Part shown: positions 1 to 64,000 of the stretch, piece by piece
Layout: every line of letters starts with the position of its first letter
How positions within the stretch are numbered: position 1 is the first letter of the stretch
Assembly (NCBI GenBank): GCA_965655095.1
Contig: OZ296649.1
Coordinates: 46,252,001-46,316,000, forward strand
Origin: Haplodiscus bocki
Taxonomy: Eukaryota
Direction: 5' to 3'
DNA length: 64,000 bases
Made by a program: the position numbers and the translations under genes
Notes under the pieces: generated by a model
What the model saw: only the letters and a program-made list of their open reading frames with translations
Databases searched by the model: none
Told to the model about the DNA's origin: nothing

Positions 1-651
1 CACCGATGAACTGGTACATAGTTATTCATAGTAGTGCACATTCGATAATATAATTTCAAAAAATCATACAGCGCCAAAACATCTACACTATTATAAATCA
101 TCTCCCAAAAAGTTTTCTCGAGTCGCATACCCTCAACTCTAGTTGGCCAATAACCATCGACTTCTCTATGTAAATGTCTACCAGAATAAATATGTTTTTT
201 CCATTGTTCTTTTGTATAAAATCTGTCACAAATTTGACAATGTATGGTTAAAAATTACCTTTTACAAATTCTTATAAATCTATTCATTTTTTAAAATCAA
301 CGTTTCCATAGCCTGTGTTAATTCTTCTACTTTTCTGTTAAGATCTTTTATTTGTTGTGCATGAGATTTTCTGTTTTGCTGATTTAATTTAGGTTTTGCA
401 AGTAACACATCTCTATTTTTTTCATAATACCTTTTTCTTTGTTCTGATAATTTATCTTTGTTCTCATATTAACGTTTCATACTTCGTTGAATGATGCATG
501 GATTGCATTCTCGATATTTGTTGTAAAATTTATCAATACTTTTTTTCAGTATTGCAAACAACACAAACTTTACTTTCCATTTTATTTAATATGTTTTATT
601 GAATTGTTATTTTCTATTTCAATAAATTCATCCTGTATCAATAGGAGCGAA

Positions 652-3600
652 ATGGAATACAGTCGCACATGTGATCGGTGTAATGTTGATGTTCATAGAG
701 CATCATATGCAAGACATCTAAAAAGGAAAAAACATTTAGAAAGTATGATACATAATTATACCAGAATGCTTATTGAAAGAAGAACAAGAACTTGTTAAGA
801 AACATGTAAAAAAAGTGTATAACTCTAAATCATTAAAATAGATAGCCGGAGAAAACATTCAAATGAATGATAAAAAATTAGACTAAGATTTAAAAAGATG
901 ATTAATCCAAATTCTTTTATTGATGAGAATTTAAAAATTGGTTTCAAAATTATTCTAGAAAGTCATAATGTCAATCATACAAATTCTCTGTTGAATATTG
1001 AGCCTAATTTTCCAATTATAGGAATCGAAGCAAGATATATTAACTATATCCTAAAAAAATGGCTACTATTTACGCTAGATTAATAAATCAAAATAGGTTT
1101 AATTATCATATATTTTTTTCAGCAAGATTTTATAAGATTAACGAAGAATATCAGAGAAGCGTTGAAACTGAAATATTCTTTAACTTGAATTTTAACAATA
1201 GTTTAACAGAAAATGATATCAATGATATTGATGTTAAATCTCAATTAGAACATCAAATTCAAATTCAGGAAACGAAAGAAAGTGGTTGGATGTTTGATAA
1301 AACTAATTCAATGAAAATAAAATTTTATAAAACTGGTGCATTAAGTGGTTCGAGTTACGTTAAACTTCCTTGGAGATCAAATGCTTTAATAAATAATAAA
1401 AATAATGATAAATATTGTTTCCTATGGTCAATTTTAGCTAGTCTCCTTGTGATAATGATCATACTAACAGAGTTTCAACTTATAAACAATATTTTCATGA
1501 ACTAAACATTGAAGGTTTTGATTTTACAAATAGATTCAGATGTAGTGATGTTCGTAACTTTGAAAAACTAAATAATTTATCCACTAACATATTTGAATTA
1601 AACTTTCATCAAGATTAAAGCAAATGGAAACATAATCAAATTCCTATTGAGATTAGTAAAAATGAATCAGATAGAGTTGTTGACTTGTTATTATATAAAA
1701 AACATTATGGACTCAGTAAAAATTAAACGTATTTTTAGGATATCACCATAAAAATTTTATTGGTAGACGATGATTGAATTCTTACACAAATGAAAATGCT
1801 TTAACGAATCATAAAGGAAAATGTGTAGATGATAATAAATGTATTAATAGAAAATCAAGTGATTCTCATCTTTATTGGAAAAAGCATTTTCATAAGAATC
1901 CAATATATTTTAGGATTATTGCTGATTTCGAAGCTGATAATGAGGGCGATGGTTCTAATATAAATAATAAAACAAAAAACATTTACAAACAAGATCCTAT
2001 ATTTAATGGTTATTATATAATATCTGAATTGTAAGATGTTTTGAAAAGTGGTTTTTATGAATCTCCTTTAGGATATCATAATGTAGATTGGTATGTAAAC
2101 GAAGTTATATAATTAGAAAATAAAATGGCTTTGTATTTTAAAAACACTAAAAAAGATATCATTATGACTGAAGAAGATGAAGAAGATTATAAAAAAAATA
2201 ATATTTGACGATTTTAAGAAAGAGAAATATTATCTGGTAAAGTTCGTGATCATCGTCATTTGACTGGAAAATATAGAGGACCTGCTCATAACACTTGTAA
2301 TAAAAACGTTAAACAGAAAGATAGTAATTTTATACCATTTGCATTCCATAATCTTAGCAATTACTATTGTCATATGTTCTTCGAGAGATTAGTTGCTTTA
2401 AAAAAATGAAAAAGTAAAATTTGATATTGTTCCTAAAACCAATAAAGAATACATATCTGTGACTTAAGGTAGTGTCAGATTTATTGATAGTTATCGTTTC
2501 TTATCGGAGAGTTTAGATAAATTAGTTAAAATTTTAGATGAGGATGATTTTTTTTACTCTGAAAAAAGAATTTCCTAACAAATGGCAATATTTAAATAAA
2601 AAATTAGCATACCCATATCAATGTTTCAAAAGTATCGATGATTATAAAAAACTTGTTGATAAATTGAAAAAAGAAGACTTCTTCAGTAAATTAAAAAACA
2701 ATAAAAAACAAATGTCCCGATGATGATGAAATAGAACGAACTAGAGAAACCATTAAATTGTTTGATTTTAAAAATGGAGAAGATATAACTAAATTATACT
2801 GTAAAAGTGACGTAATTTTATAAGCTGATGTTTTTGAGAAGTTCGTTAAAGTATCTAATGAAGATTATGGTAATAATCCTCTATATTGTGTAATTCTACC
2901 TGGTTATACTTATCAATGTGCTTTGAAATTTACTGATATTAAATTGCAAACATTACAAGATAAAGATATGGTTTTGTTAAAAGAGAATAATATACGTGGT
3001 GGTATCTCATCCGTTATGGGTGATAGATACGTGAAATCAGATGAAAATAAAAGGATAATATATTTGGATGCCACTTATTTATATGGTCACTCGATGTCTC
3101 AATTGTTACTTTATGATGAAATTGAAATGTGGCATGATCATCCAGATCTTTATATGAATTGGTTGGAAACGATGTTAAATACACCAGAAGATAGTGATTT
3201 TGGTTATTTCGTTGAAGTTGATACAAGGTATCCTGATAATATAAAAGAAAAAACAAAGAATTTTCCATTTTGTCCAGAGAATAAGAAAATTAATCCAGAT
3301 AGATACAATAATTTTATGAACAAGATAAAATCTAAGAATTATACAAAATCTAGAAAGTTAATATGTGATTGGACTGCTAAAAAGAAGTATCTAATTCATT
3401 ATAGCATGTTAAAATTTTATGTTAGACATGGTATGATAGTTGAGAAAAATCATAAAATTATTTCATTTAAACAAAGTAAATGGTTGGAAAAATATATTAG
3501 TTTTATTACTCAAAAACGAATAAAACTACAAATGGTTTTGAGAAAAACTTCTATAAATTGCTTTTGAAAGCTGCATTTGGTAAATTTTTAGAAAATGTTC

Positions 3601-4329
3601 GAAATCGTTTGAGATTAGAATTATTTAAAAAAGATGGTATTAAAAATATTATAAAACAACAATCAAAATTAACATTCAATGGTATTCATCAATCATATGA
3701 AAACTGTGATAGTTATATATTAAAAAAACGAAATAGTTGTGGATAAAGCCGTATATGTTGGTTTTACTATTTTAGAATTAAGTAAGTTACAAATGTAAGA
3801 AACCTATTATGATACATTACAGCCATATTTTGGACAGGAAAAATTACAATTATTTTAGGAAAAATTTAGACAGGGATGGAATGATTTTGAGTATGAAAAC
3901 GCAAAATATTATCGAAGATTTAGGAAATTTATAAGATATTTTTGATTTCGGTCATCTGGATGAAAATCATGAACTAATTAGTGAGAAAAACAAAAAAGTG
4001 ATTGGTAAATTTAAAAATGAGACTCCTAAAACCATTTGGATAGATGAATTTGTTTGTTTGAGATCAAAGGCTTATTCGTTTAAATGTAACGATAATGTTG
4101 AAAGTAAAATTAAAACAAAAGGAATTTCTAAATCTCAATCAAAACATATTAAGTTTGAAGAATATAAAAATGTTTAGATGGTGAAAAATATCAAAGTGAA
4201 AGTAAAATTTATATTTTAAAATCAATTAATTTTTAAATGTATCTTCAAGAAGTAAAAAAATCGACATTATCTATTTTCGATGATAAACGATGTTATACAA
4301 ATATTATTAAAAATCTACCTTGGAATTAG
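652..4329 (+). pseudogene. Protein-primed family B DNA polymerase (pPolB) with N-terminal C2H2 finger and EndoVII/HNH-like insert
   Basis: Fragmented ORFs give CDRC..HLKRKKH, DKYCFLWSIL, ExoI IIADFE, RDHRHLTGKYRGPAHNTCN, FHNLSNY, RFIDSYRF, LAYPY, IRGGIS, motif A YLDATYLYGHSM, motif B-like KLLLKAAFGKFLENVRNR, and C-terminal FDDKR..PW. Many stops and frameshifts. Confidence 0.95.
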
Positions 4330-4370
4330 ATTTTATATGATTATCCATACCAAATCTGTGGATTTTTATC

Positions 4371-4655
4371 CTATACTACAACCATTGTCATTATCTTTAA
4401 TCTCTGAAATTTTTGTACTATAGGAAGAAAAAAATCTTTATTTTCACTATTTATCACCAAGTGCCTATGTTGTTTAATAACTTCAACTTTGTTTAAGAAA
4501 TCGATATCGATATTATTATTATAAACATGATAACTTAAACAATGAATCATTTTTACTAAATTATTAACAATAACTTGATCTTCATCTTTATCAGTTTTCA
4601 AATTTCCTAATTCCTTGGTTATTTCTTCATATAAACCTTGTATTATAGTTGGCAT
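4371..4655 (-). CDS. Small hypothetical protein in element A
   Basis: Uninterrupted 94-aa ATG ORF convergent with pPolB; no recognised motif. Confidence 0.4.
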   Translation of the reverse strand: MPTIIQGLYEEITKELGNLKTDKDEDQVIVNNLVKMIHCLSYHVYNNNIDIDFLNKVEVIKQHRHLVINSENKDFFLPIVQKFQRLKIMTMVVV

Positions 4656-4703
4656 TCTTAATTTATAATATTTATTTCAATGATAAAATTTGAATATCTT
4701 ATA

Positions 4704-5230
4704 ATGTTTATTGAACAAATAATTTGTTTCTAATAACTGAATGAAAACGATTTATTTTTTGTTGAGGAATTTGATTTTGATACCCCGTCTTGTAGTGAAA
4801 TGGATTTTGTTTTGGACAGTTGTTTCAAAAATTGTCATAATAAATATTTTCATAAATTTAAATATGAATGTATATATGATATTAAATTTAAAAATATTGC
4901 GAATAATGGGGTGATCAATTTTGCAGTCAATGGTAAAAACATGGATTTGTACGATCTAAACAACAAATTAAAAGTTGCTCGAGAAAAATGTTTTATATTT
5001 ATACTTACAAAACAAACTCACGAAAAAAATTTATTCACATCAACGATATATAAATATAAGTCATTATTTAAAATATCGAATTCCTATGTACCTTAGACAA
5101 TTTTTCAGAGTAATATCTCAAACTCTTGATTATATTCAAACTTTTTGCAATGATTCAGATAATCCATTTCATTTTGCATGTCGTCGACGGTATTCATATA
5201 ATAATCCACAAGTGATATGGTATAGTTACA
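4704..5230 (+). pseudogene. Hypothetical element A gene, frameshifted
   Basis: Overlapping ORFs 4800-5096 and 4975-5277 join into one protein-like reading (CFKNCHNKYFHKFKYECIYDI...NPFHFAC). Confidence 0.45.
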
Positions 5231-5865
5231 CAAAGTCGAATACAACAAATAGTATAATTATTCGTATAATTGTATGAATACTATTTTTTTATTATGATAT
5301 AATACACGTTTCAAAGTTTTTTTCAAGTATTTTCATGTAAACTTTTTCAATAAAGTACATAATTACATTCAACTTTCAATTAGGTTTACGTCAGTTTTTA
5401 CTTGCAGTCAATCGGACAAATATTCATGGAGATATCCTCAAAAAACTATGTGCTAGTCATCATGCTAGTATGCATATTTCTCAGAAATCGTGCTTTCGGT
5501 TAGAACAAAAAATATCCAGTGGCCAACTTTCGTGTCTACCTTTTCAGCTGTCTATCAAGTGAGCATTCCTGGTGTGTATCCCCGTCGATCAATTCTGCTT
5601 TTTCAAGTTTCGTGATATAGACAGTTCCTCCTATAGCTTCATGGCAATGTACGACAAACGCCTGGGTATACGTAATAAGTAGTGAACCCCAAACACTACG
5701 GCAAGCCTTAAATTCATCGATGTCATTCTACAAATACCAATAGGAGGTGAAAAAGAAAAGGAGGCGAAAAAGAAAAGGAAGTACTAATTTTTGTGTGTAA
5801 TTTTTTCAGCATCGCTTCAACGGAAAAACACACGTGCAAGTACATTTCACCATTGCTTCTCAACT

Positions 5866-5990
5866 CTACGTTCGCGTAAATGTGGAATTCTACATACACG
5901 CTTTCATACCTTTTACGTTCACATAAATGAGGAATTATACACACATTTTACGTTCGCATAAATGTGGAATTATATATACACGCTTTCTTA
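5866..5990. repeat. Three imperfect 35-45 bp tandem repeats in the subterminal region of element A
   Basis: Core TACGTTCRCRTAAATGWGGAATT at about 5868, 5914 and 5949. Confidence 0.85.
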
Positions 5991-8142
5991 CATTTATACG
6001 GTGGAGAAGAACAGGTAAGGTAAAATTTTTTTTCAATTCCTGTGGTACGTGATTTAGGTGCGTCCGCGTCTTTTGGCGTCAAATGCCCGTCTACACACTA
6101 CTGTTGTGATTATTTTTCGGTCCGTTTTGATCAATCAGCGTGCGTTCTGCATGCTTTCGTTACGTTTGAAGCTACTAACCTGCTGCCATCAGTTCGAATT
6201 TATTGTTGGTAAAATTTTCCGTTGACCATAATATAACAAAGTTAATGGACAGTGCGCATATAAACCTCAGTCAAATAAAACAATATGTCTGAACTACAAT
6301 CAAATTTTATGTTTAGTGAGACTCCCCAGTTTGAACATTGAACTCATACGTTGTCGTTTCTGGTCTTTTATGAAAACAAGAAAGCCATACACTGAACCAT
6401 GAAGAAAAAGAGACGTCGAGACCTTCATAAAAAGTCCATAAAAATGTGCAATTTCTTACTTTTGTGGCTTCATGCAACCATTGTAGGACTCGACTATTAG
6501 CAAATTTTCCTCCAAATTATTGTATTTTTGGAGCTTGTTTTCACTTTTTTTGTTCATTCGAGGCCCATTTTGCACTAGCTCGTTGGTGGCCCTCTGAGTG
6601 GCAAGTGCTTGAACTTGACCAGTTGAGACTAAACAGACGTCTTACAAACTGAATGTCACATTAAGATGCCACGACAATCATTCAATGTTTCAATGATCAG
6701 TAATGGTGGTTGTGGCTGTCATTTGAGGTTCTTTCATGATCTCGTTGAAGTCATTCAATGATCTTTATATGATGTCATGCGATTCAGTAACTGATCAGTA
6801 CGGTTTATGGTAGACACGCAATTTGTAAAATGGAAAAGGGTTGTCCTGAATGTCATTGCAAGATAATAAATTTCTGTTTGTATGGAAGTGGAGGGTCCAT
6901 TAACTGGACAGTGTATGAATTCCATGTTAAGTCAACCCGGGTCTTTTCAATTTCATGTTTGCTGGTCCTGTGATTTGTGAATCCACCTTCTGAATGATTT
7001 TGTATTTCTGACAAATACTGGCTTTCATTTTAATTCATCCAGAAAATCTGAAAGATTTATGAAAATCTATGGAATAGTAATTTATTTTAATTTATTCGCA
7101 GGGAACTTCGTATTTTGTTTTTACATGATGGCTGGTTTTCTTTTCGATTATGGTCTCGCTGTCGCACTCGGAAAAATGTTATTCAGTCGTCCGTTTATGA
7201 TCTTCAAGCTTTCTGACACTGCCGGTATAAATCTGTCGTCCCTGATTCATTTTTGTCATAACATTGATTGGCAAGTTAGCTAAGATTTTCAAGTAAGGTC
7301 TCCATAGACATAGTGCCTGAAAAATTATGAATTCAAACACTCAAGCAAAGCCTATACGTCTTTTTTGCACGCGTTAGTTGTTTTTCATTCAGGCATTAGT
7401 CTGTTCATTTCAGATATACCAAAATTTGTTTTTTTGTTCAAATGGATCAGGGATTCTAAAAATTTATGTGGATTTATTTGCACAATCACTTTTATAATTT
7501 TACAATAAATAATTCATAGCACACTTTTTTCCAGTAAACATAGTTTCCAAAAAACAAAAAAAAAATTGTTACGTCTAAAAAAATTGCATGCAACATCAAA
7601 TGAACCTGGCCCTCTCAACAAGAGGTTGCAACAGTTGAAACCTTTTCGAAACCTACTCACTTGAAGAAAATTGACAAATGGTTGATGAATATGAAACTTT
7701 GAAACATTGAGATCAATGTTGTTTGAAATTTTGAACACTGTAGTTCTTGTAGCTTGCAATAAGTTTTTTCAAAATAAATTTAATTCAATAATTTAGTGCA
7801 TGGGTGGAAAAAATGAAAATTAGAAAGAAATTAGACACCAAAAAGTAAAATCATTGATCAGAAGTAAGCAGTAAATATCAAATACTAGTATCCACTCTGT
7901 GGATACATTTATTAGCGGTTAATGCATTATATGGTTTTTCAATTTGGCGAAATGCAATGAACTATCTCAGAAATAAGCAATCAGAAACAAATTGTAAAAG
8001 TTTTAGGGTACTGAACTTTCGGCAGGTGCAATACTGTACCTTTTTTCCTTTCAGTTTGAATAGAAAGCTTCCAGAGCAGCAAATACCTTTTATTTTATCG
8101 CATTTTAAAAACTCTCAAACAATGTCAATTAGTGTTATCGAA

Positions 8143-8562
8143 TGTCATGGCCGCATGAGGGACAAATGAGATATTTACATATCCTCAAACGTACGCTATA
8201 ATACATATATATGAAACACTTAACATAACTAGGATCTTATAAAGTTCTGTAGCCACAAATCGCATAAGGGTACAAAAGCAATTATGTACTACTACTTCAC
8301 TTTTCCGGGTATGGACGAGATTATGTATTTAAAGTTTAGAAACGTATTGTTGAGATTGAAAGGTAGATGCATCCATCGAACAACAAAGTGCTGAAACATA
8401 TCCATGAAAATGACGAACTCCCACGAAGACTCAAATGTGATAGTAACAGACATAAACGAAGCAATCAGTTCCAACAGGAAGAACCAAAAGCCACTCCAAG
8501 TGCCTTCTATAGCGCCCGATAAACTAAAGTAAGACAGAACCATAAAGGAGACGGAGTATATC
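8143..8562 (+). repeat. Dispersed repeat family X, copy 1 (inverted relative to 9903-10330)
   Basis: Colinear with the reverse complement of 9903-10330, e.g. gctgaaacatatccatgaaaatgacgaactccca and gttctgtagccacaaatcgcataa. Confidence 0.9.
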
Positions 8563-9429
8563 TTCTTGTTGTTAACACCACATTAGTCTATTCTGAGTAA
8601 AATAAACATGTTCCCATTGAAAATAGCATGCATGAGAATATAAAGCTGACAAAATAGAAAAATGGCCAATACGAAATTTATCAATTCCCATCCGAGCGGT
8701 TTAGATAATTTGAAGTGCCGTAGTAAAGGTTTAGAAAGACATCAGTTTTCATCCATGTGATGACAAACTTCCCACATTGACATCTACCTCAATTTAGACT
8801 GTAAAAAGTTTTCATCCGAAGGATGAAAACCAAAGTGATGGGCCTCTGCAACTTAATTGTGGCTCTATGGGTTGTCGTCTTTTCAGCCACAGGATTAAAA
8901 CTGCAACCTCTGCCTTCAACAATGTTTCTAGAAAACGTCGAAACTCATCAAAAACTTTTTCAATGTTAGTTAATTTGTCGCACGGCCTGTCTTTATTCTT
9001 TATAGTGAGGTATTGGAACTGGACTACTCCTAAATTACGTCGGAATGCATCTAACTTAAAAACACACACAGATTAACAACAGAAAAAGCTCTAATATTAT
9101 ATCTAAAACTTTATAACTAAGCGAAATGATGATTTCCGGTATAAAAAAATACCAATTAAAATTGACGAAACAAAACTCCAAAACCACCACCATTAAAGCC
9201 TTTGAAGTAGTAAAACAATTTATTTTCATCAAAATTTAGGTTCATACAAATATTACACAGATCTCTACGTGGTATGTCATGTATTTTCGCAATTTTGGAT
9301 TCATTCAAATTTTTTGCGCTAAGTTTGCATAAATCTCATGTTACGAGGTTACTACAATCACAATTGGCACTGCATTCGCTTTCAATAATCGATTAGTTAT
9401 TTAACATACCAATTAATGAGCCAATGATA

Positions 9430-9870
9430 ACTTGCCGAGAGGCCGGCTTCGCTACAGTTGGCACTTCCACTCACCCTTGGGGAAAAATTTCGTCGATAAA
9501 CACTCGAAATCTCTTCGATCAGCCGCGTCAAGTCTTCTGGTTTTTTGGTCAGGGGAGCGATGTAGGTCTTAATCTGTCCATCGAACTATGCTTGTGTCAA
9601 TTTGCGTGTTTCGGTCACTCCGTGTGGTTTTCGTCCTTCCGGTGACAAACGATAAAATTTGAAACCAATGTTGCTGTCAATACGGAAGGTTTTCATAACG
9701 CGGATGAAAACCTTTGAATTTTCTGACAACTGGCTGCAAATCGACAAGTAGTGTAAATCGTTTATATGGGGACCGATGTTTTTTAATTGGTTTTTAATGT
9801 AAATGTGTTCTCTGAGGGTTTGTGTTCTCATGTTTATTCTGTTTTGATTGAGAATTTTGTTTACACTGCG
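9430..9870 (-). pseudogene. Possible degraded retroelement gag-like N-terminal ORF
   Basis: ORF 9586-9831 reads through one stop into a coiled-coil segment GQIKTYIAPLTKKPEDLTRLIEEIS, similar in character to the gag start at 35350. No diagnostic motif. Confidence 0.3.
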
Positions 9871-9902
9871 CAGACCACACTAGTTAGATGAAGTTATCCT
9901 CC

Positions 9903-10330
9903 AGGTGTATTCCGTCTCTTTTATGGCTCTGTCTTACTTTAGTCTGTCGGGCCGCTATAGAGGGCACTTGGAGTGGCTTCTAGTGTTCTTGTTGTAACTG
10001 ACCACTGTCGTTTTTGCCTGTACTATCACATTTGAGCCTTCATGGGAGTTCGTCATTTTCATGGATATGTTTCAGCATTTTGTTGTTCGATGGATCATTA
10101 TACTTTTTAAAGCTCAACAATAGGTTCCTAATTTTTAAATAGATAGTCTCATTTATACCGGGGAGAATGGAAGTAGTAGTACATAAATATTTTTGTGCCG
10201 TTATGCGATTTGTGGCTACAGAACTTGCATTAAGATCTTGAAAATTTTAAAGGCTTCTTACGTATGTAACTCAGCGTAAGTTTAGGGATATGTAGGTATC
10301 TCAATTTTCCATCATGTGAGGATGGCACTC
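9903..10330 (-). repeat. Dispersed repeat family X, copy 2
   Basis: Reverse complement of 8143-8562 with scattered substitutions and indels. Confidence 0.9.
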
Positions 10331-12011
10331 ACCAGTTTAAATTTCTCAAGCGTCAGGATTGTGAAATTGAGAAAGTTTTTCTGATTGGCACATAATTTTT
10401 CAAACATATACAACAGTCTTAGTCGAGTGCGTCAAAGATGCTTGAAAGAAGCGCCTTCATGCAGCCGACATTCTAATACTTGTAAAAAAGCGTTGTCTCG
10501 TTAACCTTTCATCCCTATACATGCAAGCTAGTGTTGAAACGCTTCGTGTAATTCTTTTACCTAAAATAATTGCCGATTTTTCGGTAAACAAAAGCGTTTG
10601 TACTCTTCTAGAAAAACTGAAAGTCTTTGTTTCTGTTAAATTTGAAGTTTTTCTCTGTCAAATATTTTTTCTGTCCATTTCGAGATTTGCGAAAAATTCA
10701 ACTGTAAAAGTGGATTTTCATGTTGAAAGTACTGTTGTGAAACAAGCTACCTTTTGAAGCGCACAAGGTATGAACATATTTGATTCAACGCCTGAGTTCA
10801 CAGCCAAAATTTACTAATTCAAAACTCCGTGTAAGATTATTAAGCTCTGAAATCTCACTTTAAATTCAGAGGAAGTTGAAGTTATATGAAATCGATGATT
10901 TCATCTGAATATGTAATTTTGAAGGTTCTACAATTAAAATCATATCGATTTTACCAAAAAATTATCTGCCTTGTCTCTAATAGATACATCACGGCTACAT
11001 ACTGTTGAATAGTTTCAAGCCTCAGACTCAGAATAGGCCTCCCTACTGTTTTTTAGGCAAAATCCTCCACATTTTTCTGCAGTAGGCGGTAATTTGCTTC
11101 ATTAACCATTTGTTTAATTCAGGCTCATTCAATGGGTCCGGGGCTATCCTTCTTTTGAAGCAATTGGCGCGTCAATATGGACTGTTTGTGGCATTTTATT
11201 TGCGGCTTTGCTTTATTTTAAAACAAAACCTTCGAAGAAGTAGTTTCCTTTTTTCTTCCACGATTGCAACATGTTGCCAATTTGTTATTCTGTTTTGTTA
11301 ACACCCACTACCCACTACCAGTCCGATCACACACTACATTGCAGCTACTGTATCCACGACAAGCCTGTACAGTTGCTTGATATTTTCCGTCGTAATCTTA
11401 AACGGAAGAGAAATAATTCAAATATTCAGTAGTTTGCTTTATCTTTTCTTTTTATTTAGCGCGCCATTCTTCCAATTCAATTGAATGCCTCATGTGTTTA
11501 CATAAAAGAGTTACGGTTTGCACTGCAATTGTAGCAGAGCAGAATCCATGCTCTCTTGTATGCTACGAAAATGCATCGTCGATGAGCCAAGGTAGCCAAC
11601 AACTAGAGGGTGTGAATTCCTGCAAAGGCTGACTTCTTTAGGGCTCCTTAGAAACCCTTTTCACAATTTTTCAATCTTTCGTGCAAAAATCGAATATGAA
11701 GAAGATAAATTACTTTTTCGATAAGTTGCTTTATGTTCTTTCGAACTACATCTTAATTTCTACCTGGCTTTAAAAAAGCACTATGAAGTGTTTCTTTTCC
11801 GATACGCCAAAAAGTTTAGGAAAAGGTAAAATATTTCGATGTGAAAAGCTCTGGAATTATTCCACAACTGTTTCTTTAGTCTTTACATCCTCCATCTAGC
11901 TCGGGCCTTCAGATATGACAAACACTATTTCTAAAACATTGTTTCCAGCGAGAACTTGTTAGGCCGAACGAACCAAAAAGTTAAATTTTGACTTTTCTCC
12001 TTTTTCAAATA

Positions 12012-12521
12012 AGTAATAAGAGTGTGAGTTGATCAGGTGGGGGAGTGCGGGGGGGGGGAGGTGTTGAAGGCTCCTCTATGAATTAAGATAGGCTATATAG
12101 AGCCGACTCGAGCCGAGAAGGGGCCTCCACCCTAGCCGATAGCTCTCGGGTGTCTTTCGGTGTAGTGATACTCGATTCTGATTGGCTGACAAAGTTTAGG
12201 GTTTTTCGTGCTCGATTCTGATTGGCTGGTGAGAGCTTTTCAGTTCTGGGTGAAATCCGGGTGTGTTCGGTAAAGTGTTAAGACAGGGAAAGGTAATCGG
12301 CAATGTATTAGTATAGGCTAAAGGTTTTCGCAATGTATAGAGAAAAAGAGTCGGGTTTAATGACTCATTTTCGCCAGTGTGAGACTTTTCGAGAATTTTT
12401 TTCGAATTATTTCTCGGGTGCACACCGTCGGGCAGATAAATACAACGACGCGGACTTAATATGACGCCGGCACCTAATTATAACGCCTGCGGTTATTTAT
12501 TACGCTTGCGGATACTGTTTT
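12012..12521 (+). repeat. Left TIR of element B
   Basis: Colinear with the reverse complement of 29702-30186 (e.g. tatagagccgactcgagccgag, aaggggcctccaccctagc, taatgactcattttcg, gcggatactgtttt). Confidence 0.97.
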
Positions 12522-12611
12522 GATTTAATTCTATGTAAAAAGATTGATACAAAGTGTTAAAAAACCAATTAGAATCTATGAATACGAACACAGAGTTTTA
12601 AAGTGCCAATT

Positions 12612-15600
12612 TTACAATTGTAAGGGTTTTGTACGTGTTGCATCATCTTCTACAATTCTTTTGGGGGTAAAAATAGTACAATCTTTTCTCTGTTTATTCA
12701 TAGGTCGCCACGCCATGTTGAACTGTTCGATACCTTCTGTTGGTTGAAATTACGCTGACAGATTCATCCAGCACTTGGCAATTTTTTGTCATTGGTCCAT
12801 CACCACAGTCTGTCTTCTTGACCTTTGCTGCTAAACTTCCAACTTGTTTTTCTTTCAATCATAGCAACAATGCGTTTTACTGCAGAAACAAAACGTTTCT
12901 GTACATCTAATATCTTCTTTGAAGAGAGCTGATTCCCTCCTATCGTGTTTCTTGTGTGTGTTGCAACACATTCTCGGAAAAAAATGTCTGTTGGGTTGGC
13001 AGTGAAAGTGTCTCTGCAATCTCCCGAACGCATCGCTTTCCAATCGTCTTGATTTTCAGGGAAAATAACGTCTCCCATTTATTCTTCCGACGGAGCCAAG
13101 TAGAAGGAGTCTGTAGCCTTTTCAAGTTCTTCGTACTTGTCAGCGTCACAAAACTTCTCGAAGAAATTGTAGTAAAATTCCAATATTCTCTGTTTAGCAC
13201 ATTGTAGAATAAAAACCCAACAATGATCGCTTCTCTGTGCTCAATTTCAGGCTTTACCAGTTCAGCTTCGTACAGTTGGTCAATAATGGTATTGAGACGC
13301 TTGAACATTTTGCTATTTATCGCAATGTGTGTTTTTTCATCGTTTAAATACTTTGTCACAGTGTGTCGACTGCCATCCGTTATCTGATACCCATATGAGC
13401 TGTTAGCTAGCAATTTCATAGTCTAAGCCACAACACTGGAATTTGGATTTTCATCTCCTTGACGTCGTGCATTCACGGCAAACTGCACGAAGGTGTTGAA
13501 ACACTTTTTGGGAAATTTTGAACGAAACGATGAATTTTTTTGCACACCAGCCCAAGCTTCAAGTAGAAAAAAAGTAACGGGGTAACGAGCATTCTATTGG
13601 TTAGGTGGAAACTTGATATACGCATTCTTCTGGCCTGGGCCATGTTATTTTCCTTTCCTGCGTATTCTCTTATCAAAGTACCAATATATTCGCTACTGAC
13701 TACGGTATTTTTGATTATCGGAGGAAAGTTTGAAGAATAACGTCGCAGATGTTCGGGAACATCAATATCACCTTGAATGTATCCAAAGAGTTTCCCATCG
13801 ATAATTCCTTACCATAGTTGTTCTTCACTCACAGGACCTTTACAGGGAATATTCTCCTTGAGATGATTTTTGACTGACGCATCAGTTTTATAAAGACTCC
13901 ACCACCCACACTCCCACGTTTCAACGACTTGGAATCTTTTCTGTGGTATGTAATCTCTACGCATCTCGTCTTGATCCTTTTTCTTCACTCCCCTCTCAAT
14001 TTTTGCATCACTCAGAGAAACTCGTGCTTCTTGACAAAGACAATAATGATAATAACATTCCAAACCTCCAAAAACAGTTTTACAATGATTGAAAACTCCG
14101 TCTACAATGCAACAATCAATTTTCTTTTTTCGACCAGTGGTAACATTACTTTCAATTCTACAGTCCAGTTGAAGTCGTTGAAAATATGACAAGAGCATAT
14201 TCTCGAAGGAACGCGTTTTGTTTTGGTTCGGTATGAAGCGCTGGGTCTCACTCTCATCTTGTGTCGCCCATCTTGTATACAAACCAATAGGCATTGGTTG
14301 ACACATTGAGTAGAGATAAAGCTGTATGGCGTCAATTCCAACAAGAGACTTGCATAGATTCGTTGACTTCCGTACAAAAGTTTCATCCACCAGAGCTTTA
14401 CGTGAAAAGACTATGGACGGTCCTGTAACCATATCTTCTCGTGCTTTTGCCTTCAAATCTTTGTCCGTTTCGGTAAAAGGATAATATTTTGAATCTGTTG
14501 ATTTATGTACAGAAATATTGGTCAATTCTGGTAGTGGGCATCCAAGCTTTAACATATCAATCCTCTTGTTGTGGTAAAATTCAATCATTCTCTGCATCGC
14601 TTCCAATGTTGACAGAACATCTTTATTGTTATACCACTTGGGTAAATCTGCAAAAGATTACCTTTGCTCGTTATCCCAGATATTATGCAAATAGGCGTAA
14701 TTCTCTGCTGCAGTCGGAGGTACGTTGTCCATCCTAACTTGGCGAATGCTTTGTCTCTAGATAAACCACTTTGAACAAGGTTTTCAAAGAGGTTGCAGTT
14801 TTTTTAGGAGGGTTACTGTTGCGAAGAATGTTAAAGAAGGAGTCATACGGGTGAAGTTCTTTGTTGCTCAATTTCTCAGTACCATCGAACAATTCATAAA
14901 AGAAAAATCGTTTTGTCTCGTTAGGTTTGTAGCCTTTGACAAAAGATTTGCAATTCCTGGCCCCACCAAGGAAATTTATAATGCCAAGTAACAGGTTTTC
15001 ACCGAATTTGAAGGAAACAATTTGATTAGCCTTCCTTATAACTGTCAGTTTAATGTCTCGTTCCCAAACAAAAATGGGTAACAAATAAGATTTGATTGAA
15101 TTGAGATCATATTTTGCGCTGTTGAATACAAAGACTGGCAACACATTACATTGACGTTCAAAGTGTTCCTGTATATCGAATAATTGATGTTCCGCATTTA
15201 CAGGAACTGAGTAGTTAGGTCTTGTTCGTCAAAGTCAGCGACCGAGTTGTCTACAAAATCGATCACTGTTTCTGCTCGGTTGTGTCTTTGGTTCAGCTGT
15301 TCCAGTAATTTGAACAACTTTATCTTGATTGCTGTCTCAATTTCACTAAATTTCGTTTTCATCTGAGCTTTGCTTTGGGTAGCTAATCCTTCGAGAGCAG
15401 TAATAAAGAATGAGACGAGATGATGAAGTGTGTCATTGCAAAGAAAAATAGGTTCTTGGATCAATTTTGACGAAATAGAAACTGTTATCAGTACATGCTT
15501 CCCGATCATCTTTGTAGTCTCTGTCTCCTTGTATGAGTCCTCTTCAACACAAATCCACTCAAAATCATAAACAGCTAAATTTTTTTAACAACTTTTACTC

Positions 15601-16921
15601 TTTTTTGTAGGATACATTAAATGCATCTACTTTGTCAAAGAAAGTTTCTCTAAGCTTGCAAAGGTTCTTTAGGTAATTATCTTTCACGCTTTCACTGCAA
15701 GTAACTAAATGTCGTTCTAGATTACCGGTCTCTGGAAAAAACTTGTCACAAGTACTGAAACGGAAATTTTGAATATTGCGTTGATGTTGTTGACGTAACA
15801 AATGTGGTTGTTGTAACGTAAAAGCTTGATACTTTCGTCATTTTTCTGAATACTTCGACAAGCAAGTTCAGCATTGAGTTCTTCGTCAACGAAATATTTA
15901 TCATATGAAAAAGGCTGAGCTGCAACAAGTCTTCAACTTTTGGAATTTCGTTCATGTGAACACCTTGAACTTTTAAGGGATCTCCTTCCTCGCAGTTAGA
16001 GTTACAAAGAAAAAAAATTGAATTCGCCTCTTCCAAATTATCGTTATCATGCAAATGTAAAACAAAAGCTCGAAAAAAACAGAGGTTGTCATTGTAGGGT
16101 TTTCTCGTATTTCTCTCGTTAGTAAGACAGTTCACATTGTGGTTTTTCAAAAGGGGCTCAGGTAAAACAGTATCTTTACAACCCATGCGTGTATCTTTGT
16201 GTAACGAAGCAAAGACTGTAACTTTTGTAAGTTTATAACAGCTTCATTTAGTGTTAGTTTTTTCTCTTGTGGAATGATCAATAATATCTATTTTCTTCAA
16301 TTTTTCTTTCAGTTGAGCATAACATCCTGAGTAGACACAAATTTAGACCTCTTCAAAACTGTGTTGTTTTCGTGTGTATAAAAATATCTACACTATCCAG
16401 CTTCAATGTTTTTCAGTACAAATCCAAACAGAAGGTTGACTTTGGCTGCATATTTCAGTTGGTTGAGCACGCGATTTCTCGTTGAGGAATGAGTTGTTGA
16501 AGAAAGATATGAGGAAAATAAATACACAGTGCCTTCTTATTTCAAGTTCAGAGTAAACGGAAAATAATTGCGAGAAATAAGTTCTTCTTTTAATTCAACA
16601 GCATCTATGTCCTCCAGGAGAGTATCCATATCAAGATTGGATGTCTTTATCGGATTTTTGTGGTTTCGTAGCGCATGAAAGCTAGATAATTCGTCCATAC
16701 AAATTTTACGCTTTTAAGTGTTTTTTGCTCGCACTCTAGGATCTAATTTAGCTATGTGGTAATTCAAATCAACCTGAGAGATTGTTCAGTAGTTGGGATT
16801 TTAGTGCGCAAAAAAGTGTTCTAACGGATTATCTCGTCTTGTGTCGTACAGTGTTCCTCTTTGTAGTTTGTTTTCCACAGTTTTTCCAAGTCACTTTTTC
16901 AATGCGATTGAGACCAGGCAT
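12612..16921 (-). pseudogene. pPolB of element B with N-terminal C2H2-like fingers and a VSR-like nuclease insert
   Basis: YNDNLCFFRA, AVYDFEWICV (ExoI), VFNSAKYDL (ExoII), FFYE, GPSIVFSR, GIDAIQLYLYSM (motif A), KLLANSSYG (motif B), ELEKATDSFY (motif C relic), C-terminal KRIVEDD..TKPL. Many frameshifts. Confidence 0.95.
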
Positions 16922-17589
16922 ATCAGGAAAATGAATATAACAGTTCAGTCTGAAATCAACGTAAAGTTTTTTTTAGCAATTTAACTGTAGCAATGAAAAC
17001 AGTGTAAGGGCGAAAATTATCTAGCAGGTGTTACTCAATAAAATGTTACAGTATACGGAAGGAACATAAATGGAAAGACTAACCATAAAAAGAACTATCG
17101 CACATGCTGTCAATCACTTTCTTTCATGTCGCAAACCGACAGTATTTCTTTAAAATAATAGTTAAACCGGTTAGACAGCTTGTCTGTGAATGTCTTTTCG
17201 AAGGAAACAATTCCCATAAAATGGCGACAGACTCTCTGAGAAAAATATTCAAGTGGATTAACATCCCCAGACGTAGTGTCTTAGAAAATTCATCAAGTGG
17301 AACAAATTCCCTAACAAGGCAACAGAGAGTCTGAGAGATTTATTATGTTTGTCTTGTTAATTTTGGACTGAACTGTCAATCAAAAAAAGACTTCCGTGAA
17401 AGGAATAGAAATTGGAAATTTGCACAGTCATTGTGGTGTGTAGGTTAAAAACAATCGAACGGCAACATGAATGAGAGTATTCATCAGCAGATACATCTTG
17501 TGATCCGAAGCTCTTAACCATTAAAATGCAATTTCATATTTAATTATCGTAGGAGACATATTTGAATCTAACTGGTTGAAACAAAAGTG

Positions 17590-18321
17590 TTTCCATTGCT
17601 GAAAACTGAAATCCGTACCCAATTCTTATCGGTATACGCGACCGATGATTTCAGTGTTGCAAAATTTGCTAACTTAAAGAAATTGATCTCTGTCGAAAAG
17701 CAAATTCACAGTTTGTGCGAAAACTTCAATCTTTTTACGAAGAATTACCAGAGGAGATTTTGGACCAAATTGCCGTAGATTTTGTTTTATTTTTATTTTT
17801 TCACCACAATTTTGACATCTCCCAGGCCCAGCATCAAATAGTACGTGCTAGCAAAGGCTCCAACAAAAAATCTTTTGCAATCAAGTTGTTCGAAGTTTGC
17901 AGTTTAAAGACACAGCAGCGTTACATCCCGCAAGAAGAAGTGAAAATATCCAGAGGAGAACTCAATTCTGCGGTTAACAGTTTGCGCAATTTTCTCAAAA
18001 GCTTCGATAAAACGAGCAAGTGTTTACGAATTCCATTACCGAAACCCAAAAATGAGATTAGATTTACAACGTCAAAAGACAACCCCTTTGCACATTACTA
18101 TAACAATATTTTTGAACATCCAAAAAGATATATTCGTTTATCGTTCCACTTTTGAAACTACAATTCATGTGTCTGTCGTCAAAAAGTTTGAATGACACGG
18201 CAATCAATTTACTCAAAGAGAGAATGTCAACCTTAACCATCGCGAACTTCACCATCGCTACAAGAACCGATATTACGTTGCAAACAAGTATGAAATAAAT
18301 GAGAGCAACTACAATGTGTAG
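17590..18321 (+). pseudogene. Cargo gene, possible tandem PC4/whirly-like ssDNA-binding protein
   Basis: Two similar beta-rich-plus-helix units (KKSFAIKLFEVC..EEVKISRGELNS and IRLSFHF..KKFE..ENVNLNHRELHH). Fold assignment is inference. Confidence 0.35.
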
Positions 18322-18990
18322 TTCCTTCACCCATGATTCTCGGTGATTCTCGGTATGACAATAGCATTATTAAACATATTGAGATCGTGGTTTGCCCGAA
18401 CACATTAAACTTGTGTTCGTTTAAAATTTGCGTGCCTTTCAATCTTCCAGCAGAAGCAACTATCAATGTCCTTAATGCGAATCCATGTGTTAGCTGCTCA
18501 ATATTCCTTTGGAAGAACAAATAAAGTCGTCTTTCTTCAAGTTTGGTCCAGGGACTTATTTTTTTGGAGAGACGCAAAAATCAATTCAAGGTGTTATTGG
18601 TTGTATTGTATTCAAGATGTTGTGTGTTTTGTCCAACATGCCCAAACGAAAAGTGGGTCCACCTTTCAACCAACAAAACTTCCAGTTTCAACGACTGTAA
18701 AAAGTGCAAAGCCTCCTCTCACGTGCTGAATGTTCCTTTTATGGACCAAAAGCCAACAATTATGTTCTTTGGTGGTGATGGTACACATTGCTTTACAAGG
18801 AAAACGGCTCGTGACTTCAAACTTCAAAGAAGAAAAACCATATCCATTTTTGAGGAAGTTTCTCCGCCAATCACAATCAAGCACATCCGATCGTGAACCA
18901 AAAAAGGCAGAAATCATTCCATCTATGGCATAACCGTGTCGACTCTCCATTGATTGATACAGTTAACCAAAATTTCATTTCCATTCTCAT
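18320..18990 (-). pseudogene. Hypothetical Cys/Trp-rich cargo gene
   Basis: ORF 18666-18950 continues through stops in protein-like sequence; no family recognised. Confidence 0.3.
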
Positions 18991-19233
18991 TTTATACACT
19001 TTCAGTCTACAGTGAAGCAACATGATTTTCTCAGTGTCCAACAACGGTATTGAGTGGTCTCTCGACTATGGACCAAATTCAGTTACTCTGACTGTAAAAA
19101 TTTTGTCCATGAAGTGACAACAAATTCCCAAGAAACCCTTCTGGCAGCCTGGAGCTTGTTGTTGTCTCAATGACAAGACTTTCTGATTGGTCGTGTAGCG
19201 CGAGTTCCAATTACCCCCAACCAGGAAGGGACA

Positions 19234-19602
19234 ATGGAGATGAAGGATGAAGTGGTCTCCAGTGTAGGCTCACAATTTGTGGACACAAGCGGGTATCAGG
19301 TGTCTGATCTGGACGATGTTGAATTCTACTGGGAAAATGATCAGCTGGATGTAAACGCTGTCTTCAGACCAGGCATAGATACACCCTTTTCTTCTTCAAC
19401 TTTCAACGTTTTTGAGATAGGTTCAATGCCTGAAAACCCGAATCAGATTGACAAAGAGCAAGACAAGGAGGACTTTCTTCTTCATCCGACAGCTCCAATC
19501 TCTGAGAGACCAACCCAACCCCCTGTGTTGATGCGAAGTCGCGCTTTCGGAACAAAAATTGAGAATGTTCCCGATTGTGTTTACAGAAAATCGTTTGAAT
19601 AA
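19234..19602 (+). CDS. Acidic/proline-rich hypothetical protein (element B cargo)
   Basis: Intact 122-aa ATG ORF with biased composition. Confidence 0.5.
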   Translation: MEMKDEVVSSVGSQFVDTSGYQVSDLDDVEFYWENDQLDVNAVFRPGIDTPFSSSTFNVFEIGSMPENPNQIDKEQDKEDFLLHPTAPISERPTQPPVLMRSRAFGTKIENVPDCVYRKSFE

Positions 19603-20010
19603 TTTATAGTAAGACTGTTTATGCTTTCTAATATTAACTATATTTAAAATGTAGCATTTTATAGAAAACTTTTTTAAAAATTAGTCAAACATGTGTGAGA
19701 CAAAAACAGTTCTACTATCGTATATCAATGTTTTCACTAGTAGCAGGAAGTGTCTGCATACATCAAGCCCACACAGAGAAAAAAGTGGGATACCATCGCA
19801 AAATCAAAAGTGAAGGTCCTTGCAAAACGAGTACAAGAATAAAGGTTTAGTTGGCGGCGAATGCTTTTATCTAGTTGACAATGATATTGTAGGTTGTAAC
19901 TTTACAAAGTTATATGGAGGAAATCGATGTGGAAAGTACATGTGGTTGGACTGAGTGAGAATTTGGGACCAAAAAATTGAAAAACTTTTAATAAATTTTA
20001 TGACAGGTAA

Positions 20011-20416
20011 AAATTTTTCAGTTCAAAATCTGACAAGACGAAAATATTGTAATTCAAAATGGGACGCGACGCGTTGTGAAAGTTACAATTCAAAAACTGA
20101 CGCGCTGTAAGAACTTTAATTCCAAAATTTAGCGCGTTGTTCTTTTTTCTAAAATTAATATCCTGGCACGTTGCAAAGTTTCAAATTCAAAATCATGCTT
20201 TTTAAAATAGCACAAAAATGGCAAAATATGTCGTTTTCACGGATTAGTGTTAGCCAAAATGTGATCTTTTTTAGGCAATATTTTTTCAATTTGTGAAATG
20301 TCGAAACTTTTTAAATTCAATACCTAACGCGTCCTAAACTTTTTGTTTCAAAACCTGACGCGTTGTATTTTTTCAAGTTTGAATTCTGACACGTTTTGAA
20401 ACTATTAATTCAAAAT
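20011..20416. repeat. Internal array of ~9-10 imperfect ~30-bp repeats, consensus AATTCAAAATCTGACGCGTTGTAA
   Basis: Units such as ttcaaaatctgacaagacg, attcaaaaactgacgcgctgtaa, ttccaaaatttagcgcgttgt, ttcaatacctaacgcgtcc and ttcaaaacctgacgcgttgta, in two blocks. Confidence 0.85.
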
Positions 20417-20799
20417 ATACTTTTTGAACTGTCTGTTCAGATTGTCGCTGATTCATTATCAAAGTGTTACCAACGTCAAAAAAACAACTAGTTGGAAAAT
20501 GACAACAGTCTGGGATAAAACCATTTTTATGAGTGTGTGGCATGTGTTTGTCTCACTTCTGGTACTATTTTCTGCTTGTTGCGTTCTATATGGCAATTGG
20601 TTTCTTGATGGGTGTAATGACTATATCGTTTGCATTACCAGTTGATTCATACAAGTCTTTTTGGACTTCAAAAATTGGTTAGTTTACAAAGATTTTATTT
20701 TAAAAGATACTAAATTACTAGTATAATCACCATGACCGTCTAGAAAATAAGACACATGTCTTTATCAAATTTAATTCAAACTTAGTCTTTTTAACTTGT

Positions 20800-21303
20800 T
20801 CAATTCTGTCTGCAAAAACTGATCCACTGGTTTGTGTCGATTATTTCATTGGAAGGGGCTCCACAAACGTCTTTGTACTTTTTCCTCAAGAGTCTCTTTT
20901 TCGCGATGCTGGGAGTTCTGTCCGTTCCTCTCTTTTGGTAGTTCAAATGAACTGCCTTCTGCACATTATCAAGGAGTTGTCCACCTTTGACGACAAATTT
21001 GTTATTGAATTGGTACTTGTAAAGTGTATACAAACAGTCCACATGTTGGTAGTGGAAACAGAATGCATCCAACTTTTGTAGCACCTCATTAAAGTCTCCT
21101 ATTAGTATACTGTGACATCTACAATTAGTTAAGAAGCACATCTTGTCACCATGATTACCAATACTGTCTTCTTTACTCACAATGTATTTTTCATATGTGT
21201 TTGCAGAAATAAAACCGCTGTTTTTTGAACACTTTTTATTAAAGCTGGGATTCACTTGTAACATTACAGCTGCCATCTTATTGTTGAGTCTTTTTCTGAA
21301 CAA
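20800..21303 (-). CDS. Hypothetical Cys/His-containing protein with basic C-terminus (element B cargo)
   Basis: Uninterrupted 167-codon ORF (ATG start MAAVML.. inside it); CFLTNCRCH, FCFHYQHVDC, KKRLLRKK. Confidence 0.55.
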   Translation of the reverse strand: MFRKRLNNKMAAVMLQVNPSFNKKCSKNSGFISANTYEKYIVSKEDSIGNHGDKMCFLTNCRCHSILIGDFNEVLQKLDAFCFHYQHVDCLYTLYKYQFNNKFVVKGGQLLDNVQKAVHLNYQKRGTDRTPSIAKKRLLRKKYKDVCGAPSNEIIDTNQWISFCRQN

Positions 21304-21544
21304 ATGAATCTGATCAGTAAAATACTCTTTTGAACATTTTTAAAAATCTACCTAGAATAGAAAGAGGCTCCATATATAGAAATGTCATGTGACAATGACC
21401 AAAAAAGGGAAAGAGTTTCCAAATATGGAAAGGTCGCGTGAAAATGACCAGAAAAATGGGCATATAAAAAACAAATCGCAGCTCCAAAATTATTGTTGAA
21501 CTTTCAGTCACAAAAAAAGGTCACTTGTTTCAGCTACCAGCTTT

Positions 21545-22140
21545 CTATCTCGTTCACCCAAGGCTTGCAACGATACTGCTTCCTTGGACAAGCTCACTCA
21601 TGCTGAATATTTGGACTTTGGCAAAGGCCGAGACAGATTTGGACATTATTCTTGATCCAAAAATGATTCCAACTAGTTCGATGTAAAACTCAAAGTTTTC
21701 ATAAAAAATGACAACAAAGAGTTCCAACTGGTGCAAAATCTTATCGTGGGAGAAGCAATTTCTAACGATATGATGAGACTGCAAAATAAGCCAACTGTTG
21801 CAGCAGAAAGGCTTGCTAGAGAGGGAAACTTGTCCGCAGTGCTGATACCTACATTATCCAGAGACAAGGAATAATAATTCAAACTGGCTCACATGGTGGT
21901 TGACATAGTGGATTGACCAAACGGAAAGATTTGTGTGACTCAGCTGCGGTACAGTATGGGCAAACCCGAATTTTCTAATGTACAATTCCAATTTTCTCCA
22001 AGAAAGAATGAGGACGAGAACTTTCAACAATTTGTCTAAGTGAAATATAAACTTGAAGAACTTAACAATCTACTTGAAGTAATGAATTCCCCATATGATA
22101 ATGTTATTGCTATTAAACCCATTTGTTCCTGCAAAAAGTA
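21545..22140 (+). pseudogene. Cargo gene, possible tandem PC4-like protein
   Basis: Read-through gives EYLDFGKGRDRFG..FDVKLKVFIKNDNKEFQLVQNLIVGEA.. and a second unit VVDIVD.PNGKICVTQLRY..; not represented in the ORF track because of stops. Confidence 0.45.
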
Positions 22141-23034
22141 ATTGCACTTAATTAAAGTTTATCATTTTTCTTTCTAACAGAGTCAGGATGATTTCGAACT
22201 TGGGAACTAAATGAGAACTCTTTTTGAATCTAAAATCAAAAACCGGACTTTATCGTGTTGTATTTAGAAGTCAAAAATTTATCACAAAAACTTATAAAAA
22301 CTGTAGTTGAAAGGCAACAATTGCCAGACATTGAAAAGACTGATTCCATAGAAGAAATTTCTTGCCTAGAATGGACAATATCTAGTGGTAGAAGAAAAAA
22401 ATTTGTGCAAACTTCAAGACTGATACAGACAATCTCAATATTGTCGTGTATCGCTACCGGAACAAATTGTATCTCAAAGATATTGAGGTTGATCTAAAGT
22501 TGACAGATCACCAGTTGCTCTGGGTAGAACGAATGTATTTATCGAGCTTCAGGGACATATTTCACAAGCACTGCATTGTACTGGATGGAACAACTAGTCA
22601 TAAATTAAACAACTTTTGTCAAGAATGGATGTTCCCTTTCTAACCAGCATTTTCTGATTGCAATCGGGACTAAAGTTGTCATTTGGACACAAAATTGCTC
22701 ACAACAACTTATTTTTAGGAGCATGTTTCTGTTGAGATTCTAGACTTTCATTACGTGAGATGAGCCAAAAAATTAAATTTAGCGTAACCTTTGGTTATGG
22801 TGACTCATACTTGGAGTTCGTATTTCGTCATTTCCAACTATTTAGACTACATGCAATATTACAAGATGCTGCTGGAGCAGTGAGAACACACATTGGCAAA
22901 AAGCCTGGCTACTGTTACATGAATGGAGGAGGTTTAAATTCATATTTGCTTGGTCACGTGACTTTACTACTCTTTAGCTTTTACGTAAAATTTTCCTGCC
23001 TTCCATTTTCAACACTCTCGTGTTTTGAAGCAGA

Positions 23035-23487
23035 ATGTCTTGCATTGTACTAGATATTGTGGTTGCACACAAAAAACGTTCATAAGCAGTTGGGAATTCT
23101 TATCGATGGGATTGTTCATGAATACTCATTTCGTCCTCCAAAATAGTACAAACCCACAAAGCAAGCAGTTTAGTGTACAAATAAGTCGGACGGATTTGTG
23201 TCAAACAATGGAAGTTTGCATTACAGTGAGCATCCAAAAACTCTTCCAGGACATGTAAAGGGTGAATATTTTGCTAAAGGATTAGAAGAATGCAAAATTT
23301 TTGCCAGTTCAATGGATAAAAAGTTGGAAAACTTGTGTGATCATGCGTGTCCCAAAGTTAAATATCTCGTTGATGAAAAATTGTGGATTTGCTGGAGTTC
23401 CCCATCAGATACAAGACCACACTTTACTCTGCAGAGCGCCAAGCAAAAGTGCTTGGTAACTCGATAATGCACCATTTAATGTTGTAA
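23035..23487 (+). pseudogene. Small DEDD-exonuclease-like Maverick accessory protein
   Basis: MSCIVLDI..., FRPPK..KPTKQA, GSLHYSE, YFAKGLEECK, ENLCDHACPKV, with a C-terminal HCAER-like motif; frameshifted. Confidence 0.55.
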
Positions 23488-23606
23488 AGTTTGTATTGTG
23501 AAATTTAATGTCAGTATCTATTTATTACTTGATAGTTGAATTTTTTGAAACATTATTCGATCTTTTACTCAAGATTCATTAATGAGCGATTGAGCGTACA
23601 AAACAG

Positions 23607-23865
23607 ATGAGTGATCATGAAGATAATAATATTCTATGTAATATTGTTTTTGACGATAACAACCAGGAAAAATATTCGTGGTCCTGTTTGGGACAAACGT
23701 GTTCCAGAACTTTATTTGTCGTTTTGTCCCAACTTTTTCCTATCTCGTTGATTATCTTTGGTTGCTTTTGGAGAATTCGTCTTTCAAAAACTTGGCACGA
23801 ACTAACATTTTGGGTGAGAATTTTGTGAGTTCAGCTGGATAATTTTTACCAACACCAAGACTAGG
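23607..23865 (+). pseudogene. Small two-TM membrane protein upstream of the packaging ATPase
   Basis: WSCLGQTCSRTLFVVLSQLFPISLIIFGCFWRI..FWVRIL, then (frameshift) SSAG.FLPTPRL; two hydrophobic segments. Confidence 0.6.
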
Positions 23866-24613
23866 AACAAGTTATTTTCTGCCAAAAAATCGCGTTTTTT
23901 TTATCATTAGTTGTTCCGTCCCAGACGGGATATTCCCCACCTTTTTATAATTGGCTCGAAATTGCAACCTTTCAAACAAAACTTCACAAAATTTACCTTT
24001 TTCATCAACACTCCCAGCTACTTTACGATGTTATGCAAAAGGAGGTTGAAAATCTCGAGTTTGTTCGAGGTCTAAACTTTGAATTTCTAGACTCGTTAAA
24101 AAACAACGGTACAAAGTACTTGTGAATCTTTGACGATTCATGTGAAGAGATTTGCAACTCAAAAGTGTTTGTTGATTTTGCTAATATGTTGGAAGACATC
24201 GTGGATTGAGCACTTTTTACATTAAGCACAACCTGTTTCCTCAAAGCAAACTTGGCCGGGACGTTGAGCTCCAGAACACGCACATTGTTCTTTTCAAATC
24301 TCCCCGTGATCTGAGGCAAGTCAGAACGCTTAGTGCACAATTGGGACTCAGATCACAGCTAGTTGATTGGTATCTAGGCGCAACATATGCTCCCTACGGT
24401 CTTTTACTGGTTGACTTGTCGCCACGAACAGACGATCGATTACGTTATTGTACAACCACCGGATCCATTTCCTCAAATTTTTACAACCCGGACCGACTGA
24501 AACAGGCAAAATTTTCAGACAATGAACACACAAATCTCTTTACTCTCCAAGTGTTCCAATCATTTTCCCACAAGCAAAATTCTTCTCCATCGGTCTTGCC
24601 AGAAAGTTTTTAA
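23863..24613 (+). pseudogene. A32/FtsK-like genome packaging ATPase
   Basis: Degenerate Walker A LVVPSQTGYS, Walker B IFDDS, GRHRGLS, HNLF, HIVLFKSPRD, PYGLLLVDLSP. Confidence 0.93.
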
Positions 24614-25236
24614 CAGGTTCCTCTGCGAATATATTTTATATCTTCTCGAAGGAAACCGGCAAAGCATAAAAAGACATCACGTAGCAACATTTCACAACGA
24701 ACTTCGATTGTATTCTCTAAAAAGAATCACTTGGAAGCAAAGAAGAGACGTTCTGGCCTCCGAAGAAGTGTTACAACTCATAAAAGTAATTAACCCTCCC
24801 ATCAATAACTTTTGTCTTGTTATGGAGCAGTTTGTTCTCGTCCCTATTTCTTTGTACAACATCAACAAGAGTTTGCATACTCAGGCAGCTACAAAGCAGG
24901 ACCTTCCAATGTACCAAGTTGAACAAAATCCCACGTACCAAATTAATTCGCCTTAAAAAAGAAATAAACAAAGAGCTGTTTGCCAAAGCAGACTCTTTGG
25001 TCGACAAATATTTGTCTTGCCCTTCTATCAAGCTCTCAAATTCGCGGACTTTAATTATGGCTGGTGTGGAAACAGAAGTTTTACTCTCAATTTTTGCCCA
25101 ACAGCTTCGCCGTATAAACGCAGACGTTCCATATATTTAATTTACTTTACTTGACGTTGCTGGTATATCCCCAACTCTTGTTCTGAATCAAAATTCCTAA
25201 CCCAAAGAGAGAGGAAACAGGGTCCCATTCAAAAGT
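24540..25236 (+). pseudogene. Two small Polinton-type conserved proteins between ATPase and integrase
   Basis: RFLCEYILYLLEGN..LRLYSLKRITWKQRRDVLAS pattern, followed by a MEQFVLVP.. ORF; frameshifted. Confidence 0.5.
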
Positions 25237-26124
25237 TGAACGGTTGTACAAAGGTTGTACACTCAGAGCGGTGCTGCTTATAGTTCTTTTCGCAATTTAG
25301 TGAAAGCTAGCAACTTACCCGTATCAAAGGTGAGACAATTGTTGCATTCAAAACACAAAGTTTACTCTTGCTACGCGTAAATTCAAGAGAATGAAGGCAT
25401 TTGCCAGATTCAAAAATGAAATTTCGTGCATGGACTTAGCATACGTGGATACGTTGATAAATTCTCCAAAGATATTATTCGTGTAAAGTATCTACTAGTT
25501 CGTCCAGGTCTCTTTGATAGAACTTTAGTTGTAAAAGGAATGAAAATAAAACATTTCGAAGAAACGGTTCGTGCAATTTTGAGAAAAATTACAAAAAAGA
25601 AACAACCCCAAGAATTTGGATCAACAAGTGAACAAAATTTGCTGGAGGGTTTGAAAAACAAAGCAAAACTGAAGGAATACAAATTTACCCTACGATGACT
25701 GAGACCACGGCTGCATTTGCTGAACGTACAATATGATCCTTGAAAAATAAACTTTACCGTTACATGGATATTTTTGGATAGAAGTACAATCACAAACTGT
25801 CTCGATTCATCACAACCATGAACTGCAGAAAAAAATGATCAATAGTCTTGACCAAAAAATGTCAAGACTTCTGACGTTTTGTCCATTCTGTAAAGCAAGC
25901 CACTACGAGAATGTAAAAAACCTAAGTTTAAGATTGGAGACAAAAATCGTCTCTCCAAATATGGCTTACCCTTCAGGAAGGGTTACAAGCCACAATTTAC
26001 GGTGGAAAAATGTGCAATTGTTGCAATTGCTTCCAGAAAACCTCCAACATAAACAATAAAGGACGAACAAGACTAGATTATCCCTGGTAAATTTTAGGGA
26101 AAAGAGTTGATCAAAGTCATTTAA
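25236..26124 (+). pseudogene. Retroviral-like (RVE, DDE) integrase of element B
   Basis: SCMDLAYVD, KYLLVR..LFDR, AAFAERTI.SLKNKLYRY, KPKFKIGD..RLSK..PFRKGYKPQFT, GKF..KELIKV. Confidence 0.93.
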
Positions 26125-26126
26125 CA

Positions 26127-26934
26127 ATGGAATCGTATACAACAGACATAGTTTCTAATGCACCTGCACACATTTTTCCACAAAATACACTCAGCTCTTT
26201 TACAAACTTTTTAACAGAGCAACTTAATCTGGAAGGTCAATGGGAGGTTATAATTTCGGAAAAATCTCACCCATTAATGTATCAAAATGTCACAGAGGGA
26301 AAATGTATGTTTTCTGATTAAAAAGTTTCAATGTCGTCTAAGTTTTACTATCTGGAAGCCGGTCTCTACCCTTCCATTAAGAATATTGTTGAAGCCATGA
26401 ACACTCTCATTCAAGAAAGACACAGTCACAGCGAAAACTGTATCACAGTTGAAGTTTCTCGAAGAACGCAAAAACTTGAGATTTACTTTGCAAATGAAGG
26501 ATCTGGTCTTACATTTTTTAGTATGGACCTGGTACACATTCTCGGTAGTAGTGTTGGAAATGAATTTGGAGTGATGTTGAGAAAGAAAGGACCGCACAAA
26601 CCAGAAATTGCCTACGACATTATCCGCATACACTCTCTCAAGTCATACACGGACTTGATTGAGTACAATATTGTTGGCAACCCAAAAGCCCCATTGATGC
26701 GCTACCTTCCTTTTCTTTCTTTCAACGCTCAAATTTGGAGACATTAAAACTACTAGACAGTAAAAAACTATCAAACTTTTAGCAACATGCAGTTCAGACC
26801 ACTGCTCAGAAAATCTTTTCATAGTATTCACATTGACGTGATTGTCACGAGCGTTGAAAAAAATACCCTTTGTATTTCTCGGTATAACTCGTCTTGTTCT
26901 GATTTTCAGAAAAGCCTCCAACATTCATTCCTAA
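26127..26934 (+). pseudogene. Minor capsid protein (penton) of element B
   Basis: SNA...FPQNTLSSFTNFL.EQLNLEGQWEV, GLYPSI, YTDLIEYNIVGNPKAPLMR, FHSIHID, IPFV, LVLIFRK. Confidence 0.9.
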
Positions 26935-26949
26935 CCTTAAAGAAGTGAC

Positions 26950-27320
26950 AAGATCGTTGCTCCAAGACAAGTAGAGATTCCATTCTATGGAGGTTTTGTG
27001 ACAACGTGAGCGTGGATTCGGTGCAGTTGCCCACATTATTGGGAGAACCACAATTCTTTTTTTGCGTATTTTTATAGTCTCGGCGGCAAAACCCGTGGAT
27101 GCTGACTTATTGGACTTTGCTGTGACGGAAGTTGCAGATATGTTTAGTGGTAGAAAAATTTTCAAGACAGCGATAAAGAGTGTGGGAAGACAAACTCTGA
27201 GAAATTAATTGGATAGTGATAGCAGGAAAAGGAGTGCAAGCAGAATAATTCCCACAAAATCTGCAAAACAAACTAGTTGGTCGCGAAAAGTCACTTTTAC
27301 AAACATCTCTCAAAATTTTT
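26950..27320 (+). pseudogene. Basic core/amphipathic virion protein (QRGxG-type)
   Basis: PFYGG..QRERGFGAVAHIIGRTTILFLR..AAK.., basic C-terminus; typical position between penton and MCP. Confidence 0.65.
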
Positions 27321-28675
27321 GTCGAGTATTTTTCGGTACCAAACTTTTGTGCCGCTTTTTGGAAATCTTGGACGGAAAGTCCCAGTAGTTGACTATGTTT
27401 TTGTCATCCCACGAACAAAAAAATTATCCTACCACCTCATTTGATGAAAACTGCACAGAGTTTCAATATAAAAGGGATCGGATTTAATACATTGACTTGA
27501 GACAGACGTACTTGGCTCTGAAACTGGAACTTGTGAAGGGTCGTGGTTACGAATTTTACAATAGGAAATAGGTAAAAAAGGAGCACAAAGAAGAAAGTAT
27601 AGTGAATGTGGAAACGGAGGAGGAGTTTGAGGCTCCAGACCTTTTCGTTACTCTTGTAAACAACATTTGGCACTCAATTTTTTTCAATGTTGAAGTGAAC
27701 ATCGGCAATCAGCAAATTTACAATTCAAATGGATTGCATACGCACAAGTCTTATTTTTACCACAAATTCAAGGGGGCCCTCTCTGAATACAAGACAGTTT
27801 TGTTTTGCGAGGAGGAGGACTATGAAGAATTTCCTGATGAATTTATAGAAGCGCCTTTATCTGAATTTTTTTTTCATAAGGAGAATGAAAATGCTTAGTA
27901 CACCCGATGGTTTCATGTTTTTTGTATGGCAAATTGGGTTTTGACTTTTGCTCCACTTCCGAATTGATATATCCAAATATGAAAAATAGGTTTTGACTGA
28001 TAAAAGCCAGACCTAAATTTTACATGATTAGCGACAACACCAACGTTAGTCTTGGAATTGTTGATTGCTACTTTACACTCGTCGTATTGCTCTCAAGGAT
28101 GATTATCGCAAGAAAAGAAAGAACGTGCTTGCCTATACTCATGTGGAATTCAATTACGTGGAGACTTTGGCAAAGACTTTCATCCTTCCTGCAAAACAAA
28201 ACCAGTTCATCCAAGAAAACGTTTTTAACAATGATCCATTTCGTCGAACTGCCATTGCAATGAATGCAAACTCTGTATTTACAAGATCGAACACTGAAAA
28301 TCTTTTCTCGTATCAGCAACTTGATCTCAGGCAAGTTAGAATATACCAAGGTGGTGAGCCAATTGTCGATTTTGATGCTGCAGATAATTGTCGCCTTCAT
28401 GTTACGACGGCGAAAGCAATGAACTTTCAAGATGATATCCCCCCAATTCCAATTGATAATATCAAAGACCGCTATGTACCAGTGTTTGATTTGACTTCAA
28501 TTCAAGATGCTACTGAAAATTGTCATTGCACAGAGAACTAGTTGGAGAACCACTGAGGCTGGGGCTAAATTTTACTTTTCCGCTAGAGCACGTTACTGTT
28601 CTCATTGTATTGGGAGAACGAATGTCTTCAGCTGCAGTTGACAAGTTTGTGTTGTTGGAAAAAAATTTAAAATGA
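27320..28675 (+). pseudogene. Major capsid protein (double jelly-roll) of element B
   Basis: YIDLRQTYLALK, VNNIWHSIFFNVEVNIGNQQI, LYGKL..DF....LIYPNM, LYTRRIAL, NVFNNDPFRRTAIAM, VFDLTS, LRLGLNFTFPL. Confidence 0.92.
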
Positions 28676-29058
28676 AAAGTGTTTCTATCCAGCAAATAAT
28701 CAACTGTATCCGACAACTCAGGTACGGGTACCGTGGTTCCTTTGCCTCTGACTATGTTCCAAATCTTGATATCGCCAATTTTACCATTATAAAAAGGCAA
28801 CCCAGTAATATGCAGGATGGCCATTGGATATTGATTGCAAAATTTTGTCACAAAGTGTATTTTGTAGGCACTCTCGGTCAAACCATTTTCCTGAAGCAGT
28901 GGTATACGCAGATGATGCCGCAGCCCCTGTAATCTCATCCCAGCATTTCCGGTTTCTACACGATATATGCAGCTTTTCATCAATTCAAGTTCCGACAAAA
29001 ATAAATTAGTGGAGTTCTCGATTTCAATTTAATTTCAAGTATAGCCAACTATATGTAG
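28672..29058 (+). pseudogene. Adenain-like cysteine maturation protease of element B
   Basis: YRGSFASD, GHWILI, YFVGTLG (from YFxDSLG), PL.SHPSISGFY (from Q..SVCGFY); catalytic residues partly mutated. Confidence 0.88.
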
Positions 29059-29390
29059 TAAATTAAATCCTTAAAAGTAATTGTGCAGGTTATACAATGT
29101 GTGCGTTATTATTTGTACTCTCTATTTTTTTTAAAGAATAATACAATCTTTTTACATAGCATTAAGTCAAAACAGTATCGTAAAAGAAAAAGATTGACAG
29201 CTCATTAGGTATTCCGTTTTGTGGTTGGGCTTTCCTTCTATGGTATTTCCATATATGGTATACTGTAATGGACAACACTTGCTACATATTTTCGCCATTA
29301 TTTCTTTTGCATTGCTACAGTGAAGTTGCTACAATCCGTAAACTTATTTCCAATTTTTCCGTTTAACTTCTATACTTTAATTTAAAATTT

Positions 29391-29680
29391 TACTGAAGTC
29401 GACCCAATCTTTATACATCACCGAAGTACAACCTATCTTAATACACTTTCGAGCGATACCCTATCTCAAAATATTACAGGTTTATACCCAATCTCAATAC
29501 CTTACCGAAGTATACCCTATCTTAGTACACTATCGAACTATACCCTATCTTCAAATATTACCCAACTATACTTTATCTTAGTACATTGCCGAATTAAACC
29601 CTATCTTAAAACACTACTAAGCTATACCCTATCTTAAAACATTACCGGAGTATACCCTATTTTAATACATTACCGAAGTA
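29391..29680. repeat. Tandem array of ~10 copies of a 28-bp unit (TACCGAAGTATACCCTATCTTAATACAT)
   Basis: Regular 28-bp periodicity of ccctatctt, directly inside the right TIR. Confidence 0.92.
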
Positions 29681-29701
29681 ACATTCCACATAGCAATAAC
29701 T

Positions 29702-30186
29702 GAAAACAGTATCCGCAGGCGTTATAAATAACCACAGGTGTCATATTTAGACCGCGCGGCTGTAATTATCCGCCCGGCATTGCGCACCCAAGAAAAAAGT
29801 GAACAAAATTTCTCGAAAATTCTCATGCTGTCGAAAATGAGTCATTAAAGCCGATTTCCTATCTTTATACATTGCGAAACCCTATAGCCTTTTCTAATAC
29901 ATTGCCGATTACCATTGCCTGTCTTAATACTTTACCGAAAACACTCGGATTTCAACCAGAACTGAAAAGTTCTCGGCAGCCAATCAGAGTCGCGCCTGAA
30001 AAACACTAAACTTCGTCAGGCAATCAGAATCGAGTATCATTACACTGAAAGACACCAGAGAGCTCTCAGCTAGGGTGGAGGCCCCTTCCCGGCTCTCGGC
30101 TCGAGTCGGCTCTCTATAGCCTATATTATTACATAGAGGGGCCTCCACCTCCCCTCCCCACCTGGTCAGCTCACACTGTTACAACT
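29702..30186 (-). repeat. Right TIR of element B
   Basis: Reverse complement of 12012-12521. Confidence 0.97.
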
Positions 30187-33100
30187 CAAAAAGTTTCGTA
30201 ATCTCCAAATGTACGCGCAGGTTCCATCCATTGATGTCTGAGACTAAGAAAACTCACTTGTAAACGCTATTCCAAAACGAAATCTGCCATTTTATTCAAA
30301 GGGTTCAAAACTTGATTTTTTGAAATTACCGAAAAGTAAATAGTTCCTTCGACTTTGCTCGAACTTCAAACTAAGTATGCTTTAGAAGTACTTCTTGGAT
30401 ATCTTTCATCATAATTTCAATCAACAGATTCCAACCGATGAAGATTTTTTAAAGAAAAAAGCCGTTCATGTCGTTCCTGTGATCGCAAGCTTGATAGTCC
30501 AAATTTTCCAAAAAGAGCATTCAATGAGTTTTTCTCCAATTTTTAATGTCATTTTCCTCCAAAATTACAGCTGATTTTTTCTGGATGTTTTCTCAGGTGA
30601 TTCTTTTCTACATCCAAAAGGAGCTTCAATAATTTTGTCTCTGGTTTTGCATGTTGCATTGATACGTTGATAGACAGATTTTGCCTAAAAATGAAAGTGG
30701 AAAAGATTTTCTAGTTTTCAGGCTCACTTTCCCGCAAAACTACAATTTCGCTTCCAACTTCATTATCGCATTTAACGAATTCCTATCTGCTTGCAAAGGC
30801 TTTCCGAAAAACGTTGATTGGCAATTTGATTCCGACAGAAGATACATCTAAGGCCATATTTGCCAATAAAATGCTGTTATTGAAGATTTTCCCGATGTTC
30901 ATACTCGCTTTTGCCCAAAAAAACCGGCTTGACTTCTTCCATCAATGTCTTGATCGACATATTGCTATTTTGTTAAAAATAATAGGTTTTGGTTCGTTTC
31001 ATTCTTTGGAAAAGTTGATTGACCACACAGGCTGAACAGCTCGAATAGTAGTGAATTTTCACAATATTCAAAATCATTTTTCAACTGAACAGTCTGTTGC
31101 ATTTGTTCCATCACGGTTCTGTGCGACCACTTTCTGTTCGTAGAAAGTTTGTAATAATGGTTGCATCGGTTTACTTCTGTGAGTCGAGAAGTTGATAGGC
31201 TCAACATGTCATAACATCTGATTAGTCTTCAGATTTTGATGTTTGAGATAATTTTTCGCCTAAAATACCGCTTCTATTTGCCCCATTAACGTCCCTATCC
31301 ACAAGTTTTCTAATTGCAAACGGTTTTCTGGGCGAAAAAATATTCATTTCATCTTTTTTTAATGGATAACCTGATTGGCTGAAAGTACCAAAAAGTGAAT
31401 TTAGAAAAAAAAGTTTTGGATAGAAATTTCGTTTTTCAAATCCGAAAGCCGGGTTTCTTCAATTAAGGTCTCTTGTAAATCTTTTACTTTCAGATGTTTA
31501 CCGAATAGAAAAATTTTCAACCCCACTCCTTGCCTGGCACACCGTTTGATTTCATTTTTCCACAACAACGACAACAACGAAACAATAACGATTTTTTTTT
31601 CGATTTTGGAAATCACTTTCCTTCACTCACCAACTTCCTCACTCACCAGACTTCTCAGAATATTTTTTAAACAGTTAAACAGTATTGCTTTCAGTTTTGT
31701 TGATTGCCTCGAAAATTTGATGCACTGGCGAATCAAAGAGAGTAAACAATAATGACTCTTCTAAAATTATTACGTTTCTTCCCGGAATGTCACCCTTAAT
31801 TGGATTTTTTCCATCATTGTCCCAAACAGAACATTTCCATTTGCAATAGGTTTCTCAATGATATTTATTTTGTTTGTAACATTGAAGCTTTATATCGAAT
31901 GGCTAAGAATGCCATAAATGGGCAAATAAAATTGACCATTCACAGTCACAAATCTCAAAGAGACCGGTTGGAGTGTTTCAATCATTGCCTCTTTTCGTTT
32001 ACATTCGGTAAACATATTAGGTGTATTTAAATTTCATCAAATTCCACAGAATACACCGCAGCGCCGCTATGTGTATTTTTGAAGGATATTTAAAACTATC
32101 CATTGTGAAAGGCAGCAAAAAAATTTTCAACAGCGTCTGACATTTTTCCGCAAAAATCCCTAAGATTGCAATTTTTTTTTAAAAAAAAACCGGAAATGTT
32201 ACCTTTGGCACCAGAGATTCATTTCAAACATTTTACGGCTCTACTAGTTGGGTTTGGTGAGCATTTGTGCCAATTTATGTTTGAAAAGGTCCTTTTCCCC
32301 ACAAGTTGTCGATGTCATCACACTCGTCCTTCATCCCCTATCGTTCTTTAGATAGCTTTATTCTCTTTGGGAGAACACACGAAAGATGGAACCAGAGACG
32401 ATCCAACGAACTTTTTTTAGTGAAATTTCTATATGGAAAACTTCTAAGATATCGACTCCAACCCCATTTTTTCCCGACTTCGAAGTGCTAAAGTTAAACA
32501 GAACGTTTGATGTCATCAACACTATTTCGCTTCGAGAAACAATGTGAGGAAGTTTCAAGGTTATGTTGAGTTTCAATGACATTGAGCTAGAATTTATTTT
32601 GAGTTAATTGAAAATTTGTTCTCAAAACATTCTTTTCAAAAGCTTGTGTCCGTTTTGTTCTTGCACAGCCTTAATTTAACTCCAACTAGTTTTCAACGTG
32701 GACAAACAGAAGAGACCAACACTTGAATCTAAGACACGGGGCCAATCGTGGCCCTTGAGGAGTTTCCAATACAAATCAACGAAGTTTTGAATTCTCATTT
32801 CAGTCTCTTTGCGTTTTTTAAAAACTTTCTTAAGCATCTGCTTGTTTAATCTCAAATTTGCTTGAAAATGAAAGAAAAAGAAATGAATATTCAAATGTTT
32901 TTTCCTTTTTGCTCTTGTCTCTCAGAGTAGAGTTTTCTTTGTAAATTTCACCAAATAAGAGCTCTTTGGAAAAGTTTGTCTCTGTTTTGATCTTTTGGAA
33001 AACTTTTTGGTGCCCCACCTCGTTTTTTAAGTTCTTCTCTTCTCCACTAAATGGGCTAAGAAGATTCTTTTGTGAGCTCTGTGAGGCATTACAGTCAATC

Positions 33101-34037
33101 CTGCAGTATTCAATCAATCTTTCATGGTAAACTTCTGTTTAAAAAGAGCCTTCTATGGAAAATAAATAAATTTGATCAGTGCCTGATGATAAATTTTAGT
33201 TTTTATTTTCAATGGTAATATATATGACGAAAGCAAAATTATCACTTCAGTTTGTCGAGTTTTTTCTTTACGCCTTTGCCATTTCCAATTTAATTTCTCA
33301 AAAATGACTTGTTTACATTGATCGTTTTGATTGCTTGACTATGTGGCTTAAAGCCTAAAACTCAATGATAATGACAACCAATCACTACGTAGGCCCCTGT
33401 TTAACCCGGCTAGGGCTGGACGTTTTCTCAACATTTTTCGGGTTTTTATTTATTTCTACCGGATAAAAAAATTCAAAAACACCTGAAACTTATTCTTCTG
33501 GTTTTGAAGTTTTGGTGTTTCTTTTTTGCGAAAACCTTTCAAATCTGAAATTTTTGAGCAAAATCCTTTAGGTTCACATTGATTTTCAAAAACCCAAAGA
33601 ATTCCGAAAGGCAGACTTTGTTTTACAAACTTCATGAAAACAATTATATTGATGACTACAAAAAGTAAACAAGAAACTATTGGAAAACTTTCTAAGGAGT
33701 ATTACACATTACACAAAACTTCTTACAAGCGTGACTGGTGTTCTATGGGTCTCAAACGAACAAAAATATTTGGACTGGGAGATCTTTTTGCCTATTCTTT
33801 TCATTCCAATACTGCCGAAGGAAACGTATGAAATTTCCTTATCGATAAATCTTATTTTCCAAAAAAAAACTCTGGATTATTTCTATCAAAATCAATGTCC
33901 ACGGCCTCAAACCTATAAAAAGGCATCAAGCATTTAGGGCTTTGATTTTGTTCCTGGTATCGGAACACGGTAAGACAACATTGAAAAAACTGCCATTAGT
34001 ATTAAGTTTGATGATTTCCAAAACAACTGTTAATGCC

Positions 34038-35751
34038 TGTCGCAGCACACGTGCGAAGCATGCGGCCAGCCCATACCAGCCAAAAAGACGCCCTATTGCT
34101 CAGGGAAAACTCAAACATTACATACTTTTAATCAAACTCCAACTATTATTATAACACGTATTTTTAACTGTTGTGCATATATACGGATACGTATATAATA
34201 CGTATCCCTCACAATGCACATATATCTTGGTACGTAGTTATACGGAACCAAACTGATCCGGACTAGGGCGGAACCGTTACGGAGCAAACAAGTATTCATA
34301 GAGTATTATTAACTTAAAAGGTGCTATTTTTATATTAATATAATTATTTAATTATTAAATATAAATCGACTTTTTCCAATGAATCTGACAGTTTGATTGA
34401 TTCCAAGTGGTGCAGTTCAATTACAAATTACGATTAAATTGATGCTATAAGCACAACGACTGATTTCAAGTGTATTGACTCTTGGAGTGAATATTTGTTC
34501 CGTACGTGTTCCGTCGCTACTAGTCTGGTGACGTCATTAACACTACTAATACTATGCCGTACTGTAGTGAAAGCGGAATGATTCCGGAATCACTCCTCAT
34601 TTGAGCACAGACTACTACCACTACTAGTGAATATGGAATTATTCGGAAACCACTAGTTGCTACTCGTACGAAGGAGGAGTAAACTAGTAGTGCTACTAGT
34701 TTCTCCTCATTTCCAAAGAGTGAAGACTAATGAACTATTATTAATAATGATGAATTGAGCGCGAGGGTGATGATTATTTACTATTTTCATATTGTCCACA
34801 TATTTAGAATCATGTATTTTTTTTTATTTTATTTTTTTTTCACTTTTCCTAACAAAGAAAATATTTTTCCTTTTTTCCATTTATGGAATATACCTTTTTA
34901 GACTGTAAACAATACGTCGGCGCGGTAATAGGCACTTTGATGTCCATCTCTGATGGATTGGGACCGTCCATTTTTCTGTGGAAAGGTGGAAAAAGCGTGT
35001 CCTATGAGGGAAGAGATGGATGGAAAAGTTGTTCATTTCCCGTCAGAGTCGGCATTTTCTACTTTGATGGTGTAATTTAAAAAGTACTTTTCCCTATTTA
35101 TACTTTGACTTGGCGTGTAAACAATTGTGTTTCCCGCCAGGAAAAGGTATAAATAGAAGAAATGAAAGTATAAATTTAGCACTATTGAGAACCCTGTAAT
35201 CTTAACTACTACTCTGCTGTACTGACGATATTAACCAGTATTCATTTTCTATTTCCGCAACTGAAAACTGTAAACACCCATTTGATTTTCCTTTCAAGAA
35301 AATACAATGAATTAATTATCACTTCACTAAAAATACTTTTCCCGAAAAAATGGCAACTCTTAGAAGCAAAAGAAAACTGGCATAATTAATCAAGGAGAAT
35401 TGTGAGGAACATCCTACGAGGAATTTGGCACAGAACTCGAATATTCCCAGATCACAAGAAGACTACATAACTCAACTTTCTGAGGAAATGGAGGGAAGAG
35501 TCACTAAAAAGTTGTCTCAAGAGTTTAGCAGAACGGAAAACCGCATACTAGGTGCATTGGCGCGCCTTGATGACTTCCTCATGAACCCGCTAATTCAGGG
35601 CCACTCCGGAACCACCCCAGAGGCGTCCCGGAACGAATTTAGTACTAGCCAGAGAACGAACGAGGACGACTTCCAGAGTGATCCTCATCCTGAAGCTGCA
35701 TCTGCAACAAACAGGCGACACAAAACTCTGGCCCAGAAGATCGCCACGACA
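34038..35751 (+). mobile_element. Solo LTR (1,714 bp)
   Basis: Starts TGTCGCAGC and ends GCCACGACA (imperfect terminal inverted repeat, TG..CA). Flanked by ATGCC/TTGCC (5-bp TSD, one mismatch). TATA-like ggtataaata at ~35146. Homologous to 62619-64000. Confidence 0.88.
35350..35751 (+). pseudogene. Gag-like N-terminal ORF beginning inside the LTR
   Basis: MATLRSKRKLA*LIKENCEEHP..EDYITQLSEEMEGRVTKKLSQEFSRTENRILGALARLDDFL.. runs to the LTR 3' end with one early stop. Confidence 0.6.
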
Positions 35752-38429
35752 TTGCCTTTCTTTTTTCCAACAGAACTTCAGTTGAGTGTTTTCTATTAGT
35801 AATTTGGAATTCAACACAAACAAAGCCGTTTGGTGTACTCCATTGGGCTCTTCAGGGACTGAACCAGTCAAAAGTGCCGTTGGTGCTGTTTGTTCTCATT
35901 TTTCAATTTCATATATAACTGTAGTGCCGTAGTTTCTTCAATCAAAACCACAATCGATCGTCCTCCACTGCATCAAGAGCACTTAACGCAGGAAAATCCG
36001 CTTTCAGTCATTGCATAAGCACTGTGATAGGGTTGTAACATTTGTCCTCTAGTTGAAATTGGTCCAACGAAACTTTAGTTGACAGTTTGAATTGAAGACG
36101 ATAGCGGTAAACATTAGGCTTTTGGGTTTTTGTTGTTTCTTCGCAGCAAAATTTTTGGACTCAAAATTGACAAGAACGCCATTTTTGTTCCATCTCTCGG
36201 TTTTCAATCTCACTTCTGCCCAACTTTACTAACTCGATGTCTGTGATCAAATCTGCAATCCAAAACTTTTGGAAAACAAAAATGAACCTTTACACAGTTT
36301 CCAGTTTTTTTGCTATATTCTCGTTTTTTGATAGGGCGAGGTTATCAAATCGTATCAATTTGAAAAAAATTGCAGACTCGTCAAACTCATCTTTTTCGAA
36401 CATTTATGGTGGATTCAATCCGAAAAAACCTCAATTGATGACTGCTAGTTTGATGAAAGCTGCCTTTCATTAGATAAACTCTTTTTTTTGCCTACCTGGG
36501 ACCCTGAAAGGGCAATAATGCCAAAAATGCCACAGGTAACGACATTTGTTACGACATTCCCCAAATCCACCCTGTCTAGTTTTTGTAGCAAAAAACATTT
36601 TGAGCGGTTCCTCTACCTGCTTTTGATTCGAGAGATTGGGTTCAAACTCAGCGTCTTGAATGTTTTTTTTTGGAAGCTGGAAGGTCACCATCCACAGTCG
36701 TTCTGTGATTTTCGCACATGTTGAGCTGGTGTTTTGTTTTCCGTTTGTAAGTTGGCTTTGTGTGGTGAAAGCTAAAAGGTAACTAATGAAGACATGAAAT
36801 TGAGAAATCTTCGGTTTCAGATTTAAATGGTTATTGCGTTGACAGAGAATTTGATTTCTGCATATCGGTTCCAAATTGAGATCAGCGAGTAAAGTGTTCC
36901 TTTAGGCAACTGGATCTAGTCATCTGATTGTAAGAAACCAGAGTTGGTTGTAGGCGCATTTCCGTGGTCCCGTGACACATTCACAATCGGAGGGCTGTCA
37001 ATGCCTCGGTAGTATTTTTATTCAATTATAAAACTGGGGTTTGAGCGCAAATTTGCCGTCCTTTGTGGTGGCTTCTATCTTATAACGAGGGCTTTCTTTA
37101 AGTTTTACCTCAATAATTTTGCATAGATTCAATGTGGAGGCAACTAACAGTTGAATCAGCCAACTTTCGCGCTTGGTAAAGTTACTGGAAAGTTTAATGA
37201 TGATGTGGACTATTTTCAAAGGTTTTCTGTCTTTTTGCAATTGTGATCGTTTTGGATAACGTCCATATCAAGCTTTTTTATTTCAATAGAGGTAATCTTA
37301 GGAGGTTGCTATGCAATCCAACTTTTTTACTGATGCTACTTTTGTTACTTTGTCTGTGTGCATTCTCTTGTGGGATGACCTTAGATGAATTCTGGACAGG
37401 GCAGCTGACTCGAAAACTTCACGTACAAGGTTGTCAAAGATTTCAGATAAAAAATTAGGCAGTTACAGTCAACATCTGCAGAAGTTTTCAATGTCCTGAT
37501 GAATACAGATGAACATGAAAATTGTCAACTAAGGCAACAAGGGTGATTCTATCAGTGGGATGAAAACAGGTGATTTTTCCAAATCGTACTAAAGAACAGT
37601 GGGACTGGTGTTTATTGTTCGGTCGGATGTTGACAATTTTTTATGTCAGTATATAAAGCAACAGACAGAATTTCCATCACTCGTGTGAAAACCGATGAAT
37701 TTCCAAATGAGATTTATAAGCATCAACAGTGGCTGCCATCACTCGGATGTTAGCCAATAATTTCTGTGAACTTTCCTAACCCGGCTCTCGGTGTTTATGA
37801 TCTGTTTTTTTTCATTTGCATAAAAATTGCTGAGCCCCATGTTCTTGTGTTAGGTGTCCCAATTCTCATTTCATGCAATTGTTGAAGTTCAATGAATTGT
37901 ATTGTTAGATCCTTTCGTGCTACAACGCACATTACGCACGGATTCCATCAGTAGTCGGATAGAAACTGAGTTGTTTGATTTTCAATCGTAAATGTTTTAC
38001 TGGAGCCTGTGGGCGTTAGTCGTCGATCGGCTGTAAAGTAATGAGGGTTGCCGTTAGTTCAGTCTGTTGATTTTGTCTGTACGTCAATAGGAATATTAGT
38101 CAATTTTAACAGAATGGGCTAACGGGTGATTAGTGAAAAAAATCAAACGGAGGTTTTTGGATGATTATATATTCCTGCTCATTAGTGTATTTGACTGTAT
38201 TTGGTTTGCCGCTCTGCTACAGAAGACAGTTGTAGTGGCCTTGGTGTGCCTGTTAGAGCTTACTGCTGCTTTTTATGTCCGAAAAATTTTGTACTTTCAG
38301 TTTTTGAGCTCCAATTGGAATATGTCTTTTTCACGATTATTTGTTTCAGCATTTTGGTGTTCGGGGGATGAAAATGCCTTTCTGCGCTCAGCAAGATATG
38401 TTCTCTGTAATACTTGTACTACATAATCT

Positions 38430-38575
38430 GACCTATACCTTTATGCGCTTTGTGGCTGAAGAACTTGCATAATACCCTACTAACAATAATGCCTGCATAC
38501 GCGAAATAACTTAGCAAAATTTTAGGGATATGCTGATAACTAACATTTTCCTAATGTGGGCCTGACTGACTCGAG
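38430..38575 (-). repeat. Dispersed repeat family X, partial copy 3
   Basis: ttatgcgctttgtggctgaagaacttgcat..tttagggatatg matches 10201-10292. Confidence 0.75.
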
Positions 38576-40580
38576 ACAGTACAATCTGATTTTTTCACAG
38601 CTTAGGAAATAGTGGAAAAATTGCTGAAAAATGCCTTCAAACCGGTTATCTTTCCTAAACAGGCTTTTTCGACCAAAATATGAGATTTTTGAAAAGACTT
38701 GATGTTTTTCAAATCGGTAAAAAAGTAGGAACACTGATGTAGAAATTGGTTCTTTTTCCTAAAAACGCATTTTAAACAATGTTGGATGGTGGAAGATATC
38801 CAGGAGGTAGCCGGGCGTCTTGCTTAATAACGGCATGTCATCTTGAGAATAAACGTTTTTCATTTTACCAAACCAAACAAACACTGGCGAACAGCATCAA
38901 CAACCATCGTGTTGCTCATTATCAGGTGATTTGTAGCACTGTACAAAAATACTTTCAAAAAATATATACAATCTTCTTTCGGTGCTTAGTCGGGACCGCG
39001 CGTAAAGCTCAAAACACTCAAAGGACGTATTTGATTTTGATTTTTCAAAAAATATATTTTGGTATAATTTTTGGTATAAAATGTATAAAAGAAAACATAT
39101 CTTGTGCTAGGATTTGAGGCCACTACCTGCCGATTCGTTAGTTTAATAAGGAGGTTGTCACAGATAATTTTTGGACTGAAGGTCCAAAACTCTTTCGAAA
39201 AAAAGCTAGATTTTGGGTATGATTCGCCGTATAAATGTAAAAAAGATGGGGCCTTGACCGGAGTTCAATCCCGCGACCTGTAGCTTTGGAAATTTTGCCA
39301 TAAAAAATGTCATAAATACGCAAAGTTGGTGCGTAAAATTCAAATTCCGACAAGTTTCCATACTGTCTGATACAGAATTAAATGATACGAAAGTCATGAT
39401 TTTCAGTATAATTATCATTGTTGTTCACAGTTCTGGCAAATGCACCACAGAGAATGCGAAAATGAATAATTACCTCCCACGCTGTTTGATTTGATCAACT
39501 TCATCCCAGTCCTAAATTTTATAAGTCAAATCATGCTTTTCAGATCAAACCGTTCATCGCCCAATTCTCTAAAAGATGGCAAAGAAAAAACACGAGAAAT
39601 TAGGAAGCACCCGCCAAATGACTTAAAAAGTTCAAAGTTCAAGACATTTTGCTTTTTTACTCATGTCATCTCATTTTTACAAATTTTGCAAAGCTTTTGA
39701 AACAAATTCAGATTTCAACGTGAACAAGATATGGATCTCTTAACTCAGCAATTCGTCCTCCTCCTCCACCGCGCCTTATTTATAATGAAAGAATTCAGGC
39801 AATATCATTCAGTATTTCTTCTAAAATGTGAAAATACTTCAAGATATGTTCTCAATATCCTTTTTAGATTCGATTTGAATAAGATTTTGTCAATGTGCGC
39901 ATGTGTGTGTATGGGGGGACAAAGTTACTTGTCTTGCTCGGTTTTCCCAGATTGGCCATCTGTTAAAAAGTTGCTTTAAGACAAAAGCTTTCCAATAGGA
40001 GAATAAAATCTCTTCTGAAAACCGAGAACAAAAATTTGCGATTTAAAATCTAAAGTTAAACAGGAAATTTTCAAGAGGATAAAAATATTTGGTTTCTTAT
40101 AACAATCGCGGCCTCAGGTTTTCCATTGGAAAGTCTTTTCGTCAGTGATGGTGGAAGTAGAAGATATAATTCATTTTCGGTTATTTTCATCGGAATCAAC
40201 AATTAAAAGAATGTAAACTTCCGAACATGATGTTTATGAAGGACAAAACTAGCCCACAAGTTATGAACAAAAAAGTGGCGCGATTTTTGAATCAAGCATG
40301 AGCATAATTTGATCTTCTGAATATTGACCTAACAATATAAAGTTCATGTTTTGACGAAAAATTATTCTGCTTTTGAGGCAGGTTGAATATGAAAAAATTC
40401 GAATGCACCTTTCTTTAACATCATCCATGATTCATCCATAGCCCATAGCTCGTCCAGCCGAGAATTATTTCATCTATGAGAAACTTTTGATTGTTTTTCA
40501 AAACATCTGCCAATTTTAGTTGAACTAAAAAATGCACATGATTTACAACAGACAAAAATAGAGCAAAAAAGGTCGAAATC

Positions 40581-41032
40581 AGTAGTTATAATTATTGCAT
40601 CAAACGCCAGACGCGACGGCCGCACCGTCCAAAAAAAATTGCAACCAAACTTATTAAAAGAATTAAAATAAAACGCAGACACAATATTTTTAATGAGTAT
40701 TTTATGTATCAATGGGAGTACACATGAAATTATAAAAAGTAGTAAACAAATTAAGTAAAATCAATCTACATCAACGGGGGTACACAGGATAATGATGAAA
40801 AAAATTGAAAATAAAAATTCATCGTTTTTTTCCCCTTTACTATTAAAAATTCATACACATTTCATTTCTCCAGGTGTGTAATAAAAATTTCAATGGAATC
40901 TATTTTTAGACCAGTACATTAAAATGCATCAAAGGATTTCAACCAAATCAGAGATAAAATTGGTGAAAAAATTGGTTGGAATTTTGGTTTTGGTTCGGAT
41001 TGTGATCTGAGTTCAGGTTTCTGAAAAATATA
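40581..41032 (+). repeat. Left TIR of element C
   Basis: gccagacgcgacggccgcaccgtccaaaaaaa, catttcatttctcca, atcaaaggatttcaa and ggattgtgatctgagtt all recur inverted at 56120-56591. Confidence 0.93.
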
Positions 41033-41769
41033 ATTAAATTACAACGTGGAAAACAATGCATGATCAAAATCAAAGAATATTTGAGCTACAGAAAAGTATA
41101 GTTTACCATGAAAAACCTATTGAAAAGGTCTATCCAAAGGTAAAAAAATTCAAAAACAGTGACTCTAACTATTACCATCAAAAAACCAAAAACCCTAAGT
41201 CTAACCCTGGAACATGGTGTTTTAATGAAAAAAGTTTAATAATAGTGGGGCGTTATGTATCCTTAGAAAGGTCTTGAGAAAACCAATCTTTTATTATTGA
41301 AACTAATTTTACTGTTATATATGAATTGAAAATTCTGGGTTTTTTAAAACCTATAAATGAACAACAATACAAAAGAAATTTATAAGCAAATGGAAAGCGA
41401 TGAATCTGATGGTGAAATAAATGATGAAGAATTAGTCCGAGATTTATTAATGTCTTCAACGCAGCCTTCGGCTACCGTTCACTGTGCAAACAGAAGCCAT
41501 CTTCTATATATAACTGAAGATATAGAAAATATACTAACTTTTATCGAGGAGCTGTTACAATTAATGCCATGGCAATCGCATGATATGTGTTTGGCGGTTG
41601 TGATAATTATAACCAGATGCTTTAAAACAACCTAATGGTTTTAGATTTCTTAATTGCAGATGTAGAAATGGCAAGAAAATCGCTTCTCGAGCAATTCAAC
41701 TATATCCTGAAAGTTTTTTTAAACCGACTATGATTGTGACAACCTTAGAAACAGAATGGTTAAGAAAAA

Positions 41770-42438
41770 CTAAGTTCTACAAACAACACTTTTTAAGATT
41801 TCAACTTTTGAATTAGTCCAACTATTTTCACATATATATTGAAGACCCAAAGCACAAACAATAAGATTTTGAAACATTTCACACATTTTTGAAAAAAAAT
41901 CTGCAACACCTCTTTTTTTTCTAGTACAAAACGCGGGTTTATCTAAATTCCTTTGTTCTTCAACCCATTTATATAATCCTCTTTGAGTTCTCCATATAAC
42001 TTCGTCCTCATCATCTTCTTCAGCTTCTTCATTCGGTAAAAAACTGCGACTTTGATTAGACACCATCGTTTTAAAAGCACCTTGACCACATTTTGCAAGA
42101 TGATAATCAAAAGGGTTGAGGCTATAGTTTGTGGAATTTAATAAAGTTCCCTCCTCAATTTTATTGTTTCCAATGAGTTGGTAATGATCGGTTTTGAAAT
42201 ATGTTTTTGTTTCTCCAATGGCTACGGCAGTCGGGATCATATTGTTACCCATAGGAGACGTGAAATCTATAAATTTATCTTCTGTAGTGAATTTGATAGT
42301 TTCAGATCGGGAAATAAATATTCATTCGTTACCACCTCTCATAGAGTGTGAATAATTATAAACAATATCATCGCTTCCTACCAAAAAGATGCTACCATCA
42401 AAATCAGAACTATCAGAAGCTCCTGACGTTTCAGTCAT
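41770..42438 (-). pseudogene. Cargo protein with an N-terminal domain resembling large-DNA-virus hypothetical proteins and a degenerate C-terminal RING finger
   Basis: FDGSIFL..FTTEDKFIDFTSPMGNNMIPTAVAIGE..YF, an acidic linker, then CVKC (shifted frame)..GLQYICENSW..KSVVCRT*. Confidence 0.55.
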
Positions 42439-42874
42439 TCCACAAAGACGGCTTTTCCCAATTAATAATGACGAAGTCAATTGCGCACGAAGTCAGTTGC
42501 GCACAATTTTAGAACCAGGAACGCTTTTTGCAAATTTGCATTTCTCATGTATATAAAAGTTGACTATAGACTTCTCGTTGTCAATTGTTACTAGATAACG
42601 AGAACAGTAATTCTGTGGCATCACGAAAATATCCATCGTTTAGATAGCATTAATGACTATCTCTTGTCCAGATTGTGAAATCCTATTTAGTATCAACAAT
42701 AACTCTTAAGACATTCAAATGCACATTGAAACGAATTTAGTAGAAGATTACATCAATTTTGTTGACAGTTCGCTTCGTGAACATATCAATACAACAAAAA
42801 AAACACTACATACTTTAAAATAATTGCAGTTTTATTTGTTATTATGTCTTTATTTTTAATTTTGCTCCTTCTCA

Positions 42875-43328
42875 ATGAGTACTTTTCCCCTAGAACAAAA
42901 ATCTAAAACACGTAATCTTGATTCTCATTTGATACTACGTCAAAATTAACTAGATGGAATGGCCAGGTTTTGGGAAATTAAATCCTTCAAGCCAAAGTAA
43001 GGCAAGACCAAATGGCAAAAGAATTAGGTTGCTCAAGTTCCAATCTACAACGCTATAGAAAAGATATAAATCGGCTTTCACACTAAAGAATACCATCAAT
43101 TAGTCGCAAAACAAAACAGGATATCCCAAATACAAGCCTCGATGATAGTTCACATCGTGAACACGACCTCACACGACCTCAAATGACCTCAAATGACCTC
43201 AAATGACATCGAAAGACCTCAAACAACTTCTGCCGCTAAAATTAAAATGGAAGGTGGGTCTTTGCATGAGATTGATGAAACTAACAATGATTATTTGGAT
43301 AAAATTATTCTTAAAAAAAACCTATAAA
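42875..43328 (+). pseudogene. Helix-turn-helix DNA-binding protein
   Basis: QDQMAKELGCSSSNLQRYRKDI is a recognisable HTH signature; frameshifted. Confidence 0.7.
43161..43223. repeat. Six 10-bp tandem repeats (AAATGACCTC)
   Basis: acacgacctc acacgacctc aaatgacctc aaatgacctc aaatgacatc gaaagacctc. Confidence 0.9.
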
Positions 43329-44104
43329 CGGAACTAGCGATGCAAGTTGTCTCCAACGATAAAATAGTTGGAAGCAATAAAGTACAAGATTTAAAGGTTT
43401 TAACTCACAATTTTAAGCAACGCAAGCTAAAAAAGGAGAACACTTAGTTTCTATGATGCTTGCTATTGAAAAAGCTTTTGATTTACTGGTGATGATGTAG
43501 TAGAATTCTCTACAGAAGGAGATTCTTCGAAAAATAAAATTGTTTCCTACGGTGAAAAATGGCTAGAAGAATCTAAATCCAAGCTAATAAAACAGATTGA
43601 TGATGCAAAAAGAGCAAATTTATTTATTTAAAGAATGAAAAAAAAACAAACAAAAAACAATGATAAATGGCATTTATAAGTTGTGATAAATTATGGAGAA
43701 GTGAGTTCTATAATATTGTTACTGCAGAAGACAGAGTGCAAGATATAAATCTTAAGCAATAAAACTCAAAGTAAACGATACTTATGTCAAGAACGAAAAA
43801 AAAACAACAAACTTTGAAGCTTCTAATGATGAAAAAATGATAAACAAAGGTTATTTAGATACAAAATTATGAAAATAGACGACCATATAACATGTATAGA
43901 AAAAATATATAATGAATTCAAATTGCGTAACGACAAACAATCGGAATTGGTTTTAATTGAAAAAGCTGTGAAAACGACTATTCAAATACTTTAGCGATTG
44001 TTTGAAAATTATGATAATGCGGATGAAGTGCTGAAAGATTATCTACTTATTGGACTTAACGAAGGACGTAGACTTGTTTTGGATCCGTTAAATCATAACA
44101 TCAT

Positions 44105-44502
44105 TGAATGATTTAATTCATAAATACAGTTTGAAAAAAAGCCACATCGAATATACAAATCCAACAAACCATTCCACCTTGTCTTCGAGTGATGTAGGAA
44201 TCTATTGAAGAGATGGACCACATGCAAGTGATTTAAGAATGATTATTTTACATTCAACGAAAAGGACACATTGGGTTGCATACGTTGGTAAAAACTATTT
44301 TGATTCAAATTGTTGTCCCCACCTAAAAATTTCAGACTGCCATAAAAATTAAGCATGGAAAATGTATTCATTCTGGATATCAGATTCAAAAAAATGAGAA
44401 TCTTTCTGCCAGTTATGGCTGACAAATGATCTACTCGACAATAATGTCAGGTATGCCTTTTAAGTCTGCTGTTTTAAATTTGAACTGCCAAATGACACAA
44501 TA
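44105..44502 (+). pseudogene. Adenain-like cysteine protease of element C
   Basis: ATSNIQIQQ, VGIY.RDGP, ILHSTKRTHWVAY, YFDSNCCP, GYQIQKNENLSASY (catalytic Cys lost). Confidence 0.8.
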
Positions 44503-44714
44503 ACTTTGACGTTTTCTTTGAAATAAAGGACGTCACCAAAAAGAATTTTGATAGTAGTGTAAAATATTTTCAATCTGCGATCATATCACCCAGTGGAAAT
44601 TCTCGTAATCACAAACCAAAGACTGTTTCACTACCTCGAAAACAAAACAAAAAACAATCACAAAATAAAAAATTTCAATAGAAATATAACAGGAGAAAGA
44701 TATAGACTCCTTAA

Positions 44715-45807
44715 TTGAATGACAACGAGTTGTGACTTTCAATTAAAAAACATACAGATACACTTATTGAACAAACAATGTCGCGATCACAAAAAAAGTT
44801 CGAATTTAAACTAAAAAGAGAAACGCAAACTTTTTCATTTAATCTTTCATAAAAGCTTTCTGAAAAAGGAAATTGTTTGTTGGCCGTAAAAAGTTTCGTG
44901 GTAAATAACTCCGTTTTCAACAAAATTGATGAAAACAATGATTTTTCAATTTCAATTCCAAGTTGTTGGACACCAAAAGGCGGTGAAGAAACTTTGAACA
45001 AAATAAATGGTTTATAAGAGCCTAGATCTCAAAATGACATTGAGTTACAATTTCAAGAAGTTGAGAAAGAGGCACTCAAATAGAAATAGAAGCTAGTGGC
45101 TGAAAATTAGCAAGTTTTGATCATTTTAAAAGTGATATACTCGCAGAATTAGGAAGACTAAAATATAAGGATCTTGAAGACATGGTTTATAGATTAGAAT
45201 TGTTCTATGACGAAATTGTAGATATATAGGACGTAAAAAATATTGCTGGATCAAAAAAAGGATATACATTACCACCCGGTATATATAAAATTAGTTATTT
45301 GAGATTGATGCTAAAATCATAACTTCCGAGTAAGGTGATACTAAAAATTGCAATTGTTGATCTTAGACTAAGATCAATTTTAACAAATAATAATACAATA
45401 AAGTTCACCAAAAAAAAATCTTTTTTCTATACAATATTAGGTTTTGCTCAACCCCATTCGGGACCGTTAGAAGACAAAAGAGAATTTTTTTAAACAAGTC
45501 CAATCACATATACAAGTGAGAAGCCCCTTAATATTCTTGCAGTTGACAAAATTCATTTGAAATGTGATTGTATTAGTGGGAGATTTGTAAATGGTGCCAG
45601 ATAACCGCTTTTTTTCAGTTTTGAATAGGATGAGCAACCAGGACATAAAATATACAAAGAACCTAGAATCAAGGTTTTTTTATTTTTAAAAAGATAAGTA
45701 AATCGGCTCTGTCTAAAATGTCTTTTTAATTAGAAGATGATGATCACAAACCAGTTGATTTTAATGCAGAAACGATATCCATTACTTGTCAACTAATTAA
45801 AATATAA
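44715..45807 (+). pseudogene. Minor capsid protein (penton) paralogue 1
   Basis: YTLPPGIYKI, SFFYTILGF, DKIHLKCDCISGRFVNG, PGHKIYKEP, LEDDDHKPVDFNAETISITCQLIKI*. Confidence 0.85.
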
Positions 45808-45815
45808 TGTGTATA

Positions 45816-46925
45816 TGAACATAAACAGCTTTTAGATCTAGAAATGAAACGGAAGATTTAATACTTTCAATGACTAAAAACGGCAAAAACTTATTAAACA
45901 AACTCATAGGAAACCTCAAGAAACACTTGAATATGAACTTACCCAACCAGGGGAAACTTTTTCATTTAAACCATGTATTAATCTTGGCGTTGACCCTAAA
46001 TAGACAATTGGATAAACAAGTTCAGAATTATACAATTCTAATTTTAATATAACAGAGGAAAATAATAACTTCATACAATATCAAGACTACAACGATCGAT
46101 TCCCAGGGCATACCATAAAACACAATGAAACGAGCTGGACATTTGTACGTATAAAATCTGAAGTTTCATATGAAGATGTAAAAGGTGTGGTTTCAAAGTT
46201 CCTCGGTGTTTCAGATTTTAAAAACAAAAATCTACAATATGAAAAAACAGGACCGCCTATTGTTAAAGATTATCGAAAAGTAGGTAAAAAAGATGGTTAT
46301 GGGACTTGATTAGGGGTTTATATTCATTCTATATTCTAAAGCTGCGAAAGTTACCTCAGAACTGAAGTTGATTTGGTTGAATATGATAATGACTCGGTTT
46401 TAAAACATTATAATCTAAACTATATCATATATGAAGTGTTTCCAGGGATTTACACAAGTAGGGATGTCATAGATGTTGATGAAACATCGAAAGGAGGCAT
46501 TCAAAAAAATATGATGATATTACCATGAAAACTAAGTTGCTTGAAACGAGTAAAATTATAGGGTTTAATGATAAATCGTGTTTTACTACTCAAATAGGTT
46601 TCAACCCATATTGGGATTATAAACCCACTTATGAATACTTTAAGCAAAAAATTACAAAAATAAGGACAATATAGGAAACTAATTTGAAATGTGATGTTAT
46701 TAATGGTAGTGTACTAAATGGTTTGAGACAACCTATACTGTTTAGTTTTTTTTAAACAAACCACCCGGGTAAAAGGTATTTTGTGAGCTTGAAACAAAAC
46801 ACCATAAAAAAATCAACAAATCTGTTCTGCAAACTGTCACAATGTTTTCAGAGGATGATGATCACAAAGAAGTTAATATCAAAGAAGAAACGTTGACTTT
46901 TACTTTACAAGTAATCAAGTTCTGA
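45816..46925 (+). pseudogene. Minor capsid protein (penton) paralogue 2
   Basis: YNSNFNITEENNNF, VFPGIYT, IGF, NLKCDVINGSVLNGLRQPILFSF, EDDDHKEVNIKEETLTFTLQVIKF*. Confidence 0.85.
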
Positions 46926-46981
46926 AATTCTGAAATTTTGAGGCTCACTTTGTAATTGTATTGGTGTTTCTTGCCTGTTAA

Positions 46982-47379
46982 TTGAGCTTTCAGAAATTTG
47001 AACCTATTTCATTTTGTGTCGGAGGAAGACATCGATCTGCTACATCATATATTTATGTTGACATAACTTCTAAATATAGTAAAGTTTAATTTGCCACTGT
47101 TCAATAAGTAATAGAAAAAAGTGTAGGACAGTTTCTGATAATACAAGACCAGCTGAAGTTCTTGGCGACTTCTTGAAGAATATGGTTAAAAAACGAATTG
47201 ATGTATCAAAAGAGATGGCGAAAAATGTCTTGCAAAATCCAGGAAAAACTTTCGAAATTGGCACAAACGTTGGTACTGCATTCGCAAGTTGAAGGCCGAA
47301 AGCGGATTTACAAAGTCTGCAAGAAGTAATAAAGTTTTATCATACTGGTGACGGCTTATATCTCGGAAATTTTGCTTAA
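46982..47379 (+). pseudogene. Small protein with Zn-ribbon-like N-terminus and amphipathic helix (putative virion core/membrane-active protein)
   Basis: FCVGGRH..CHCSISNRKK, then LGDFLKNMVKKRIDVSKEMAKNVLQNPG..FYHTGDGLYL. Confidence 0.55.
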
Positions 47380-47399
47380 GTTTTTTTCTAACAAATTGA

Positions 47400-47885
47400 A
47401 TACACATACAGTAAAATTATATGAATCTGTGCCTTCGGAAAATAATGATTTAGAACAGAGATTGGATTTGAAATTGAATGAAGTAAATAGTTTTAACAAC
47501 TCAATTACAAAAATTAAAGAAAGGATTACTTACTTTAGAGATCATAAATCGAGAAAGAAATTTAATAATTATAAAACACTTACCTCAGTCTTAGAATCAA
47601 TGGACACAGTTGTCATTATTGGTGCCACCACAATGTCTGTAACTTTATCGGTTATTGGTGTTGGTTTGATGGTGAAACCGAAATCCGCTGGAATTGCTGG
47701 TACTCTTTCATTAGGTAATAAAGCAAAACACAAGAGAGTGATGAATAAAAATAGGACGTGCAAAAAACAATACGAAAAAGACCAACGAGCAATTGAATCT
47801 GTTGATTAGTTAGATAGAAAGAGTTGAAAAGATAATCTTATTGATATGAAAAATTTGAATCTCCATGTAACGTTCTTAATTAATA
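47400..47885 (+). pseudogene. Coiled-coil plus hydrophobic-hairpin protein (putative membrane-active Polinton protein)
   Basis: Helical N-terminus, VVIIGATTMSVTLSVIGVGLMV..AGIAGTLSLG hairpin, basic helix, DNLID motif. Confidence 0.6.
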
Positions 47886-47987
47886 CGTTTGTGAAAAAAC
47901 AAAAATGAAATTTTTAAAATAAAAGTACACAATAAAATGATTTTTTAGTAACATTAAAATAAAAATGAACCTAGAACATAGAACTTA

Positions 47988-48093
47988 GAACTGTTCTGTT
48001 CTGTTCTGAATAAAGCGTGAACTGTTCTGTTCTGTTCTGTCCTGTTTTGAATAACAACGTGAACTGTTCTATTCTGTTCTGTTCTGTTCTGTT
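47988..48093. repeat. Compound (TGTTC)n microsatellite in three blocks
   Basis: Blocks of GAAC(TGTTC)n separated by gaataaagcgt and gaataacaacgt. Confidence 0.92.
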
Positions 48094-48134
48094 TACATAG
48101 GGAACTGTAGGTAAAACCAGCATACTAAGCGAAC

Positions 48135-48870
48135 CGGAATTGTAATGCATGTAACATAAAAAAAAGATAACTACTTGAAAGATAAGACTGTTTGCAAAGG
48201 GTGTTACAATAAGAATAGAAGAAGAAACAAGAAGATCACCCTAATTCAAAATCAACATCTCATCTCATCTTGAGATGAAATTTGTTTTTCACGCCAACAA
48301 CCAAAAATCGATAATAATAATAATAACAATCGAAGCCTCATCATAGAATTTTCGAATTGAGGGAAAACATATCTTATGAAATATATTCTACTTCAGAAAC
48401 ATGAACCGATTTTTATAATTACAAAAAAATTAAATCAATATCCTAAAATCGAAGCTCAAACATCAGATGAAATTCAAGCATTAGAAAATTCTGAAAACAG
48501 CACAATTGTTTTTAATTACATGTTGCTGTCAAAACAAGCAAGCAATATTCATCAGTTTTCTACAAGACGGCGACACAATCAGATTTATGTATACTATTTA
48601 TCTCAAAGTTATTTCCATCTGACAAAAAATAATATTTGTAAGAAATCATATAAAAATATTTCATTTATACAAACTTTAAGGGATATCATACTTCTATTTC
48701 ATGATACGGCAGGATTAGATATGAACACACAAGAATGGAAAATACTTTCTGGCGAGGTTTGGGAAGAATAATATGAACATTTACAAATAGACCGATTCGC
48801 TAAAATAGGAGAGGGTAAATATACTATTAGAAATTGTGATAGAACTACCTATATGTTCAATGCACCCGTG
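48135..48870 (+). pseudogene. A32/FtsK-like packaging ATPase of element C with N-terminal CxxC..CxxC extension
   Basis: RSLIIEFSN*GKT (Walker A), IVFNYM (Walker B relic), TRRRHNQI, YLSQSYFHL, FIQTLRD. Confidence 0.9.
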
Positions 48871-48899
48871 ACGCAACACTTTTTTTTGATAAAATAGAT

Positions 48900-49775
48900 A
48901 TAAAATAGATATACTTATGAAAATTATGATGAATTGGAAAAAATTAGAAGAGCTGGCGTTAATACAAAATCAAGTAAAGGAAATACGATTAGAAGACAAA
49001 TTGGGTAAGCGAAGGATTGATGAGGATATCAAAAACTTTTTGAACCAGTTACTGATACAGTTAAGCAGGTTGCTTAAGGAGCGATTGCGGCTGTTAAATT
49101 TAAAACCAAAGCAATTGAAAGAAAATGTGAAGAAACAAATCATACAACTAACGAAAGAGGAGACCTATTAAAGTACGCCATCAATTTTGATTAACGATTA
49201 TTAGAACCATTTGGTGAAATAGCTAAAAATACATTCTAAAAATACAAGCCAAATTCAATTGCAGATCAATCTTATTTCAAAGAATCTCTATATGAGTAAA
49301 AAAGTACCAATTACGTTTTATGGAAAATCATTAATTTTTACTGATAGTATTAAAAAATTTGCTCCAGAAGGTGATTTTCTGGATATAATGACGACGATAA
49401 ATTCATTGCATTGTCAACAGAAGAGCCCAAGGATTAAAAACTAGTGTTGGATTTTCTAGATGAAATGAGATTCGAAATTAAACATGCTAGTTAAAAAATA
49501 CTAGAGATAAAACTTTGGTAAAACTAATTAACTCTCCCGCCATCAGAGCAGGTTCCCTCGAAAAATCAGAACCAAAAAAGGGTTCTTTGAGAGTTTTATC
49601 CTTTAACCTTTTTGAATTTTGTGATAGCTTGAAATTATAATACAAGAGAGAGAAGCCGGAATTAATTCCAACATACCTGATGAAGAAGTTTTTGCCATAG
49701 CAGATAAACTGTTAAAATACAAATGTATATCTACGAAACAGCACAGATTTTTAATTATTGAATGTTTAAACTAAA
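48900..49775 (+). pseudogene. Conserved Polinton helical protein upstream of MCP
   Basis: FEPVTDTVKQ near the N-terminus and FCDSLKL.IQEREAGINSNIPDEEVFAIADKLLKYKCIS at the C-terminus. Confidence 0.65.
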
Positions 49776-50997
49776 TGGAAAATATGAAGTTGATAGAAGA
49801 CTTTTAAAATGTGATTACATTCGTTATTCCCCTGCAGAGACATCGACAATAAACACTACTAATAGTCATATATATATCAGCATATCCCGCGGAACTTCTG
49901 TTAATTCATTGATAAATGGTTATCTTGAATAAAATGAAGATATCAAAAAAGCTGATACTTCCGGACATGCAAATGCTGATGATACAAAGTTAGGTAATCT
50001 GGGTCCGATTGCATAATTCAGTACTAAGAGCTTGACAACATCAATTGGTAAACACTCCGCAGACATTAGTCGTGCGCACATTGTTTCTTAAATTTATAAA
50101 CTGACAACTAGTGCTAAAGATACTAATGATTTGTCTACTGAATTGCATCGAGACCGTACAAGGAGACAACAATAGTTAATTATTAACAAAAATATGAAAG
50201 GTAAATATCATGTTAGATTTATGTTCAAAGAGGTTTTTCGTTCTGCAGAACTTCAAGAGAAAGTTAACTACGGGTTAGGATATAAATTAGCACTTACAAG
50301 AAATGAAGACGATACCGTTTTGAACGAAACAGAAGCAATCGCCGTTCCTAGAAATTAAGTTGATAATATTAATTGGTGTGTACCTCAATATACACCTTCC
50401 ATTGCACAACAAGGCATATTAGCTGAAGAATTTTTAAGTAAGTCACCCACTGAGCTTCGATTTATTGAAAAATTTGTCTTTATGAAAGCAGTAAATATTC
50501 AAAACATACGGAAATTCAAAGTAGGTAGTGAAGAAAGCACGAAAAATCCCATATGGATAATTGTAGGGTTTCACCAATGAGAGAAGCAGGACTCACAAGA
50601 TTTTAAAAATGATACCTTTTTTAGATTGCCAGAACGTAGAGCTCAATGCAAAGTAGGGATTGAAAAATACCCTGATGCTGGCATAATATTAAATTTTGAT
50701 GATGGTGCTGAGTTTAGTAAGAGTTATGGACTGATTAAAGATGGTTTTAGAGCTCCAACAAAAAATGACATTCTTCAACCCTATATATCAGATCATGATT
50801 TCAGTGTTGATTTTGGTTATAAATTATATGTTTTCGATATATGCTATCAGGAAATTTTTACAGCTTCTCAACCAATTAGAGTACAATTTAAAAATGATGG
50901 AGTTGTTTTTAATGTTATATATGGATATGTTCTAGTATTAGCAACTAAATCAGTAAAAGCGAGTAGTGATGGGCAGAGACAATTTGATTTAATTTGA
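49765..50997 (+). pseudogene. Major capsid protein (double jelly-roll) of element C
   Basis: YSPAETSTINT, NLGPIA.FS, KEVF, YKLALTRNEDD, INWCVPQYTPS, PIWIIVGF, EKYP, KLYVFDICYQ, IRVQF. Confidence 0.9.
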
Positions 50998-51009
50998 TGA
51001 TTATGAAGC

Positions 51010-51855
51010 TTTGATCCCTTGGGGATTTGAGTTTATTTTTTTCATTACATGTTTATTTTTTTTCACTGTTTACTTTGTCTTTCTCAATAAGGCTTCATTA
51101 TAGCTTTCTGGTAATTTATCTCGTTCGTAACTCGGTATTGTATCAATAATAATTTCTGTATTTTTAAATTATTTTTTTTGGACCAATTCGTTGTTTTTCC
51201 TTTTAAGAATGTTTTATCTAGATCTGCTGTTCTGACAAAGTGGTGAATTTTACGTTTTCGTTTCTTTTCTTCTGTCTATCAATTTTCGAAAAATTAAATC
51301 CTTTTTCTTTTCTAAAGAAGCCTGGATTTCTAGTATTTCAGCAGGAGAATGTTTTCTGTTATTATATTGTTTCTTTCTTGTGGGTAAAACGTCTACCCAA
51401 TTGCGTTCACTTGTTTCAAAATCAACCGTTTTAGGTGGATATCTGATAGTACGATTAAAGCGTTCCGCGAAAACAATTCCCAGGAATGTATTTCTAGAGT
51501 ATCTTTTAATGTTCTTGTTATTGAAGATTTTATTAAGAAAATCGGTCCAACCATCGCTTTCAACTAAATTTGGTCTTCTTTTGAAAAATTTGAGAGTGTT
51601 TCCAAAAAAACTTGTTGTTGTCTGAGCATTTTTGTTGTGTAGAAGAACTGTCCATCTAAACTTGCTGAAAGTATCAATCTTAACTGAAGTTTATCTATAT
51701 CCTCTTTTTTTTCAGGACCTTAATCCTTTAAGCCTATTATATGTAAACTCCAATTGTCATCAAGATGATAAAGAACAGTTTTTTTTGTGGAGTATTTTTT
51801 TGTGTGCTTTGGTATAAACTTCGTCTAAAAAAACTTCAATTCTTCTGTGAGACAA
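51010..51855 (-). pseudogene. RVE integrase of element C
   Basis: HLDDNWSL, IDTFSKFRWTV, PNLVESDG, VFAERFNRTIR, WVDVLP...QYNNRKHS, VRTAD....KGKTTNWS. Not visible in the ORF track. Confidence 0.92.
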
Positions 51856-51931
51856 TTATTGAAAAAAATATATTTTATCTTAAATGGAGGAGAAAATTGA
51901 GGTCTCAGAATAATTTTTCCAAGTTTTTTAT

Positions 51932-51941
51932 CCTATATAAG
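51932..51941 (+). promoter_or_regulatory. Candidate TATA box in the divergent integrase/pPolB intergenic region
   Basis: cctatataag about 20 bp upstream of the pPolB ATG at 51953; motif match only. Confidence 0.3.
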
Positions 51942-51952
51942 TGGGACGCAAA

Positions 51953-54900
51953 ATGGAAAATAGGCTTAGATGTGGTACTTGTAATACTGAAATTCATTGA
52001 ACATCTTTTTAAAAACATTTCAGAAGCACTAAACACAGAGACAACGAGATCGAAAAAAACTTAAACTTTTCCATCTAATTTTTTGAACTAAGACCTTGAA
52101 ATTAACAAAACCGAACCAAAAAAATTTTCAGTCCTAAATCTTTCAAGGAAGTAGAAAGAAAAAATATTAAAATAGATGATAAAGAACTAAATAAAGAACT
52201 AGTTAAGAAACCCTTAATCCATATTACTTCACCAACACACCAACAAAGTAATAAAAGCAGGATTTAATACAAGTTTAGATAGCAATAATTTTATTCATAA
52301 AAAACATAAACTAACTATTAGTTTACGCCAAAAAATTTGGAAACTGAAAGAATACATATGAATGTTATATTGAAAGAGATGGTTAATATATATGCAAAAT
52401 GAATAAGTCAATACAAATTTAAAGATCAAACCATGTTTTCAGCGAGATTTGATGGGCAAGATGAAGATGATTAAGTATTAGATGAAATTGAATTTGAATT
52501 TAAAATGAATTTTAATCGAAATTGAACAGAACCTGATTTTGATATTATTGATGTTAGATCCCAAATAAAACAAAAAATTCACAATCAAGAATCAAACGAT
52601 AGTATTTGGAGATTGGTAAAAATATTTCAAATATTTTTTATTTCTAAAGAACTACTGAGTTAGATGGATCAAGTTATGTAAAAAATCAGTTGATATCTTC
52701 AGCTATACTAACCACCTAAAATGAAGATAAACATTGTTTCAAATGGCCAATCCTAGCTCATCTTTATTCTATAGCAGATCAACAAATTGTCCAACCAACA
52801 ATAGTATCAAGTTACAGAAAATATTTTAATGAATTGAACATTCAAGGAAGTGATTTTACTAATGGATTTAAATGCAGCGATGTTTACAAATTTGAGAATA
52901 TAAACAACTTATCAAAAAATATGTTCGAAGTAAGAGATTTTAAAGATAACTATGATGTTTGGAGATATAGAATAGTCCCATTTGAATTTAGTAAAAATTT
53001 TTAGTATAAGTTTATTGGCTTGAAGATATTTAAAAATCAATATATTCTCAATAAAAAGTTACATGAATTTATGAGTAAACATGGGTGTAAAGTTGTATGT
53101 ACACGATGTTTGAGTTCAAATTCAAGTCAAAATGTTTCAATTAAACACAAGCAGAGATGTGAGCAACAGAAAATAACATCAATTAAAACATCACAAAAGT
53201 CTCATATGTACTGGAGAAAAATTTCATCAACTTATTTTTTTTCCAAATATATGCAAATTGGAGCTGATAATGAAATCGATGGTTCTAAAATAGGATATAA
53301 AACAACTACGATATATAAACAATACGCTCTGTGTAATTGCTATCATAAAGTATTTGAATTAAAGGATGTTTTACAAAATGGATACTGTTCATCTCCCTTA
53401 GAATATGAAATTATTGATTGGTTTGTGAAGTAGGAAACAAATTTAGAAAATAAAATGAACTTCATTCTTAAAAACACTAATTAAAACCTGATAAGGACTG
53501 AAAAAGATTAAGAACAACACGGATATATTAACTATTATCGGCTTTGTCAAAAAAATAGATTCTAACAGCGTCAGGGAACATTTCATTTAACAAGTAGATA
53601 CAGAGGCCCAGAACATAAAAAGTGTAAAAGAAATGTTAAACAGAAACAAAGTAATTTACTGCAAAAACAATTCATTTTTTCAGTAATTATGATTGGCATC
53701 TATATTTCAAAAAATTAGTTTATATGAAAATAGATAAACTGAAGTTAGATAATCTTCCTTAGTCAAAGGAATAATATGTATCAGTAACATGTGGGTGTAG
53801 AAAGTTCATTGATACCTTTACATTTTCAAAGGTAGTTTAGATAAACAAACTAATTCACTTGTTGAAATCGAACATAAATCACTTGAATAAATTGATGAAA
53901 AATTTCCTAATGATGAAACTATATTAAACAAAAGTATAGAATTAGAAGTTCTTATAAACAGTGATAAATATCAAAACGAATCTGTTGAAAACTTGAAAAA
54001 ATTTTCCCAGTTTGAACAGAAAAACTAAAAGATTTTTTATATGAAAAGTTACTTGAAAAATTTCACTCAAAATTATGAAATACAAATATGGTAAGAAATG
54101 GAGAACCATATGTAAAAAACTTGCTTAGCCTTATGAATATTTCAAAAGAATAGAAGACTTTAAACTACCTGTTAACAATTTCCAAAAAGAACACTTTTTT
54201 AGTATTTCAAAAAACGGATACCTTGATGATAAGGAAAGAGAAAGAACTTTATAAATTATGGAAGTATTTGGTACTATAAATGGTGAAGAACCAACTCAGT
54301 TATAATTAAAACTTGATGTAATTTGGTTGACAGCTGCATTTCAAGTTTTCATTAAAGTATCTAATAAAGAATACGACACCAACCCGTTTTTTTGTGTGTC
54401 TTTATTTGGGTATACTTGGGGAGTTGGTATGAAATATACTTAAATTAGGCTTCAAACACTTCAAGACAAAGATATGATTCTATTACTTGAAAACAATGTT
54501 AGAGGTGGCACAAGTAGCGATTTGGGAGACAGATATATAACATCAGAAAATAATTAAAAGATATCATACATGGATGCAAATAATTTATACGGTTGAGCGA
54601 TGATTCAAAGTCTACCTTATGATGAAAATAAATTTAATAAAAATGCTGAAGTAGAAGATATATTGAATGCTGAGGATGATTCTGATATTGGATATTTCCT
54701 TGAAGTTGATTTAAATTATCATGACAAAATAAAGGAAAAATCAAAACATTTTGCATTTTGTCCCGAGAATGAAGTTAGCCCTCAAGATATGTCCAGTGAA
54801 TATATGAATAAAACGAAATCTGAAACTTATACTCCATGTGTGAAGAATTAGACTGTGATTGGACTGATAAAAAATTATTTGATTTGCAAAAGGATGTTGA

Positions 54901-55811
54901 AATGTTATGTTAGGCATGGTACGATTTTTGAAAAAGTTCATGAAGTAATTTTTAGGCAAAGTATATGGTGTAAACCTCATATAGTTTTTAATACTCACAA
55001 ATGAGCTCTAGCTAAATCTGAAGTTGCAAAAGATTTGTCTAAATGGATGAATTGCTCTTTCAATGGTAAAACGATGGAGAACGTTAGAAGCAGTTTAAAA
55101 ATAGAACTCATCAAAAAAGATGAGGCTGACAAAGTGGTGAAAATGCAATCAAAATTAACATTCAACTGCATAAAAAAATCTCAGGACCTTTCCGATAGCT
55201 ATACATATAAACATAGTGAAATACTCATGGATAAATCCACGTATCTTGGATTTATTGTCCTGGAATTATCTAATTTGTTAATATACGAAACATATTATGA
55301 CAAGGTAAAGCCATAATTTGGAAAAGTGAATATTCAATTATATTGTATAGATATCCAAGCTTTGGTATTAAGTTTAAATACTAATGATGTCACTAATGAA
55401 TTAAAAAATCTCAAAGTTTTAGTTGTTTTCAGTAAATTAAAAAAAGATCACGAATTATTTAGCCAGGAAAATGAAAAAGATTATAGCAAGTTCAAAATGG
55501 CAACGCCTAAAAAGGAAAAGAGAGAGGAATTTGTTTGTTCAATGAGTAGAGCATCTTCATTTAAATGTGGATGTGATAAGAAAAAGAATTTAAAAGTTAT
55601 TTCTAAACCCCAATTAAAAAGTTTTAATTTTAAGGAAGATTACAATTGCCTAATTGGAAGAGAATATCAAAAAGAATGTGATAATTTTAATAAAAAATCA
55701 GGTAATCCTGATATTTATCTCCAAAAAGTACGTAAATCTACATTTTCGGCTTTTGATGAGAAACGTAAGTATATAAATAATATTGAAAGTACCCCTTGGA
55801 ATTATTACTAG
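51953..55811 (+). pseudogene. pPolB of element C (same type as element A)
   Basis: CGTC..HFRSTKH finger, CTRCL, REHFHLTSRYRGPEHKKCK (EndoVII relic), VRGGTS, YMDANNLYG, MNCSFNGKTMENVR, FDEKR..PW; colinear with 652-4329. Confidence 0.95.
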
Positions 55812-56119
55812 TGAAAGATTATAAAACTAAAAAAATTTTTGAAAAGACTAGAAACGTTAAAAACAATCATAAAATTAAAAAACACATTTTACCAGGAAAA
55901 AGAAATCTAAGGTATTATGTATTATGATAGAATTGTATCCAAATCAAAAGAAATACAATAAAATAAATTTTTTTACCGTGTTTCAGGATTTTTTCAGTTT
56001 TTGATGATAATAGTTTCAGAAAACGTTTCTAAGATTAATATTTTTGAATTGCACTTTCAGGTATATTATACTTTTCTGTGGCTTGAAAATTCATTGATTT
56101 TGACAAACTAACCGCATGG

Positions 56120-56591
56120 TATATTTTTTTCCAAAACCACAACTCAGATCACAATCCAAACCAAAACCGATATTCTAGCAAAAGTTTTCACCATTCTTTT
56201 CTCCGATTTCATTGAAATCCTTTGATACACTTTGATAAACTGGTTTGAAAAAAGCTTCCAATAAGTTTTTTATTACGCAGATGGAGAAATGAAATATGTA
56301 TGAATTTTTAAAAGTGGAGAAGAAAAAACAATGAAACTTTTATTTAATTTTGTTTTTCTATTTCATCGTCTTCCTGTGTACCCCGAATGATATAGAATAG
56401 AATAGAATATTTTTAGTTAATTTTTCTTACTCCTTTTTATGTTTTCCTGTGTATCCCCTTTTGATACATAAGATACACAATAAAAATTTTGTACCTTCGT
56501 CGTATTTTAGTTATAATTTTGATTTTAGTAGCAGTTTTTTTGGACGGTGTGGCTGTCGCGTCTGGCTTTTGATGCGATAAATATGACCACT
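56120..56591 (-). repeat. Right TIR of element C
   Basis: Reverse complement of 40581-41032. Confidence 0.93.
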
Positions 56592-57429
56592 AATGTGATT
56601 TTTGGGATTCTGGGAAAAAAATCTTGAATTTATGAAAACAACAAGACAAAGTTCAAATGATGTCATTGTTGTATAGACGGGCAACTCTAGACGTTTTTCT
56701 GATCAACCGAGAAAATGATGGAACTTTCGTTGAAAGGTGGGATGTCTAGAAATCTTCTCGAAAACCATCATTCGGAAAAAAATTGGTTAAAATTCCCAGG
56801 TGACGGACAGAAATCGCAGAGTAAGAAAATCAAAATTTGTTATCGAAAGCTCTTCTAATACATTTCTGTCAAGGCAGGTCGATGTTTTTTTCTGAATAGC
56901 GTGTTCAATATACTGGATGTCGTCGTTTGCATAGACGTTTGTTTTGATACAAATGAGTCCGTCTTTTGAAATTGGTCGGAAATTTTAACTGTCAAAGACA
57001 TGGCTCGCTAGAATATTATACATTTTCTGTCTTTAGAGCTTTGAAAACTTAGATTTTCAACGATGAAGTTTGGATAGTGTCTTGGATGACTTTCCGCGGA
57101 TTCACCAATATTGTAATGTAATCACCAATATTGTGTTCAAAATTCAAAATTCAAGGATGAGTTTCCAAACACAACCGTCTGTGGTCAACCTGGGTAAATT
57201 TAACACTTGTGCCAATGATTTGGTTAACAGATGTGCTGCTAACCCGTCAGAGGTGATGTACTGCAACTGGATAGATTAGCTTTCGTCCTTCTCCCTAATG
57301 ACTTTTTGTATCAAAAATCTTCGTTTGTTTGAGTAAAGCTGGGTTACTAGCGTTCCAATGAGCGTTCCAATAAGCTGCAGTTGACTTTCCATATAACGTT
57401 GATAAGGCCTTACTCTTCAAACTGAATTT

Positions 57430-57800
57430 GGTCAAGTCTGCTTTGATACGTATTGTCTTGAACATACTAAGCAAAAAAAAGCAAAAAAGGTTAAAACAAA
57501 TAGTTCCTGGTCATCTTTTGCTTTCTCAAGCTTCCACTTGACTTCTACTGGTGTCTTGTTTGGTTTGCAATCCTGCACAGTGAATCCTTCTGGTAAGCTC
57601 CTCACGTAATTTTCTTTGTTCAATGTGGCTTTTTGGTCAGTTCTGTCAATCCTCATGCGTGGAAACTTTTGAGAAAAGCCTCTGCAATCCATACTTTTAT
57701 ACTCGTTTCTGATTGGTGCAAAAAATAACTTATTCCGCCAGTGTCCTGACGATCCAAGGGCGCTAGAGAATGAAGTGGTCAACATTGGAATGACTGTTTT
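57430..57800 (-). pseudogene. Ty1/copia reverse transcriptase fragment
   Basis: FPRMRIDRTDQKATLNKENYVRSLPEGFTVQDCKPNKTPVE matches the copia FLGMxI..LxQxxY....F.MxDCKP..TP segment. The relic probably extends further. Confidence 0.65.
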
Positions 57801-60335
57801 CAGGAATGTTGTTTACATATATAAACAACAGCTGCAGTCGTATTGCGATACTTTTGATCAAGGTGGCACAGAAAGGATAGGTTGAACATGCAACGGTTGG
57901 TTTTATAAAAGAAACGCATTTTTGAGAGAAAAAAAGTTGTCGGTGGGAATGTTGATGGAAGAATTCAATCCAAAGTAAGGAATTAACGAGAAATCCTTCA
58001 GAGTAAGAGTCCAGTAGTAGTATGAAAGCCTCAATTCAGAACCTGAAACAAGAATTCACGGCGGTGGTTTCTGAGGAGGACGACTAGGAATTTCGAGATA
58101 TGTCCGAACTTAAATCACTGTTGCCACTTCTGGCTTTTCATGGTTCCAATTCGAAGCAGATATCATATTTTAAGATACTCAGAAATGAACAGTCTGCTTC
58201 AGGTGTAAAGCTATCGAAACTGACAACTTGATGGAAAAAAAGACATAGGTGGAGTTGAAGAAGTGAAAGTTTGAAAACCGACTTATGTCAAGACTAAAAG
58301 CACTATCTGGCATCTCTGGTCTATCAAAATTCCTTAGAGGGGTACAGTTTCAACGATTTCCTAATCAAGTGCTCGAATTCAAGTCACAGGCGTTAGATTG
58401 AGACTTTGAAGGAAGGCATCAGGTAAGGAGTTATGGGCAAAGCTGGCTTTGAAAAACGAAAAAACTCCATATTGAGAGTTACTTCAGGTTTTTTCTCGGC
58501 TCTCAGAAGTCAACCGCGATGAATGGAAAGGATGGTTACTAGCACTAATACTCCTCAAAAGCGTATACTTTTTGATTGCCATCTTGGTGGGAGAAATAAA
58601 TCCTGTAGTTGTGGTCAAAAATGACTTTGCATGCCCAGTTAAACCAAAAGTAATAACATGTTTGGAATAATCGGCTTATCAATATTCTGATGCGATAAAA
58701 AGTCAATGGTTTGATTTGCCAAAACATTTTCACAAGTTTCGAGTTTGCGGCAGAGACTAAGATGGAAAATACTAAGCCCCTAGTTACGGATAATCAAGAG
58801 TTTCAATGTCGAGATGGATCATTGTAAATAGCATTTTCTGGAAAATCCGAAGGTCAGTATTCCAATGCAAGAACCAAATTGGACAATCTTACCATAGAGA
58901 TTGTTTTCCAAATGAAAAACTCTTCCCTGAGACTAAGGTAGAAGAAATAAAGGCTATAGTTATGGGTCACAAAGGAGGATGAGTTTGGACGTCAAGAAAA
59001 TTCTTCATAACAGGTTTTTTTCCTGGAAATTTAGGACTATCCGGACCCTGATGCAACAAACAAAATCAACGGTTTTTCACCTCAATGCTCTTCTGCAAGT
59101 CTGATGTTTTAGACTGAATTCATGATGGAGGAATTGGAACTTTTGGTTGCTGAGGACTACAAGTTTCAAAAATGAGCGGTTGTAAAAAAAGTAGAACCTC
59201 TTGGAAATTTCGGACTGTCAAAAGTGATGCTAGGAACACAAGGTGACGATTCCTCAACAAAAAAATCGTTACAACTAGAATGTTTTCGATGCCAAAATTG
59301 ATCAAAGACATATAACCTGTAGTTTTGGTGAAGAATGAGTTTGAAAATTGAGAAAAACTAAAAGCAAAATGGTTTTTCTGGACTTTTCGGACTATCAGAT
59401 TACTGATGCAGGAGAAAAAAACAATGAATTTTCAGTTGAATACTCATCCACAAGTGTTTTGTTTTCGCTTCAGATTTCGATGGAGGAAATGGGGGTGGTG
59501 GTGGCTGAGAATCAAAAGTTTGAATTTCGAGCGAAATCAATTAAAAAAAAGCACTTTTCTGAAAGTTTGGACTGTCACGATTCCGCTGCATGGGTCAAAA
59601 CAAAAGATTCATTAAATGTATTGCCTCTGCAAGCGGATGATTTCTCTGGTGGACATTGGTTGAAGAAGTCAACTGCATTTTTGAGAAACATGAGCTTCAT
59701 TATCCGGACAAGTGAATAATAAGAAATAATTCTTCAACTTTCTGACTGTCAAGATTATGATCAAAGCATCAAAAACATTGGTTTGTCAACCGAATTTTCT
59801 TCTACTAATGTCAGGTTTTCAATTGGAACCTTGATGGAATAAATCAAGCTTATTGTTGTGAGCAAATCGCTTAAAATCGAAAAAAAAATTATTTTTTTTT
59901 CAATGTTTTCGGCTATCAGAATTCCCATGCGAAGAATCAAATCGGTTCTACTCTAATTCAAAGATTCAGCGCGAGTCGAAACTATCCGAGATATACCTTC
60001 ATTAGAACTTTGAACTTGTGTCTTTGCAGAAAAGTCAGTTTCAATATCAAGGAAATTCAATACTAATTGGTCTTTTTGCTTAACTCAATGTCGATATCAG
60101 AGAACGATGTGATGCAGCAGACATTTTTTCGAAAAAATGCCTTTTCTGCTTTTGGGTAGTTAAAGGTATAGAGAAAAGTAATACATAGGAAATTGGGAAA
60201 AATTGTAAGATTAGATATATTTTTAGTTAAAATTTAGCAGACATTTGACAGACTAAGTAGCCAACTTTAATTCTGACTGCTTGCTTTTCAATTTTTCTTG
60301 AAGATGTCCACTTTTCAGTTGCACTACTGTTTCCT

Positions 60336-61050
60336 CCCGGGTTGGAAAAACATGGCTGCCATGCCATGAACTTGCCATGATCATGGCAAAACATGGTCAT
60401 GATCATGCCATGATGACGGCATGGCGGCCATGTTTCCTGACATGGTCGTCATGATTCATGGCATGATTATGCTATGATTACCATGTTTTCCATGATTCAC
60501 ACCATGATCATGGTATGATCATCATGTTTTCCATGTTTTTTTGGAAAAAAATGGATTATTAGTCAATGTTTTTTCAAATAGTTGGCGTCATAAACCATTA
60601 TATGCCACAATTGACTGGTCTTAGAGGAATTTATGCCTTTAAAGTGGCGAGTCAGCAAAACTAAACGAAGCTTATTACAGACTTAGACTTTTCTTCGGTT
60701 ACAACTAAACAGCAAGTTCTTATTAAACAACAGTTTCAATATAACATACATATTACAGCTTTTTGTTGTTTTTGGTAATTTGGAATTTTGGGAGAGAGAT
60801 CCATTTTATTAAACGTCTTTTGAGTACTTTCGATGGGTTCGTCCAACATATTCTCTATAAAAAAGTAACGGACTACCACCTGCCTACTAATTAACAAAAT
60901 TGGTTGGATAATTAGCGTCTCGCCTACGACTACGTTATATTGAACACGGTCACCATGGCATGATCATGCTACTTTCCATGACGGCCATGCCATTATCATG
61001 CTTTATTTCATGATGACCATGACATGATCTTACCATGATCATACCATTGC
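60336..61050. repeat. Non-autonomous repeat with CATG-rich arms
   Basis: Dense CATG/CATGATCATG clusters at 60350-60540 and 60950-61046 around an AT-rich core; begins CCCGGGTTGGAAAAACATGG. Confidence 0.7.
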
Positions 61051-61899
61051 TATCTCCACAACTGTATATCGTATCATCTCTGTTTTCAATAAATTTGTTT
61101 TTTCTTTGTCTCAAGGAGGCAAAGGCACTCTATTGTAAGCACTGTAATGCTTCAAAAAAGGAGAACAAAAACGTTCTAAATCAATTTCAACTTGAAAGAC
61201 AGTAGAAATTGATATTTTAACCACCAATTTGTCATTCCAATCGGTGCATTTTTACAATGTAGCTTTCAATTATCTTTATTCGAATTCTGGAGCATCTGTA
61301 TCTGCAAAATATCACAGGGCTACTGCAACTCTTGTTTCTGTTCCCTAGTAAATGGTAACGAAAATAACATGTTCAATTTGGTAGGCTTGTTTTGTCGTTC
61401 CCAGTTTTAAGCAATAACCTACAGAACTTTAGAATGAAGAAGCGTTTGTATCAATGGTTCCAAATAATGGCTACTCCCGTCATCGTTATCCTGTAACAAA
61501 GATGAAGCCTGTTCGATACGATCTTTCATATTCCAAAATATGACTGAAAAATAAGTAAAGGAATTATTTAAATTTCAGGATACTGTCCTGCATAATTAAA
61601 ACACTCGCAAAACGTAAACACAGTTTTTTTCAAAAAAAAATTCATGGTCTCTCAGGCAAAGAGCTCTGATGATACCCCTTGAATTTTTTCTCGGCAAAGA
61701 AGAAGAAATTGGGAAATAGACTACTTTATTCGCATTCTGCGTAAAACTTGGCTCCAAAAATCACTAACTTTTCAACAAAGATCTTTCATTGTAGGTTTTG
61801 GAGCCAAATTTGATTCAACTTAGTAAAAAAAAACAAACTTGAAATCTGCCATTGGCAAGTAAACGTTAAAAAAAGACGCCCACAGAAAGAGGCCCAATT

Positions 61900-62045
61900 G
61901 AAAAAGGTTGGAAAATTACAATACGTTGAATTCAAGGGAGCAATGTCGAGTGATGAAAAAATTGAACTTGGAATTCCACAAAGATCAATTTTGGGCCCGA
62001 TCTTTTTACTTTTATGCATGATGTACTTGGATGAATTTGGCATAC
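61900..62045 (+). pseudogene. Non-LTR (CR1/L2-like) reverse transcriptase fragment
   Basis: QYVEFKGAMSSDEKIELGIPQRSILGPIFLLL matches the GVPQGSILGP motif region. Confidence 0.8.
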
Positions 62046-62295
62046 ACGACCTTACGTAAATTAAATCTCTCTACGTAAGCCAACGATAATTCATTTTCTT
62101 GCGTACCATTTGATAATACTGTGACAGTTCTAGGAAAATGATATGACAAAAGCTAGTCAACGGATGAGCTTTACTTGTACTTAAATAGAGGTATTTTTAG
62201 GTAAAAGTCATGTTATCAAAATAGAAACCTTCAGAAATCTACAAAAATTTGAGTCGAAAGGCTTCTATTTGAAACTGTAGATTAAAATCAGAGAA

Positions 62296-62415
62296 AATCA
62301 GCGGTGAAGCAGCGCTGTTCAGAGATTCTCAGTCAATGTGCAGCGCTGATTGAATTCTGATTTAGCGCTGAACAGCTCTGTTTGCTTATGAATAAGTTCT
62401 GAGCAGCGCTGATTT
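62296..62415. repeat. Cluster of CAGCGCTG palindromes (repeat fragment)
   Basis: Six perfect or near-perfect cagcgctg units in 120 bp. Confidence 0.7.
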
Positions 62416-62618
62416 CTCGTGAGACATTCATTTTAGGTATGTATAATACTAGCAGTTTTCATTGAGAAAAATTTGAACCTTACAATCACACCTACTTTGT
62501 ATGTTGTGAACTATCACGATGTGGTTGCTGCTTGCGTTATGGCAGACACGATTTAAGTGACAAGCCTCGTTTATTCTATTAAAATCATAAAATTAGACCT
62601 ATCAATACCTATGGTCTG

Positions 62619-64000
62619 TGTCGCAGCATGTTTGAGAAACCTGGTGAAGTGTTGCCAGAACAAAAGACATCCCAGTTCCCCCTACGAATTAGAATGAGAC
62701 TTAACAAAAGTTAAACTCTGTATTTATCCATAAGTTAAATGTTATCATGTAAATGATACGTAGTGTCCTCGTATTACTCTTTTGGCAAGGTGTTCATGTA
62801 AAGGATACGCAGTGTCAACGTATCACTTCTTGGTGAATGTCTTTTATGTAGTTGATTCGTATTATCTACGTATTTTTCCGGTGTATAGATCCAAATTAGG
62901 ACGGGAAACAAACGGATACTCACTTATTTTTCAACTCGCCTTTTTATATTTTAAAAGTGCTATTTTTATAATTAATTTATGTACTTATTAATTTAAATCC
63001 AATTTCTCAACAAATAGAGCAGCAGTTCAAAATGCAATTGACAATGTCAATTAGTTTGCTTAAAACAACTGCAATATATAGAGCGTGACTTTAGAAGTGA
63101 ATATTTGTTCCATACCTGTTCTGTCGCGACCAACCTGGTCACGTCACCTGAATTCAATCCAATCCACTGCGCTACTATGCTGTATCACTTTGGCCATTTA
63201 CGGAACGGTTCCGTAGCCACTCCTTTCATGCCTTTCAGCAGCACTGCAACGAGCAGTGCTACCAGCGAGTACGTAACTGTACCGGAACACATTGGTCAAA
63301 ATGAGGAACCAGCTAGTAGAAATGAGGAACGAGCTAGAAATCAACCTCATTGCGCTCACAAAGTGAATTCAAATCAACCGTAATATGATTGCATGTTTAT
63401 CTGAGCACGTAAGTATGAGTTCCTTGTACCTTTAATAATTGATTTGATGTTTTTTATTTTCGTTTTCCTCTTAAGTAAATCTTTTGATATGTTCTTCATT
63501 ATCATTTTTAATGTGCTTTTGCGGGATTAAACCCTTCGATTTCTATTTGTGACAGTTTAGGCCGGTACCTTCTCCGTCCGAGGAGGGAAAAGACGCGGCT
63601 TATGAAGGAAGAAAAGGAGGGAGAGGTGTTTATTTCCCGTCAAAGTCAGTATTTTTCCCTTTGTAGTTATTACGAATAAAGTACTTTTCCCTAGTCGTAC
63701 ATTGACTTGGCGTGTAAACAATTTTGTTTCTCGTCAAGTAAAAGGTATAAATGGAGAAACGAAAGTACTAGTGACATAGATATCAATATCAATATAATAA
63801 TAATTACTAATATTAGTAACAATAATTTTATTGGCATTGCCGAACGTTATTCCCTTCATGTAATGCAGTTAACTGTCAGTTAATTGGAGGCTTTTCCTCA
63901 ATTCAAAAAAGGCCATTTTTGTGTTGCACTCACACTCATGGATTCAATCTGAAATAACAAAAATATTTCAGTCTTCACCGCTGTTAATTGTTTTTCCTGC
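62619..64000 (+). mobile_element. LTR of the same family as 34038-35751, truncated by the window end
   Basis: Same TGTCGCAGCA start; shared blocks gtgctatttttata, agtgaatatttgttcc, aaagtacttttcccta, ttgacttggcgtgtaaacaatt and aaaaggtataaat. Confidence 0.85.

Follow-up and report, generated by a model that had tools for sequence, protein, structure and literature searches.

A non-coding repeat module at 20,020-20,426 of the window (the whole 64,000-nucleotide stretch of Haplodiscus bocki DNA analysed here) belongs to a Maverick/Polinton, Element B. It occupies a fixed position in this family, is built of two repeat blocks around a unique core, varies in unit number, and is both retained and exchanged by gene-poor dependents of the element. 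Its best explanation is, tentatively, a multi-site protein-docking platform, probably for a Maverick-encoded protein, which would favour copying or packaging.

Element B and the build of its repeat module

According to the accessible text of PMC8097293 and bioRxiv 10.1101/2023.08.22.554363, Mavericks/Polintons are elements of 18 kb with a protein-primed polymerase B (pPolB), an rve integrase, an A32 ATPase, a protease, terminal inverted repeats (TIRs) and a 6-bp TSD. By the definition given there, Element B is a Maverick: pPolB, rve integrase, packaging ATPase, TIRs and a 6-bp TSD (one mismatch) were found, the protease match is below the cut-off and the capsid genes are positional candidates. 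Pfam gave nothing useful on the broken ORFs of the window itself; genes were placed by tblastn with ORFs of sister copies, from which the hallmark families were also taken. The features of the element are as follows:

12,012-30,186, no strand: Element B, decayed Maverick/Polinton of 18,175 bp with ends and TSD
12,017-12,536, plus strand: left TIR, 79% to the right TIR
12,968-17,098, minus strand: broken protein-primed polymerase B gene (tblastn of sister ORFs; PF03175, E 4.8e-7 in sister L041)
16,861-17,340, no strand: polymerase start and upstream region, an inner piece retained in the gene-poor family
19,691-19,954, plus strand: EGF-like secreted-ligand gene, adjacent to the array on its upstream side and broken here
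20,020-20,183, plus strand: left block, five direct ~31-bp units (two to six in sisters)
20,184-20,282, plus strand: half unit and unique ~100-bp core, constant in length, in all 30 copies, without a stable hairpin
20,283-20,426, plus strand: right block, four units and a half unit (three to six in sisters)
20,436-20,443, plus strand: TTCAGATT motif, ~10 nt past the array end and ~61 nt before the next start codon
20,499-20,684 (end approximate), plus strand: small (~61 aa) hydrophobic ORF, likely a membrane protein, 3' of the array, broken here
21,308-21,549 (approximate, mapped via L044), no strand: intergenic piece retained in the gene-poor family
23,886-24,781, plus strand: broken A32-type packaging ATPase gene (PF04665, E 2.8e-5 in L242, above the cut-off)
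25,246-25,956, plus strand: broken rve integrase gene (PF00665, E 1.2e-10 in L234)
26,091-28,669, plus strand: two ORFs in the capsid-gene position, candidates by position only
28,651-29,100, plus strand: adenovirus-type protease gene (PF00770, E 0.005, below the cut-off)
29,687-30,180, minus strand: right TIR

The ORFs in the capsid-gene position had no Pfam or PDB match, and the small hydrophobic ORF had no Pfam match. In sister copies, the N-terminal part of the polymerase gave weak C2H2 zinc-finger matches below the cut-off. Pfam scans of the element ORFs showed no helicase-primase family, a PHROGs search gave no match better than E 0.02, and the poxvirus-type TAAATG was not seen at ORF starts of this Maverick family.

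The EGF-like gene is an open six-cysteine frame in sister copies, and such frames were found in 24 loci, some of them overlapping. Its product, with a signal-peptide-like start and six cysteines, is of the EGF-receptor-ligand type; the protein of L147 (7421-7681, minus strand) matched EGF in the PDB at E 3.7e-7 and in Pfam at E 0.078 only. An EGF-like gene in a Maverick recalls the growth factors of poxviruses, and a literature search on Polinton and EGF returned unrelated work only.

Other repeats occur in and near the element. A 28-bp tandem array (29,390-29,681) at the right TIR of Element B is unrelated to the 31-bp module; since sister subfamilies have the 28-bp array in both TIRs, the two ends of Element B look like those of different subfamilies. 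A ~150-190-bp part of the polymerase-upstream region (about 16,970-17,190) recurs inverted beside the right TIR, at 29,183-29,368, and a 49-bp two-copy repeat is located at 21,360-21,456, in the intergenic piece that the dependents retain. A second TIR-bounded element of ~16 kb occupies positions 40,578-56,594 of the window, with its own short arrays at 43,163-43,224 and 47,991-48,093. It contains no units of the 31-bp module, and none similar to them were found in window regions 1-6,000 or 40,500-56,700.

The module is situated 8.0 kb from the left end of Element B and 9.8 kb from the right, between the EGF-like ligand gene and the small membrane-protein gene, which confirms the non-coding gap far from the TIRs reported in the first-pass annotation. 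That annotation had described a single array of ~9-10 units at about three helical turns. The 31-bp period and a number of nine units held, but the units form two blocks around the ~100-bp core. Starts were assigned by match to the motif of the same annotation:

20,020, 20,051, 20,087, 20,119 and 20,153: unit starts of the left block
20,283 (degenerate), 20,314, 20,345 and 20,376: unit starts of the right block
20,184 and 20,407: half units
20,069, 20,327 and 20,358: the only exact ACGCGT hexamers of the array in the window

Seven motif sites were counted in the array, against a mean of 0.04 (maximum 1) in 300 dinucleotide shuffles, a control that is partly circular since the motif was derived from the same data. 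Sister copies are the stronger proof: the block-core-block build recurs between the same flanks in 30 of the 30 best-matching loci (the window's own included), drawn from 40 scored of 4,891 candidates. Over these 30 copies, the period was exactly 31 bp in 158 of 201 gaps and 30-32 bp in 188. Each of the four full-length copies scanned holds one module cluster, and the motif is found nowhere else in the element.

Although the units had been presented as centred on ACGCGT, and some of them do contain the exact hexamer, this applies to only three of the nine units in the window and to 88 of 261 over the 30 copies. The most constant part of the unit is the A-tract/TCTGAC half, with a column identity of 0.83-0.95 versus 0.45 at the palindrome centre. 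Middle units are alike and edge units divergent, terminal units being mostly ACACGT and the first right unit often ACATGT. Among 249 units, hexamer variants in the inner two bases (ACACGT 46, ACGTGT 12, ACATGT 11) outnumber the rare ones in the outer bases (ATGCGT 3, ACGCAT 2), counts in which variants share descent and do not represent independent events. Symmetric pairing in these 249 units was 0.53-0.82 at the inner three pairs, followed by 0.34, 0.08 and 0.03.

The CpG observed/expected ratio was 0.84 in the window and 0.82 in Element B, and CpG decay is barely faster than that of the reverse dinucleotide (transitions in 211 of 1,968 at CpG columns versus 193 of 2,420 at GpC columns). Retention of the CpG palindrome, earlier considered noteworthy, is therefore unremarkable, and it was rejected as a sign of selection because CpG is hardly depleted in this DNA. 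A hairpin in the core was also rejected (z of -0.13, -0.15 and +1.42), and no strand-skew switch was seen at the array. Rfam gave no matches at E 0.1 in 19,500-21,000, and no exact unit match was found in viral_contigs or metagenome_contigs. In four DNA-type runs from four studies, short contigs cover the whole 3-kb stretch, none of them spanning the array.

Presence in the family, in gene-poor dependents and in satellites

The expectation that the array stands at the same position in other family copies was borne out. All 28 copies with both flanks, found by probes 2.6 and 7.5 kb away, carry it; both flanks were present in 12 of 19 loci for one distant probe and 16 of 20 for the other, the remaining 11 being truncated or rearranged. 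All 16 further elements examined from terminus to terminus, 12 of helper type and 4 dependents, have 6-bp TSDs (15 exact and one 5-of-6) and contain it too. They come from 20 pairs of termini closer than 25 kb, taken from the first 100 of the 3,713 exact matches to the terminus genome-wide; termini without a partner and three pairs 33-36 kb apart were set aside. The other four of the 20 pairs also hold the array, three of them having been fetched via array matches. All 20 pairs span 11.7-20.7 kb, which fits a size limit, and no short MITE-like derivatives below 11.7 kb were found among them. The array is kept across subfamilies that are only 67-80% alike. Locus pair L175/L176 was considered as an array-less young element and rejected, since arrays of the helper type are present in the middle of it, in both arms. 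These data support the array as a constant internal component of the family, for which no empty-site allele was found. The degree of conservation of the module was not above that of its neighbours (core 0.87, blocks 0.79-0.81, genes 0.78-0.88, other intergenic sequence 0.81-0.85).

A gene-poor family, represented by 994 matches of an 18-mer probe, retains the ends, the polymerase-upstream piece, the intergenic piece and the module, the core genes being absent. Many of its elements are arranged head-to-head, as indicated by 23 converging probe pairs in the first 100 of the 994 matches. The head-to-head elements (L081/L082, L177-L188, L239/L240, L245/L246 and L255-L258) are 11.7-20.7 kb long, with Maverick ends, 6-bp TSDs and arms 92-99.5% alike. 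Ten converging pairs were fetched; seven had both ends and TSDs (12.7-18.2 kb), and the module was found in both arms in five and in one arm in five. It was present in 16 of 20 hand-picked loci from the probe matches; of the remaining four, three are truncated at or before the module, and in the fourth the dependent runs into a helper stretch that brings the helper's own array. Seven dependent arms were without the array and no examined element lacked it in both arms, an outcome expected by chance about half the time; the cases are too few for a verdict on a requirement that at least one arm keep it.

In the dependents, the array is located 5.6-6.2 kb from the end, between converging ORFs and not before a start, and no conserved frame begins directly after it. 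Their own ORF showed a median dN/dS of 0.52 (10 pairs of 5 frames), indicating weak purifying selection. The array was mostly rejected as the fold-back point of the palindromes, since most joints lie 1.2-1.7 kb beyond it, near 28-bp arrays.

When compared in equal 110-bp windows, the core of the dependents was 89% like the best helper (median of 17 copies), helpers being 90% like each other (19 copies), whereas the other inner pieces shared by the dependents reached 66-75%, against 87-94% among helpers (n=9). Both helper core variants occur in the dependents, and two different junctions join dependents to a helper stretch including the helper's array (L175/L191 for one; L240 and L165 for the other).

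Genome-wide, the 20-mer unit had 4,208 exact matches and the 23-mer core had 349. The places examined outside full-length copies were either gene-poor Maverick dependents or satellites derived from the module and its flanks. Tandem arrays with the module have units of 1.8, 1.21 and 0.6 kb, besides an old satellite of ~180 kb, and four separate module-built arrays or satellites have different flanks (C1:1.72-1.90 Mb, C1:69.55-69.74 Mb, C2:5.25-5.28 Mb and C3:12.33-12.36 Mb). Tandem runs without the module were found as well (3.29-kb unit x5, 2.4-kb x3, 4.7-kb x2, 1.65-kb and 2.3-kb), and control probes also gave short tandem runs of other segments, with none in 100 matches of a third probe. Since three of the four module arrays were found with module probes, enrichment of the module in tandem arrays cannot be inferred. 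The 31-bp period appears in the satellites in 366 of 473 and 115 of 192 gaps, and the outer AC is kept in 83-88% of element units, 54% of units in the old satellite and 85% in the young one. The module is also locally duplicated in L141, L149 and L150, and some hybrids have their joint in it or close by.

Possible functions of the module

A docking signal is consistent with the lack of any array loss in the 28 and 16 copies, with retention by the dependents, with a core that tracks the helpers, and with hexamer changes that spare the outer AC and GT. A protein supplied by the helper would bind the repeats, and the three helical turns per unit would put its sites on one face of the DNA. The module would then benefit any DNA molecule carrying it in an extrachromosomal phase, and unit number would drift through slippage in strand-displacement copying. 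It would not act as the primary origin, a role that the ends would serve; in Polintons, the primary replication origin is expected at the ends. Pfam and PHROGs scans of the element ORFs identified no binding protein. The 31-bp period shows no constraint, because it persists in satellites free of element-level selection, and the difference between edge and middle units is what slippage gives in any array. Since the dependents probably have a single founder, their retention of the module amounts to few events, and a size limit alone would keep the array, given its distance from the end. Easy crossover at the repeats, or a sample that missed the helper lineage from which the other inner pieces came (yardstick n=9), could account for the higher core identity.

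An internal repeat module, an EGF-like gene and palindromic gene-poor dependents are not described for Mavericks/Polintons in the accessible text of PMC8097293 and bioRxiv 10.1101/2023.08.22.554363. In the available part of PMC11296320, cis functions are discussed for inverted repeats only, and the 'non-autonomous polintons' in that of PMC5499653 are Tlr1, which is different from the gene-poor dependents found here. No literature report of an internal repeat module or of palindromic dependents in Mavericks was found, supplements, Repbase entries and most subscription papers being outside the scope of the search; within that scope, the first-pass annotation was right that the array is not a standard Maverick feature.

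The closest working model is the EBV oriP family of repeats, a nucleosome-free platform of 30-bp units bound by a viral protein (PMC4934754, accessible text). Both have one internal array of ~30-bp direct units, but no EBNA1-like protein was found here, the symmetric core is shorter, and the element is linear and integrating and not a circular episome. Judging from this comparison, the module may work like the EBV family of repeats without being a member of it.

Protein-primed linear replicons give rise to defective palindromes, such as the pGKL1 palindromes and snap-back virus genomes. The dependents are like these in their head-to-head arms, helper dependence and kept cis signals, and unlike them in that they are integrated, flanked by 6-bp TSDs, at many hundreds of sites and have their own ORFs.

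As in the adenovirus A-repeats, the units are helically phased and A/T-rich with CG, and the lineage is related and has a packaging ATPase; however, the units are 31 and not 21 bp long and lie 8.0 kb from the nearer end, whereas the adenovirus packaging signal must be within about 600 bp of the genome end (PMC5033970, accessible text). The TTTG-N8-CG motif had 3 matches in 30 arrays. Baculovirus hrs, as described in the available text of PMC6669502, consist of imperfect palindromes of 30 bp; they occur at several sites and are bound by IE-1. The module also has ~30-bp, A/T-rich, non-coding units that vary in number and recombine, but these are direct repeats at one site per element, split by a unique core, and their pairing collapses beyond the 6-bp symmetric centre, so that the likeness to hrs proposed at first did not hold.

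The proposed link to the fungal MCB box also failed. This box is ACGCGT and is bound by KilA-N/APSES proteins; animals are not known to have MBF. The hexamer is shared, but here by only about a third of the units, and no KilA-N/APSES match was found with Pfam in 54 ORFs of young copies or in 42 earlier element ORFs.

It is possible, though doubtful, that the module is a functionless, recombination-prone minisatellite, which arose once in the spacer, was reshaped by slippage and rides along. For the dependents, the same degree of doubt applies to its account of the repeats as easy template-switch points located inside the needed length. Conservation no higher than in neighbouring sequence, the period kept in satellites, the classic edge-versus-middle pattern, the local duplications, the hybrids joined at or near the module and the tandem amplification common throughout the Maverick family all agree with it. 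The presence of the array in every one of the 28 and the 16 copies, from subfamilies that differ by 30%, does not, and neither does the unique core, which separates the blocks at a constant length in all 30 loci. The better preservation of the outer AC in elements than in the old satellite (with the young satellite at the level of the elements) and the position of most fold-back joints, well beyond the array, point in the same direction.

An enhancer or promoter-proximal array for host transcription factors, driving the accessory genes or the whole element, is similarly possible, though doubtful; the TGAC-type cores would be placed in phased A/T tracts, likely nucleosome-poor. The intergenic position close to the TTCAGATT motif and the next start codon suits it, as do the tolerated variation in unit number and the composition of the array, 73% A+T with an A-tract phase of 10.3-10.5 bp (obtained without a shuffle control). 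The TTCAGATT motif, which also precedes the polymerase and one other gene, may be an initiator or a splice acceptor. Viral repeat arrays often act as enhancers, as described in the accessible text on the EBV family of repeats (PMC4934754) and on hrs (PMC6669502), and the ORF of the dependents, under weak purifying selection, may need transcription. Against this, no conserved frame begins directly after the array in the dependents, a site bound by host factors would have no need to follow the helper lineage in the way the core does, and the motif occurs nowhere else in the element.

An internal replication origin, of the baculovirus hr or non-hr type, is very improbable. The module is part of each of the four longest tandem arrays found, whose joints differ, and the dependents retain it; defective baculoviruses reportedly carry reiterated origins, as the title of a paper cited in PMC6669502 has it. 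However, three of the four arrays came from module searches and module-free tandem runs exist, the module is a single site that is not palindromic and has neither hairpin nor skew switch, and the element encodes a protein-primed polymerase, with no helicase-primase family seen. Insertion of an independent MITE or host minisatellite can be practically dismissed. Genome-wide occurrence, part of what the first-pass annotation would have taken as a refutation, was indeed found (4,208 exact 20-mer matches, many away from full-length copies), but there were no empty sites among 28 copies and no inverted ends at the array, and the outside places examined were Maverick dependents or module-derived satellites.

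Implications for Maverick biology

Maverick particles have not been observed, according to the accessible text of PMC8097293. What is known of animal Mavericks comes almost entirely from their genes. Dependents without core genes show which sequences may matter in cis, and the module is the clearest inner candidate among them; it is short, can be cloned alone and lends itself to assays of protein binding and enhancer activity. The palindromic dependents, and the lengths over which complete elements range, are also relevant to whether particles form. Even a neutral module would clearly exemplify how a stretch of Maverick DNA can seed several large satellites, something that other Maverick parts do too.

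A further-reaching form of the docking explanation is rather unlikely as a whole. It holds that the module would be recognised by the helper, making it the first cis signal of an animal Maverick outside the terminal repeats, and that it would let gene-poor, capsid-sized, head-to-head satellites parasitise a Maverick bearing an EGF-receptor-type growth factor gene, while these satellites would keep re-acquiring the current helper version. If true, such re-acquisition would point to a packaged virus stage.
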